From a virus, in the IMG/VR virus record IMGVR_UViG_3300046787_000438, positions 32,001-96,000 of that record: DNA of 64,000 bases, one strand, 5' to 3'. The stretch's first letter is position 1. Each line of letters starts with the position of its first letter. A program made the position numbers and the translations under genes. Shown piece after piece: positions 1 to 64,000 of the stretch. Below the pieces are notes generated by a model. That model searched no databases, was not told the DNA's origin, and was given only the letters and a program-made list of their open reading frames with translations.

Positions 1-2422
1 TAGTTCCGTCACTGACAACTTTCTCTTTAGTTGATCCAGACGCTAGAGGTGCACTAGCGGACCAAAATCTTCCAGTTGTTGATATAAATACAGCTCCATT
101 TCCAGCTACTGCAAGGAATTTACCGCTAGCAAATGCAATGCTATACACATAGTCAGAACCAGTACCTGGATGAGGTATAAACTCCCATGAGACGGCATCG
201 GCAGAGAACCAGAACCCATTAGTGTACGTAGTTATTACAAAACCAACTCCAGCACCATATGCTATAGAGGTCGGTGCTCCAGAGCCCCCTGTTAGGGCTG
301 TATATGTCCAGTTAACTCCATCTTCAGATCTGTACACGCCCGTGAACTGGCCAGTATTTGCTCCAATAAACCCGTACCCAGGGAAGTACTCTAAGACTCG
401 CAAATTCACCTGCGACTGGTTTGGTAAATAGTTTCTAGAAGCCTGAGCAGTCCAGGTCTCACCAGGGATAGTCACTGTACCGCCACCAGTATTTAGGGCA
501 GTGGTGGTTGCGTTCTGTATAGATACATTACCAACAAAGCTGTCTATAGATACGAAACCATCAATGCTATCTGATAAGGTAACTCTGGTTCTATAGAATT
601 CAGTGACATACGGCACGTCAACTAGAGGATATAAGCTAGGAACTCCGTTAGCATAAGAGACTAGTCTTAGCTTACCGTACCCCTCGAAGGAGACTATATA
701 GTCGCCAGCAGCATACTCTGCAGCGATCGCTGAGTTATTTCCGTCTACAAGATATAGGTCTTCCTCCACGCCAGTACCAGCTGGGCCAGTATTTCCTGTC
801 GCTCCTGTTGCCCCCGTTGGGCCTTGAATTGATCCGATCTCTATGTATGCGTTCGCCCCTGGGGTCCACATATATAAGATACCAGCTACTAGATATGCCC
901 TACCTAATACGCCAGAAGGATCCGCTGCCACAAACTCTTCGTACGACGAGTAGCTACCCGCTAACGTCAGTGGAGCCCCCGTCTCCCCCTGAGGACCTGT
1001 GTCGCCTGTTGCCCCTGTAGCTCCTGTATCTCCAGCAGGTCCAGTTTCACCAGTAGGACCTGTGTCGCCTGTTGCTCCCTGAGGACCTGTGTCGCCTGTT
1101 GCTCCCTGAGGACCTGTGTCGCCTGTTGCTCCTGTAGCTCCAGATGCTCCCGTAGGGCCCTGAATAGATCCTAAGTCTACATATTGCTGGAATGAGTCAT
1201 CCCAGAAAAAAAGATGGCCACCGACAATATACGCTGTACCCAGTTCGCCAGACGTGATCTGGAGGTTAAACTCTTCTTCAGTACTATAGCTTGCTACAAT
1301 CTGGAATGGTGCGCCTACGTCACCCTGAGGGCCAGTAGGGCCAGCCTCTCCCGTAGCGCCAGTAGGGCCAGTGGTTCCTTGAATACCCTGAATGCCTTGA
1401 ATACCCTGAGCACCCTGAGGGCCAGTAGGGCCAACCTCCCCCTGATCTCCTTGAATACCCTGCTCGCCAGTAGCCCCCGTAGCTCCAGTCGGACCGACTT
1501 CGCCCTGAATACCTTGAATACCGTGACCGCCAATAGGGCCAGTGGGGCCCGTCGGGCCAAGCCCACCTTGTGCCCCAGTGGGGCCAGTCTCTCCAACTAA
1601 TCCCTGGATACCTTGAGTACCTGTAGCACCCGTTGGTCCTTGTAGCTGCCCAGTATTTACCCATGTCGAAGTCTCTATAGACCACACGTATAGGTAGCCA
1701 TCACCGACCAAGTGAGCGGAACCAGCTGAACCAGTCGGATGCTCGGCAATTAAATCTTCATAGGATGTGTGCGCATCTGTAATTTGTAGTCCTATACCTT
1801 GTGCACCAGTAGGGCCAGTAGGGCCAGTACCACCTGCTGGCCCGCTATTCCCTTGCGGTCCAGTAGTTCCGATTTCACCCTGAGGTCCTGTAGGACCTAA
1901 GTCACCCTGAGCACCCTGAGGACCAGTAGGGCCAGTTGGGCCAACTTCACCCTGAGGCCCAGTTGGACCTGTTGCACCAGTAGCGCCAGTTAATCCAGTT
2001 TGACCCGTGGATCCCTGATTCCCTTGCACACCTTGTGTGCCAGTTGGGCCAACTTCACCTTGTAGGCCAGTAGATCCTGTAGGACCCTGAACTCCCTGAG
2101 GCCCCGTTGGCCCAGTTATACCTTGAATACCTTGATTTCCTTGCGCACCTGTAGCGCCAGTAGCACCAACTGCACCCTGTGAGCCAGTTGGACCAGCTAT
2201 CGTGCTCGCAGCGCCAGTCGGGCCTGTAACACCAGTAGGACCGACATGCCCTGTTGGTCCAGTTGGGCCAGCTTCTCCCTGCGGTCCCGCAGCGCCAGTT
2301 GGGCCAGCAACTGTAGTTACAGTGACTGCACGCCAAGTAGAGCCATTCCATGTCCAAGTGTATAGACCGTAGGTGAATGAATCTCCGATGGATGGATTGC
2401 TCGGGAAATCAATAGTTGGCAT
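1..2422 (-). CDS. Collagen-like tail fibre protein (partial, runs off the left edge)
   Basis: ATG at 2422 ([30 protein letters not shown]...) followed by long GPTG/GPQG Gly-X-Y tracts and a C-terminal domain with S.DGxxW-like motifs. It is absent from the ORF track, consistent with no in-window stop; the frame is open at positions 1-60. Confidence 0.85.
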
Positions 2423-2481
2423 TAGTGTCCTTAAATGGCAGAGATCACTACTATTTTACCTTAAAACAGAGCAGCCGTTAA

Positions 2482-3462
2482 TTATACGCTGTCTATCCAG
2501 GTACCACTAGCAGCATCCCAGACTTTAACTGATGACTCTTTCCAGGTGCTATCTGCTTCATTATATATATATACAATGGATTCTTGCCACGTGGATGTTG
2601 CAGAATTATATACATGCACCCTCTGACCATCGTTAGCTACCACTAATGATAGTCCCGAGGTGTAAATAGTCCCACCATCACCTGATGCGCTTAGTACAAA
2701 GTTGTATGTGCCAGCTGACCCGTCTACAGGAGTACCAGTGAGTGCACCTGACGCAGTATTAATCGATATACCTGATGGTAGCGATCCGCTATATAGTGCG
2801 TAGCTAGACACGGCTGTCGCCGAGATACCATCTGAATACGCTGTATTTTCTTTCGCGCTAGCAGATATAGAGTTATCTAGCCATGTAGGGGTAGGCGGAA
2901 AATACGGAGGGAAGAACGGTGGGAAGAACGGGAAGAAAGGAGGGAAGAAGGGAGGGAAGAACGGGAAGAAAGGAGGGAAGAATGGTGGGAAGAACGGTGG
3001 GAAGAAAGGAGGGAAGAAAGGAGGGAAGAAGGGAGGGAAGAAAGGGAATGCTGGTGGTGCGCTAAATAGAGGTATAGTCTGAGCTACTGTAGACGTACCT
3101 AGCAGACCTCCTACTCCATCTGTCGCGGTTATAGTTAAGGTCGAGCTAGCAGATCCGTATGGAATATATCTAGTAAATTGTGAGAACACGGTTTGTGGGT
3201 CGCCATTAGCAAAGTTATATGACCAGTTGGCGGAGTTAGATGCTGATGCTGTACCTGTCGAGCTGCCAGATCTTGCTCCTGGAAGGCTCCACGATCTAGT
3301 TGCTATAGAGCTATTTGGAGTTCGAATTTCTCCAGCATTACGCTGAGCATAGGCGTAGATGTCAATTTGAGTGCCATCACCGACATCGTAGGTGTAAACG
3401 TCAACATAAAGCTTTACGGTAGTTCGTAAGCTAAATGAGGCCGATTTACTGTAGTACGCCAT
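2482..3462 (-). CDS. Putative virion protein with central (PPFF)n tract and C-terminal Ig-like (He_PIG-type) domain
   Basis: About 55-aa P/F tract; GSLPSGISINTASGALTGTP is a typical putative Ig motif; last gene of a fibre operon. Confidence 0.7.
   Translation of the reverse strand: MAYYSKSASFSLRTTVKLYVDVYTYDVGDGTQIDIYAYAQRNAGEIRTPNSSIATRSWSLPGARSGSSTGTASASNSANWSYNFANGDPQTVFSQFTRYIPYGSASSTLTITATDGVGGLLGTSTVAQTIPLFSAPPAFPFFPPFFPPFFPPFFPPFFPPFFPPFFPFFPPFFPPFFPFFPPFFPPYFPPTPTWLDNSISASAKENTAYSDGISATAVSSYALYSGSLPSGISINTASGALTGTPVDGSAGTYNFVLSASGDGGTIYTSGLSLVVANDGQRVHVYNSATSTWQESIVYIYNEADSTWKESSVKVWDAASGTWIDSV
2893..3057 (-). repeat. (PPFF/PFF)n coding repeat ending PPYF
   Basis: Purine-rich GGAAGAA-type repeats on + strand; translation seen directly. 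Confidence 0.95.
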
Positions 3463-3475
3463 TTAAAATCAGACC

Positions 3476-4819
3476 TTAGGGACGCTTAATTAGTATGTCA
3501 CCATCGGACATGCCAGAGACTGGAAAGGTATTTTGAACGTATACCTTGTGTGAATTTATTTTTGTTGCATTAGAGGCAGTTCCTGTCAAATCCCCGATGA
3601 AAGTAGTTGCAGTGACATTGCCAGTCAAGGTTGGGTTACTTGCAAAAGATAAAGTGCCTGAGCTCAGGACTATTGGGCTAGTGACTGAATAGGTGCCTGC
3701 AGCCCCTGTACTACCAGTATCGCCCTTTGCGCCAGTATCGCCCTTAGGGCCAGTGTCACCCTGCGGGCCAACAATTTGACCGACATTGTGCCAAGGTAGT
3801 GCACCATCCCACACATATAAATCACCATCTGCATCAACAATATAAGCATCATTGACTAAATTATTAGATGAGGGTAGTGCAGATACCGTGGAAACAGAGC
3901 CCTTAAACGATATGCTTGTACCCTGAGGTCCCATTGCGCCTGTAGGCCCCATGATGGATCCTAGGTCATCATAAATTTCAGTGACTGGATTCCAAAAATA
4001 CAAGTGACCGTCTACTATGTACGCTGATCCTGGTTCATTTGCTAAAACAGAAAGATTGAACTCACTCAGAGTTGTATACGTTTGCACTATTTGAAAAGGT
4101 GCACCATTTAGTCCATCTGCACCAGGCTGACCAGTTGCCCCCGTGTCACCCTTAACTCCCTGCAAGCCAGTCGTACCAGTATTTCCCTGGATACCTTGAG
4201 GTCCAGTATCTCCAGTATCCCCCTTGACGCCTTGAATACCCTGAGCACCCTGAGGTCCAGTATCGCCTTGAATTCCCTGTTCGCCTTGGGGGCCTGTAAT
4301 TCCTTGAATACCTTGTAGACCTCTAGGCCCAAGTTCTCCCGCAGGGCCAGTATCTCCTCTAGCTCCCTGCGGACCAGTTAAACCTAAATCTCCCTGAGGC
4401 CCAGTGGGGCCAGTAACTCCTTGAAGCCCTTGAGGACCAAACTCTCCTTGAGGTCCCACCGAGCCAGTAGGCCCAGTATCACCCTGTGGCCCTACAATCT
4501 GGCCAGCGTTATCCCAGGAAGACCCGTTCCATACGTAGAGGTCTCCATCTTGGTTATTTACATATCCATCGTTTACAGAGGCACCTAAAGGCAGCTCTGA
4601 CACATCATTTACGGTACCCTTAAAAGTTAGCCCCACCCCCTGAGGCCCTTGAGGGCCAGTTGGCCCTGTTGGTCCACTGACTAGCTCAGTGGATAGTGCC
4701 TCCCAGTAATACCCATTCCAAGTCCAAGACTGAGTACTAGTAGCAAAAGCTCCACCTTGGGATGATGCTTCAAAAATATCGCCGATCTCGGGTGAGTTTG
4801 GAAAATCTAGAATGGTCAT
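3476..4819 (-). CDS. Collagen-like tail fibre protein
   Basis: Gly-X-Y repeats interrupted by small globular modules (GDLYVW.G..W.N.GQIVGP). Confidence 0.85.
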
Positions 4820-4835
4820 TATATATATTCCTAGG

Positions 4836-5597
4836 TTAAATTTCTAATGCTTTAAGTCTACTAGCCAACTGATCCAATGCTTCGAATATGGTAGTAGGCG
4901 CTGGGCTCCAGTCAGATGACTGGGTGGGAGTGTAGTTAGAGCTCCCAGCAGCTCCAGTCGGGCCAGTAGGGCCGACTTCGCCTGCAATTGTCTCTACCCA
5001 AAAGTTGTCATAGTAAATTAGTAGCTTACCCTCTAGGCTGCTGTACCAAATCATGCCGTCTAGAGCTGGGCTAGGTGCTGAGTCCGAGATTAAAAAGGTT
5101 CCTGCCTGTCCAGTTGCACCCGTAGGACCCGTAGCTCCAGTTGGTCCAATTGGACCTAGATCTCCAGTATTGCCTAGATCGCCCTTAGGCCCTGTAGGCC
5201 CCATATCTCCATCAGTACCATCAAGCCCATCGTCTCCGCGATTGCCTTTGTCGCCTTTTAAACCTTGAGGACCAGTTGCTCCCTGAATACCCTGAGATCC
5301 AATTGGACCTGTCGCTCCGACTGCACCTTGTGGCCCAGTATCTCCAGTAGCTCCTTGCGCTCCAGTAGGTCCAGTAGGGCCAACTACTCCTGTTGGACCA
5401 GTCACACCTTGGATACCTTGAATTCCTCTAGGGCCTACGGGGCCAGTATCGCCTAACCCACCCTGAGGACCAGTTGGACCTATAGATGCTGTAGATGCAA
5501 GTACACCCCAAACGGCACCATCCCATTTCCAGGTTGTTCCTCCAGCTGAGTGAGTGTCATTCACTACTGGATTATTAGGAAAATTAATTGAAGACAT
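4836..5597 (-). CDS. Collagen-like tail fibre protein
   Basis: N-terminal INFPNNP...WKWDG module, Gly-X-Y tract, C-terminal coiled coil ([14 protein letters not shown]). Confidence 0.85.
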
Positions 5598-8458
5598 TAT
5601 GGAGTTCCTCCATCGATAGTGTCAGCCCAAATAAAGTCGTAATCATCTTCGCTAACTTTTATCAAGACTTGCCCAGCGGAACCGCCAGTAGGAAGTCCAA
5701 CTCCAGGTTGCCCAGTCGGTCCAGTCTCGCCTACGGCTCCAGTAGATCCCGTAGGGCCTATACCCCCCTGGGGGCCAACTTGCGTGTAAGTGACCTGCGT
5801 AGCCGTTAAAATTATAGATGGAATGTGCGGTGCAGGGGATCCAGTAGTATTGTGCAGCAATACTATGTTCGTATTATCGGTTGACCACATTAATTCATAG
5901 TAGTCTCCAGCGACTATCTCAAAGACATAGTTCCAGGCAACTACTATATACGGGTTATTCGTATTTACTGCGGTAGTTCCAGCCGAATCTGCCACGTCTA
6001 CGCCATTTTTACGTAGCCATATTCTTACAGTAGTTCCATTACCTCCGCCACCAGCATTGTGTAATTGGGCAGAAAATTGAATATTGTATACGCCATCACT
6101 ATTAAAAGTTATTCTGGTATTGCCAACTACTGTTACTCCGTTAGCTCCTCCGATCGAGCCATATTTAATGGCGTATGGCGTATTTACACTTCCAGCTACC
6201 TGGGTAGTCTCATCATAGAATGACCCCCAGTAAGCCACTGTTCCTCCTGCGCCAGGGGCTCCAGTTGGACCTATAGAGCCTGTAGCACCAGTTGGTCCCT
6301 GCGCTCCAGTTGGACCACTGTTACCTACAAACCCTTGAGCACCTTGAATACCTTGAATACCCTGTGCTCCAGTTGGGCCTATAGGTCCTGTATCTCCCGT
6401 AAGTCCTGCTTGTCCTGTGGGACCTGTTGGTCCAATATCTCCAGCATCTCCCTGAGCTCCAGTTGGGCCAGCTTCTCCCTGTGGTCCTGTGCTTCCTGTA
6501 TTACCTGCAGGTCCAGTCGTTCCTTGGATGCCTTGTTCCCCTGGAGCACCTTGATCTCCTTGATCACCTTTAAGACCCTGCTCACCTGCAGGCCCAGTTA
6601 TACCTTGAATACCCTGATCACCCTGAGCACCCTGAGGACCAGTAGGGCCAGTTGGGCCAACTTCACCCTGAGGCCCAGTTGGACCGATAGGCCCTTGCTC
6701 TGCAACTGCAACCTCTACCCAGAAACTGTCATAATACATGTAGAACTTAGCGTTGACTGAGTTAAACCAAGAGTCCCCTTCTGAAGGAGACAGCGGGGCA
6801 GTATCTGAAATAGTATAAGCACCCTGCGCACCTGTTGGTCCTGTAGGACCTAAGTCACCCTGGTTACCCTGCTGCCCCTGCGGACCAGTGGGCCCTTGAG
6901 GGAGCACTAAGTCGAGTATTTGATCTGGAGCCTCGCCTGAAATATAGGCAGAAGCTGATTCACCAGGGGCTGTAGTAGTTACGTCACCTATTGATAGCTC
7001 GTTAACGGCACCAGTTGGTCCTGTAACACCCTGAATACCTTGAATACCTTGCGCACCAGTCGGGCCAGTAGGGCCAGTAGGTCCTTGAATACCCTGTTCA
7101 CCCTGAGGTCCTACAATCTGACCAGCATCTACCCAGGAGTCGCCGCTCCAGACGTGCAGATTACCATCTTCATCGACAATGTAGGCATCATTAGTGTCTG
7201 CAGAATCTGGAAGGTCTGCTAGTACGGAAACAGATCCGACAAAATTAATGTTGGTGCCTTGAGGTCCAGTAGGGCCTGTAGATCCAGTCGGGCCTAGGGC
7301 TCCAGTTGGACCAGCTAAGCTTGCATTTACCTCTACCCAGTAGCCGTCGATATATAGATAAAATGCTGCACTAGTCGAGTCAAACCAGCCATCTCCTTCT
7401 TCTGGAGATTCTGGAGGTAGCGTAGAAACGGCAAAATTACCGTCTGGGCCAGTAGCACCAGTTGCGCCAGTCGGGCCAAGGGAGCCTGTCGGTCCTGTAA
7501 TGCTCAGGCCTGCCGCACCGCGAGAACCCGTTGGACCTGTTGCACCTGTGGGCCCTGCCTGACCTGCTGAACCAGTTGGTCCAACAATTGATAGACCTGC
7601 TAGACCCTGCGATCCAGTTGGCCCTTGAATACCCTGAGCACCCTGAGGGCCAGTAGCACCACGAGGTCCTGTAATACTTAGACCAGCTGAACCTTGAGAC
7701 CCAGTAGCACCAGTAGCACCAGTTGGTCCAGTGTCTCCCTTAGCTCCAGTAGATCCTGTTGCCCCGTTTGTACCGTCTCTACCAGCTGCACCTGTTGCGC
7801 CTGTAGGGCCAGCAGCACCAGTCGCGCCTGTAGCACCATTAGTGCCAGCTGCACCTGTCGGGCCTGTAGCACCGTCAACGCCATCGACACCATCAACACC
7901 ATCAGCGCCAGCGGCACCAGTTGGGCCTATAGCACCATCAACACCATCAGTGCCAGCTGCACCTGTCGGGCCTGTAGCACCTTGAATACCCTGTGCACCA
8001 GTAGGTCCTGTAATACTTAGACCTGCTAGACCTCGAGCACCCGTGGCACCTGTAGCACCAGTAGCACCGACTGTGCCAGTTGCACCAGTAGGTCCTGTAA
8101 TACTTAGACCTGCTAGACCTCGAGCACCCGTGGCACCAGTAGCACCGACTGTGCCAGTTGCACCAGTAGGTCCTGTAGCACCATCAATACCATCTGACCC
8201 ATCTGAGCCTCTTGCACCTGTAGCTCCTGTAGCACCCGTAGGACCTACCGAGCCCGTTGGTCCAGGCACGGTAGATGCTGCACCCGTGGCACCTGTAGCA
8301 CCAGTTGCACCTATCGCACCTGCTGGGCCTGTTGCACCTGTGGCACCTATCGCACCTGTGGGGCCTCCAGCTGGTCCTGCGGGACCAGTTGGTCCAGCGG
8401 GTCCCTGAGGTCCAGGACCTTTAATATCTACATATGCAAAGTTATCGGAGAGTGCCAT
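5597..8458 (-). CDS. Long collagen-like tail fibre protein
   Basis: 953 aa, extensive GATG/GPTG repeats, C-terminal beta-rich (BclA/C1q-like) domain. Confidence 0.88.
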
Positions 8459-8832
8459 TACTTAGTTACCTCAGGTCTCACAATAAATTTTCCTTGAATA
8501 ATTCTCGTAGTTTCACTAGTAGGTGATTCAACCTCTAGGTCATATACGTAAGATTTGGGCTCGTATGCAGCCATGTCCGCAGGTGGAATTAGAAGAGTCA
8601 CTGACCCTGCGGATTGATTTACTGTTAAATAGCCGTTTTGAGTAGTGTATTCGGCAACTATAGTGGTCGCTGGATCCCTGTTTTCCACGTCCCACGATCT
8701 GACTTGCATACGAGCCGTATACCCTGTAAGTGCGATAGGCTTACGCGCTGAGTTTTTGATACCAAAAACTTGGTGCACAGTCGACCCCTGGTCAGTGACC
8801 AGGTCGTGCACGTTGCCGCGAAAATAGCTCAT
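8458..8832 (-). CDS. Tail-fibre adaptor/baseplate-like protein (paralog of 24317..24679)
   Basis: DQGST...ARMQVR...YDLE...QG.F.VR.EVT motif; first gene of a fibre operon. Confidence 0.65.
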
Positions 8833-8867
8833 TGCGAGTCCTTACAGGGAGACTAGACTAATCCCTA

Positions 8868-8880
8868 TAATTTTACCGCA
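8868..8880 (-). promoter_or_regulatory. Putative promoter motif TGCGGTAAAATTA (extended -10)
   Basis: Near-identical motif upstream of the minus-strand genes starting at 24679 and 60186. Confidence 0.6.
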
Positions 8881-8896
8881 GTTTGGCTAAACTGAG

Positions 8897-9619
8897 TTAG
8901 TAGCCCCCAGTATTGACGCCAGACTTGAGAGGGTGCTCACCCTTGTCGAGCTGGTCCTTCCACTCTGCCTGCATCTCTTTTTGTTGAGCTCGGACGCCCT
9001 CTATTTCAGCTTCCCACTCCGCCATGCGTTCTTCAGTATAGGTAGATTCGGCGTAATCCCAGAAAGCCCCAATGGTATGGCGAGTCCCTGACTCTACGAC
9101 CTTTACTTCATGTACGTTACCAATGCCGCCAGGGAAAGTAATTAGCTGCCCTGTTTTTGGCTTGATAGTGATTGGGTGGTCTCGGTAATTCAAATCTCCA
9201 CCGACATAATCATCATTGATGTAGAGCAGGCATACGAGCTTGCTCTTTTCCCAAGCTGACCAGTTACCTTCCATATCTGTGTTGTCTGAGTGGAAAGGGG
9301 CAAACGCCCCTACTTGCCACTTCTGAGCATGAGATGAGACTGATTTGACTGGACGCTGGTGAGCGTCCTCAACTGCCGCCTTCATCCTGTCTGCAAGCTT
9401 ACCTAGGTAGTCAGTAGGTAGGCCGTACTTCTCTAGCAATGGGTCCTCTGGCATGATGCTCATACCGTATGACTCGAAGAACGCTGACATGCTCCAAGGC
9501 TGCTCGGGATCTTCAAAAAATTCTACGATTTTAGCGCATTCTTCGGAAGAGATGAAGTCCTCATATGAGATGATATCTTCTTTGTAGAGAGTCTTTTCAC
9601 CGAACTCAGTGTTTGTCAT
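8897..9619 (-). CDS. 2OG-Fe(II) oxygenase, prolyl-4-hydroxylase-like
   Basis: FHSD...LLYINDDYVGGDL...HEV...R. Confidence 0.88.
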   Translation of the reverse strand: MTNTEFGEKTLYKEDIISYEDFISSEECAKIVEFFEDPEQPWSMSAFFESYGMSIMPEDPLLEKYGLPTDYLGKLADRMKAAVEDAHQRPVKSVSSHAQKWQVGAFAPFHSDNTDMEGNWSAWEKSKLVCLLYINDDYVGGDLNYRDHPITIKPKTGQLITFPGGIGNVHEVKVVESGTRHTIGAFWDYAESTYTEERMAEWEAEIEGVRAQQKEMQAEWKDQLDKGEHPLKSGVNTGGY

Positions 9620-10073
9620 CTAAATCTCCTTCATAACCTAGCTCTACTAGGAATCTACTGCTGTCAAATCTTTGATTGTCTTTAGAAAATAGCTTAGCAA
9701 ACTCCATAGCTAAGTAGCGATGAGACTCTCCAGAAATTCTTCCAATTACCGACTTTAAAATCTGGCTCGTTTTATGGTAGTCGTCACGAACAAATGTACA
9801 CTCTCCACCACGTGGACGTCTAAGAACTTTAGTGTGTACCTTACCTGTAGGTTCATATAGTTCAATAGTCAAGAAATCTTTAGCAAATCCCCAGTCCGTG
9901 TAGGCTGCGTACCCATTGGCGGCGTTTATTGCATCACCATAGAAGTAGATAGACCTAGCTGGAGACTCTCCATCTCGGGCAATCGTAAGCATGTATGAGT
10001 CAGCAGTTTTACTTACCACTCGATTTCTATAGTCAGAAACCATGTCAACATGCTCTGTCTTTAATTCGCTCAT
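9606..10073 (-). CDS. Hypothetical protein within the oxygenase array
   Basis: ORF translationally coupled to both neighbours; start set at the MSELK ATG. Confidence 0.65.
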   Translation of the reverse strand: MSELKTEHVDMVSDYRNRVVSKTADSYMLTIARDGESPARSIYFYGDAINAANGYAAYTDWGFAKDFLTIELYEPTGKVHTKVLRRPRGGECTFVRDDYHKTSQILKSVIGRISGESHRYLAMEFAKLFSKDNQRFDSSRFLVELGYEGDLDDKH

Positions 10074-10933
10074 TTGTCGGTCCATAGCTCCATGGTTGTA
10101 TACATACTGTTATCATAGATCTTTGGTCTAATGCCAATTCCAGTGAATTTACGTTGCCCAGCGGTGAAGCCACCCATTACAGAGTGGTACATTCTAAATA
10201 GATCGACTATTAAGATGTCGCCTTCTTCCCATAGCTGGGAATATCTAATCTCTAAATTATCATTTAAGTTAGTTTTTAGTACGTCTAGTAGGACATTTAG
10301 CCTATCTACTTGCTCTTCTGTTGGGGGCTTACCGTCCCAAAGGGCAAGTTCTGGCATTAAATAAGAGCCTCGGTCCGTCTCTACCCTAAGTATCTCTTGC
10401 TGAGTTAGAGGGTGCTTATCTACTACTTTAGTGTAGAAAGGTCCAGTGCCATGTGGTGTAGGTTTATCCCATTTCACTATAGATTTAGAAAGAAACTCTC
10501 TATCCTTATTGCTATATAACGCGTACAATTCAGCAGAATCTACGAATCTAGTAGTCCCCGAGCCAGCAGGTGCTGTAAAAGTTGTCATGTGCCACACTCC
10601 AGCGAGTATCGGGTAGACGTAGTATACCTGCTCTATATGCCAATCTAAAACATACTCTTCAGAGGTCTGATTATAGTCTTTATCTACATTGTCAGAGTGC
10701 CCGCCAGGGTATATAGACGTTTCTATAGTAGAGCGAGGAGCATCCGATGACACATTCCAGCCCATGGAGTTACCTAGAGTCTTTGTTAGCTCGACTTGAT
10801 CCTCGAGCGAGAAGTCTCCGCCCCTAATAACTAAAACGCCATCACGTTTAAATACTGCCTTAAGGGCGTCTACGTCACTAAAAAGATCTTCAACAGATGT
10901 AGCTTCAATTATCTTTATCGATTTTTCTGGCAT
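10070..10933 (-). CDS. TauD/TfdA-family 2OG-Fe(II) dioxygenase
   Basis: GVLVIRG, WHIE, GTTRFVD, WEEGDILIVD...H motifs. Confidence 0.82.
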   Translation of the reverse strand: MPEKSIKIIEATSVEDLFSDVDALKAVFKRDGVLVIRGGDFSLEDQVELTKTLGNSMGWNVSSDAPRSTIETSIYPGGHSDNVDKDYNQTSEEYVLDWHIEQVYYVYPILAGVWHMTTFTAPAGSGTTRFVDSAELYALYSNKDREFLSKSIVKWDKPTPHGTGPFYTKVVDKHPLTQQEILRVETDRGSYLMPELALWDGKPPTEEQVDRLNVLLDVLKTNLNDNLEIRYSQLWEEGDILIVDLFRMYHSVMGGFTAGQRKFTGIGIRPKIYDNSMYTTMELWTDK

Positions 10934-10936
10934 TCT

Positions 10937-11812
10937 CTAAATCTCTTCATCTGGCTCGTAGCGGTCTTTTAGATTACCTGACTCTAAAAGCTGGTAGTAC
11001 TCTTTTAGAGTTACTCTCATTTTCATATATGGCTCCATAATTTTCAAATCATGGCGCTTCCTGCGTGAGATCTCTAGTTCTTCAAACTCGTCGCCGTACT
11101 TCTCCTTAAGCTCATGCCAGTCTGGAGTTCCTTCAAAGTTATACATCCAATAGAGTCTAGTTATATATTTAGGTGCTCCATAAATTCTTTTAACGGCGTG
11201 AAAATAAGGGTATCCTGAAGGAAATATTACTAAATCCCCCGCTTTGGGCTTATATTCAAACTCTCGTACAACTTCCCCGTCCTCGATCACGCGGTATGCA
11301 ATTTCTCCACCCTCGTAGTCGTCATTTGGGTATAAGACACCAGTTATGCCGAATTTATCTCCAGGACTGTCGGCAATCTCTGGCATATAATCAGAGTGAT
11401 AGTTCATGGTTAAATGTTCGTTACCATTTAGATTTTCATCAGGTATGTATCTAGCTAGGCCCCAGGGTTGGCATGACCAGTTGGTAAGCGATATCCCCGT
11501 GTGTTCGATATAAAATTTAGTTGCAAAGTGAAATGCCTTAGCCACCTCTAAAAAGTACTTGTCCGCTCCCTGCTCAGTTTCTGCTTTTTTGGCAACATCC
11601 TCCCACTCCTGTAGCGTCGGGAAGTGTGGGTGTGCTATAAAGGTATGTACTCTGCTATCTATTTGACGACCAAAACCGTACCAACCTCTCCAGTCGCCGT
11701 ATTCTTCATAGTAGTCGATATAGTCGTCAGGGTCGGACAGCACGTTGTGGAATACTATTACATTGTCATCTAGTATCTCGACATTTGGATTGTCTTTAGT
11801 GTAGTCTTCCAT
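10937..11812 (-). CDS. 2OG-Fe(II) oxygenase
   Basis: YHSD...LYPNDDYEGGEI...PKAGDLVIFPS...HAV. Confidence 0.88.
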   Translation of the reverse strand: MEDYTKDNPNVEILDDNVIVFHNVLSDPDDYIDYYEEYGDWRGWYGFGRQIDSRVHTFIAHPHFPTLQEWEDVAKKAETEQGADKYFLEVAKAFHFATKFYIEHTGISLTNWSCQPWGLARYIPDENLNGNEHLTMNYHSDYMPEIADSPGDKFGITGVLYPNDDYEGGEIAYRVIEDGEVVREFEYKPKAGDLVIFPSGYPYFHAVKRIYGAPKYITRLYWMYNFEGTPDWHELKEKYGDEFEELEISRRKRHDLKIMEPYMKMRVTLKEYYQLLESGNLKDRYEPDEEI

Positions 11813-11822
11813 CTAATCCTCG

Positions 11823-12470
11823 TTAAACTTCCATATCAATAAGACTATTTATCGGCATATGCACATGAGTGATTATTGTCTTACGACCACTAATTAGCGG
11901 TCTAGACTCGTGTAAATAGCCTGAGGGGAACACTACAATACTACCAGCCTTGTTTTTTATAGCTATATCTAGCCCTGGCTGCACGATCCCTAGCTCGCCA
12001 CCCTCGTACTCATCATCTAGGTATACAGCGATAGTTACCGTATCTCTACCTGAAACGACCATGTCACGGTGAGGCCCCATGTCTTTGTACTCGTCATACC
12101 TACGAATTCCATACGTATGGGTACCGAAGATCTCTTTATGTAGATGCTCTAGCTCCGAATCAGCTGCTCCATGTGCTTTTAGGTACGTGGCTGTACAAGC
12201 TTCCATCGAGCCCAGGATTGAGTTTAAAACATACTCTGATTTTTCTTTGATTAGTGGATTAGACTCTCTAATCAAATCTGGATAGCTAAGTGTCTTTAAA
12301 TCTCCGTATGGATTTTCTTTTGAGTCATTATTGGCATACCAGGTCTCCCAGGGGGTTACGGATAAGCTATTAATATCCTCTAGAGTTTCCATGACATTAG
12401 CTATCTCTGGAATAGCTCCTGGAAAGTAATAAACGTTCCTATGAAGAACCTCGACCGTTAGTGCAGACAT
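11823..12470 (-). CDS. 2OG-Fe(II) oxygenase
   Basis: PHRD...VYLDDEYEGGEL...FPS...HES. Confidence 0.86.
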   Translation of the reverse strand: MSALTVEVLHRNVYYFPGAIPEIANVMETLEDINSLSVTPWETWYANNDSKENPYGDLKTLSYPDLIRESNPLIKEKSEYVLNSILGSMEACTATYLKAHGAADSELEHLHKEIFGTHTYGIRRYDEYKDMGPHRDMVVSGRDTVTIAVYLDDEYEGGELGIVQPGLDIAIKNKAGSIVVFPSGYLHESRPLISGRKTIITHVHMPINSLIDMEV

Positions 12471-12471
12471 G

Positions 12472-13257
12472 TTAGTCCTCGTCTAGGTACTTAGTTGGTC
12501 CAGCGTTCACGTCATTGTATGCTGAACCAGCATTGAACTTTTTACGAGATTCTGGGTCATTTGCATCAAACTCTGGTTGGAAGATGAATCCAGGGAACAT
12601 GTACTTATCCCCGCTCTTCATTAGGTGTACCTGATGCTTATATGGATGAGTAGACGGGAAGATTAGTGCTTGACCAGCTTTAGGCTTGATCGTGAAGTCT
12701 ACTAGTTCAGAATTCGATTGATCATTGACGTCGTCTGCTGGGCGTAGGTGCCCATTTTTTGGGTTACGTAGGTCATACGGTCTGATGATGAATGACAATT
12801 CTCCACCATCGTAGTCATCATTCACATATACAACAATTGACCATTTAATGCTTAGGTCACCAGCCTGCGCGTCAAAGTGGGCACCCATCGCGCAACCTGG
12901 CCTATACTTCATGATACCAGCGAATGGAGAGATATTAGGCTCTCCCTCTTCTTCATGATCTTTATAGAAAGCATGAGAGATATTCTCAATAGCACCTCTG
13001 ATTTGTCCAACAACCCAGCGGACATCTTCAGCACGCTCTGAGGTGAGCTCGTCTAGCCCCTCGAGGTTAAAGTCTTTCTTGCTGCCGAAGCTGTGCCCGT
13101 CTTGTGTATTAGAAAACCAGAACCCCCACTCAGGGATTACGGACTGGACGGTCTCGTCCTCGTCTAGTTCTTCGATTAGTTGGAGTAGGCGTGCTGGGTC
13201 ATCTAGCACATCACCATATAGATATACGTTCTCGTGTAGTTTTTGTTCTAAGTGCAT
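12472..13257 (-). CDS. 2OG-Fe(II) oxygenase
   Basis: AHFD...VYVNDDYDGGEL...FPS...HQV. Confidence 0.88.
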   Translation of the reverse strand: MHLEQKLHENVYLYGDVLDDPARLLQLIEELDEDETVQSVIPEWGFWFSNTQDGHSFGSKKDFNLEGLDELTSERAEDVRWVVGQIRGAIENISHAFYKDHEEEGEPNISPFAGIMKYRPGCAMGAHFDAQAGDLSIKWSIVVYVNDDYDGGELSFIIRPYDLRNPKNGHLRPADDVNDQSNSELVDFTIKPKAGQALIFPSTHPYKHQVHLMKSGDKYMFPGFIFQPEFDANDPESRKKFNAGSAYNDVNAGPTKYLDED

Positions 13258-13259
13258 TA

Positions 13260-13937
13260 CTAATTACTTCCTAAGTGGTTTTTAATTGTCCAAAAGAACG
13301 GGCATACATATCTAATGCCAGATCTAATCTCGGTTACTCCGTGGATGTAGTGCATATCGCCAGGGAAGAAGTATGCAGCTCCAGCCTTAGGCTTAAACTG
13401 AATCCCCTGGTTAGGGAAGTATAACTCGCCGCCCTCGTAGTCGTCGTTGATATAGAAAAGGCCAGCGATGTCATAGTATGGGAAATCGTTTGGCTTGCCA
13501 CGATTCTCACCCTCATGTAGCTCTTTATCGGCATGTGGCTGCTGACGTTGTCCAGGGAGCCATCTAACAATTGCTGGACTAGTTGCGTGAGCGTCTACAT
13601 TGAAGAACGCGTCTACCTTTTCTTTTAGACGAAGCTGCATACCAACAATAGTTTCTGTAATCCTAGGATCTACGCTATTTAGGGTGGGGGCAGTGGCAAC
13701 CCTATGGTCCCAATAGCCAGAGTCGTAAATGACAGTCCCGTCCTCGTTATAATGAGTCTCGGTCTTATCCCAGGTTTGGTTAGTCTTAGCGAACTCAGTT
13801 AAAATTCTGAGCTCATCCTCGGTCATAAAGTTTTCCAGGGAGACAATGTTATCTCTAGAATCACCAAAAAATCCAGATGGTGTGGTTGACTCATAGGGTC
13901 TATCACTACCATTGGTAACATGCGCTGTCATTGCCAT
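13260..13937 (-). CDS. 2OG-Fe(II) oxygenase
   Basis: PHAD...FYINDDYEGGELYF...HGV...RY. Confidence 0.9.
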   Translation of the reverse strand: MAMTAHVTNGSDRPYESTTPSGFFGDSRDNIVSLENFMTEDELRILTEFAKTNQTWDKTETHYNEDGTVIYDSGYWDHRVATAPTLNSVDPRITETIVGMQLRLKEKVDAFFNVDAHATSPAIVRWLPGQRQQPHADKELHEGENRGKPNDFPYYDIAGLFYINDDYEGGELYFPNQGIQFKPKAGAAYFFPGDMHYIHGVTEIRSGIRYVCPFFWTIKNHLGSN

Positions 13938-13951
13938 ATAGCTATCCTACC

Positions 13952-14692
13952 CTACTCGTACTTACGTCGTTCCCAGACTTCGCGTTGATACACGCCTCCG
14001 TCTGGAACTCTATATTTCATGCTATTTTCTTGATTTTTTGCCATCATTTCCATTGGCCCGAACTTGGTAATCGTTTCTGACTCCCAGTTTTCCCGTTTAA
14101 ATGGGAGTATTTGAGCATATGGAGTACCAGCTGGGATAGTGCCCTTGAATCCCTTAGCAATAAAAAATGGCATAGTGCCAGGTAGATGTACTTTATCGTT
14201 ATCGATAATTCCACTAGTGGTTAGGAATGGTAGTTCGAAGCGGTTAAAAGGCTGAGTGTATAGAGCGCTGTAGCCCTCTGGTAGCTCTACGGCCCAATCA
14301 GCCCACCAAGCAAAGTGCTTCTCGTGGTACCCATATGGGTTATGGAATTGAGGCATCGGCATACGTTCTTGGATAAAATCTTTATTTTTTTCGTCCAAAA
14401 CTTTAACTTGGATCTGCCCCGTGGAGTCCTCGTAGAACTCTATATCGCATGGGGTTTTATACATATACCCGCTGCCCATAATATCGTACACTGCTGGGCA
14501 GGCTTTCCATGTAGGGATCTTTCCGCCGCCATTTGGCATTTCCCATGGCTTGCCAGTCATTGGATTTACGGCAAAACGATCTGCGTCTCTATACCAATCT
14601 GGAATAGTCTTTATTGCAGGCCCTGGCTTAGATGGGCTCTCGTTATTGAGCCACGGTCTATTTAGTATAAATTTAGCCTTCTGAGTGTCCAT
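13952..14692 (-). CDS. Conserved phage protein, DUF6065-related
   Basis: KACP...LPEGYSAL...IPAGTP..Q.LP; shares the IPAGTP region with 14673..15440. Confidence 0.5.
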   Translation of the reverse strand: MDTQKAKFILNRPWLNNESPSKPGPAIKTIPDWYRDADRFAVNPMTGKPWEMPNGGGKIPTWKACPAVYDIMGSGYMYKTPCDIEFYEDSTGQIQVKVLDEKNKDFIQERMPMPQFHNPYGYHEKHFAWWADWAVELPEGYSALYTQPFNRFELPFLTTSGIIDNDKVHLPGTMPFFIAKGFKGTIPAGTPYAQILPFKRENWESETITKFGPMEMMAKNQENSMKYRVPDGGVYQREVWERRKYE

Positions 14693-15440
14693 CTGACTCC
14701 CCCTCCTCTACTTCGTAGGTTTGACCAGTGAATGGACACATTACTGTCTTGAGCTTAATTGATTTTGTTTCGTGGGCTCCCACGGTCTCTCCTCTATAAT
14801 CGACAGCATCTCGGTACATTTTTGACCAGTCGCCTACGCCATTCTTAATTTCTTGGATATCACCATACTTGCGGACTTCCTGCCAGTATTCCTGGGCTGG
14901 GAGGCCATCTAAAATTTCCAGGCTGTAGTCCTGCTGTAGAGCACTCAATGATATCGGTAATACTGCGGCAATTGGTGTCCCCGCTGGGATATGTACTTCT
15001 ACATTAGGCTCGGTGAGCCTCCAGGCTATCGGTAACATGTGCATATAAAAGGAAGTACTCATTAGGGTCGTGTAGCACTGAGTCCCTCTTATGAATTGAT
15101 TAGGGACTGGCATAGCTAACATTGTGGTGTCAGAGTCGGTTATTAGTTTCAATCCAGTAGTGAAACTAATAGTGGCGTTTCCTCTACCAGTATTTAGAAA
15201 CTGATGGCCCTCTAAAATTGTTACATGGTCTGGAGTAGTGTCGGTTATCCCGTCCCATATAAATCTAAGATCCTCGGGAAATGATATCCCCCAGCCTAAC
15301 CTGTTAGTTAGATTAATTGGGAAGCACATATAGGCGTGCTTATCATCGGTGCTATCCATCCAGTCTCGACGAGCTTGGAGCTGCTCTATATTAGCTGTCT
15401 TACCTTCATGGAAAAGCTTTTGAACCTTAATAGTACCCAC
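14673..15440 (-). CDS. DUF6065-like protein
   Basis: R.WMD....HAY.C.P....N..GW N-terminal motif. Confidence 0.6.
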   Translation of the reverse strand: MGTIKVQKLFHEGKTANIEQLQARRDWMDSTDDKHAYMCFPINLTNRLGWGISFPEDLRFIWDGITDTTPDHVTILEGHQFLNTGRGNATISFTTGLKLITDSDTTMLAMPVPNQFIRGTQCYTTLMSTSFYMHMLPIAWRLTEPNVEVHIPAGTPIAAVLPISLSALQQDYSLEILDGLPAQEYWQEVRKYGDIQEIKNGVGDWSKMYRDAVDYRGETVGAHETKSIKLKTVMCPFTGQTYEVEEGESDGHSEG

Positions 15441-16222
15441 TATGCGTCTGTATCTTCGTAGAATTCTGGACGATGATACTTTTCAGAGAAATCCAACATG
15501 GTGACCATTGAGTACTTGACACCTGACTTCACTGGCATAGCGCGATGAGGGTACATGAAATTTGATGGGAAGATATATACATCTCCAGCGCGAGCCTTTA
15601 TTTGTGCATTTTGCAATCTAAAAAATAGCTCGCCGCCTTCGTAATCATCGTTAGGGAACGCAACTAGTGATACCACACAGTTATACGAGTATCCATGGTC
15701 GTGGTGCTCCTGGAAATGCTGGCCTTCACCGTATCGGACATAGTTAGTGGCCTCCCAGTAGCGTAGCTCTCCGACATTGTAGTGACGAGTGTAATCCTTA
15801 ACTACCTGAAGCTCTCTATATGTTACATCATCTGCTAGCTTCTTTAGAATCTCCCCCGCTTCAGAATTATCGTGCTCTATGTCGGTCTTCTTATATTTAA
15901 AATCAACACAATCGCGATACTCTGGCATCTTCATTTGATAGCCAACCATAGCTTCACGCCAGTCGTAGTTGTTGGATGGGTCGTCTACGACAGACTCTAG
16001 TCGCTTGATGATATCCATCTCTTTAGGAAGAACGTCCCTATAAACCCAAATGCCGCTACCAGGAATCACTTCCTGAGATGACGACCATGTCTGCTCATCT
16101 AAGGTGTACCACTTAGCTAATCGATTTTGTAGATTTTGCTGCTCTTGCTTACCTTTTTGGTCAATAGCGGCGTCTGCTTTTTGCTTTTCCATTAGCTCTT
16201 CTGGAGTCAAGTCCTGTGCCAT
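15440..16222 (-). CDS. 2OG-Fe(II) oxygenase
   Basis: EHHD...NDDYEGGELFF...FPSNFMYPHRA.PV..G.KY. Confidence 0.9.
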   Translation of the reverse strand: MAQDLTPEELMEKQKADAAIDQKGKQEQQNLQNRLAKWYTLDEQTWSSSQEVIPGSGIWVYRDVLPKEMDIIKRLESVVDDPSNNYDWREAMVGYQMKMPEYRDCVDFKYKKTDIEHDNSEAGEILKKLADDVTYRELQVVKDYTRHYNVGELRYWEATNYVRYGEGQHFQEHHDHGYSYNCVVSLVAFPNDDYEGGELFFRLQNAQIKARAGDVYIFPSNFMYPHRAMPVKSGVKYSMVTMLDFSEKYHRPEFYEDTDA

Positions 16223-16230
16223 TTTTATCC

Positions 16231-16962
16231 TTAGTACTTTAGTTTGTAGTCTTCGACAACTTGAGAAACTCTTTGGTTTACACCGTCTCTATCGTGATAG
16301 TCAGTCATTACAACTACGGCATATTTGGTACCCTCTATCATTTCTTTAGAGGCATGTTCATAAATAAATGTAGAGGGGAATATTGCGATATCTCCCTGTT
16401 TCGGCTTTAAGTCTACACCGAATCTAGGGAACCAGAGCTCTCCACCTTCGTAATTATCATTTAGATATATAACGGCAGATATTGTTGCTACATATGTTGG
16501 CCCGTGATCAGCGTGAATTCTAAACTGGGTACCAGCCCCCTCGTACTTTACAAAATTAAACGCTTCGTAAGCTCGGATTCCTACGCCCCAGTAGGCTCCG
16601 TAGTCGTCGACGCACATACGTAACTTCTGAAAAATTTCTTCGTGGAGATCGTAAAGAGCGGAGTTCTCGGGGGTTCTAGGCCCTAAGTTGTTACTCGAAA
16701 CCTTAAAGTCCTGAGCTTTTCTGGCGTAGTTATCCACCTCAGCGGAGTTAGAAACTTTGGCATTGCTCCACTCAAACTGAGTGCTGCCATCTAAATTAGC
16801 CTCTAACTGAGATATGTACCTATCGCAATCGGCTGGTGATATAGCGTTTCTATAGACGTTTATACCCAGCGCTGGGTTGAGGACTGACATGTGCCCTAGT
16901 TGGCGGTCTGCCATTCTAGAGGATGCAGTCTCTGATCTATCTTTAGTGAACCATATATTCAT
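16231..16962 (-). CDS. 2OG-Fe(II) oxygenase
   Basis: IHAD...YLNDNYEGGELWF...FPS..IYEH...KY. Confidence 0.9.
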   Translation of the reverse strand: MNIWFTKDRSETASSRMADRQLGHMSVLNPALGINVYRNAISPADCDRYISQLEANLDGSTQFEWSNAKVSNSAEVDNYARKAQDFKVSSNNLGPRTPENSALYDLHEEIFQKLRMCVDDYGAYWGVGIRAYEAFNFVKYEGAGTQFRIHADHGPTYVATISAVIYLNDNYEGGELWFPRFGVDLKPKQGDIAIFPSTFIYEHASKEMIEGTKYAVVVMTDYHDRDGVNQRVSQVVEDYKLKY

Positions 16963-16983
16963 AGTAGATATCCTACTACAGAT

Positions 16984-17026
16984 AAAAAGAAAAGCGGCTA
17001 GATTTCTCTAGCCGCTATCTCTTTTT
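16984..17026. terminator. Intrinsic terminator after the PPFF gene
   Basis: AGCGGCTAG-ATTTCT-CTAGCCGCT hairpin flanked by A- and T-tracts. Confidence 0.75.
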
Positions 17027-17031
17027 GGAGA

Positions 17032-17925
17032 CTACTTATCGTCGTCTTCCTTCAACTCTTCCCATGATTCCCATGGGATTGAGTAAGCGAAGTAAGGAGG
17101 GAAGAAAGGAGGGAAGAATGGTGGGAAGAACGGGAAGAAAGGAGGGAAGAATGGTGGGAAGAACGGTGGGAAGAAAGGAGGGAAGAACGGGAAGAAAGGA
17201 GGGAAGAATGGTGGGAAGAACGGGAAGAAAGGAGGGAAGAAGGGAGGGAAGAACGGGAAGAAAGGAGGGAAGAATGGAGGGAAGAACGGTGGGAAGAATG
17301 GTGGGAGCGTAGTTACGTTGCCTGACAGATCTGATGCAGCGGAATTACCGTTAGCATTAGTTGCAATAACGCTGTACTGCTGCGCTGTATTCATTTCCTG
17401 CGGGACAGTTATTGATGTAACAGTTGAAGCAACTGTATTTCCCTTAGCATCTGTTGATGCCCAGGTGTAGCTAGAAATAGCTTTTCCACCGTCATTTGGT
17501 GCTGTCCAAGAGACAGAGTCTTGGTCTGGCACTGTTGATGATGCTGTAGGAGCTGCGGGCTTTGCTGGAACTGTTGTTACAGTTCTAGCTGGTGCGGCCG
17601 TGCCTGGTGAGGTACCAGCCGCATTAGATAGTTTGACAGTAGCAGTGACTGAAGAATTGCTGGCTAGCCCTGTGACTGTAGCTGTATATGTACCGCTAGC
17701 TGGTGTGGGAAGGGCCCCACTACCTATGGTCGTACCAGCCGCATTACTTACTATATAGTTAGTGGGTGCAGGGGATAGAGCATTAATTGTCCAGGTAATT
17801 GTAAGTGCACCGTCATTGAAGGCACGGTCAGTGCCTACATCAGTTGCAGTTACATTTTCTGGGGCCATAGGCTCCAGGAAGTCATTTTGAGCAGCGGAAC
17901 GGCCGCCAGCCTCTTTCTTTGCCAT
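17032..17925 (-). CDS. Fibronectin type III protein with C-terminal 72-aa (PPFF)n tract
   Basis: Two FN3-like repeats (P..VTAT...ITWT; VSWTAP.DGG.AISSY), then the PPFF tract and an acidic tail. Confidence 0.78.
   Translation of the reverse strand: MAKKEAGGRSAAQNDFLEPMAPENVTATDVGTDRAFNDGALTITWTINALSPAPTNYIVSNAAGTTIGSGALPTPASGTYTATVTGLASNSSVTATVKLSNAAGTSPGTAAPARTVTTVPAKPAAPTASSTVPDQDSVSWTAPNDGGKAISSYTWASTDAKGNTVASTVTSITVPQEMNTAQQYSVIATNANGNSAASDLSGNVTTLPPFFPPFFPPFFPPFFPFFPPFFPPFFPFFPPFFPPFFPFFPPFFPPFFPPFFPPFFPFFPPFFPPFFPPYFAYSIPWESWEELKEDDDK
17089..17304 (-). repeat. (PPFF/PFF)n coding repeat, 72 codons, ending PPYF
   Basis: Seen directly; synonymous Pro codons vary between units. Confidence 0.95.
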
Positions 17926-17943
17926 TTCTTATCTCCCTAAGTA

Positions 17944-20424
17944 CTAAGCAGTCAGGTCGCCGTAGACGATCCAGGTGTTAGCAGCTCTCTTTAATAGTGT
18001 AGCAGATGACCAGCGGGTGCGTAGTTTCAGTCCAGGGGTTGCGTTAACGGTAACTCCGTCAGCTCCAGCAATAGTCACTTGGCCAGTATTTGTCTGAATA
18101 ATGTCGATGCTAGTACCGACTGGGTAGGCTACAGATGAATCTAGAGGGATCGTGATAGTTGTTGCTGATGTATTTGACACCTCGATGATATCATCACGTA
18201 GCCCTAAGTTATCTAGGGTATAGCTAGCGGTCTTATAGATGAAACTAGAGATTGAAGGAACGCCAGCTGAACTCTGCTGAGTTCCGTCATTGAAGGCTAC
18301 AAACCCAGTAGAAACCCCTGCGTTGGCTATAACATTTTGAGCTTCGATGCTTGCAAAAGAGAAAGATGCATCAGCTGTGTCAATGTAAAGTGACTCGTCT
18401 GGCTCTGGAACATAATTGTCAAAGAACTTAAATCGGCCATCAGTAGCATCTCGGAACATGCCAGTGTGTGCATAGGTACCGCTAGCATAACGTCCAGCGG
18501 CCCAACCTAGGTCTGGATCGGTACTAACTCTAGCTCTAGCAGCTCCACCAGTGAGGTAGGTGTCAGTTACTGTACTTGCTACAGTAAATGTATTCGCTGT
18601 CACCTCTAAAATCTGTGCGCCAGGTGCTGCTATATCAAATGAGCTAGGAGAGGAATCCGTTATGACAACATAGTGTCCAGCAGCATACCCGTGGTTTGCA
18701 ATAGTCTCGTATACAACGTAGGTACCGTCCCCTATAGCACTATTAATTCCGTTTAGGCCAGGGTTATTCAGGTAAATCATGTTGTCTTGTACAGCAAGAT
18801 TTGCTGTGTTAACGGTGGTTGTTGTACCTACAACATATAGATCACCAGTGATAGTGACATTTGTTGCCTCTACATCTCCAGTAAAAATTGCACCATCTAG
18901 ATTTGCCTTGGCATCTAGTGCACCCTGGGTAGCTATAGATACTGGCTTGTCAGCATCTGAAGTGTTGTCAACATCACCAAGGCCGACCATTGACTTTGTG
19001 ATACCAGAGGTTGTACCAGTAAAGGTAGCATTTGCAGTAGGTGCTTTAGCGTCAATCTGGGTCTGAATAGCTGAAGTAACACCATTCAAATAGCCGATCT
19101 CTACGTTAGAGGTGTCACCAATTGAAGTAGTTGATGGTAGCACTACGGTACCAGTGAATGTCGGTGCAGCTAATGGTGCATAAGTAGTTGCTGCAGTAGC
19201 AGATGCAAGTTTTGCATCTAACTGAGTCTGGATAGCTCCAGTAACCCCATTTACGTAGCTGAGCTCGGTCCCAGATACGTCACCAATTGAAGTAGTTGAT
19301 GGTAGCACTACGGTACCAGTGAAGCTAGGACCTTCTAATTGAGCATAAGCTTCTAGGTCCGAGGCAATAACCAGAGTGCTAGTATCTGCAATGCCGTGAA
19401 CATTGGTGGTATCATCTGAGTGCGCTGCCAAGATAGATGTAGTAACTAGATCTGCAGTATTGGCAATACCGTGAACATTGGTGGTGTCAACGTTGTGGGT
19501 ATTAATTGCTGAATTCAAGTCAGCTGTCACCACTAGGTCAGCAACGCTAGCGATACCGTGGACTCCAGAAGTTAGAGCTTCGTGACTACTTAGTGTATTT
19601 GCAACGTCTGAAGCTGCGTCTAAGGCACCAGCAATATCAGTCTGATATGCCAAGTTTGCAGTATTAGAGATACCATGAACGTTTGTATCCAAGTTCTCGT
19701 GGTCGTTCATTAGGTTGTCAGCATATGATTTACCAACAAAATCCAAGCTGTTATAGTGTGTAACCCCGTCACCAACACGCACAAAACCAGCGTGGTCGCT
19801 TTCGATGTATAAAGTATTTGCGGCAGTTACTACGTTTGCAGTTGCAAAATTAGCAGCAGTGTCGATTACAAAGTTAATTTTGCCACCAAGCGAAGTAGCC
19901 ATAGTGGTTGCAAAATTAGGGTCATCAGAAAGAGCTGCTGCAAGCTCATTTAGAGTATTTAAGGTTCCTGGGGACGAATCTATTAGATTAGCAACAGCGG
20001 TATCAGTGTATGAAGCGGCATTAGCCTGAGCCGCATTTGCCTTGTTCTGAGCACCAGTCTGAGTTTCTAGAGCTGCAGTGTCTGCAATTCCATGTACATT
20101 TGTAGCGTCATCTATATGAGCGTCCAATGTTGATAGCCCAGCTGTGACAGTATTGCCGAAGTTAGCGTCGCCACCGATAGACGCAGCTAGCTCGGCTAGG
20201 GTGTCCAAAGTCTCTGGGGCAAGACCCACTACATCAGCAAGCGCATTGTCTACATATGACTGGCTAATTGCGCTATATGCAAGTGCACCCCAGTTATCAG
20301 TAGCATTACCAATCTTAAATGCACCAGTATCTGACTCATAACCTAATTCACCAGCTGCTAGTACTGGATTGGCGCTTGCCCATTCTGCAGCGGTGCCGCG
20401 TCTGAACTGAATTCTAATTGCCAT
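17944..20424 (-). CDS. Tail fibre protein with Mtd_N-like N-terminal domain
   Basis: IQFRRGTAAEWASANPVLAAGELGYESDT; LDTL.ELAA.L..D.NF motifs; repeated NVHGIA.T. Confidence 0.8.
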   Translation of the reverse strand: MAIRIQFRRGTAAEWASANPVLAAGELGYESDTGAFKIGNATDNWGALAYSAISQSYVDNALADVVGLAPETLDTLAELAASIGGDANFGNTVTAGLSTLDAHIDDATNVHGIADTAALETQTGAQNKANAAQANAASYTDTAVANLIDSSPGTLNTLNELAAALSDDPNFATTMATSLGGKINFVIDTAANFATANVVTAANTLYIESDHAGFVRVGDGVTHYNSLDFVGKSYADNLMNDHENLDTNVHGISNTANLAYQTDIAGALDAASDVANTLSSHEALTSGVHGIASVADLVVTADLNSAINTHNVDTTNVHGIANTADLVTTSILAAHSDDTTNVHGIADTSTLVIASDLEAYAQLEGPSFTGTVVLPSTTSIGDVSGTELSYVNGVTGAIQTQLDAKLASATAATTYAPLAAPTFTGTVVLPSTTSIGDTSNVEIGYLNGVTSAIQTQIDAKAPTANATFTGTTSGITKSMVGLGDVDNTSDADKPVSIATQGALDAKANLDGAIFTGDVEATNVTITGDLYVVGTTTTVNTANLAVQDNMIYLNNPGLNGINSAIGDGTYVVYETIANHGYAAGHYVVITDSSPSSFDIAAPGAQILEVTANTFTVASTVTDTYLTGGAARARVSTDPDLGWAAGRYASGTYAHTGMFRDATDGRFKFFDNYVPEPDESLYIDTADASFSFASIEAQNVIANAGVSTGFVAFNDGTQQSSAGVPSISSFIYKTASYTLDNLGLRDDIIEVSNTSATTITIPLDSSVAYPVGTSIDIIQTNTGQVTIAGADGVTVNATPGLKLRTRWSSATLLKRAANTWIVYGDLTA

Positions 20425-20445
20425 CTGTCTTATTCCTTATATACT

Positions 20446-20673
20446 CTAGAAGCTGGAGGGGTTTCCGCCGTCGTAATTGATGTTGTACGAGCTAGCCGCA
20501 TTCCCACCATCGACGTTTGTGATGTCTGAAGCTGTCATAGAAACCCATGCTGACCCATCGTAGGTATACATAGCTCCTAAGTCAGATCTAAAGAAAAGGT
20601 CACCAGAAGATGCCTGAACTGGATACTCTGTTCCGTTAACGATGTTAATCGGGGAGAGAAACTTCTTTGCCAT
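20446..20673 (-). CDS. Small fibre-associated protein
   Basis: MAKKFL N-terminus like 20714..23113; GDLFF...YTYDGSAW; DGG repeats. Confidence 0.6.
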   Translation of the reverse strand: MAKKFLSPINIVNGTEYPVQASSGDLFFRSDLGAMYTYDGSAWVSMTASDITNVDGGNAASSYNINYDGGNPSSF

Positions 20674-20713
20674 TTAAGTGACCTTTTCCTTAGTCTGTCT
20701 AAATATTTTACTA

Positions 20714-23113
20714 TTAACCGATTACTACTACACGGTAGCTGTCTGCTGAAACAGTAGACGAAGCAATCCATGAGATAGTCACCGCGTTGGTGCTTGTCAC
20801 CATTACATCAGCCTCTACTAGCGAGTTATCGGCTAGATCGCGGATCTGAACGGTTACATCAAGAGTACCAATACCGTGAGTCACGGTCCAGGTGACAACA
20901 CCAGCCGACGGGGTCAAGCTTGAGTTATTCTCTGAGTACTTAGTAGTTGCAGCAAGGTTAGCGCGTGCACCAGCAGCAGTTGTTGCTCCAGTACCACCGT
21001 TAGCAATTGCTACGGTTCCGTTCACATTGTCAGCATTTCCAGAAATGTCACCAGAGATGTCTTCACCAGGAATAGATGCTACAGATGTAAGGAATCCACC
21101 TTCACCTCCACCAACTAGGTATGAACCTGAGGTGAAGAAGGTGTTTCCAGTACCACCGTGTGATACAGGGATGGTAGAGCCATTCCAGACACCAGTTGTG
21201 ATGGTTCCAACAGTATCGATCGAGGTCTGACCAGCATAGTCAGAAGCAATCGAGATACCGTTTACATCAACAGTAATTCCAGATCCAGCGTCAGCCGAGA
21301 TTGAAGTACCAGAGATATTTACACCACTACCTGCAGTGTACTGACCAGCTGCAGAGAACTGAGTCCAGGTAGCGCCAGACATCCCCGAGTAGGCCGTTAC
21401 AATGTATCCGCGGGCCTGGTTGGTTCCTAGCTCAACGAATACAAAGTCGCCAACTTCAGGAGTTTGCTGATCGTCAGCTGCAATGAGCATTGACATGGCA
21501 GGCCCAGCCGCTGAGTCGTATACGTAGATTCCGTTATACAGACCCATGCCGCCAGCTTGGTTCTTAACAAGAACGCGGTCGCCATCTTGCAGTGTTATTC
21601 CGTCAATAGCACTATCGCGGAATGGAGCACTTAGAGAGCTAGTTGTAGCTACCTTTACAGAATCTTTAACATTCAGACCCTGTGAGGCGGCCGAGATCTC
21701 GCCACGAAGAGTAGAGAGAACTACGTCATCTGCAGCATTGAAGTCGGAGGTTAGGCTGGTCTCGAGTGCATCTAGGCCAGAGGTTAGGTCAGAAGCTACG
21801 TTGCTGATGTCAGTGGTTAGACCAGAAGCTACAGTGTTTGTGTAGTCCTTCGAGGTCTGAATCGCATTGCTGATGTCAGTTCCAAGGCCGCTAACAGAGC
21901 TAGTAACGGTGTTAGATAGGTCTGAAATGTCTCCAGCTAGACCCTGATCTGCAAGTTCGAAAGCTGAAGTTACGTTAGTACCAATAGCATTTGCGTAGTT
22001 CTTGTATGCAGTCTCAGTTGCTGAGGACGCGCTTGAAACCGCTGAGTCAGTGTAGTCATTTGCATTAGATTCAGCAGTTGCAGCTGAGCCAGAAGCGTCA
22101 TACCACGAGTCAGTAGCATTTCGATCGATTTCTACCTCATTGGTAGAGCCAATCTTAAGGCCATTTCCAGTATCGACGTTCAGTACGCTGTTAGTTACGG
22201 TCAGACCGTCGCCAGATGAGGTAGCAAAGATACCTGCTACAGCGTTGTCGATATCGCTCTGTAGTCCAGTAGCTACACCATCAACGTATGAGACGGCATT
22301 GCTGTAAGCAACTCCTGCAGCATCGGCGATATCGGTAGATAGGCCAGAGGCTACGGTGTTTGTGTAGTCCTTTGCATCCGACAAAGCCGAGGCAGCTGCG
22401 CCTGATGCATCGTAAGTCCCTGAGGTAACCGAGATGGTGTCAGAATCAATTGTGATTCCTGTACCTGCAGTTAGAGTATTCTGCTTGCCAGAGATCATGG
22501 CGGCAATGTCAGTTGCATAGTTCGGGTTATCTGCAAGTGCAGCAGCGAGCTCATTTAGAGTGTTCAGAAGTGCAGGTGCACCATCAACTAGGTTAGCTAC
22601 CGCAGTGTCGGTGTAGTCATTGGCATCTGAAAGAGCAGAGGCAGCAGCACCAGCAGCATCGTAGTTAGATGCTAGGCCATCTGCGTAGCTCTTAGCGTTA
22701 TTTTCTGCAGTTGTTGCAGCACCAGCAGCATCGTAGTTAGATGCTAGGCCATCTGCGTAGCTCTTAGCGTTATTTTCTGCAGTTGTTGCAGCACCAGCAG
22801 CATCGTAGTTAGATGCTAGGCCATCTGCATAAGCTTCTGCATTTGCCTGAGCAGTTGAGGCAGATCCAATTGCATCGTAAGTATTAGCTAGATCAAGTGC
22901 AGTGATTGCAGCATTGATTGCTTCGGTAACATTACCGCCCGCAGCAAGGGCAACCCAGGACGTACCGTCATAGTATTTTAGAGCTGAATCTACGGTGTTG
23001 TAGTAGATCTGACCTACAACAGGCGAAGAGGGAGCTGTTGCAAGGTTTTGAATCCTTGCATTCTGAAGCTCGTTTTTATTGAGGTTCAGGTTCGTTAAGA
23101 ACTGCTTTGCCAT
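20714..23113 (-). CDS. Tail fibre/appendage protein
   Basis: Ala-rich 24-aa repeats; [10 protein letters not shown]...NGIY; GGTG motifs. Confidence 0.78.
22644..22828. repeat. 72-nt tandem repeat (about 2.5 copies; [24 protein letters not shown])
   Basis: Unit starts recur at 22651, 22723 and 22795. Confidence 0.85.
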
Positions 23114-23123
23114 TTGTTATTCC

Positions 23124-23498
23124 TTAGGAGAGGTATGCGGTGCCAGAAATGGCAACCGAGAAGGTGATTGTTAGGTTATTTGTGTCTTGGTGCTCGATAG
23201 CTCCCTCTACAACATCGCCAGAACTCATAAAGATCGTGACAGCGGGGTAGAAGCCTAGGTTGTGTTCAATTGTCCAGACGGTACTATCTGCACCCTGTAC
23301 GTGAGAGTACGACACTAGAGGAATGAGCGCCTCTGAATCTACCCCTGTGTATGGAAGAGTGTTCCATGTATTGGTACCAGTACCGATTTTCATCTTATTG
23401 GTATCAATTTCAACGCCAAGTTCTCCCTTGGCAAGAGTCGGGTTAGCTGCGGTCCAGTTGGCCGCGGTGTCATTTCGTAGTTGTATTTGAACTGCCAT
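23124..23498 (-). CDS. Mtd_N-like small fibre protein
   Basis: IQLRNDTAANWTAANPTLAKGELGVE; W.I.HNLG..P.V. Confidence 0.72.
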   Translation of the reverse strand: MAVQIQLRNDTAANWTAANPTLAKGELGVEIDTNKMKIGTGTNTWNTLPYTGVDSEALIPLVSYSHVQGADSTVWTIEHNLGFYPAVTIFMSSGDVVEGAIEHQDTNNLTITFSVAISGTAYLS

Positions 23499-23519
23499 AA
23501 TTACGCCTTAAGTTTATTG

Positions 23520-24317
23520 CTAGAATTCGCTAGCTGACCCACCATTAATTGTACCTGAAATGCTAGAGGCTGAGATTCCTATCTCTAGCGTTGATTTGTT
23601 TATCCACTTAGAAATTTCAGGATCATATATAAGAACCTGACCGTTGCCTAGATCGGTAAGTTGTACGTCTGTAAGCTCTGTCATTGCTACGTCTTGTACT
23701 GCTTCGGGGTCTACCCATTCGGTAGCATAATTTGCCGAGCCAGTCTTTCTTAGTATCTGACCAGCAGTACCTCCAGTCGGAACTCCTGGGCCTGCTGCAC
23801 CAGTAGGACCAGTGGCACCTGGTATACCCGCATCTCCAATAGGAGAGACCATGAAAACAAGGTTGTCGTTATAGGTCCAAGATCTAGCTGTACCATCTAT
23901 GTAAGCAAGATCTAAAGTTCTCCAACCAGAAGACATTGACTGCTCTAAAACGTAGTATCTAGAGAACTTTCTAGTATTCACTGCATCTTGAATAGTTATA
24001 ACTGCCTTATAGCTGTTCGTCGATGTGATAGCAGCATCTAGTAATCCCGATTGACTATCAGTCTGACTGTCAGTCTCTGATATATAAAGAGCTGTAGCCG
24101 AGAAAATACTGGAAGCGTTGAAAGCAAGATGCCCAGCGCCTGGGTTAGCTGAGGCATAAGTATTTAAGAACTTGTACGGTGCAGACAGACCTCCCGAGAC
24201 TCCAGCATCGCCCTTGTCACCCTTAGGACCCGCGGCACCTTGAGGGCCAGACGCCGCTACTGTAACTTGACGGGCATGCTTACCTGCTGTAACGGAGCTA
24301 ACTGTGTATCCAGCCAT
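23520..24317 (-). CDS. Short collagen-containing virion protein
   Basis: Gly-X-Y segments; PTGGTAGQIL.K motif shared with 5597..8458. Confidence 0.7.
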   Translation of the reverse strand: MAGYTVSSVTAGKHARQVTVAASGPQGAAGPKGDKGDAGVSGGLSAPYKFLNTYASANPGAGHLAFNASSIFSATALYISETDSQTDSQSGLLDAAITSTNSYKAVITIQDAVNTRKFSRYYVLEQSMSSGWRTLDLAYIDGTARSWTYNDNLVFMVSPIGDAGIPGATGPTGAAGPGVPTGGTAGQILRKTGSANYATEWVDPEAVQDVAMTELTDVQLTDLGNGQVLIYDPEISKWINKSTLEIGISASSISGTINGGSASEF

Positions 24318-24679
24318 TATCTGGTCACCTCTGATCTAACTGCAAAGTTGCCTTGTAAAATTTTGTATACGAATAAATCTGCAGATGGCGCGACTAGCTC
24401 TAAATCGTATAAATATATTCCTTCAGAGATTGAACCCATAGTTACATCATCTACAAATAGCGCGATACTGCCATCAGTTGTCCCCAGTTCGATACCGCCA
24501 TTTTCAGTCGTAAGCTCTAGAATCAGAGACTCTCCAGAGTTATTCGACCTAACCTGCATGCGAGCTTTATATCCAGTGAATGCTATAGGCTTTTTGGCTG
24601 GATCTTTGTAGTAGATGATGCGCGAAAGTGTCGAGCCTTGATCGGCTACGATATTGTACAGTGCTGCTGGGGCGCTCAA
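24317..24679 (-). CDS. Tail-fibre adaptor/baseplate-like protein (paralog of 8458..8832)
   Basis: DQGST...ARMQVR...YDLE...QGNF.VR.EVT. Confidence 0.65.
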   Translation of the reverse strand: MSAPAALYNIVADQGSTLSRIIYYKDPAKKPIAFTGYKARMQVRSNNSGESLILELTTENGGIELGTTDGSIALFVDDVTMGSISEGIYLYDLELVAPSADLFVYKILQGNFAVRSEVTR

Positions 24680-24720
24680 CTGGACTCATTTCGGCTTGGA
24701 GAGTGGGAATACAGTTCACT

Positions 24721-24733
24721 TAATTGTACCGCA
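24721..24733 (-). promoter_or_regulatory. Putative promoter motif TGCGGTACAATTA
   Basis: One mismatch to the motif at 8868..8880. Confidence 0.55.
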
Positions 24734-24769
24734 TGGCTGCATCCCTTATGTTGGGGCTATACTATGTTT

Positions 24770-25000
24770 ATGGCCAGATTACTAGATGACCCAGGGGTGC
24801 TTTCCACCACCATAGATAGTGACGAAATTAAATTTTCTCACTATGCTGAATCAGTCTCGGTTACTGAAGGGTACATACTAGGTAAGCCAGTTGTTGCGAT
24901 ATGCGGTCAAATTTTTATCCCGTCTAGGGACCCTAAAAAGTTCCCAATCTGCCCGATTTGCAAAGAGATAGCCGATTCACTACTATTAGCAGAAGAATAA
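24770..25000 (+). CDS. DUF3039-family protein (actinobacterial)
   Basis: HY...G.PVVAICG..F.PSRDPKKFPICPICKEI; TATACT 6 nt upstream of the ATG. Confidence 0.8.
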   Translation: MARLLDDPGVLSTTIDSDEIKFSHYAESVSVTEGYILGKPVVAICGQIFIPSRDPKKFPICPICKEIADSLLLAEE

Positions 25001-25007
25001 AAATCAG

Positions 25008-25029
25008 CTACTAGATTTTGTTCTATACT
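25008..25029 (+). promoter_or_regulatory. Possible NrdR box adjacent to a TATACT -10 upstream of nrdH
   Basis: CTACTAGATTTTGTTC fits the conserved C-w-A-x-A-T-x-T-w-G core. Confidence 0.35.
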
Positions 25030-25114
25030 GGTTATCCAGCCAGTCCTGACGTAGGTAGTTTTCTACCAAAAAGCGTCAGGATTTCTCATCTCTACCTCGA
25101 AAGGTACCAATAAA

Positions 25115-25330
25115 ATGGTAACTGTGTACACTCTCCCATCATGTGTCCAGTGCGAAAGCACTAAGAAATACTTGACAATGAAGGACGTGACATTCGAAGT
25201 AGTCGATTTGAGTCAAGATACAGCAGCGATGGATACTGTTAAGGCTCTTGGCTACCAGGCAGCTCCAGTTGTAATTGCTGGCGACGACCACTGGTCAGGC
25301 TTCCGCCCTGATCTACTTTCTGCACTCTAA
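25115..25330 (+). CDS. nrdH: Glutaredoxin-like NrdH
   Basis: CVQC active site; GYQAAPVV...WSGFRPD. Confidence 0.95.
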
Positions 25331-25332
25331 AA

Positions 25333-25721
25333 GTGTATGGCCTAGTCTATTTCTCCAATATTTCGGAAAATACCAAAAGATTTGTTGAGAAGTTAGGTCT
25401 ACCAGCTACTAGAATCCCACTCAAATGGGATAAGGATAGCCCCCTAGTAGTCACTTATCCATATGTATTATTTGTCCCCACTTATGGGGGCGGGAATGAT
25501 AGCCATACAATTCCTAAGCAGGTCAAGAAATTTTTAAATATCGAGGCTAACAGAGACTTATTGCGCGGTGTTGTCGGATTAGGCAATACCAATTTTGGTG
25601 ACCACTATTGCAAGGCTGCCGAGATGATTTCAGCAAAAACAGGTGTACCCTTGCTGTATCGCGTAGAAATACTGGGTACATCAGATGATGTCGAACAAGT
25701 AACCGAGAGGCTAGAACAACT

Positions 25722-25749
<28 letters not shown>
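25333..25749 (+). CDS. nrdI: Flavodoxin-like NrdI
   Basis: [16 protein letters not shown]; PTYGGG; GNTNFG. Confidence 0.95.
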
Positions 25750-28780
<3,031 letters not shown>

Positions 28781-28790
28781 TCTAGATATA

Positions 28791-28820
28791 AAGAAACCCT
28801 CCTTCGGGAGGGTTTTCTTT
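28791..28820 (+). terminator. Intrinsic terminator
   Basis: AAACCCTCC-TTCG-GGAGGGTTT followed by TCTTT. Confidence 0.88.
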
Positions 28821-28891
28821 ACCTTGAAACTTGCACTTCTAATTGTATTTAATTAGAATATAGGTACTTCTAAAAAAAAGGATATATACCT

Positions 28892-29185
28892 ATGGCATCT
28901 AAAGCCTCTCTGAATGCAGAAATCCCTAAATTTGTATTTGAAGGTGAGGCAGCATGCGCCGAGGTTGATCCAGAACTATTCTTTTCTGTAGATACGGAAG
29001 ACTACCAGGGGAGAATTATAGGTAGCTCTTACCCTAGTATTCAGCAAGCCAAGTCAGTCTGCGGTGGCTGCGAGCTTAAATTTGACTGCCTAGCTTACGC
29101 GCTGAAGGCAAATGTTATGGGTATATGGGGTGGCACTACCGAGGCTCAGCGTAACTCTCTCAGGAGGAACAGACGTGCAGCTTAG
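28892..29185 (+). CDS. whiB: WhiB-family Fe-S transcription factor
   Basis: C..VDPELFF...CGGC....C...AL...GIWGGT. Confidence 0.92.
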   Translation: MASKASLNAEIPKFVFEGEAACAEVDPELFFSVDTEDYQGRIIGSSYPSIQQAKSVCGGCELKFDCLAYALKANVMGIWGGTTEAQRNSLRRNRRAA

Positions 29186-29252
29186 AGTGGTATAATTAGA
29201 GTGCCCTTGGGAGAGAGGCGATAACTAATCACATCTATCCTAGGAGCTTCTA

Positions 29253-29528
29253 ATGGGAGTATTCGCTGAAGTATTCAGACGAACTGCAGCACTAATTATT
29301 CTTCGTGTAAGCGGAACATTTGCTGGTGGTTCGATTGCTGGAGTTGAACTCTGGCAGGCAGGCGCAATGGCTGCATTTATTGGTGTAATGGACGTAGCAG
29401 AGAACCTGTCACGCGCTTACATGATTGATGGCGCACTTGATGTTGCCGAGATTAACGCTGCGTTCGGTGGGCAGGCTGGCAACAAAAATGCTGCTGAAGA
29501 GCCTTCATCATCTGACACTGGTCTCTAA
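29253..29528 (+). CDS. Small membrane protein (holin-like?)
   Basis: Two hydrophobic segments; function inferred only. Confidence 0.45.
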   Translation: MGVFAEVFRRTAALIILRVSGTFAGGSIAGVELWQAGAMAAFIGVMDVAENLSRAYMIDGALDVAEINAAFGGQAGNKNAAEEPSSSDTGL

Positions 29529-29550
29529 TACCTAAAAGTAATAACCCTAC

Positions 29551-29579
29551 TTGACACTATGTCAGGTAGGGTTTATTAT
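29551..29579 (+). promoter_or_regulatory. SigA-type promoter TTGACA-17-TATTAT embedded in a hairpin
   Basis: 17-nt spacer; ATG 6 nt downstream at 29586. Confidence 0.75.
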
Positions 29580-29585
29580 TTATGT

Positions 29586-29825
29586 ATGGAAGATTTTGAA
29601 GCATGGCTTAAGCATGGTGTAGAAAAAGGATGGTGTGGACCAGCGGTCTGCTACACCCATGACGGACTACCTACATCTGAACCAGAGGACGCTGAGTTCG
29701 AGGATGGGGCAGACCCATGCATCCACATTGTGAGAATGTATGAAGACACTGATCACAAAAAGGCAGTAGAGGCAAACCATGCCCCTTCTACTTGGCGTGC
29801 AACAAATCGTGGCATCGACATTTAA
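29586..29825 (+). CDS. Hypothetical Cys/His protein
   Basis: F..WL..G...GWC...C.THDG.P...DPC.H..R. Confidence 0.7.
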   Translation: MEDFEAWLKHGVEKGWCGPAVCYTHDGLPTSEPEDAEFEDGADPCIHIVRMYEDTDHKKAVEANHAPSTWRATNRGIDI

Positions 29826-29837
29826 ATAATCCAACGA

Positions 29838-29911
29838 CGCGGAGTGGGGCAGTTCGGTAGCCCGCTAGGCTCATAATCTAGAGATCGTAGGTTCAAATCC
29901 TGCCTCCGCAA
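29838..29911 (+). tRNA. tRNA-Met(CAT), initiator-like
   Basis: C1:A72 mismatch, CTCATAA loop, GTTCAAATC T-loop; CCA not encoded. Confidence 0.85.
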
Positions 29912-29933
29912 CTCAGTAAAAAAGGAAGAGATA

Positions 29934-30062
29934 ATGGCAAAAGGCAAGGGTGGAGCACCAGCTCCTTCTAAAACAACAACTGACCGCAAGAATGGCAAAA
30001 CTTCAAAGAAGTATCCTAAAGTTTGGGACTCAGAGAAGCGTCGTTTAGTTACAAAAAAGTAA
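29934..30062 (+). CDS. Small basic protein (42 aa, MAKGKGGAPAPSKTTTDRKNGK...)
   Basis: AAGGAAGAG RBS; fills the gap between the tRNA and the tmRNA. Confidence 0.6.
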   Translation: MAKGKGGAPAPSKTTTDRKNGKTSKKYPKVWDSEKRRLVTKK

Positions 30063-30089
30063 CGTATACTTTTTATATAACTAAATAGA

Positions 30090-30420
30090 GGGGATGACAG
30101 GTTTCGACGGTCATTCAACAAACTAGTGAAGCAAGCAGAGAAGCCTGTACCTCTTAAATCGGGCAAAGCAATAAATGCAAACTCACGTTCAGCATTCGCA
30201 CTAGCAGCCTAATAACTGTTAGTACCCCTAAGCAGCAGTAGTTCTAACTGGGCACTTAGGCTTTAAATAAATAGAACACCCTGCACCACGTCCATGCTGG
30301 AGACGTAAAACTGAAGCACCAGGAGATGTGGCAGTGCAGTCTCCGAAATATTCACTGCCTAAGCTTGTAGAAGAATAGTTTATTTTTGATCGGACGGGGG
30401 TTCAATTCCCCCCATCTCCA
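30090..30420 (+). ncRNA. ssrA: tmRNA, tag peptide ANSRSAFALAA (30177..30212)
   Basis: 5' GGGGATGACAGGTTTCGAC; 3' GGGGGTTCAATTCCCCCCATCTCCA; G3.U wobble in the acceptor stem; tag ending ALAA-stop. Confidence 0.95.
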
Positions 30421-30514
30421 CAAACAGTATTGCTGCTCTATAGGTCCGCTAGGATTTAACGATTACGGATACTGGGGGCCAGACCCTTTGCCGCGGCAGG
30501 TCTGGCTCTAATTT

Positions 30515-30586
30515 TGCCCCTTAGCTCAATGGCAGAGCAGAGAGCTGTTAACTCTAAGGTTGTTGGTTCGAGTCCAGCAGGGGCAG
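30515..30586 (+). tRNA. tRNA-Asn(GTT)
   Basis: TGCCCCT/AGGGGCA acceptor stem, CTGTTAA loop, GTTCGAGTC. Confidence 0.9.
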
Positions 30587-30643
30587 CGAGGTAGCGGGTC
30601 AGGCTGCAGATACTGTCCTTTCACCATGTGGACTACCTCACCT

Positions 30644-30714
30644 GCGGATATTGCATAATGGTAGTGCCTCATCCTTCCAAGTTGAAGGCGGGAGTTCGAT
30701 TCTCCCTATCCGCT
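30644..30714 (+). tRNA. tRNA-Gly(TCC)
   Basis: GCGGATA/TATCCGC, CTTCCAA loop, U73. Confidence 0.9.
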
Positions 30715-30719
30715 CTGAG

Positions 30720-31310
30720 TCACTGTTCAGCTATAAAATCTAGCCAGATATCTTCATCGTAAGGCGCGTCTAGCTCGAAGTTTCTAAAGAAGATAATGAC
30801 GTTAGTCCTAGTTCCGTCCGTCACTTGACGTACGCCGTGGAGATTTTCTGCGTTCCCTCGGAACATTATCAAGTCTCCCGCCTCTAGGCGCACTTCTACC
30901 CCATGATGCTCGAAGTATAGCTCCCCGCCCTGGTAGTCACTGTTTAGCATTAGAACACAGGAGTAGTGCTCCTCTACGGCTGGTTTTTCTGGATATACAT
31001 CGCCATCATCATCATGAGGCTCGTTTAGAGCTCCCTTATGCATAATATTGCCAAATAGGCGCTTCAGTTCAAATCTGTTATATCTGAATTCGTAGTTCTC
31101 ATTGAATATGGAGTTAGCTATCTTTATGGCCTTGCGAATTGGGGCAACTGGCGCTGGAACTTCTCCTGCCAGAATGTCATAGATTAGAATTCCCGAGTGT
31201 TGGTAGCCAGGGCGGTGATCGTCCTGGGCTGTCTGAGCTATGTGCTCCACTAACTCGCTACACTCTTGAGCAGAAAGAACTCCACGTTCTAGATAGTATA
31301 TTTCTGGCAT
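30720..31310 (-). CDS. 2OG-Fe(II) oxygenase (paralog of 33865..34455)
   Basis: PHDD...LNSDYQGGELYF...HGV...R. Confidence 0.88.
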   Translation of the reverse strand: MPEIYYLERGVLSAQECSELVEHIAQTAQDDHRPGYQHSGILIYDILAGEVPAPVAPIRKAIKIANSIFNENYEFRYNRFELKRLFGNIMHKGALNEPHDDDGDVYPEKPAVEEHYSCVLMLNSDYQGGELYFEHHGVEVRLEAGDLIMFRGNAENLHGVRQVTDGTRTNVIIFFRNFELDAPYDEDIWLDFIAEQ

Positions 31311-31381
31311 TACTCCAGTCTACTATTTGTTACGCTGCCCATATAGTTGCATAACTATAAGAATTATGCTAGTTTCTATCT

Positions 31382-33220
31382 ATGATCAGAAAACTAACTA
31401 GTACTGCCTTAGTTGCCGCTAGTGCAATAACTGCCATGCAGGGAGTTAACATTTCAACTAGCTCAGCTATCGAGCATACGTTCAGTGTTATGGGGACCCA
31501 GGGGGGAGCACCTTGGCCATTAGACCGCATAGACGGAATTAAAGATGGTTCATATACTTACGGCTCCTCGGGCGAAGCTGTACGTATCTACATAGTAGAT
31601 ACGGGAGTAGATGCGTCGCACCCAGATTTTGGTGGACGCGTGGTAGATGGTTTTGACTCGTTTGGGGAGAATTTAGATCAGGCTGATTGTCACGGCCATG
31701 GTACTCACGTTGCAGGTATAGCTGCTGGCACGTATTTTGGCGTAGCTAAGAAGGCGACGATTGTACCTATTAGAGTGATGAATTGCTCTGGACAGGGCAA
31801 GACTTCCACGCTAACTGCAGGGATTGATTGGATACTGGCCAACCACGCGAGGGGTTCGCTCGGCATAGTGAACATGAGCCTAGGTGGGCCAAAAGATGAT
31901 GCGGTAAACGCCGCTACTTCCAGACTGGTTTCCGCTGGTCTAGTTGTAGTATCTGCTGCTGGCAACTCTAATGTCGATGCCTGCACCAGCTCTCCAGCAA
32001 GTGCCCCTGGGGTGATTGCTGTTGGTTCTGTAGACAATGGTGATACAAAATCTCCGTTCTCTAACTGGGGCATATGCGTAGACATCTTTGCGCCAGGGTC
32101 ACGTATCGCTTCTAATACCCCCTCTAATCACTCAGGTTCGGTACAAAAGAGTGGTACTTCTCAAGCCAGCCCCTTTGTCTCTGGAATTATTGCCACCTAC
32201 ATTTCTAGTGGATTTGCATCTACAGCTACATCGGCTGAAGCAATGTTGCATGCCTTATCTGATAAATCTGTAGTAGTCGGAGGCAAATCTACATACAACG
32301 ACATAGCTATGGTGTCTAGGGTAGTTGCAGGAGTGCCTGTGACGACACCCTCAGCCCCAATGTTAGACAGGTCTTCTGTATCTCAGGACGTGTTTATTAT
32401 GAACGTCACGGCCAAGTCCGTGTCGTTAGCTTGGACTCCCAAGGATAATGTCAACTACTACTCGGTAAAAATTGGACGTAGGGGGCAAGCTGGCTACATC
32501 TACACCGCTAACACCTCTTACACGGAGCTGAGGGTGGATAACTTATATAGCAACACGGACTACGTAGTCAAGGTAGTTCCATACGGTAGAGGCGGGGTGA
32601 AACTCTCTGAAGGGACTTTAACCTCTTTCTACGCTCCTTATGGACTTCCTAGTGCTCCGCAAAACTTCCAGATTAAAAACTACACGCTTACTTGGGGTGT
32701 GCCTAACTATAACGGTGGTGCCACTGTCCCGTCGTATATCGTTCAAATTCTCAGGGGTGGGAGCTGGGCCAACCTCAGTGAGACTACAAATACCTACTAC
32801 GCAATAGTTCAGCCAGGGGCTGGATCCTTAGATACCTATAGAGTAGTTTCGAAAACTAGTGCTGGCCTGGGAGCCCCTACAAACGAATTATCTACAGTTG
32901 GAACTGGAATACCTAACGGATTTGAGCCAGTCCCTAACCTGCCTACTAAACTGCAGGGCACCGTTGTAGCATCTCAGCGGAGAGCTGGATCTGGAGCTGT
33001 AAATGTGTCTTGGAGTGTGATGGCAGGAGCTATTGGCTATGACATATATACCGCACCGCTGGGTACTGACCTCTGGTATATGGCTGGATCTGTATCATCT
33101 AGTGCTACCTCTAGAGTAGTTGCTATTCGACTTGGCCAAGACACTATGGTCAAGGTGGTGGCTAAGCTTAGCTCTGATACTACAAAAGATTTAGGTACTG
33201 TCCAATATCGCGGAAACTAA
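31382..33220 (+). CDS. Secreted S8 subtilisin-like serine protease with C-terminal FN3-like domains
   Basis: Signal-peptide-like N-terminus; IVDTG, HGTHVAG, AAGN, SGTSQA catalytic motifs. Confidence 0.92.
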   Translation: MIRKLTSTALVAASAITAMQGVNISTSSAIEHTFSVMGTQGGAPWPLDRIDGIKDGSYTYGSSGEAVRIYIVDTGVDASHPDFGGRVVDGFDSFGENLDQADCHGHGTHVAGIAAGTYFGVAKKATIVPIRVMNCSGQGKTSTLTAGIDWILANHARGSLGIVNMSLGGPKDDAVNAATSRLVSAGLVVVSAAGNSNVDACTSSPASAPGVIAVGSVDNGDTKSPFSNWGICVDIFAPGSRIASNTPSNHSGSVQKSGTSQASPFVSGIIATYISSGFASTATSAEAMLHALSDKSVVVGGKSTYNDIAMVSRVVAGVPVTTPSAPMLDRSSVSQDVFIMNVTAKSVSLAWTPKDNVNYYSVKIGRRGQAGYIYTANTSYTELRVDNLYSNTDYVVKVVPYGRGGVKLSEGTLTSFYAPYGLPSAPQNFQIKNYTLTWGVPNYNGGATVPSYIVQILRGGSWANLSETTNTYYAIVQPGAGSLDTYRVVSKTSAGLGAPTNELSTVGTGIPNGFEPVPNLPTKLQGTVVASQRRAGSGAVNVSWSVMAGAIGYDIYTAPLGTDLWYMAGSVSSSATSRVVAIRLGQDTMVKVVAKLSSDTTKDLGTVQYRGN

Positions 33221-33352
33221 GGTATTAAATATAACATACTAAACACCGCTATTTGCATAGTTAATGTACAAAACATAATATGCATAAAGTCACGCAAACT
33301 TAGATTTTAAATTGTGTAAATCTAGGTTATATGGCGTTGATATACTTCTTAT

Positions 33353-33919
33353 ATGCCTCTTAAAGAACTTGTCAAAGATAGACTCTGGGAGTACGAAAAC
33401 TTCCTAACTGATGATGAAGTAGATACTCTTCTACGCATAGCTGAATCTACCGATGAGGAGGGGTGGAGGGTCGATAATTTGAACCCTCATGATGGCCACT
33501 ATGCTGGTAAGTCTCTACATGTCGCTAAAATGCGCGAAGCAAAATATAAAATACAAGACATAAATTACAGAATTTCCTTGCTTTTTACAGGCACTAATCG
33601 GATGGTTCCGACTGGAACAATTGTTAGAAACTCTGAAACTTTGCACCCAGTCGGTCTTCATCGCGATAACGAAGATGAAAATATGATCGATAACAGGAAT
33701 GCTGAGTGTCGGTTTGGGATACTTGTATACCTCAATAGTGACTTCGATGGGGGCGAAATCTGCTATCCAGAATATGGAATTGAATATAAGCCTAAGCGAG
33801 GTGTCTTACTTATTCACCATGCTGGAAATTTGCACGGGGTAAATCCTGTCAGTAACGGTACTCGCTACTCCATGACTTCTTTTGCTTGGGGTTCGGAAGC
33901 TAAACTACTAGGTATATAG
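33353..33919 (+). CDS. 2OG-Fe(II) oxygenase
   Basis: LHRD...YLNSDFDGGEI...HGV.PV..GTRY. Confidence 0.88.
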   Translation: MPLKELVKDRLWEYENFLTDDEVDTLLRIAESTDEEGWRVDNLNPHDGHYAGKSLHVAKMREAKYKIQDINYRISLLFTGTNRMVPTGTIVRNSETLHPVGLHRDNEDENMIDNRNAECRFGILVYLNSDFDGGEICYPEYGIEYKPKRGVLLIHHAGNLHGVNPVSNGTRYSMTSFAWGSEAKLLGI

Positions 33920-34455
33920 TCTCTAAAGAAGAATATAAAGTTGAATCGACGTCCCTCTTTGACTGTGTGGACTCCATGTAAGTTCTCGGCGTTACCTCTA
34001 AACATGATGAGGTCCCCCTCCTCTAACTTAACTTCTAATCCATGGTGTTGGAAATAGAGTTCTCCGCCCTCGTAATCGCTATTCAACATAAGGATAGATG
34101 AATAGTGTAGCTCTACGCTTGGCTTACCATCGTAATGGTCGCCATCATCATCGTGCGCTGGATTGTGAGCACCAGTGTCCATGATATTTCCGTATAGACG
34201 CTTCATATCAAAGGTGTGCTTTATGTCGTAGTTACTTCTAAAGTGACTTTCTACCTTATTCAGAAGCACTCTTAATGGTTGTAGAAATGAATTATTTTCA
34301 TTGTAAAGCTCCGAGATACCAACAGTAGATAGTCGATACCCTGGTCTAAAAGCATCCGCTACTGCATATGTCTCTATCCAAGTTCTATATGCCGCGCATT
34401 GAGAAGGGGTTAGAACGCCCTTTACCAGGGTGTAAGGTAGCTTGGAGTCTGTCAT
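33865..34455 (-). CDS. 2OG-Fe(II) oxygenase (paralog of 30720..31310)
   Basis: AHDD...LNSDYEGGELYF...HGV...R. Confidence 0.88.
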   Translation of the reverse strand: MTDSKLPYTLVKGVLTPSQCAAYRTWIETYAVADAFRPGYRLSTVGISELYNENNSFLQPLRVLLNKVESHFRSNYDIKHTFDMKRLYGNIMDTGAHNPAHDDDGDHYDGKPSVELHYSSILMLNSDYEGGELYFQHHGLEVKLEEGDLIMFRGNAENLHGVHTVKEGRRFNFIFFFRDYIPSSLASEPQAKEVME

Positions 34456-34480
34456 GCATATAGTCTACTATAATATTCAT

Positions 34481-35392
34481 ATGAGTGACGAATCTAGTGT
34501 AATGCTCTCGTTGGGAGAAAACTCTACAATAGTAGCAAAGTCTGTAGCAGACTATGTCCTGAAACTTGAGCTACCTCCAGTAGATACCTCTCATATATAT
34601 ACCGACTTTGAAGATACCGTTTACACGGATAAAAACTCTTTTGGGTACCGTTCGCCTGAATTTTTGGACGCCGATATTGTCTATGCTGGCTGCTCCCAGA
34701 CCTGGGGAATTGGTATTCCTGATAGAGAGTATTTATGGGGGTCCATCATTGCCAATAAATTAGGCTTGAGCTATGCGAACCTGTCTGGGCCAGGGTGGTC
34801 AACTGAGAAAATAGTTAGGATGATATTTGCATACCTGGCAACTAATAAAAAACCTAAATATATTTTATGTCTATTTCCTAATATAACTAGATCGGAAATA
34901 CTAATAGATGAGCGATATCTAAAAATAGATAGAGGATACGTGCCATCATTCTTGGCCTCGGAAAGAGTTCGAGGTGTATATCCAGCTACTTATGAAGCAT
35001 ATGATTCAGAGCATAGAGCGTCGATATCAAAGCGTCCTCATGGTGTGGAGCATGTTAACACTGCTCTTGATGCTGTGAGATCTGGCATGCAATCAATAAA
35101 TATACTCAAAATCTACTGCAGCTCCCTTGGAATAGATTTCCATTGGTCATCCTGGGATGGTGTCTTTAGAGATCTAGCCTCGACTTTGGGTACTACAGAC
35201 TATATACCCGTAGATGTGGATAAAGAAGATGGTGGCCTATTCACTAAAGATTGCCATCAGGACTACAAACTAACCTGCGAGGAATTTTTTACTGTAGCTA
35301 ATGATAGAAAACTTGGCAATTTCCATGCTCATATGGGTGCTCACGAGCATCTCCACTACGCCAGTGCATTTTTAGATAAACTTCAAGTATGA
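34481..35392 (+). CDS. SGNH/GDSL-like protein, paralog family copy 1
   Basis: NSFGYRS.EF, AGCSQTWG.G, HMGAHEH; start inferred from TATAAT plus 6 nt. Confidence 0.6.
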   Translation: MSDESSVMLSLGENSTIVAKSVADYVLKLELPPVDTSHIYTDFEDTVYTDKNSFGYRSPEFLDADIVYAGCSQTWGIGIPDREYLWGSIIANKLGLSYANLSGPGWSTEKIVRMIFAYLATNKKPKYILCLFPNITRSEILIDERYLKIDRGYVPSFLASERVRGVYPATYEAYDSEHRASISKRPHGVEHVNTALDAVRSGMQSINILKIYCSSLGIDFHWSSWDGVFRDLASTLGTTDYIPVDVDKEDGGLFTKDCHQDYKLTCEEFFTVANDRKLGNFHAHMGAHEHLHYASAFLDKLQV

Positions 35393-36825
35393 GAATACTT
35401 GGTATAAATGAAACAACACACGATGCGGCTGTCTCTGTTGTTGAAAATGGCCAAATACTTTTTGCTGCGCATGCTGAACGGTATTCCAAGAAGAAAAATG
35501 ATTGGTACACCAATAGAAAGCTGCTTTTAGAGGCACTATCATATGGCAAACCTGATCAAATTGCCTACTATGAGGACAGATGGCTAAAGAAGTGGCGCAT
35601 ATTCTCGCGCGGTGGGCTTGGTGGCGGTAAGCCTTTCTATAAGAGCATGCCAGAATTGCGTGATATTCCTACTTACACCGCATACCACCATCACTCACAT
35701 GCGGCAGCGGGGTACTACACTTCACCATTTGATGATGCAGTTGTTGTTGTCCTAGACGCTATTGGTGAATTCACTACCAGCTCGATCTGGATGGGTCAGG
35801 GAGACGAGCTTAGGCAAGTCAAGCGTTGGAAGTACCCATTTAGTTATGGTCTGTTCTACTCCGCCTTCACCGACCTTATTGGGTTAAAACCTAATGAGGA
35901 GGAGTACATCATGATGGGTATGGCTGCCTATGGCGACTGGACTAAGTACTACTACAAGGTTCTCCACTACTTCCCTAGATTTAATTATCAAACGTACAAC
36001 TTTCATAAAGGTATAGATAACTGGGGTCAGGGAATAACAGAGCAGGATCGGTTCGACATAGCTGCTGCTGTTCAGAAAGTCTATGAGCTCAGGCTTTGGG
36101 ACTTTATGCTCTATGCAAAGAAGAAAACTGGTAAGTCTAATCTTGTATTCATGGGTGGTTGCGCTTTAAATAGTAAGGCCAATACTGAGCTATGGGATCT
36201 ATTTGATGATATCTGGATTATGCCTAACCCAGGGGATGCTGGATCGTCTCTTGGAGCAGCAGCAATTGTTTACGGCAAAAAGCTAGACTGGCAAGGGCCA
36301 TATCTTGGAACAGACATCTCTGGAGAGTATCCAGTGGATAAGATAATAGAAGCACTTATTAAAGATAAGATAGCTCCAGTAGCTAGTGGAAGAGCAGAAT
36401 ATGGACCAAGAGCTCTCGGGAATCGTAGTATTCTCGCTGATCCTCGTGATCCTGACATCAAGGACAAGGTAAATAAAATTAAGCAGCGTGAGCTGTTTAG
36501 GCCGTTTGCTCCTGTAGTAATGGAGGAGTATGCAAGTGAGTGGTTTGATATGACCTATGCCTCGCCATATATGCAATTCACTCCTAGATGCCTAAAGCCA
36601 GAGCTTATACCTAGCGTTGTGCATGCTGACGGCACTTCTAGGGTTCAAACAATAAATAAAGAGCAGCACCCAGGGTTGTATGCTGTACTAAGTGCTTTCT
36701 ATCAAAAAACTGGAGTTCCAATTCTATTGAATACTAGTTTGAATATAAAAGGTCAACCAGTTTTAAATGATGACGTAGATGTTTTTGCCTGGGAATCCTA
36801 CTACGAGAAGGGTGTCATATCGTGA
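35389..36825 (+). CDS. Carbamoyltransferase (NodU/CmcH family)
   Basis: HDAA, HHHSHAA, MGMAAYG, GGCALN, PGDAG, GPRALGNRS, FRPFAP, LNTSLN. Confidence 0.95.
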   Translation: MRILGINETTHDAAVSVVENGQILFAAHAERYSKKKNDWYTNRKLLLEALSYGKPDQIAYYEDRWLKKWRIFSRGGLGGGKPFYKSMPELRDIPTYTAYHHHSHAAAGYYTSPFDDAVVVVLDAIGEFTTSSIWMGQGDELRQVKRWKYPFSYGLFYSAFTDLIGLKPNEEEYIMMGMAAYGDWTKYYYKVLHYFPRFNYQTYNFHKGIDNWGQGITEQDRFDIAAAVQKVYELRLWDFMLYAKKKTGKSNLVFMGGCALNSKANTELWDLFDDIWIMPNPGDAGSSLGAAAIVYGKKLDWQGPYLGTDISGEYPVDKIIEALIKDKIAPVASGRAEYGPRALGNRSILADPRDPDIKDKVNKIKQRELFRPFAPVVMEEYASEWFDMTYASPYMQFTPRCLKPELIPSVVHADGTSRVQTINKEQHPGLYAVLSAFYQKTGVPILLNTSLNIKGQPVLNDDVDVFAWESYYEKGVIS

Positions 36826-36917
36826 TGAAGATTGCATACTACATAGAACGTGCATACCTGAAAATTAAATATTGCTTATTTCCTAAGAAAAAGCCAAAGA
36901 GAGACTTTATATACTGA
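36825..36917 (+). CDS. 30-aa basic peptide ending RDFIY
   Basis: TGATG overlaps at both ends; MKIAYYIERAYLKIKYCLFPKKKPKRDFIY. Confidence 0.6.
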   Translation: MKIAYYIERAYLKIKYCLFPKKKPKRDFIY

Positions 36918-37579
36918 TGAGATCCGAACCTAAACTAAATCCTGAAAGCTCTAAAGAAGAGTTCTATGAAGATCCTATTTTTACAAAAGAAAATAGATAC
37001 CTGGAGAAAAAATTTGACACCTTATCTGGAGTTATCTCCCCTGAAGAGAGTACTGCATTAGAAAATTTTATTAACTCTAAGCTTTCAGCTAATACTACTG
37101 ACTTAGATATTAGTCAAGTGCGCACCCTACAATACCGACCTGATGAATGGGATTCTATGGGAGTAGTGCAGAAAGTTCAAGATATTGCTAGGGACCATAT
37201 CTATAAGACTTATGCAGTCTGTGGCCAACTAGAACCTAGGAGTTTTTCTATTCTGCGCACGGAAGACGTGCAAACATATAAAGAAGAGTACGGGCTGTAC
37301 AATCAGAATAACGAAATTCTATACACTGCAATAGTCACTGCCTCCCACCCTGATGACTACTATTCTGGGGAGACCCTCTACTTAAATAACGGAGAGGGGT
37401 TCAGGCCTGCCAGATCCGATGTAGTTATTCATAGAAATGAAAGGCTAAACGACTGGGAGATAGTTGAAGTTGTGACGGGGGTAAGGCTGGATCTAATTAT
37501 TGTCTTTCAAGAAATAGATCGCAAGGTCTCGTACGACTACCCTATAGATCAATTAGATGAAGCATCTGTTAATTTTTAA
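36917..37579 (+). CDS. Degenerate 2OG-oxygenase-like protein lacking HxD/H ligands
   Basis: DDYYSGETLY...FRP...EVVTGVR echoes the fold motifs, but no HxD is present. Confidence 0.5.
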   Translation: MRSEPKLNPESSKEEFYEDPIFTKENRYLEKKFDTLSGVISPEESTALENFINSKLSANTTDLDISQVRTLQYRPDEWDSMGVVQKVQDIARDHIYKTYAVCGQLEPRSFSILRTEDVQTYKEEYGLYNQNNEILYTAIVTASHPDDYYSGETLYLNNGEGFRPARSDVVIHRNERLNDWEIVEVVTGVRLDLIIVFQEIDRKVSYDYPIDQLDEASVNF

Positions 37580-37582
37580 TTC

Positions 37583-38236
37583 TTAGTTATTAGCCCTATG
37601 AGCGGCCCAGGCATCATCCTGCGCCGAGAAAAAGTTGGTTAGGCTACATCTAAAGCCATCAGTCACTTCGTATACTTCATGCGGCATATCAGATGGTGAG
37701 ATGACTAAAGCGCCTCTAGAAGGTGTAACTCTCGGTCCAGCATCGTATACAAGATCTCCACCAACAAACTGGTCTGGGTTGCTCACGTAGAAAACGAGTG
37801 CAAACTCATGGCAGTCAACATGATTATTGAAGCTGTGCCCTGCTGAATAGACGTGGATTGGATCAAACTTAATTGCACCTGGATCGACAAACTTTTTAGG
37901 ATTGTTAATTAGTCTTAAATATTCCTCAATTACTGGGATCAGGTTATGCTGCAACTTTTCGATAATGTCCTGGATATGCTTTGGTCCAAGCTTGGTGTGG
38001 ACATTCTTAGACCCCCAGAAGTCCTTAAGTCGGCCAACATCTCTAGTGATAGTGTGATCTAGCTGAATGAATGCTGACTCACCATATTTACTATCTATTT
38101 CCATCTGTGCCCGAGATTCTTCAGTCTCTGCAAGCTTAGTCTCCACTGCATAGTTGTGTAGAAGAATGCACTCTTCATCGGTCAAGATGTCTCGAGTAAT
38201 GGCTATAGGGGTTTCATCGAAAAATTCAAAGTTCAT
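37583..38236 (-). CDS. 2OG-Fe(II) oxygenase
   Basis: NHVD...FVGGDL...PHEV.EV..G.R. Confidence 0.85.
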   Translation of the reverse strand: MNFEFFDETPIAITRDILTDEECILLHNYAVETKLAETEESRAQMEIDSKYGESAFIQLDHTITRDVGRLKDFWGSKNVHTKLGPKHIQDIIEKLQHNLIPVIEEYLRLINNPKKFVDPGAIKFDPIHVYSAGHSFNNHVDCHEFALVFYVSNPDQFVGGDLVYDAGPRVTPSRGALVISPSDMPHEVYEVTDGFRCSLTNFFSAQDDAWAAHRANN

Positions 38237-38325
38237 GCCCTTATTTTACCAGAGTCCTAGGCACCGTATAATGGTATCCTTCTAGTATTAAAATGTACTA
38301 TACGCCACTATTGTAGGGACTACAG

Positions 38326-38721
38326 ATGGGGACTCCGAAGAAGGTTAAAATTGGCGGTCAGATCTTCAAGATTGAAGAGCGCACGATCAAGTCTGACGGC
38401 ACCCTAAATGACAATTCTTATGGCTACACTATTGATCAGGGTAACCTAATAGTGATAGATGCCAATATTGCTTTCACTAAAAAACAACAAACTCTTCTAC
38501 ATGAAATCATCCATGTCATAACTATGGTGTACTCTGGTCAAGTTCAGCCAAAGCCAAAAGATGATTATGATGTTTGGGAACATCATTTCATTGGAATTTG
38601 GGAAGCACCTATGCTATCGTTCATAAAAGACAATCCCGATATTATCGAATGGTTACAGTTGGAAGAGGATTTTAATGGGGCGCAAGAAAAAGCCAAGCCT
38701 ACCCGTGGGGCCAAAGCCTAA
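38326..38721 (+). CDS. HExxH metallopeptidase-like protein
   Basis: QTLLHEIIH...E. Confidence 0.65.
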   Translation: MGTPKKVKIGGQIFKIEERTIKSDGTLNDNSYGYTIDQGNLIVIDANIAFTKKQQTLLHEIIHVITMVYSGQVQPKPKDDYDVWEHHFIGIWEAPMLSFIKDNPDIIEWLQLEEDFNGAQEKAKPTRGAKA

Positions 38722-39025
38722 TGATGGTTGGGTGTATCTCACTGAGATACAGATAAATGGACGTCACGTTTCCAAAGGCACTGAGTTGAAAATCTCTGGC
38801 GAACGTGGTAGATTTCGATTTGTACAACATGTAACTACATCTGATGGCAAAGTCTGGGTGGACGTCTATGGCGGACCTAGGCATATGGAAACTATGAGAA
38901 GTTTCTATCCTGACCGTATTAAGCGAGTTCATTATAAAAATCAAACGGTAGCCAATTTGGCCATTGAACATAAAGAAAAGATGGCTGCTAAGAGAGCCGA
39001 ACTGGAAGTAAACGATAATGAGTAA
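38675..39025 (+). CDS. Hypothetical protein
   Basis: Intact ORF in an operon. Confidence 0.65.
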   Translation: MGRKKKPSLPVGPKPNDGWVYLTEIQINGRHVSKGTELKISGERGRFRFVQHVTTSDGKVWVDVYGGPRHMETMRSFYPDRIKRVHYKNQTVANLAIEHKEKMAAKRAELEVNDNE

Positions 39026-39143
39026 TGATAAGGATTGCTGCCATAAATGCGGTGCCTGGTATAAACTAGAATTTCTATTTAGTGGCCTGTGTCCATTTTG
39101 TAGAGGAACCCTAAAAAATGAAGGAGTACATCGGTGGGCGTGA
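39018..39143 (+). CDS. 41-aa CxxC..CxxC zinc-finger-like peptide
   Basis: [14 protein letters not shown]...LCPFCR; GTGA overlap with dut. Confidence 0.5.
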
Positions 39144-39562
39144 AGATTAAAGTTGTTGGGGATATCCTGCCTAAGTACGCTACTCGCGGTGATGCTGGAG
39201 CTGATCTAGTTTCATCGGAAGATGTACGCATTGCTGCCCGCCAACGAGTTTTAGTTAAGACTGGCATTAAGATTGCAATCCCTGAGGGATATGTTGGATT
39301 GGTACACCCTAGAAGTGGTTTGGCGTTAAAGCATGGAATTACTGTGCTCAATGCTCCAGGAACTATCGATGCTGGATATCGTGGAGAAGTTGGTGTCATC
39401 TTGTTGAATACTGGGTCGCTCGACTTTGAAGTTAAAGCTGGCGACCGCATTGCCCAGCTGGTAATCCAAAAGGTTGAATATGCTGAGTTTGAAATTGTAG
39501 ACGCCCTAACTGAAACCGATAGAGGCGATGGTGGATTTGGATCTACTGGAGTTACTAGCTAA
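39140..39562 (+). CDS. dut: Trimeric dUTPase
   Basis: [36 protein letters not shown]. Confidence 0.96.
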
Positions 39563-40590
39563 TGGGACACTCTTATCCAAAAAATCCTAATAGAGATTAT
39601 AGTGAAGACCTAAAGTTAGAACTCGACCCCTCTCTTTGGGAAGATACTGGAATCTACACTAAAGAGCAACTTCTATCTATATTTGGTATTTATGCCCTGC
39701 GTACGCGTAATTCCGAGGATATGCCCGACTGGTCAGAAACTGTAGACTCAGTGCACATATATAATCAGAACTCTTATGGATATAGGGACCGTGAGTACTC
39801 TGGCCCCTCTGAGTTGATTGCTGCTGGGTGCTCGCATACTTTTGGTCAAGGTGTACATGAAGATGGGAGATGGTCAACTCTTCTAGGCGAGCAATTAGGG
39901 CTGACTACTGCGACTCTTGCAGTCCCTGGGTGGGGGACTAAAACTGCCATTAGTGCAGTCATGCATCATATTAAACGATATGGCAAGCCTAAAGTAGTTG
40001 CGCTACTACTCCCTGACTTTTCTAGATTCGACACTATTACTAACTCTAGGTATTGCGTAGAAGAAAAATTTAATACTGGCAGCATCAACCCAGTTAGATT
40101 AACCCACACGAATAGGTCTATGAAGAATGCTGATACTCCTAAGTACGCTAAGCGCCCTTTCCCTATTGATAAAGTATTAAATGCTGAAGCTGCATATTTT
40201 GCATCTGGTCAGGCCTTGGCTCATTTCTCTGAATACTGTAAAGAGGCTGGAATTAATCTAGTCTGGGCTACATGGGACTTTAGATTAGATTACCTGACTC
40301 GATATGTCAGAGACTTAACTACTACTGCAGAAGACGAGAGGGATTTTAGCGACTTGAAGTTATCTGAGACCCATCTTCCGTACACTAACTTTGATAACTA
40401 TATAGATATGGAATTTTTCTATCTGGAGGGTAGCTGTGTAGATGACTTCTCTAAACTTGATTGCCACCAAGAATTGAGAGACAAGCACGGTAACTGCTGC
40501 TTTGATGAGGCAACCGATAAGCAAGAGCATATGGGAGTGCATATGCATGCTCATATTGCTGATAAATTCTACTCTAGGCTAGACCACTGA
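39562..40590 (+). CDS. SGNH/GDSL-like protein, paralog family copy 2
   Basis: NSYGYR, AGCSHTFG.G, HMGVHMH. Confidence 0.6.
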   Translation: MGHSYPKNPNRDYSEDLKLELDPSLWEDTGIYTKEQLLSIFGIYALRTRNSEDMPDWSETVDSVHIYNQNSYGYRDREYSGPSELIAAGCSHTFGQGVHEDGRWSTLLGEQLGLTTATLAVPGWGTKTAISAVMHHIKRYGKPKVVALLLPDFSRFDTITNSRYCVEEKFNTGSINPVRLTHTNRSMKNADTPKYAKRPFPIDKVLNAEAAYFASGQALAHFSEYCKEAGINLVWATWDFRLDYLTRYVRDLTTTAEDERDFSDLKLSETHLPYTNFDNYIDMEFFYLEGSCVDDFSKLDCHQELRDKHGNCCFDEATDKQEHMGVHMHAHIADKFYSRLDH

Positions 40591-41348
40591 GTCTGCCCCC
40601 CCCCCTCCCCGTAGACGGGTGGCACGGATAGTCTTTCTCGGATGGCATCTAAAATTGCAGGATCATCCTGCTGATCTTTAGATGGGGCAAACATGGCTCG
40701 AGTTCTATGGCCCTCTACTGTACTATCATCTTTTATGTAATAGAAGAGAGCGATACTTTTTCTATTCTGCCCCCTTGTTGCAGACAGTTTTTCTGGCAGC
40801 CCATGCCATGAATTTTGCGTGGTGTCAAAAATTATAGCTCTATTGAAGCTAGGTTCTATCTCCTTGACTAATTCTCCAGGACTACCACTCTCATCTGCTG
40901 ACCACAGTTGGAGGTTACCTCCCCAGGTGGGCTGCCAGTGGGGGTTTAAGTAGATTACTATATTTAGTTTACGCTTTAGTCCTAATTTAGGATGAAGCTC
41001 TGCATCTTGATGTAAGTTCAGCTTTCCAGTGGTTCCACTGTGTATATGCATCCCTCCACCATGAAGTCCATAGTCCGATACTAGCCCCTCTATTCCTGTA
41101 AGTGTCTCTAGCTGATTTATGAACTTTTGGGAGCATAGATAGAAAAAAGCTGCATATATGCTTTTTGGATATCCGTCCCAGTGCGTTGAGATCCTCTTAT
41201 CCTCTAATTCGTTTGAGTGTCGGGTTAGCCATCTAGGATCGTCATACTCATAGAAATCGGAGGCAAGCTGCACTGCGGTGGCGGTATCAAAGAAATCATC
41301 TATCACCCAGTGATCAAATGGAGTAGAGTTGTGTGCGGCATCTTGCAT
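40569..41348 (-). CDS. 2OG-Fe(II) oxygenase
   Basis: PFDHWVID.F, HGGG.H, LHQD, YLN..W...WGG.L.LW, P.FNR.IIF, WHG, RKS. Confidence 0.88.
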   Translation of the reverse strand: MQDAAHNSTPFDHWVIDDFFDTATAVQLASDFYEYDDPRWLTRHSNELEDKRISTHWDGYPKSIYAAFFYLCSQKFINQLETLTGIEGLVSDYGLHGGGMHIHSGTTGKLNLHQDAELHPKLGLKRKLNIVIYLNPHWQPTWGGNLQLWSADESGSPGELVKEIEPSFNRAIIFDTTQNSWHGLPEKLSATRGQNRKSIALFYYIKDDSTVEGHRTRAMFAPSKDQQDDPAILDAIRERLSVPPVYGEGGGQTQWSSLE

Positions 41349-41390
41349 AGCCAAATTATATCAATTAATATAGTTAAATTAGGATTAAGT

Positions 41391-41534
41391 ATGAAAGATG
41401 ATCTGGTTGAGAAGCGGACTTTATTTGGTTGGTGCATAACTGGCCATCACAAGATCTGTATACTTGAATTCCCTGGACACCGCTGCGGTTGCCAGTGCCA
41501 TGTGGCAGAGGAGATTGAAAATGTCAGTAGTTAG
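41391..41534 (+). CDS. Small Cys/His-rich protein
   Basis: FGWCITGHH..C...C.C.CH. Confidence 0.5.
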   Translation: MKDDLVEKRTLFGWCITGHHKICILEFPGHRCGCQCHVAEEIENVSS

Positions 41535-41724
41535 TGAATATCAAAGTAGCGGAACTGCTGGAATGTGGGCAGTCATTATTTTGGAAGATGGCTTAGTATT
41601 TGAAGGGGTCGTCAAAAATGAGCTGTCGCAGGGCATATACCTAGCGATCGGAGGGGATCCAAGTCGACTGACCTTGTTTCCTTGGGGCAGAGTCGCTAGG
41701 GTCAGCTATAAATTAACTGACTAA
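41521..41724 (+). CDS. Hypothetical protein
   Basis: ORF with AGGAG RBS. Confidence 0.55.
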   Translation: MSVVSEYQSSGTAGMWAVIILEDGLVFEGVVKNELSQGIYLAIGGDPSRLTLFPWGRVARVSYKLTD

Positions 41725-41744
41725 CTGAGTGATAAGATAGCCGC

Positions 41745-42209
41745 ATGGGTATTAATATGTTGGCAAATTATTTGTCCAGAAGCCAGATTAGAGAATATCT
41801 CTCCTACATTCTAGAAAATGGGACTGACCTTATTGTAGAGAGTCCTGATGGTGTGCACGTCGCTGAGCCCCTTAACATCAGAATTGGCTCTTCAATCAAC
41901 TCCATAAACCTATTTCACGTAGGGCGACACGACGATGATCGAACTAAACTAACTCAACAGCAAGTAGTACTTAGTGCTAACGATATTAAGCCATCTCTAC
42001 CCGATGAGGCGCTTGTTATCGGAGTCATTTACATGTCCAAGCTTGGACGCGACTACAGCGGAGATCGAGATATTCTAGGTGAAGATTCCTATAACGGAGA
42101 TATCGGGGATGTTATCTGGTTTGATAGAGCTAGCTGGAATGAGTTCTCGCTCGGTAAAACCGTGGACGGTGTCAACTGTAGACTTTTTGTCTTTTGGAGG
42201 GTAGCCTAG
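41745..42209 (+). CDS. Hypothetical protein
   Basis: TAAGAT 6 nt upstream of the ATG. Confidence 0.6.
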   Translation: MGINMLANYLSRSQIREYLSYILENGTDLIVESPDGVHVAEPLNIRIGSSINSINLFHVGRHDDDRTKLTQQQVVLSANDIKPSLPDEALVIGVIYMSKLGRDYSGDRDILGEDSYNGDIGDVIWFDRASWNEFSLGKTVDGVNCRLFVFWRVA

Positions 42210-42922
42210 TGTTTTTTGATCCAGTACCTCTAAAGAACATATTTACCGAAAACCAGCGGATTGAGCTGTTAGGGGTTGTTGATGAGTACCTGAGTCCCGA
42301 TAAGAAATACTACTTCGATGACATCAGCGATAGGGAAGTACGACGAGCTAAAGGCCTAGCTAAATTTAATGAAATTCTTGAGCCGATTGCCAAGGAAGTT
42401 TTTGATGATGAGACACTAAAGGCAACTTACAGTATCCTGCTTAGCTATGACGCTAAATCACATTTGGTAGGTCATCATGACACTAATGCAAACATTTACA
42501 CGATTAACTATTGCGTTAAGTCTAACGTCGAGTGGCCTATCTGGTTTGGTACTGATGAAGATCGAATTGGATTAGACATACCAGAAGGCGAAGCATTAGC
42601 ATTTATGGGCTGCGATGATTTCCATTACAGGGAGCATACAGATCGGGAGGATGCAGAGCTTGTACTAGTCATGTTCCACTTCTGTCCATCAGATCATTGG
42701 TATTTCACTAAAGGGGAGGCGCACTTCAAGGACGTGCAGGACCACTTCGAGGTAGTTGGCAAAGTTCGTAAAGAAGCTGAAGATTTAGAGTGGTCTAGAG
42801 ATAATAACCCTAATGTATCTGAAGAAGATCTAGAAATTTTAAACGTCGCTATTGAAAATATGAGGAGCGAGCTAGTAAGACTAGAGGCGATGCATGATCG
42901 AATCAATGGGCTCATTGGATAA
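42209..42922 (+). CDS. 2OG-Fe(II) oxygenase-like protein
   Basis: L.GHHD.NA..YTI.......WPI...GEAL...G....HYRE. Confidence 0.72.
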   Translation: MFFDPVPLKNIFTENQRIELLGVVDEYLSPDKKYYFDDISDREVRRAKGLAKFNEILEPIAKEVFDDETLKATYSILLSYDAKSHLVGHHDTNANIYTINYCVKSNVEWPIWFGTDEDRIGLDIPEGEALAFMGCDDFHYREHTDREDAELVLVMFHFCPSDHWYFTKGEAHFKDVQDHFEVVGKVRKEAEDLEWSRDNNPNVSEEDLEILNVAIENMRSELVRLEAMHDRINGLIG

Positions 42923-51499: not shown

Positions 51500-51613
51500 A
51501 TGACGCACACTCATGTGACTTACTCATCGGGAGTAAACGCTGAGCAGTATTGGTGGTGTTGGTGTGGCAAGCGTTACACCAATCCGCTATTTATCAAAGG
51601 AGAGAAGTAAATG
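51480..51613 (+). repeat. 23-nt direct repeat TTATCAAAGGAGAGAAGTAAATG (51480..51502 and 51591..51613)
   Basis: Exact match read from the sequence. Confidence 0.9.
51500..51610 (+). CDS. 36-aa peptide between the junction repeats
   Basis: MTHTHVTYSSGVNAEQYWWCWCGKRYTNPLFIKGEK. Confidence 0.6.
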   Translation: MTHTHVTYSSGVNAEQYWWCWCGKRYTNPLFIKGEK

Positions 51614-51892
51614 GGTAAGAAAGAACCAATTCATAAGCTGACTCTTGACGAGTACGATGAGCTGACTATGGAAAATCAAATTCTTGGTGCTCAGTCCGAA
51701 CGTGGCAAGATTATTGCCGAGCTTGAGCGTCGCGCTGGGCAAATGATGGATTTTGCTGAGTGTATGGAATCTACTAAAGATAAAAATTCCTACTCTCGTT
51801 ATGCATTTGGTCTTCAGATGGCAGTACGTATTGTAAATGAGTTACGTCCATATGAGGAAAATGTTGGCTGCCCTGAATGCGAGGCTTTCTAG
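51611..51892 (+). CDS. Hypothetical protein with C-terminal CxxC
   Basis: Strong RBS within the repeat. Confidence 0.65.
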   Translation: MGKKEPIHKLTLDEYDELTMENQILGAQSERGKIIAELERRAGQMMDFAECMESTKDKNSYSRYAFGLQMAVRIVNELRPYEENVGCPECEAF

Positions 51893-52086
51893 TGTCAGAC
51901 AACGTAAAGGTCTTTATTAACCCTAAGTCGGGATCTATCAAGATGATAGGGACTATTGATCTAGTCGATATCGAAGGCAATGTGCTTGAAACGGTAACTA
52001 ATATTAAGCTCTGTGGATGTGGTCTAACTAAAGAAAAGCCAATCTGTGATGGGGCTCATAAGCTACGTAAGTCTGAAAGTAAGTAA
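51892..52086 (+). CDS. CDGSH iron-sulfur domain protein
   Basis: LCGCGLTKEKPICDGAH matches CxCx2(S/T)x3PxCDG(S/A)H. Confidence 0.88.
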   Translation: MSDNVKVFINPKSGSIKMIGTIDLVDIEGNVLETVTNIKLCGCGLTKEKPICDGAHKLRKSESK

Positions 52087-52259
52087 TATCTGATGCCTAT
52101 ATGGGCTATATACGTCACTGCCACTGGTATGCCAATGTGGAACGGTGGGTCCCTCGAGTCCTTAGAGGGGCAACTCTCTATCTTGGAGGCGCACTTTGGG
52201 ATTGGGTCATACTATATAAATAGCATGATAGACTAAGTCTGCCTAAGATAGGAGATATT

Positions 52260-52538
52260 ATGAAGGTACTAATCAACCGTTGCCCTCACGGCTTCACCTT
52301 GTCAGAGGCTCAGAAAGAGCTTTTCCCTGAGCTAAAGACTAACCCAAACATGCAGGTGTCGGATGTAAGCCGAACTGATCCACGTCTTATTGCTTCATTT
52401 GAAGCAGGAGATAACCGTGGTGATGGTGGTTCTACTCTAACTATTGTAGAGATTCCAGATGGTGCGCAGTTCAAGGTTGCCCCTCGTGGTGGCTATGAAG
52501 AGCTTGCTTGGACGACTGGTGAACTAAACGTTATCTAA
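52260..52538 (+). CDS. Hypothetical phage protein
   Basis: MKVLIN.C..GF.LS...R.DP.LI...L.IVEIPD. Confidence 0.7.
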   Translation: MKVLINRCPHGFTLSEAQKELFPELKTNPNMQVSDVSRTDPRLIASFEAGDNRGDGGSTLTIVEIPDGAQFKVAPRGGYEELAWTTGELNVI

Positions 52539-52549
52539 AGAGGTCTACC

Positions 52550-52816
52550 ATGAGTGTTCAGCATGTAAAAGGTGATACTTGGGTTGATGACTATAATCAA
52601 GTGATTGTAAACATACATAAACCTAATCAGTGTAGGCATGACTACTGCACCATACATAATCAGTCTGAGCACCACATGGTAGGCTTCCCACAGAAGTGGC
52701 GGCAAGACAGACACTTCATGGAACGGGTATGCCCTCACGGTATAGGGCACCCAGATCCAGATGAAATTATTCAGAATTTAGTACATGCGTGTGATAGGTG
52801 TTGCATAAATGAGTAA
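52550..52816 (+). CDS. Cys/His-rich hypothetical protein
   Basis: C.IHN.S.H.M...ER.CPHG.GHPDPD...H.CD.CC. Confidence 0.7.
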   Translation: MSVQHVKGDTWVDDYNQVIVNIHKPNQCRHDYCTIHNQSEHHMVGFPQKWRQDRHFMERVCPHGIGHPDPDEIIQNLVHACDRCCINE

Positions 52817-53009
52817 AAATGTATTTGCTGAAGGTACCCCTGAGTACGAAGCATTCGAGGCTGGGATCCAAGCAGAGCGGCTAAGGCTGCGAAAGATTCT
52901 TGAAAAGTACCACACTACATTTGGGTCTGGCGACATAAATCAGTCGTCGACAAAGATGGAAATTAGATATATGTATGACTATGTCAATGAATCTAGGTCT
53001 TTGAAGTAG
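52809..53009 (+). CDS. Hypothetical protein
   Basis: Coupled ORF. Confidence 0.6.
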   Translation: MSKNVFAEGTPEYEAFEAGIQAERLRLRKILEKYHTTFGSGDINQSSTKMEIRYMYDYVNESRSLK

Positions 53010-54071
53010 ATGGGCAGTAGTCGTAGGGTAGAGGTTTTTGCAAGATCGGACTATCTTGGTAGGCCAGATAGTGATAAAGATACGACTATTTTTTCTGGTG
53101 AACTAGCCGATGCTGTTTTTTCTAACAAACTAATTAAGGTTCCGCTGCCTTATGGATGGGGACCAGGTGATGTTAAAGAAAAATATGACTCGTACAACTC
53201 TTATACCTTAAATTCATATAACTGCAGGGGACCAGAATTTTCTTCTGGAGTAGATTTTATTTTTGCTGGCTGCTCTCAAACTTTTGGTATCGGAGTTCCA
53301 GATGACGGGGTGTGGCCAAAATTTGTTGCTGAGAATCTAAATTCAACTTATGCAAATCTATCTATGCTTGGAGCTGGTATGGAATGGATAACTGACTCTA
53401 TCTATAGGTATGTAAATACTTTTGGTAAGCCTAATAGAGGAATTATTGTACTAGCGCCTGACTACTATAGAGTAGATGTTCTTGTAGATAATATTTTAAA
53501 TAGCTGCGATAGACATAGAGTTACCGACTATGTTCCTCAGTATTATGACGATAATAACCTGGATTTTCGACTAGTTACTTGTCATTTAGATAATAGCTAT
53601 CCAGTTTCTTATATGAAAAAACCTTTTTCTGTGAGCCAGACTATGCTAGAAGCCGAAGCTCTTAGAAGATCTATAAAGGCTGTAAGAGACCTAGAAATCT
53701 TTTGCGAACAAGCTGGTATACCTCTTATATGGTCAACTTGGCATGAGGGGTTAGATAGATTAGCTACTAATCTTACAGATGAATATAGGTTTAAAAATTA
53801 CCTACCTACAAATAATCTTAGGTGGCAATCAAAAATGAGTGACCTACCACTGCCCGACACTGATGAATATGATATATGTTATTACTTAGTGGATCGTAAT
53901 GGAGAATCAATTTCATGCCACTCTGATTTAGAAAGTGAATTTGGCTTAGCTTTTCACAAAGGTACCGACCGATTTAAATTTGAAAAACGTGACCAGTCTC
54001 ACATGGGTGTTCATGAGCATATACATCTTGCAGAAGCTTTTACTCAAAAAGCGCTAGAAATTGGTATGTAG
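53010..54071 (+). CDS. SGNH/GDSL-like protein, paralog family copy 4
   Basis: NSYNCRGPEF, AGCSQTFGIG, HMGVHEH. Confidence 0.6.
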   Translation: MGSSRRVEVFARSDYLGRPDSDKDTTIFSGELADAVFSNKLIKVPLPYGWGPGDVKEKYDSYNSYTLNSYNCRGPEFSSGVDFIFAGCSQTFGIGVPDDGVWPKFVAENLNSTYANLSMLGAGMEWITDSIYRYVNTFGKPNRGIIVLAPDYYRVDVLVDNILNSCDRHRVTDYVPQYYDDNNLDFRLVTCHLDNSYPVSYMKKPFSVSQTMLEAEALRRSIKAVRDLEIFCEQAGIPLIWSTWHEGLDRLATNLTDEYRFKNYLPTNNLRWQSKMSDLPLPDTDEYDICYYLVDRNGESISCHSDLESEFGLAFHKGTDRFKFEKRDQSHMGVHEHIHLAEAFTQKALEIGM

Positions 54072-54075
54072 AGAT

Positions 54076-55161
54076 ATGCCTGAACAGCCAGTAATAGTTA
54101 TACCGCCTAAAAATTATCGTAGGGAGCTAAAGTTCTCTGGTGATTTTAAGGAATCAATATTTGGTAAAACTATTATGCCTATGCCTACTCCCATATCCTG
54201 GGCAGACTCCGACATTCAACTAAACCATGATAGTTACAATAAATACACTTTAAATAACTATAATTATCGGGGGCCTGACTTCTCCAGTAACTATGATGTA
54301 TTGACTGCTGGATGTTCTCAGACATTTGGGATAGGTGTGCCTGATGATGGACCATGGCCAGTACATGTATCTGAGATGCTGAATGCATCCTATGTAAATG
54401 TCTCTATGCCAGGGGCTAGCATTGAGTGGATTATTGATTCTATATACAGATACATAGATACTTTTGGTAAACCTATCCGTGGGATTATTGCACTATTCCC
54501 TGACATTCTTAGACATGATGTGGTTATTAACTCTGAAATAAATGACACGATAGAAACTAGTGATAATGATTTTATCCCTCAGTATAGAAGCAACGATGGG
54601 AAGCTTAAGCTCCTCTCATATAGCCCAGCGGGATATCCTGCACCTAACTACCTAAAAAAGCCGTATCCTATAGAGAACACAATGGTCCTAGAAGAATCTG
54701 TAAAAGCTTCTATTACAAAAATAAAAGACTTAGAGAGATTCTGCAAGGCTGCTGGTGTAAACCTAGTCTGGTCCAGTTGGGCTGACAGTTTAGTGTGGTT
54801 AGTTAGAGGACTACCTGAAAAGTATCAGTTTGAAAATTACGTAAAGTTAGATGGATTATCTCTTTGGAAGTCACATCTATATGCCCTGGAACGCACAGAA
54901 AAAGATCCAGAGGGTATCGCGGACATCAAGTTGGCCCATATGGAAAACACAATGGCAGATTTTGGCTGCTCTAATGAGTTAGCTGAAGCTCAGGAGTGCA
55001 TATGTTTCTGGCCTTGTCACCAAAATTTAGTAGAAAAGTATGGCCTATCTTTTCATGAAGGAACTGATAGATTTACTAGAGAAGGATCTCACTATGGGGT
55101 TCACAAGCATATTCATATAGCTGAAGATTTTTCAGCAAGGGCGCTAGAGATTGGGATGTGA
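54076..55161 (+). CDS. SGNH/GDSL-like protein, copy 5 (tandem duplicate of copy 4)
   Basis: NNYNYRGPDF, AGCSQTFGIGVPDDG.WP, HYGVHKH. Confidence 0.6.
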   Translation: MPEQPVIVIPPKNYRRELKFSGDFKESIFGKTIMPMPTPISWADSDIQLNHDSYNKYTLNNYNYRGPDFSSNYDVLTAGCSQTFGIGVPDDGPWPVHVSEMLNASYVNVSMPGASIEWIIDSIYRYIDTFGKPIRGIIALFPDILRHDVVINSEINDTIETSDNDFIPQYRSNDGKLKLLSYSPAGYPAPNYLKKPYPIENTMVLEESVKASITKIKDLERFCKAAGVNLVWSSWADSLVWLVRGLPEKYQFENYVKLDGLSLWKSHLYALERTEKDPEGIADIKLAHMENTMADFGCSNELAEAQECICFWPCHQNLVEKYGLSFHEGTDRFTREGSHYGVHKHIHIAEDFSARALEIGM

Positions 55162-55406
55162 TGGCCTATAAAGATAAATTCTCCGAGAGAATAGAGCTAG
55201 ACCTAGACACTACTGCGGTACAACTAGCGGTTAAGATCGTAATGCAGGAGGGAGAGCTACGTTTCAGGGAAAAGTTTGCTGAGGTCCTAGCCTTACAAGT
55301 CATCTCGGCTCAAAAGTCCTCGCCAGATACGGAGCTTCGTTGGGAAGACGGGGTCAATTATGTAATACATCTTTTGAAGGAGATTGATCTACGTGAGTCA
55401 GAATAG
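55158..55406 (+). CDS. Hypothetical protein
   Basis: Coupled ORF. Confidence 0.6.
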   Translation: MMAYKDKFSERIELDLDTTAVQLAVKIVMQEGELRFREKFAEVLALQVISAQKSSPDTELRWEDGVNYVIHLLKEIDLRESE

Positions 55407-55734
55407 TAGTCAGCCAGCTAATTATCATGATGGACACCCTAGGGATCCATATGAAGATAGATTCCGTGATGGGTTTATAGATGGGTTCACGAGAGCCCGA
55501 GAAATATTTTGGCGCGACCTTATGCGTAAAGCTGGTGAGTGCAGATTAATGGGTGAGTCTACCGACAGCCCCTCCCTCAAAGAGCATATGGCTGCTATGG
55601 AAGTGGCTTATCGAGTCTCTGCTGACTTAATTTCTAGGTCACACACTGTATATCCAGGGGCACTTACAATAGATGCTGACCCTAATGATCCAAGATACAC
55701 CATTAAATTTGATGAAGATTTATATAAATACTGA
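55384..55734 (+). CDS. Hypothetical protein
   Basis: ORF; start uncertain. Confidence 0.55.
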   Translation: MIYVSQNSSQPANYHDGHPRDPYEDRFRDGFIDGFTRAREIFWRDLMRKAGECRLMGESTDSPSLKEHMAAMEVAYRVSADLISRSHTVYPGALTIDADPNDPRYTIKFDEDLYKY

Positions 55735-55746
55735 TACATTTTATAT

Positions 55747-56208
55747 ATGGAATCATCTAGTGAAGAAGTAAAGCACCTCTACAAGTTTGACTACTATGAG
55801 GCAGATGACAATTGCACCTATGTCGATTGGGTCTGGCTCGAGCACTCTGAGGTAGAAGACTACAAAAGTAGCTATGCTCAGGTGAAAATGCGTGTTGCTA
55901 CGCAGGATGAGGAAAACCTCTACGAAGAAGCATATGAAGATGGCTATGGCATTGCCATGATTATGGAGATGAGAAGCATCGACAACGGTGTCACCTTCAG
56001 GGTAGAGCTCTCTAAGGATGGCGATTTTGATATGGGCCACAAGATGTTTAGATGCGCCCTATGCGATAAGCATAAAGACTTCGAGGAACATGCTGCTACT
56101 GCAGGTGCTTACTACATAACTCAGTTGGTTGATGATGTCCTATGGCATGTGTGCGAAGAGTGTGTGGTCCTGGGCGAGCAGATCGATGAGATAAATCTTG
56201 ACGATTAA
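55747..56208 (+). CDS. Acidic protein with two CxxC motifs
   Basis: CALC...CEEC. Confidence 0.65.
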   Translation: MESSSEEVKHLYKFDYYEADDNCTYVDWVWLEHSEVEDYKSSYAQVKMRVATQDEENLYEEAYEDGYGIAMIMEMRSIDNGVTFRVELSKDGDFDMGHKMFRCALCDKHKDFEEHAATAGAYYITQLVDDVLWHVCEECVVLGEQIDEINLDD

Positions 56209-56479
56209 AAAACGTGTGAAGGATATCGCTGAGAGGTACACCCAGAACTATAAGAGATGCCCTTGGTGGGTTAAAGCTTCTACTTGGCTGCTCATAGGAT
56301 TGATACTTCTACCTGATCCATTTGATTGGATCCCTGGATTAACTTTTATGGATGAAGTGCTGTATGCTTCTATATTGTTACATCTTCTACACAAGTACGG
56401 TGCTCTGCCCGACGAGGATAAGAAGAGCGCAAAAGACCTAGTTAAAGAGATCCTTGGAAAGGATAGTCATGGACATTGA
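56198..56479 (+). CDS. YkvA/DUF1232-like membrane protein
   Basis: LLPDPFDWIPGL.FMDE. Confidence 0.6.
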   Translation: MTIKKRVKDIAERYTQNYKRCPWWVKASTWLLIGLILLPDPFDWIPGLTFMDEVLYASILLHLLHKYGALPDEDKKSAKDLVKEILGKDSHGH

Positions 56480-56756
56480 GGAATTCAAAGAAGTATCAAA
56501 GCCATATTACGGTGAGACATATCAAGTACTTGTAAAAAAGCAGATGGACTATGGGCCATTCAACATTGCTCGCTCGCCTGGTGGCCCGCTTAATGGTCTC
56601 CGTGTTCGTATGCATGACAAGCTAGCTCGTATCAATCACCTGATTGATAGCGGTGCAACCCCTGAAAATGAGAGTTTGCGTGACTCGTTCCTGGATCTAG
56701 CTAACTACAGCATGATTGCAATGATGGTTATTGATGACAAGTGGCCAACTGAGTAA
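56469..56756 (+). CDS. Nucleotide-modification-associated domain protein (DUF1599-like)
   Basis: KK..DYG...RM.DK.AR...ESL.DS..DLANY. Confidence 0.78.
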   Translation: MDIEEFKEVSKPYYGETYQVLVKKQMDYGPFNIARSPGGPLNGLRVRMHDKLARINHLIDSGATPENESLRDSFLDLANYSMIAMMVIDDKWPTE

Positions 56757-56925
56757 CGAAGAGGCAGAGAATTTTCGCCAAGAAGGTCGCGAAGAAGTCC
56801 TGGACTATTTAGTTGCTAGAGAGATTTTAAACTACAGCAGCTATGATAATGAGTACTTCAAGTATGACTGGAAGTCCGAGCGATTGACTCTATTCCCTTG
56901 GCGGAAAGCCGCTAATAAAGATTAG
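56731..56925 (+). CDS. Hypothetical protein
   Basis: Short ORF, start uncertain. Confidence 0.45.
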   Translation: MMTSGQLSNEEAENFRQEGREEVLDYLVAREILNYSSYDNEYFKYDWKSERLTLFPWRKAANKD

Positions 56926-56993
56926 CTCTCCAAGGTAAAATTAGTTATAAAGCATCCATTATTGCTACCATGTAGTAGAAAAGATAGAGGAAC

Positions 56994-57293
56994 ATGAGCA
57001 GCATTAGAGCCACGGAAAAGCAGCTTCGTAAGCTTCAGAAGCAACGCCATATGTATGACATTCAGCAGATGATTTTGGCTAATCCTCTACTAAAAAACCT
57101 AACTAGTCATGACCAGAAGGTACTCCAGAAGTTACTATATAAAGCTGAAATGATTGAAGTCTTCATGAGAGATAAGCAGATTGTTCGCGTCAATGAGTCT
57201 TTCGATGATATTATCAATAGCTTCAATGACATGATCAATGATGCCCTAGATGGAGACATTCGTGGCGAAGAAGATGATGACTTTAGGCCTTAA
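56994..57293 (+). CDS. Hypothetical protein
   Basis: GAGGA RBS. Confidence 0.65.
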   Translation: MSSIRATEKQLRKLQKQRHMYDIQQMILANPLLKNLTSHDQKVLQKLLYKAEMIEVFMRDKQIVRVNESFDDIINSFNDMINDALDGDIRGEEDDDFRP

Positions 57294-57837
57294 CTACAGT
57301 GTGCTAGCAGATAGAGTAGTTCTATTTCATAATGCACTTGGTGATTCTTTATTAGTCACTACTATGGCTGACGAGGGAGAATGGCGTAGTAATCAGCGAG
57401 ACAACTATGATGATGGTGTGACTCGCAGATATGAGCAGGATATCGAAATCACTAAGTCTCTTCCTTTTGGAAAATCTGTACTAGAGGACCTAAATATAGT
57501 CCTAAAGACCTATGCATCCCTAATCAACTCGCCTGCGCATGATGGGCGCGATACCATTGTTGGCGAAATGTGGTTAGCGCACGTATCAAAATATGTTTTG
57601 GGAGGGTACATAGTACCTCATAGAGATGAAGACTACACGTCTGACAATGGTATCTATACCTGTATTGTCTACTTAAATGAAGACTATACTGGAGGACATG
57701 TTGGCTTCACTGATTTTAATGTAGAGATAAAACCATCTATTGGGGATATACTAATGTTCCCTAGCTACTACATGCACTATGGCACTCCCGTAACGTCAGG
57801 AAGTAAATACATGGCAATCTCTAGACTTGAATTTTAA
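57274..57837 (+). CDS. 2OG-Fe(II) oxygenase
   Basis: PHRD...YLNEDYTGG...FPS...H...V..G.KY. Confidence 0.86.
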   Translation: MMTLGLNYSVLADRVVLFHNALGDSLLVTTMADEGEWRSNQRDNYDDGVTRRYEQDIEITKSLPFGKSVLEDLNIVLKTYASLINSPAHDGRDTIVGEMWLAHVSKYVLGGYIVPHRDEDYTSDNGIYTCIVYLNEDYTGGHVGFTDFNVEIKPSIGDILMFPSYYMHYGTPVTSGSKYMAISRLEF

Positions 57838-57845
57838 CTAAGTAC

Positions 57846-57874
57846 TTGACAAATAGTTTTAAGTGTAGTACTTT
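57846..57874 (+). promoter_or_regulatory. SigA-type promoter TTGACA-17-TACTTT
   Basis: Upstream of 57903, which has an AAAGGA RBS. Confidence 0.65.
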
Positions 57875-57902
57875 CTAAATAAGCCTTTAGAAAGGAAACT
57901 AA

Positions 57903-59054
57903 ATGAACAAGGCAATCGCAACACTCTCTGCGGTACTTATTGCCGCTACAACCCTAGTATCTGGCGGAGCTGCTTCGGCAGCACCTATCCAAGAAGCATC
58001 TGGGGTTAGCGCGTACTATCGAGCTGACCTGGGTTACAAAGTGGCTTGGCAGCTACCTTCTGACAAGACTGGCATCACTGGATATGTGGTAACCGCTAAC
58101 AGCGGGCAGACCTGTGCCGTAGTTGGTGGCCTGACTAATACCTGTACTTTTAAAGCCATTCAGCTAGGGTATTCGGGAAGTTTTAACTTTACAGTGTCTA
58201 CTAAGAGTGGCGCTAATACTCTAGCAGTCTCTTCAGTATCTAATACCGTGGGGCCTGCTTCTACCCCTACTGCTCCAATTCTACTAACCTCTGAAGCAGC
58301 TTCTAGCACCATAATCAATGTTGCATGGATTCCTAGCCCTGGTACTGGAAACCTAGACCTGTATGGCTACAAGGTGACTTATTGGAAGTCGGACTTGGTT
58401 GGCACCCCTGTAAATGCGACCAAGATTGTAAAGGTTGTTAGTGAAACTTCTACATCTTTGTCGGTCTCGCCTAAGACGATGTACATCATCGATGTAGCTG
58501 CCTGTAACGCGCTCGGATGTAACTCGACCAACTACTGGTCATACGTGGCTACGGACCCTGCATCTGCTGAAGTTAAGGCTGTAAAGCTCCCTACCATCAT
58601 TAGTGGTGGCTCTGCTTCTACTACGTGCTTCGACTCTATCTATGATGCAAACACTGGTGAATCGGCCACTGGTAACTGCGGTTCTGTAGTGGCTAACCCT
58701 AGTACTTATCCAGTGATTAATTCAAGTGCTACTGAGCTAGTGCTCCCTAACCTAGCTACTAAGCTTGCTAACCAGGCTGTACTATCTAACTTCTTGAAGT
58801 CTTACTCGCTCAGGACCTGGGCACCAATTGGTATCCCGTGGTTCGCTAACTTGACTAGTACGAGCAAGTCAACAACTCTAGGCTTCACTACTACTGCCAC
58901 GGTTAGCTCCTCTACCCCTGCAATATGTTCTGTGGTTGGAGAAAAGATTATGCTTACTGCAATCGGAACCTGTAAACTTGCTGGGTACGTAGATGGCAAT
59001 AGTGTATTTAAACCAAGCAATACTGCTAGCGCTTCATTTACTGTCACTAATTAG
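57903..59054 (+). CDS. Secreted Ser/Thr-rich FN3-domain protein
   Basis: Signal peptide ending AASA; FN3-like V.W..P...ITGY.V and INVAW.P...GYKVTY. Confidence 0.72.
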   Translation: MNKAIATLSAVLIAATTLVSGGAASAAPIQEASGVSAYYRADLGYKVAWQLPSDKTGITGYVVTANSGQTCAVVGGLTNTCTFKAIQLGYSGSFNFTVSTKSGANTLAVSSVSNTVGPASTPTAPILLTSEAASSTIINVAWIPSPGTGNLDLYGYKVTYWKSDLVGTPVNATKIVKVVSETSTSLSVSPKTMYIIDVAACNALGCNSTNYWSYVATDPASAEVKAVKLPTIISGGSASTTCFDSIYDANTGESATGNCGSVVANPSTYPVINSSATELVLPNLATKLANQAVLSNFLKSYSLRTWAPIGIPWFANLTSTSKSTTLGFTTTATVSSSTPAICSVVGEKIMLTAIGTCKLAGYVDGNSVFKPSNTASASFTVTN

Positions 59055-59060
59055 TACGAC

Positions 59061-59102
59061 AAAAGAAATCCCCCTAGATTAAAACCTAGGGGGTTTCTCT
59101 TT
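59061..59102. terminator. Bidirectional intrinsic terminator
   Basis: CCCCCTAG...CTAGGGGG between convergent genes, with A- and T-tails. Confidence 0.85.
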
Positions 59103-59114
59103 ATCTTGTCGGGA

Positions 59115-59960
59115 TTAGTCTAGGAAAGCCCAAGTCTTAGGACCAACGATACCGTCAACCTTTAGACCATGCTTACTCTGCAGTGCTTCGACTGCTACGT
59201 GGGTTTTCTCACCAAAGGTTCCATCAACAACAACCTTAAGCTGCTGCTGAATGAACTTAACTGAGTTACCTGTTGCACCTTTCTGAACATAGTGTCCAGG
59301 GTATCCAGGGTTAGAGATAACTACAGGAGCCACTACAGTAGGAGCTGCTGGTGTAGCTTTAGACACTGCCTTCTTCTGTGCAATAACTGCATCGACCTTA
59401 GCTGCCTGTGCTTCGTTGTGCTCTGGTGCATCCTCTACTGGATCGTCATCAGTCGCAACAACTGCAGCTGAAGCGATAGCTTTCTCCTTAGCAATAAGAG
59501 CCTTAAAGAATGCGATTGGTTCGATGTAGTTCTTACCCATTGCATCCCATGTATGAACCTTGCCGAGACGTAGCTCCCAGTGGAGGTGCTTGCCAGTTGA
59601 CATACCAGTTGTGCCCATCTTGCCTAGCATCTGACCTGCTGTGACCTTGTCGCCCTTCTTAACTTTAAGAGAGCCGTCCTTCATGTGAGCATAAAGTGTG
59701 GTGTAGAACTTGCCATCAATCTTGTGTAGAAGGATAACGTAGTTACCGAAGCCACCGCCTGGACTGGTTGACTTCTTTGCCTCTAAAACCTTACCGTCAT
59801 ATGGAGCCTCGATGATGCATGGTTCGTGTGGCGACCAGATGTCGGTACCATTGTGGTGCTTCTTTTGCTTGGTGACTGGGTGGATGCGCATACCCATGAG
59901 GCTGGTTGCCTTAAAGTCTTTACCAAGTTTTCCGTCGATTGGATATTGGGCCTTAGCCAT
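59115..59960 (-). CDS. Endolysin: M23 peptidase plus C-terminal peptidoglycan-binding domain
   Basis: HNGTD, YAH, STG.HLHWE; DG.FG.KT...Q..HGLKVDGIVGPKTW. Confidence 0.92.
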   Translation of the reverse strand: MAKAQYPIDGKLGKDFKATSLMGMRIHPVTKQKKHHNGTDIWSPHEPCIIEAPYDGKVLEAKKSTSPGGGFGNYVILLHKIDGKFYTTLYAHMKDGSLKVKKGDKVTAGQMLGKMGTTGMSTGKHLHWELRLGKVHTWDAMGKNYIEPIAFFKALIAKEKAIASAAVVATDDDPVEDAPEHNEAQAAKVDAVIAQKKAVSKATPAAPTVVAPVVISNPGYPGHYVQKGATGNSVKFIQQQLKVVVDGTFGEKTHVAVEALQSKHGLKVDGIVGPKTWAFLD

Positions 59961-60186
59961 TTTGGCTCCTTTGTATTAGTTTGTTCTTAGCTGTTACGTG
60001 GCAAAACTCCCTCATGTAGGCTCCCGTGAAAGCCGTGAAGTTGATCCTGTACGCATCAGTAGATCGTTGTAATTGTTGGCCCATGCACCATTCTCGGGCT
60101 GCCTTTGTAGCCTGTGCACGAACCTCTTTAGTGTCTGCCTCGAAGCTATACTTCAGGTAGAAAAAAAGGCGGGAGAGTCCTCTCAT
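59953..60186 (-). CDS. Hypothetical protein upstream of the endolysin
   Basis: TGCGGTAAAAT 6 nt upstream of the ATG. Confidence 0.6.
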   Translation of the reverse strand: MRGLSRLFFYLKYSFEADTKEVRAQATKAAREWCMGQQLQRSTDAYRINFTAFTGAYMREFCHVTAKNKLIQRSQNG

Positions 60187-60218
60187 ACGGTAATTTTACC
60201 GCAGAGTTAGATAGGTGA

Positions 60219-61256
60219 TTAGATTCCTAGCCAGTACTTGCGCTCTAAGGTCCAGTTGACTGTATTCTTCAAAGACTCATCAAATGGCACTACAGGCAGC
60301 CATCCCCACTCTTCTAGGGTTCCGCGCTCTAATCCGTAACGTAGATCGTGGCCAGGGCGTGTATTCCCGACGTCATTGTATTCCACCCAGTCGCCATCTA
60401 GCCCCATGAATGACGCAATCAGATTAGCCATCTCGTCATTAGATACTTCGCGCTCGCCACCTACGTGGAAGCGGAGTGGGCGGGAAACCCCTTCAGACTT
60501 TCTAAGACTATGGCTAGAGGCATTCTTAATTATGTAAGTCAATGCGTCAGCTTGATTGCGAGCGTGTAGGTAAAATCTACTGCCAGATTTCCAGACTCCG
60601 TCAATCATCTGGCCGTGTACTGGCATTTTCTCGCCAGCTAAAAGTTTCTTTATAGTCTTTGGGACGAACTTCTCTGGGTCTTGGCGCTCGCCGATGATGT
60701 TCATTGTATTGGTGATAACAACTGGGACATCGTAGCTTCGCCAGTATGCAATGGAAATTGCTTCCTGAGCTGCCTTAGATGCAGAGTACGGATTAGATGG
60801 AAGAATCGAATCATACTCTGGATGAGCTGTGCCATTTATTGCTGGACCATATACTTCATCAGTGCTAATTTGAATGAATAAGTCTAGATTTGGTAGTGTG
60901 CGTGCATAGTCAAGCATTGTCGTGACTAGCATTATGTTATTTTCTATGAAATGTCTAGGCTCTTCTAAGCTTCTGTCGACATGAGACTCGGAGGCCATGT
61001 TGATAATCACATCTACATGACCGATTTCTCTAGCTGTTATAGGGTCTATTGGTGCCACAATATTGTGAGTCAAGATTAATACTCGGTGGCGCTCTGTTGG
61101 ATTAGCATCTAGGACTTCGCGTAATCGGGAACTAATGCCCTTATGTCTAAAGCTCTCTAAGCAGACTACCTCCCAGTCTGTAGTCTTTAGGATATGCTCG
61201 AGCGTGTGATGGCCAATAAATCCGCCAGCACCTGTTAGTAGAATTCGCTTCGACAT
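60219..61256 (-). CDS. dTDP-glucose 4,6-dehydratase-like NDP-sugar enzyme (RmlB family)
   Basis: TGAGGFIG, ESHVDRS, STDEVYG, PYSASK, RPGHDLRY. Confidence 0.9.
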   Translation of the reverse strand: MSKRILLTGAGGFIGHHTLEHILKTTDWEVVCLESFRHKGISSRLREVLDANPTERHRVLILTHNIVAPIDPITAREIGHVDVIINMASESHVDRSLEEPRHFIENNIMLVTTMLDYARTLPNLDLFIQISTDEVYGPAINGTAHPEYDSILPSNPYSASKAAQEAISIAYWRSYDVPVVITNTMNIIGERQDPEKFVPKTIKKLLAGEKMPVHGQMIDGVWKSGSRFYLHARNQADALTYIIKNASSHSLRKSEGVSRPLRFHVGGEREVSNDEMANLIASFMGLDGDWVEYNDVGNTRPGHDLRYGLERGTLEEWGWLPVVPFDESLKNTVNWTLERKYWLGI

Positions 61257-61273
61257 GGTAGGATAAGCCTATC

Positions 61274-62116
61274 ATGAAGACTGCTATTGCCATAGTGTTT
61301 GACGCTAACTATATAGAGAAAGCGGCAATATTCATTGACTCCCTGTCAGAGAACTATCATGGCAGCGAGAAGCTCGATATTACATGTGTAGTGCCAGAGT
61401 ATGAATCTAAAGCTTTTGATGATCTAAAGAAGTTAGTATCAATTACCCCTCGTATTCACTTGATAAAAGTTGTATATCCTAAAGACTTGTCTGACTGGAT
61501 ATCAGGAGCAGTTAAACAAAGATTCTCTTGGGTACCGTCTATGACCTGGTACCGTCTATTCCTAGGCACGGTATTGCCTGACTATGACAAGGTTATCTAC
61601 TTTGACGTAGATGCCTTGGTTGTGGATAACATTCAACCAATACTTGATCACAAGATGTATAGCCCCTTCATGGCAACGGTTGATGTAACTGGCTTTGAAA
61701 TTATGTTTCTAAAATCTCGTGGTGAGCTGCCTAGGCTACATGCTGGAACTCTAATAGCTGATCTTAACTGGTGGAGAGACTCTGGTATTGAGGATGAATT
61801 TAGAGCTGCCATGGAAGAGTGGGATTTGACACTCGGATCGGATGAGGATCTTCTAAATAGGAATGAAACTATTAGATCTAATTGGACGCTAATCCCTTTC
61901 ACGTTCAACTTTCTATTCTTTACGCGAGATGCTTACGGTATTCCAGACTTCGATAGCTCTGAGTCATTACCCTTGTACTACAAACATGCAATCATGATTC
62001 ACTTTGCTAGTCAGATAAAACCATGGAACTATAAAAAGATTGTTGGTAAAGAGGATCCTTCTCGTATAGGCGCTGAGTGGCGTAGGCGAGAAGCTTTAAT
62101 TAAGGCTAGAAAATAG
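61274..62116 (+). CDS. Glycosyltransferase family 8
   Basis: D.NY, YRL, KVIYFDVD, DEDLLN, HF....KPW. Confidence 0.88.
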   Translation: MKTAIAIVFDANYIEKAAIFIDSLSENYHGSEKLDITCVVPEYESKAFDDLKKLVSITPRIHLIKVVYPKDLSDWISGAVKQRFSWVPSMTWYRLFLGTVLPDYDKVIYFDVDALVVDNIQPILDHKMYSPFMATVDVTGFEIMFLKSRGELPRLHAGTLIADLNWWRDSGIEDEFRAAMEEWDLTLGSDEDLLNRNETIRSNWTLIPFTFNFLFFTRDAYGIPDFDSSESLPLYYKHAIMIHFASQIKPWNYKKIVGKEDPSRIGAEWRRREALIKARK

Positions 62117-62120
62117 CTAC

Positions 62121-62149
62121 TTGACATAATATCTTGACTATGTTAGGTT
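62121..62149 (+). promoter_or_regulatory. SigA-type promoter TTGACA-17-TAGGTT
   Basis: ATG 6 nt downstream. Confidence 0.72.
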
Positions 62150-62155
62150 AAACCT

Positions 62156-62689
62156 ATGACAGTTAAGACAAGAGCCGTTTCGGCAATAATGACAGACATA
62201 ACTACAATGGGCGTTGACGCGATTGTAAATGCTGCTAATGAAGATATGGCTGGTGGTGGTGGAGTTGATGGTGCTATCCATCGTGCTGCAGGCCCACTAC
62301 TTAAGTTAGAGACAATCAAACATGCTCCTCTCTATGTAGCTAAGACTGCTATAACTGATGGCTACAATCTAAAGGCGAAGTTTATTGTCCACACGGTTGG
62401 ACCTAAATATGGTCATGGTGGTTCTGGTGAGTACCTAGCACTGGAGACTTGCTACCAAAGAGCTATTGTTGCTGCCCACTACAAAGGTGCTAAAAGTGTT
62501 GCAATCCCAGCTATCAGTGCTGGTGTTTATGGATTCCCTAGAGAGCGAGCTGCAAAGATTGCAGTTGAGGCTTCTATTAGGACCGTTGAGTCGCTTGAAG
62601 AATTATATGAAGGTAATGGCCTAGAGGTAATACTTGTTGCATATGACAAAGAAACCCTCGACCTATACCTTAAATATCTAAAGGCATAA
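62156..62689 (+). CDS. Macro domain protein (MacroD/YmdB-like ADP-ribosyl hydrolase)
   Basis: DIT, DAIVNAAN, GGGGVDGAIHRAAG, HTVGP, PAISAGVYGFP. Confidence 0.93.
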   Translation: MTVKTRAVSAIMTDITTMGVDAIVNAANEDMAGGGGVDGAIHRAAGPLLKLETIKHAPLYVAKTAITDGYNLKAKFIVHTVGPKYGHGGSGEYLALETCYQRAIVAAHYKGAKSVAIPAISAGVYGFPRERAAKIAVEASIRTVESLEELYEGNGLEVILVAYDKETLDLYLKYLKA

Positions 62690-62714
62690 GCCGAGGGCTT
62701 AGTTGTTAGATGGT

Positions 62715-62903
62715 TTAGTCGTCTTCTGGCTTCTCGTAACGAAGTGGGAAGGTGATTACCCAAATCGAAAGTACTACGAGAATAAGGGTTCCAGTTAGTT
62801 CTTTGGCTGAGCCTTCAAGAACGAGCCATGCAACAACCATACCTAGTAAGGTCCATGCCTGGTCAATGATGTCCTTGAATAGGGCTACGAGGAAATTCTT
62901 CAT
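62715..62903 (-). CDS. Small two-TM membrane protein
   Basis: Two hydrophobic helices. Confidence 0.6.
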   Translation of the reverse strand: MKNFLVALFKDIIDQAWTLLGMVVAWLVLEGSAKELTGTLILVVLSIWVITFPLRYEKPEDD

Positions 62904-63139
62904 TAGTCTTCTTCTTTCTTGTTATTATTGTTAGTTGCTTTTGCTCCAAAGTAGCCACCGAGAATACCGATGATTCCACCGAGAGCTGTCTGTACTAGGG
63001 TCATAACATCTGATGAAACTTCTACTGGCTCTCTTGTTGTCTGAGTTTCGATTGCAGCAACCACGTAATCACCAACGATTGCAAATAGAATTGCAAGCAT
63101 TACGCCAGCTGCTAGAATCAGCATTGTTTTTTCTTTCAT
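62903..63139 (-). CDS. Small two-TM membrane protein (holin-like)
   Basis: Two TMs, GIIG...GYFG, charged tail. Confidence 0.6.
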   Translation of the reverse strand: MKEKTMLILAAGVMLAILFAIVGDYVVAAIETQTTREPVEVSSDVMTLVQTALGGIIGILGGYFGAKATNNNNKKEED

Positions 63140-64000
63140 TACTTAATCTTTCTTGTTGAGGTATTTTCTGAGCGTCGTGAGCCGCCTGATGCGCCTCCGC
63201 CTCCGCCCGAGCTAGCTGCTGCTGAAGTTGCTGCGCCTGCTGCTCCTGTTGCTGCTGCGATAGCTGCGTTACCTGCAACAACTGCTGCAACAACTACCTT
63301 CTCTGACTCTTCACGAACCGCGGGTGCCATGTCAGCGCCAACGTTTGACATGAAGTTAATTGCATCAACGAGGGCTGCAGCACCTGGGATTGCTGCAAGC
63401 TCTGGAGAGATAACGATGTCATCGGCAGCAGCTGCAATATACAAAGCATCGAGTGCTTGCTCGTATGCTGCTGAGCCCTTCTCTGCTGTCTCGAAGGTTT
63501 CGAGTGCTGCATCCTTCAAGGCTTCTGCTTGCTTAGGTGATAGGTCAGTGGCTACAATCTCGGTGAGGTCGATCTTCGTTAGAAGTTCGGCGCTGATGAT
63601 TTCTGGAAGTTGTTCAGCAGAAGTAATCTCTTCTTCTTTTACAACTGGCGGTTCTGGTTCCACTGGTGTAGGCTCTGGAGTAGGTTCAGGTTCCACGGCT
63701 GGTGGTTCTGGTGCAACGACGGGAGGTTCAGGTGTCGGTTCAACAACAGGTGGTTCAGGTACTACTACTGGCGGTTCTGGTTCCGCTGGTACCGTTGGTT
63801 CTGGTGTTGGCGCTACTGGTGGCTCTGGAGTGGGAGTCGGTGCTGGTGTTGGCTCTGGTTGCGGTTCTGGCGACGGACTTGGTGCTGGAGGCAAAGTTGG
63901 CTCTGGCTGTGGAGTCGGAGTCGGAGTCGGGGTTGGAGTAGGAGTAGGTTCTGGTACTACAACTGGTGGAACTGTAGGGGTAGGTTCTGGAGTTGGAGTA
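63139..64000 (-). CDS. Pro/Glu/Thr-rich surface-type protein (partial, start beyond window)
   Basis: The frame stays open to 64000 (TPTPEPTP repeats); C-terminal N.GADM.P..RE....VV motif. Confidence 0.75.
   Translation of the reverse strand, partial: TPTPEPTPTVPPVVVPEPTPTPTPTPTPTPQPEPTLPPAPSPSPEPQPEPTPAPTPTPEPPVAPTPEPTVPAEPEPPVVVPEPPVVEPTPEPPVVAPEPPAVEPEPTPEPTPVEPEPPVVKEEEITSAEQLPEIISAELLTKIDLTEIVATDLSPKQAEALKDAALETFETAEKGSAAYEQALDALYIAAAADDIVISPELAAIPGAAALVDAINFMSNVGADMAPAVREESEKVVVAAVVAGNAAIAAATGAAGAATSAAASSGGGGGASGGSRRSENTSTRKIK

Follow-up and report, generated by a model that had tools for sequence, protein, structure and literature searches.

A (PPFF)n protein gene and a linked array of prolyl-hydroxylase-like oxygenases in an uncultured phage: a candidate protein-modification module

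What could a phage modify with a tandem run of 2OG-Fe(II) oxygenases encoded directly behind the gene of a protein that carries a long Pro-Pro-Phe-Phe tract? The question is raised by an uncultured 152-kb phage, of which a stretch of 64,000 nucleotides (hereafter the window) was analysed.

Anatomy of the locus

Between 8897 and 17925, all 12 ORFs are encoded on the minus strand, and neighbouring ones overlap or are spaced by at most 69 nt. Read from 17925 downward, the FN3-(PPFF)n gene is followed by the genes of eight oxygenases (seven of PF13640, one of TauD type), of a DUF6065 protein and of a distant DUF6065 homologue, and by one ORF without a family. The array is flanked on both sides by fibre genes. 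Upstream lies the gene of an 826-aa tail-fibre protein with an Mtd_N N-terminal domain (17944-20424, minus strand; Pfam E 7.6e-14), which is a conserved neighbour of the Pro/Phe-tail gene, and on the other side collagen-like fibres are encoded at 5597-8458 and beyond. The first-pass annotation had described seven prolyl-hydroxylase-like oxygenases and one of TauD type on the same strand, with one unknown gene, in a virion-fibre region, and each of these points was confirmed. The unknown gene (9606-10085, minus strand) encodes a conserved accessory protein of 159 aa for which the Pfam search returned no family, and its homologues occur in eight PPFF loci and in a syntenic contig (L302).

The proposed substrate is the 297-aa FN3-FN3-(PPFF)n protein (17032-17925, minus strand; Pfam fn3 E 7.7e-6, 26.5 bits against a cut-off of 25). 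Its PPFF/PFF repeat is an unbroken run of 72 residues (208-279; 17089-17304, minus strand) with PPYF as the last unit, and Tandem Repeats Finder describes the tract as 19.2 copies of period 12. The 72-residue run had been reported before as the end of the protein; the run stands, whereas its terminal position does not, because an 18-residue acidic tail comes after it. The N-terminus is formed by a basic peptide that is conserved and that shows, in relatives, the motif G-x-K-S-S-A-Q-[DN]-[ND]-F-L-x-P. The proline codons of the repeat are mixed (CCT 16, CCA 11, CCG 6, CCC 1) and its phenylalanine codons are TTC in 37/37 cases, the neighbouring genes having 70 TTT and 70 TTC; this codon analysis indicates that the repeat is kept at the protein level.

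The repeat gene is separated from the first oxygenase gene by a terminator-like hairpin (16993-17016, minus strand; consensus match only) with a 10-bp stem, 6 G-C pairs and a T-rich tail, which is possibly an attenuator. Non-homologous hairpins, likewise identified by consensus match only, are found at the same position in 19/50 distinct related loci versus 11/141 control windows (Fisher p 2.8e-6).

The oxygenases and the DUF6065-like proteins

The seven P4H-like enzymes, all encoded on the minus strand, score 30.9-48.8 bits against PF13640 (gathering cut-off 27 bits), and the HxD motif, the distal H and the K/R are seen in 7/7 translations. Core orthogroups are represented by the ORFs at 15440-16222 (PF13640 E 1.4e-12), with members in 100% of Pro-rich loci, and at 13260-13937 (E 1.3e-7; clear orthologues in 143 loci) and 8897-9619 (E 2.7e-7; the last gene of the array), each found in 95-100% of Pro-rich loci. 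The enzyme at 12472-13257 (E 3.3e-10) recurs in ~75% of Pro-rich loci, and that at 11823-12470 (E 2.6e-9) is rare, with clear orthologues in only two loci. The remaining members differ in frequency between repeat types: the orthogroup of 16231-16962 (E 7.8e-11) is linked to period 4, being present in 79% of period-4 loci versus 13% of period-6 loci, and that of 10937-11812 (E 5.6e-7) occurs in 51% of period-4 and 93% of period-6 loci.

In alignments of 25 sequences each, H150, D152, H203 and K213 are invariant among orthologues of 16231-16962, as are H173, D175, H226 and K236 in the orthogroup of 15440-16222. The corresponding profiles match Bacillus anthracis prolyl 4-hydroxylase (E 4.8e-6 and, for the latter against 3itq/5hv0, E 4e-5), which is the nearest solved relative of two array orthogroups (PDB 3itq, 5hv0). 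The HxD...H...K motif is common to both, although the match spans only ~60-75 residues of the catalytic core and the bacterial enzyme is encoded by a single gene and has a collagen-like peptide as substrate. With their catalytic motifs intact, the array enzymes look active and peptide-directed, and the kinship to the B. anthracis enzyme suggests peptidyl-proline hydroxylase activity. Identity among the paralogues is only 23-38%, versus 58-61% between each of them and its orthologues, which occur in 58-143 other loci; being mutually divergent yet close to its own orthologues, each is kept for a role of its own.

The TauD/TfdA-type oxygenase (10070-10933, minus strand; PF02668 E 5.5e-20, profile positions 25-264 of 267) is an accessory member outside the conserved core, with a close orthologue in one other locus only (L033). 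Its translation, read by eye, contains W-H-I-E and later M-Y-H, so that Glu appears to replace the Asp of the HxD/E motif.

Two DUF6065-like genes had been claimed. The ORF at 14673-15440 (minus strand) belongs to DUF6065 (PF19541) by Pfam (E 7.3e-24, 85 bits against a cut-off of 26.6) and has an invariant HAYxCxP. The ORF at 13952-14692 (minus strand), with an invariant Cys65, has no Pfam match and joins the family by profile-profile comparison only (hhalign to the DUF6065 profile, probability 96.9%, E 1.6e-10), and is therefore a distant relative, not a member by the Pfam rule. The AF2 model of the former (pLDDT 86) has dUTPase/dCTP deaminase structures as all of its top 23 matches, with Z up to 10.5, and for the latter (pLDDT 90) Foldseek ranks dUTPases at the top with probability 0.99 and a low TM-score. 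Both proteins are thus predicted to adopt a dUTPase fold, as compared at the level of the monomer. dUTPase as the family identity was rejected. In place of the dUTPase catalytic motifs, HAYxCxP and a Cys are conserved; a Pfam search up to E 0.1 gave no dUTPase match for either protein, and their sequences are 9-16% identical to dUTPases.

Linkage of repeat and enzymes across viruses

The first-pass annotation had called for a search for association between PPFF proteins and 2OG oxygenases or DUF6065 genes, and the association proved strongly positive from three independent anchors (repeat, enzyme and, as the neutral one, the fibre gene), with raw counts that are inflated because many loci come from related phages. 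The pairing recurs in hundreds of environmental phages. Anchored on the repeat, the search found (PPFF)3 in no fewer than 120 viral contigs, almost all of which have an open PPFF reading frame. Among 63 distinct PPFF ORFs with at least 3 kb downstream, 54 have an oxygenase or DUF6065 gene on the same strand no more than 3 kb further on, four more have an enzyme elsewhere in the locus, and five have none in the DNA examined. From the enzyme side, a DUF6065 relative is encoded in 582 viral stretches, among which 79 loci were analysed; where the upstream gene was read, at the best DUF6065 loci, it encoded an FN3 homologue whose Pro/Phe repeat was of the type PPFF, PPYF, PPHF or period-6 xPPxFF, just before the first oxygenase. 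Relatives of the 17944-20424 fibre are encoded in 383 viral stretches, and in these the FN3-repeat gene comes directly after the fibre gene and, in the related loci read, immediately before the enzyme array. Fibre-anchored loci have both features in 30 cases, neither in 20, oxygenases only in seven and the repeat only in two (Fisher p 5.7e-8). The Pro/Phe repeat is carried by varied scaffolds (short proteins, FN3, Ig and Hint-bearing proteins) and is still found beside the enzymes. In a control on prokaryote genomes, only long genuine repeats were accompanied by enzymes, versus none for ~14 short chance matches.

The number of P4H-like genes follows the proline content of the repeat, with a Spearman rho of 0.62 over 60 proteins, a value inflated in the same way since many of the phages are related. 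Relatives with Pro-poor repeats, namely (FGA)n, (FTPFG)n and (SFTPY)n, have kept the FN3 and dUTPase-fold genes but, in place of a hydroxylase array, have 0-2 P4H-like genes. In a tree-aware test, underpowered with only four independent pairs, three pairs go in the same direction and none in the opposite one (p 0.25). This relationship is consistent with a modification line acting on the repeat. The family of 13952-14692 also adjoins Pro-poor aromatic-repeat genes, including those of relatives without an oxygenase array.

A proposed modification module and its alternatives

We propose that a substrate and the enzymes that modify it are encoded together here as a conserved phage module, in which the prolines of the tract are probably hydroxylated and the repeat protein is probably associated with the virion or fibre; from the sequence evidence, we give this reading a probability of about 0.6. 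The FN3-FN3-(PPFF)n protein, whose gene comes right after a tail-fibre gene, would be a fibre-associated virion protein with the C-terminal Pro/Phe tract as an exposed, extended tail. Taking this tail as the substrate and proline as the target, we infer that the P4H-like Fe(II)/2-oxoglutarate oxygenases, which are co-transcribed, old and divergent from one another, probably hydroxylate the prolines, each orthogroup probably acting at a different position or with a different regiochemistry, and that the tract, very hydrophobic as translated, would thereby become a hydroxylated, soluble tail of polyproline-II type. The two dUTPase-fold DUF6065-like proteins go with the aromatic repeat itself, staying where prolines and hydroxylases are gone, and may be a repeat-binding accessory or an enzyme. 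It counts against the modification reading that seven enzymes would serve a substrate of two residue types, that seven fibre-anchored loci with oxygenases lack a recognised Pro/Phe ORF behind the fibre gene, and that five PPFF ORFs come without an enzyme gene in the DNA examined.

Plant extensins and mussel foot proteins have Pro- and aromatic-rich repeats that P4Hs hydroxylate after translation, yielding surface polymers that are extended, adhesive or cross-linkable; those systems differ in that they belong to the eukaryotic secretory pathway, have Tyr as the aromatic residue, lack a multi-enzyme operon and do not form part of a virion. It can be speculated, tentatively and with the odds against it, that the phage tail is a new polymer on the virion surface, a Pro/aromatic tail hydroxylated at many sites that stands at the fibre tip and aids host adsorption. 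The oxygenase orthogroups would then each have their own position or regiochemistry, the dUTPase-fold DUF6065 proteins would be a new class of modifier or chaperone directed at the repeat and centred on the invariant Cys, and in relatives a Hint-like domain would release or transfer the tail end. If this were so, the long-unexplained oxygenase arrays of aquatic phages would acquire a protein-modifying role. The linkage itself suggests the PPFF tail as a testable candidate substrate for phage oxygenase arrays. A viral precedent is the P4H of chlorovirus PBCV-1, which hydroxylates Pro-rich repeats, the tested ones being Pro-Ala-Pro-Lys, and such repeats are encoded in viral genomes (review, PMC3634087). 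In contrast to the present array, it is a single enzyme of a eukaryotic virus, its repeat is non-aromatic, gene adjacency does not enter into the case, and there are no dUTPase-fold partners.

The same array might act elsewhere: on the large fibre protein or the collagen-like fibres, on further virion proteins, or on a component of the host envelope. The FN3-repeat gene would then be no more than a syntenic neighbour inherited in one broad phage lineage. We regard this as rather unlikely. P4H and collagen are a textbook pair, and the array lies between fibre genes with collagen-like fibres following in the window; however, collagen-like ORFs are found beside arrays of at least three oxygenases at only 2/50, 6/75 and 3/38 related loci, and collagens as co-substrates, an earlier suggestion, were not borne out. 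The seven loci with oxygenases and no recognised repeat ORF also favour another target, whereas the 20 fibre relatives without an array, the reduction or loss of arrays in several separate tree branches where the repeat lost its prolines, and the persistence of the repeat beside the enzymes on differing scaffolds argue for the tail. A further point for another target is the tandem dioxygenase array gp41-gp54 of Synechococcus phage Syn9, for which secondary-metabolite synthesis, and not a protein substrate, was proposed (Iyer, Abhiman, de Souza and Aravind, 2010; PMC2938197). Both arrays come directly after tail-fibre and fibre-assembly genes and combine several mutually distant 2OG dioxygenases in tandem with a dUTPase-fold Cys protein, Syn9 gp43 matching the profile of 13952-14692 with E 1.3e-10 and the other DUF6065-like profile with E 9e-7. 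There is no Pro/Phe repeat gene near the Syn9 array (gp36 is Gly-rich), so arrays of this kind, with a DUF6065-like gene, can exist without this substrate. Syn9 differs in having two tryptophan halogenases and a JmjC/MINA-type enzyme, for which the present array ORFs have no Pfam match, whereas the present enzymes are all of P4H type except the TauD member and are linked to a candidate substrate gene.

A small-molecule or metabolic pathway is improbable for the present array. It accords with the published proposals for cyanophage 2OG oxygenases, namely secondary metabolism (PMC2938197) and 2-oxoglutarate/nitrogen-stress handling or DNA repair (Sullivan et al, 2010; PMC3037559), and further PF13640 genes are scattered through the replication and metabolism genes of the phage genome. 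These are a separate set; the four oxygenase genes elsewhere in the window have no orthologues in PPFF loci. Against such a pathway, none of the array ORFs matches a peptide synthetase, a halogenase or any other scaffold-building family in Pfam, the enzymes group with peptidyl prolyl and lysyl hydroxylases, and the array, which lies among structural genes, varies together with a protein repeat. Very improbable in turn is a RiPP-like precursor from which modified Pro/Phe peptides would be excised and released. As in many RiPP operons, a repetitive substrate gene, a terminator-like hairpin and tailoring enzymes follow one another, and in some relatives a Hint-like self-cleaving domain comes straight after the repeat; that domain, however, would excise itself and leave the repeat on the FN3 body. 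In the present case the substrate gene encodes a folded protein of 297 aa, with two FN3 domains and a conserved N-terminal peptide that is not a leader, and the 12 array ORFs have no protease, transporter/exporter or cyclase family in Pfam. Of the modification line proposed in the first-pass annotation, the action on PPFF is in keeping with the linkage and with the P4H number that tracks proline content, while excised peptides, like the collagens, are not supported, nor is any particular chemistry (Pro versus Phe, adhesion or cross-linking).

Collagen-like genes are not a conserved neighbour of the array, though one is present in the window at 5597-8458. Amid the collagen-like fibre genes, ~5.4 kb beyond the end of the array and outside the region covered by the first-pass annotation, lies the gene of a second PPFF protein (2482-3462, minus strand; 326 aa), with an internal 49-residue repeat (DNA 2899-3045) followed by a He_PIG Ig domain (E 7.3e-10) and an orthologue in one other locus (L061).

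Gene order and anatomy of the repeat

The source record is a 152,411 bp IMG/VR virus with direct terminal repeats, and all genes of the locus lie on the minus strand, neighbouring genes overlapping or standing at most 69 nt apart. In transcription order, and with each family assigned by profile match, an Mtd_N tail fibre (17944-20424) is followed by the FN3 protein with the Pro/Phe repeat (17032-17925), two PF13640 oxygenases (from 16231 and 15440), a DUF6065 gene (14673-15440), an ORF without Pfam family (13952-14692), four PF13640 oxygenases (from 13260, 12472, 11823 and 10937), a TauD-type oxygenase (10070-10933), an unknown ORF (9606-10085), the seventh PF13640 oxygenase (8897-9619), a small fibre-assembly-like gene (8458-8832) and collagen-like fibres (5597-8458 and beyond). 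The gene set described in the first-pass annotation, an FN3 protein with a Pro/Phe repeat, then oxygenase and DUF6065 genes, with tail-fibre genes flanking, is thus borne out.

The repeat occupies residues 208-279 of the FN3 protein, that is 72 residues of PPFF and PFF units ending in PPYF, with an acidic 18-residue tail C-terminal to it. All 37 Phe codons of the tract are TTC and its Pro codons are mixed, the TTT:TTC ratio in neighbouring genes being 70:70; this codon usage argues that the tract is kept at the protein level, with avoidance of T-runs. A basic N-terminal peptide is conserved among the FN3 proteins and may be a docking element. A second PPFF protein, at 2482-3462, combines an internal 49-residue tract with an Ig domain. 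A terminator-like hairpin (16993-17016, a consensus match only) separates the repeat gene from the first oxygenase gene, and is compatible with a structural transcript that is made in abundance and extends by read-through into the array; non-homologous hairpins were found at the same position in 19/50 related loci versus 11/141 control windows.

The surrounding fibre region also contains a perfect 72-nt tandem repeat (22644-22828, 2.6 copies, 100% identity) within the gene of a 799-aa fibre or decoration protein (20714-23113). Two paralogous small proteins on the minus strand (8458-8832 and 24317-24679; phrog_1084), with weak similarity to an L-shaped tail-fibre assembly protein, are each encoded immediately upstream of a collagen-like fibre gene.

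Linkage of the repeat to oxygenase and DUF6065 genes

The genomic association of PPFF proteins with oxygenase and DUF6065 genes, which the first-pass annotation itself had put forward as a test, was checked from three anchors, namely the repeat, DUF6065 and a neutral fibre gene, and proved strongly positive from each. The DNA pattern of (PPFF)3 was found in at least 120 IMG/VR stretches, nearly all of them open in the PPFF frame. Among the matches listed, 63 distinct PPFF ORFs had at least 3 kb downstream; an oxygenase or DUF6065-like gene of the same strand started no more than 3 kb away in 54, and was present elsewhere in the locus in a further 4. A DUF6065 relative is encoded in 582 viral stretches, and among the best 79 of these, wherever the upstream gene was read, a homologue of the FN3 protein stood just upstream of the first oxygenase, its tail being PPFF, PPYF, PPHF or a period-6 small-P-P-small-F-F repeat. 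From the fibre gene, in loci with at least 4 kb downstream, a Pro/Phe ORF occurred together with oxygenases in 30 cases and neither in 20, oxygenases only in 7 and the repeat only in 2 (Fisher p 5.7e-8). As a control, 596 billion bases of prokaryote genomes yielded only 22 pattern matches, the long genuine repeats (on MAG contigs) being accompanied by enzymes and ~14 short chance matches by none.

Collagens had also been suggested as substrates, a proposal that finds no support here: in loci with at least three oxygenases, Pro/Phe ORFs were present in 46/50, 59/75 and 32/38, and collagen-like ORFs in only 2/50, 6/75 and 3/38, a rarity that rules out collagen as the conserved partner of the array.

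The enzymes and the composition of the repeat

The seven P4H-like paralogues of the array share only 23-38% pairwise identity and have far closer orthologues in 58-143 other viral loci (median 58-61% identity for three paralogues), orthologues being assigned by best hit since single-linkage clustering at 35% identity had merged paralogues. By these sequence comparisons, the genes are old and maintained separately, with no recent duplication. Two orthogroup alignments show no variation in the iron triad or in the Lys that binds 2-oxoglutarate. A PDB search with the single sequences of 15440-16222 and of the TauD protein gave no match, and relatives were found with orthogroup profiles; for both profiles the nearest solved relative was the Bacillus anthracis prolyl 4-hydroxylase, with procollagen lysyl hydroxylase and P4H-TM next. 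One orthogroup, that of the gene directly after the repeat gene, is present in 79% of period-4 loci versus 13% of period-6 loci.

Profile-profile comparison makes the ORF without Pfam family (13952-14692) a remote homologue of DUF6065 (hhalign probability 96.9%). In AlphaFold models, at pLDDT 90 and 86, both DUF6065-like proteins have a dUTPase/dCTP-deaminase fold, the proteins themselves falling outside the dUTPase sequence family, and an invariant, aligned Cys is kept in both.

Fibre relatives that lack the array keep the FN3-repeat-Hint-like gene and the dUTPase-fold gene, and their repeats are Pro-poor: (FGA)n, (FTPFG)n, (SFTPY)n or (SPF/APF)n. Among 60 non-identical proteins with at least 8 kb downstream, a higher Pro fraction in the repeat goes with a larger number of P4H-like genes (rho 0.62, from related rows), the mean number being 0, 1.0, 5.7 and 6.6 at Pro fractions of up to 0.15, 0.15-0.3, 0.3-0.4 and above 0.4, respectively; dUTPase-fold genes are found at all Pro fractions. 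Because these rows are related, a tree-aware test on the FN3 part was added. The Pro-poor state arose about five times on this tree, and in four independent pairs oxygenases were lost with prolines in 3, the opposite occurred in 0 and 1 was tied (p 0.25), a consistent direction in too few pairs to reach significance.

Four further PF13640 genes (30720-31310, 33865-34455, 37583-38236 and 40569-41354, all on the minus strand) are dispersed through the replication and metabolism genes, and one pair of them shares 53% identity. As none of the four has orthologues in PPFF loci, they probably serve a role other than that of the array. A phage-encoded tmRNA (30090-30421, plus strand; tag ANSRSAFALAA) is flanked by tRNA-Met, tRNA-Asn and tRNA-Gly, and seven more tRNAs form a second cluster at 47460-48328.

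Proposed function, alternatives and variant architectures

What is established is how the genes are arranged, that the oxygenase motifs are intact, that the linkage is conserved and that repeat type matches enzyme set. We propose that the virion carries the FN3-repeat protein in association with its fibres, that the array would hydroxylate the Pro/Phe tract of this protein, mainly at Pro, with different oxygenase orthogroups serving different positions or regiochemistries, and that the DUF6065-like proteins would hold, or act on, the aromatic repeat itself. We give this reading as a whole a probability of about 0.6. Pro-rich structural repeats modified by P4H-type enzymes, and dioxygenase arrays in phages, are kinds of system already known, and the nearest functional precedent is the PBCV-1 P4H, which hydroxylates Pro-Ala-Pro-Lys repeats (PMC3634087). 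The locus and its relatives provide a concrete, genetically linked candidate substrate for phage oxygenase arrays. If the proposal is true, phages tailor their own adsorption apparatus by multi-enzyme post-translational chemistry, the DUF6065 family gains a working context, and enzymology and biomaterials gain a set of orthogonal peptide hydroxylases whose repeat substrate is very simple.

Set beside the conserved linkage and the match of repeat type to enzyme set, it seems unlikely that the array serves another protein target and that the repeat gene is merely its syntenic neighbour. A small-molecule or metabolic pathway has precedent as a suggestion: tandem 2OG-oxygenase arrays have been on record in aquatic phages since 2007-2010, and the roles offered in the papers cited here are proposals only, namely secondary-metabolite synthesis for the Syn9 array (Iyer et al. 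2010, PMC2938197) and nitrogen stress or DNA repair for cyanophage 2OG oxygenases (Sullivan et al. 2010, PMC3037559). Syn9 gp43 matches DUF6065-like profiles and its array likewise comes after fibre genes, so the two arrays are kin, but the Syn9 array has no Pro/Phe gene; for the locus described here we regard such a pathway as improbable. The very Gly-rich, Cys-containing, low-complexity gp36 of Syn9 (8856-9806 of its compared locus), between the fibre genes and the dioxygenase/halogenase array, is a possible equivalent of the Pro/Phe tail protein. RiPP-like excised peptides, also part of the first-pass annotation, are not supported and appear very improbable.

Near-DNA searches and protein searches of a cultured-phage collection with the PPFF and DUF6065 proteins gave no match, so no cultured relative with the module was found; an oxygenase query returned only cyanophage genes at 27-35% identity. 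A literature search found no mention of DUF6065 and no description of phage PPFF repeats, and the 920 clusters from a homologue search bore only uninformative or evidently wrong automatic names ('hypothetical protein', 'DUF6065', one 'ThiS').

Across relatives, the repeat sits at or near the mature C-terminus, whose form varies, many proteins ending in ...PPxFK and others carrying an extra Cys-rich knot or a Hint-like domain. The latter, a Hint/intein-like domain of roughly 150 residues found in many relatives (L177:7105-8541, L206:13637-14947, L142, L148, L152 and others), begins with a Cys immediately after the aromatic repeat and ends in ...HN; it is named Hint-like only, since its matches (E 0.006 and 0.0012) fail to reach Pfam thresholds. 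It would cleave itself off, and it could activate the repeat C-terminus for transfer. At the position of the P4H array, Pro-poor relatives encode a ~200-aa protein without Pfam family (L243:5699-6316, L221:2903-3553, L226:7044-7802), with the motif D-W-H-[DE]-H-G ... H-P-H, which may be a different metal enzyme. In other relatives, the repeat gene is separated from the oxygenases by inserted genes that are peroxidase-like (GPx-like; L047, L100, L025), small and Cys-rich (L030:2200-2430, L024:4008-4247) or radical-SAM-like with CX3CX2C (L066:9174-10172), the last accompanying a Cys-rich tail.
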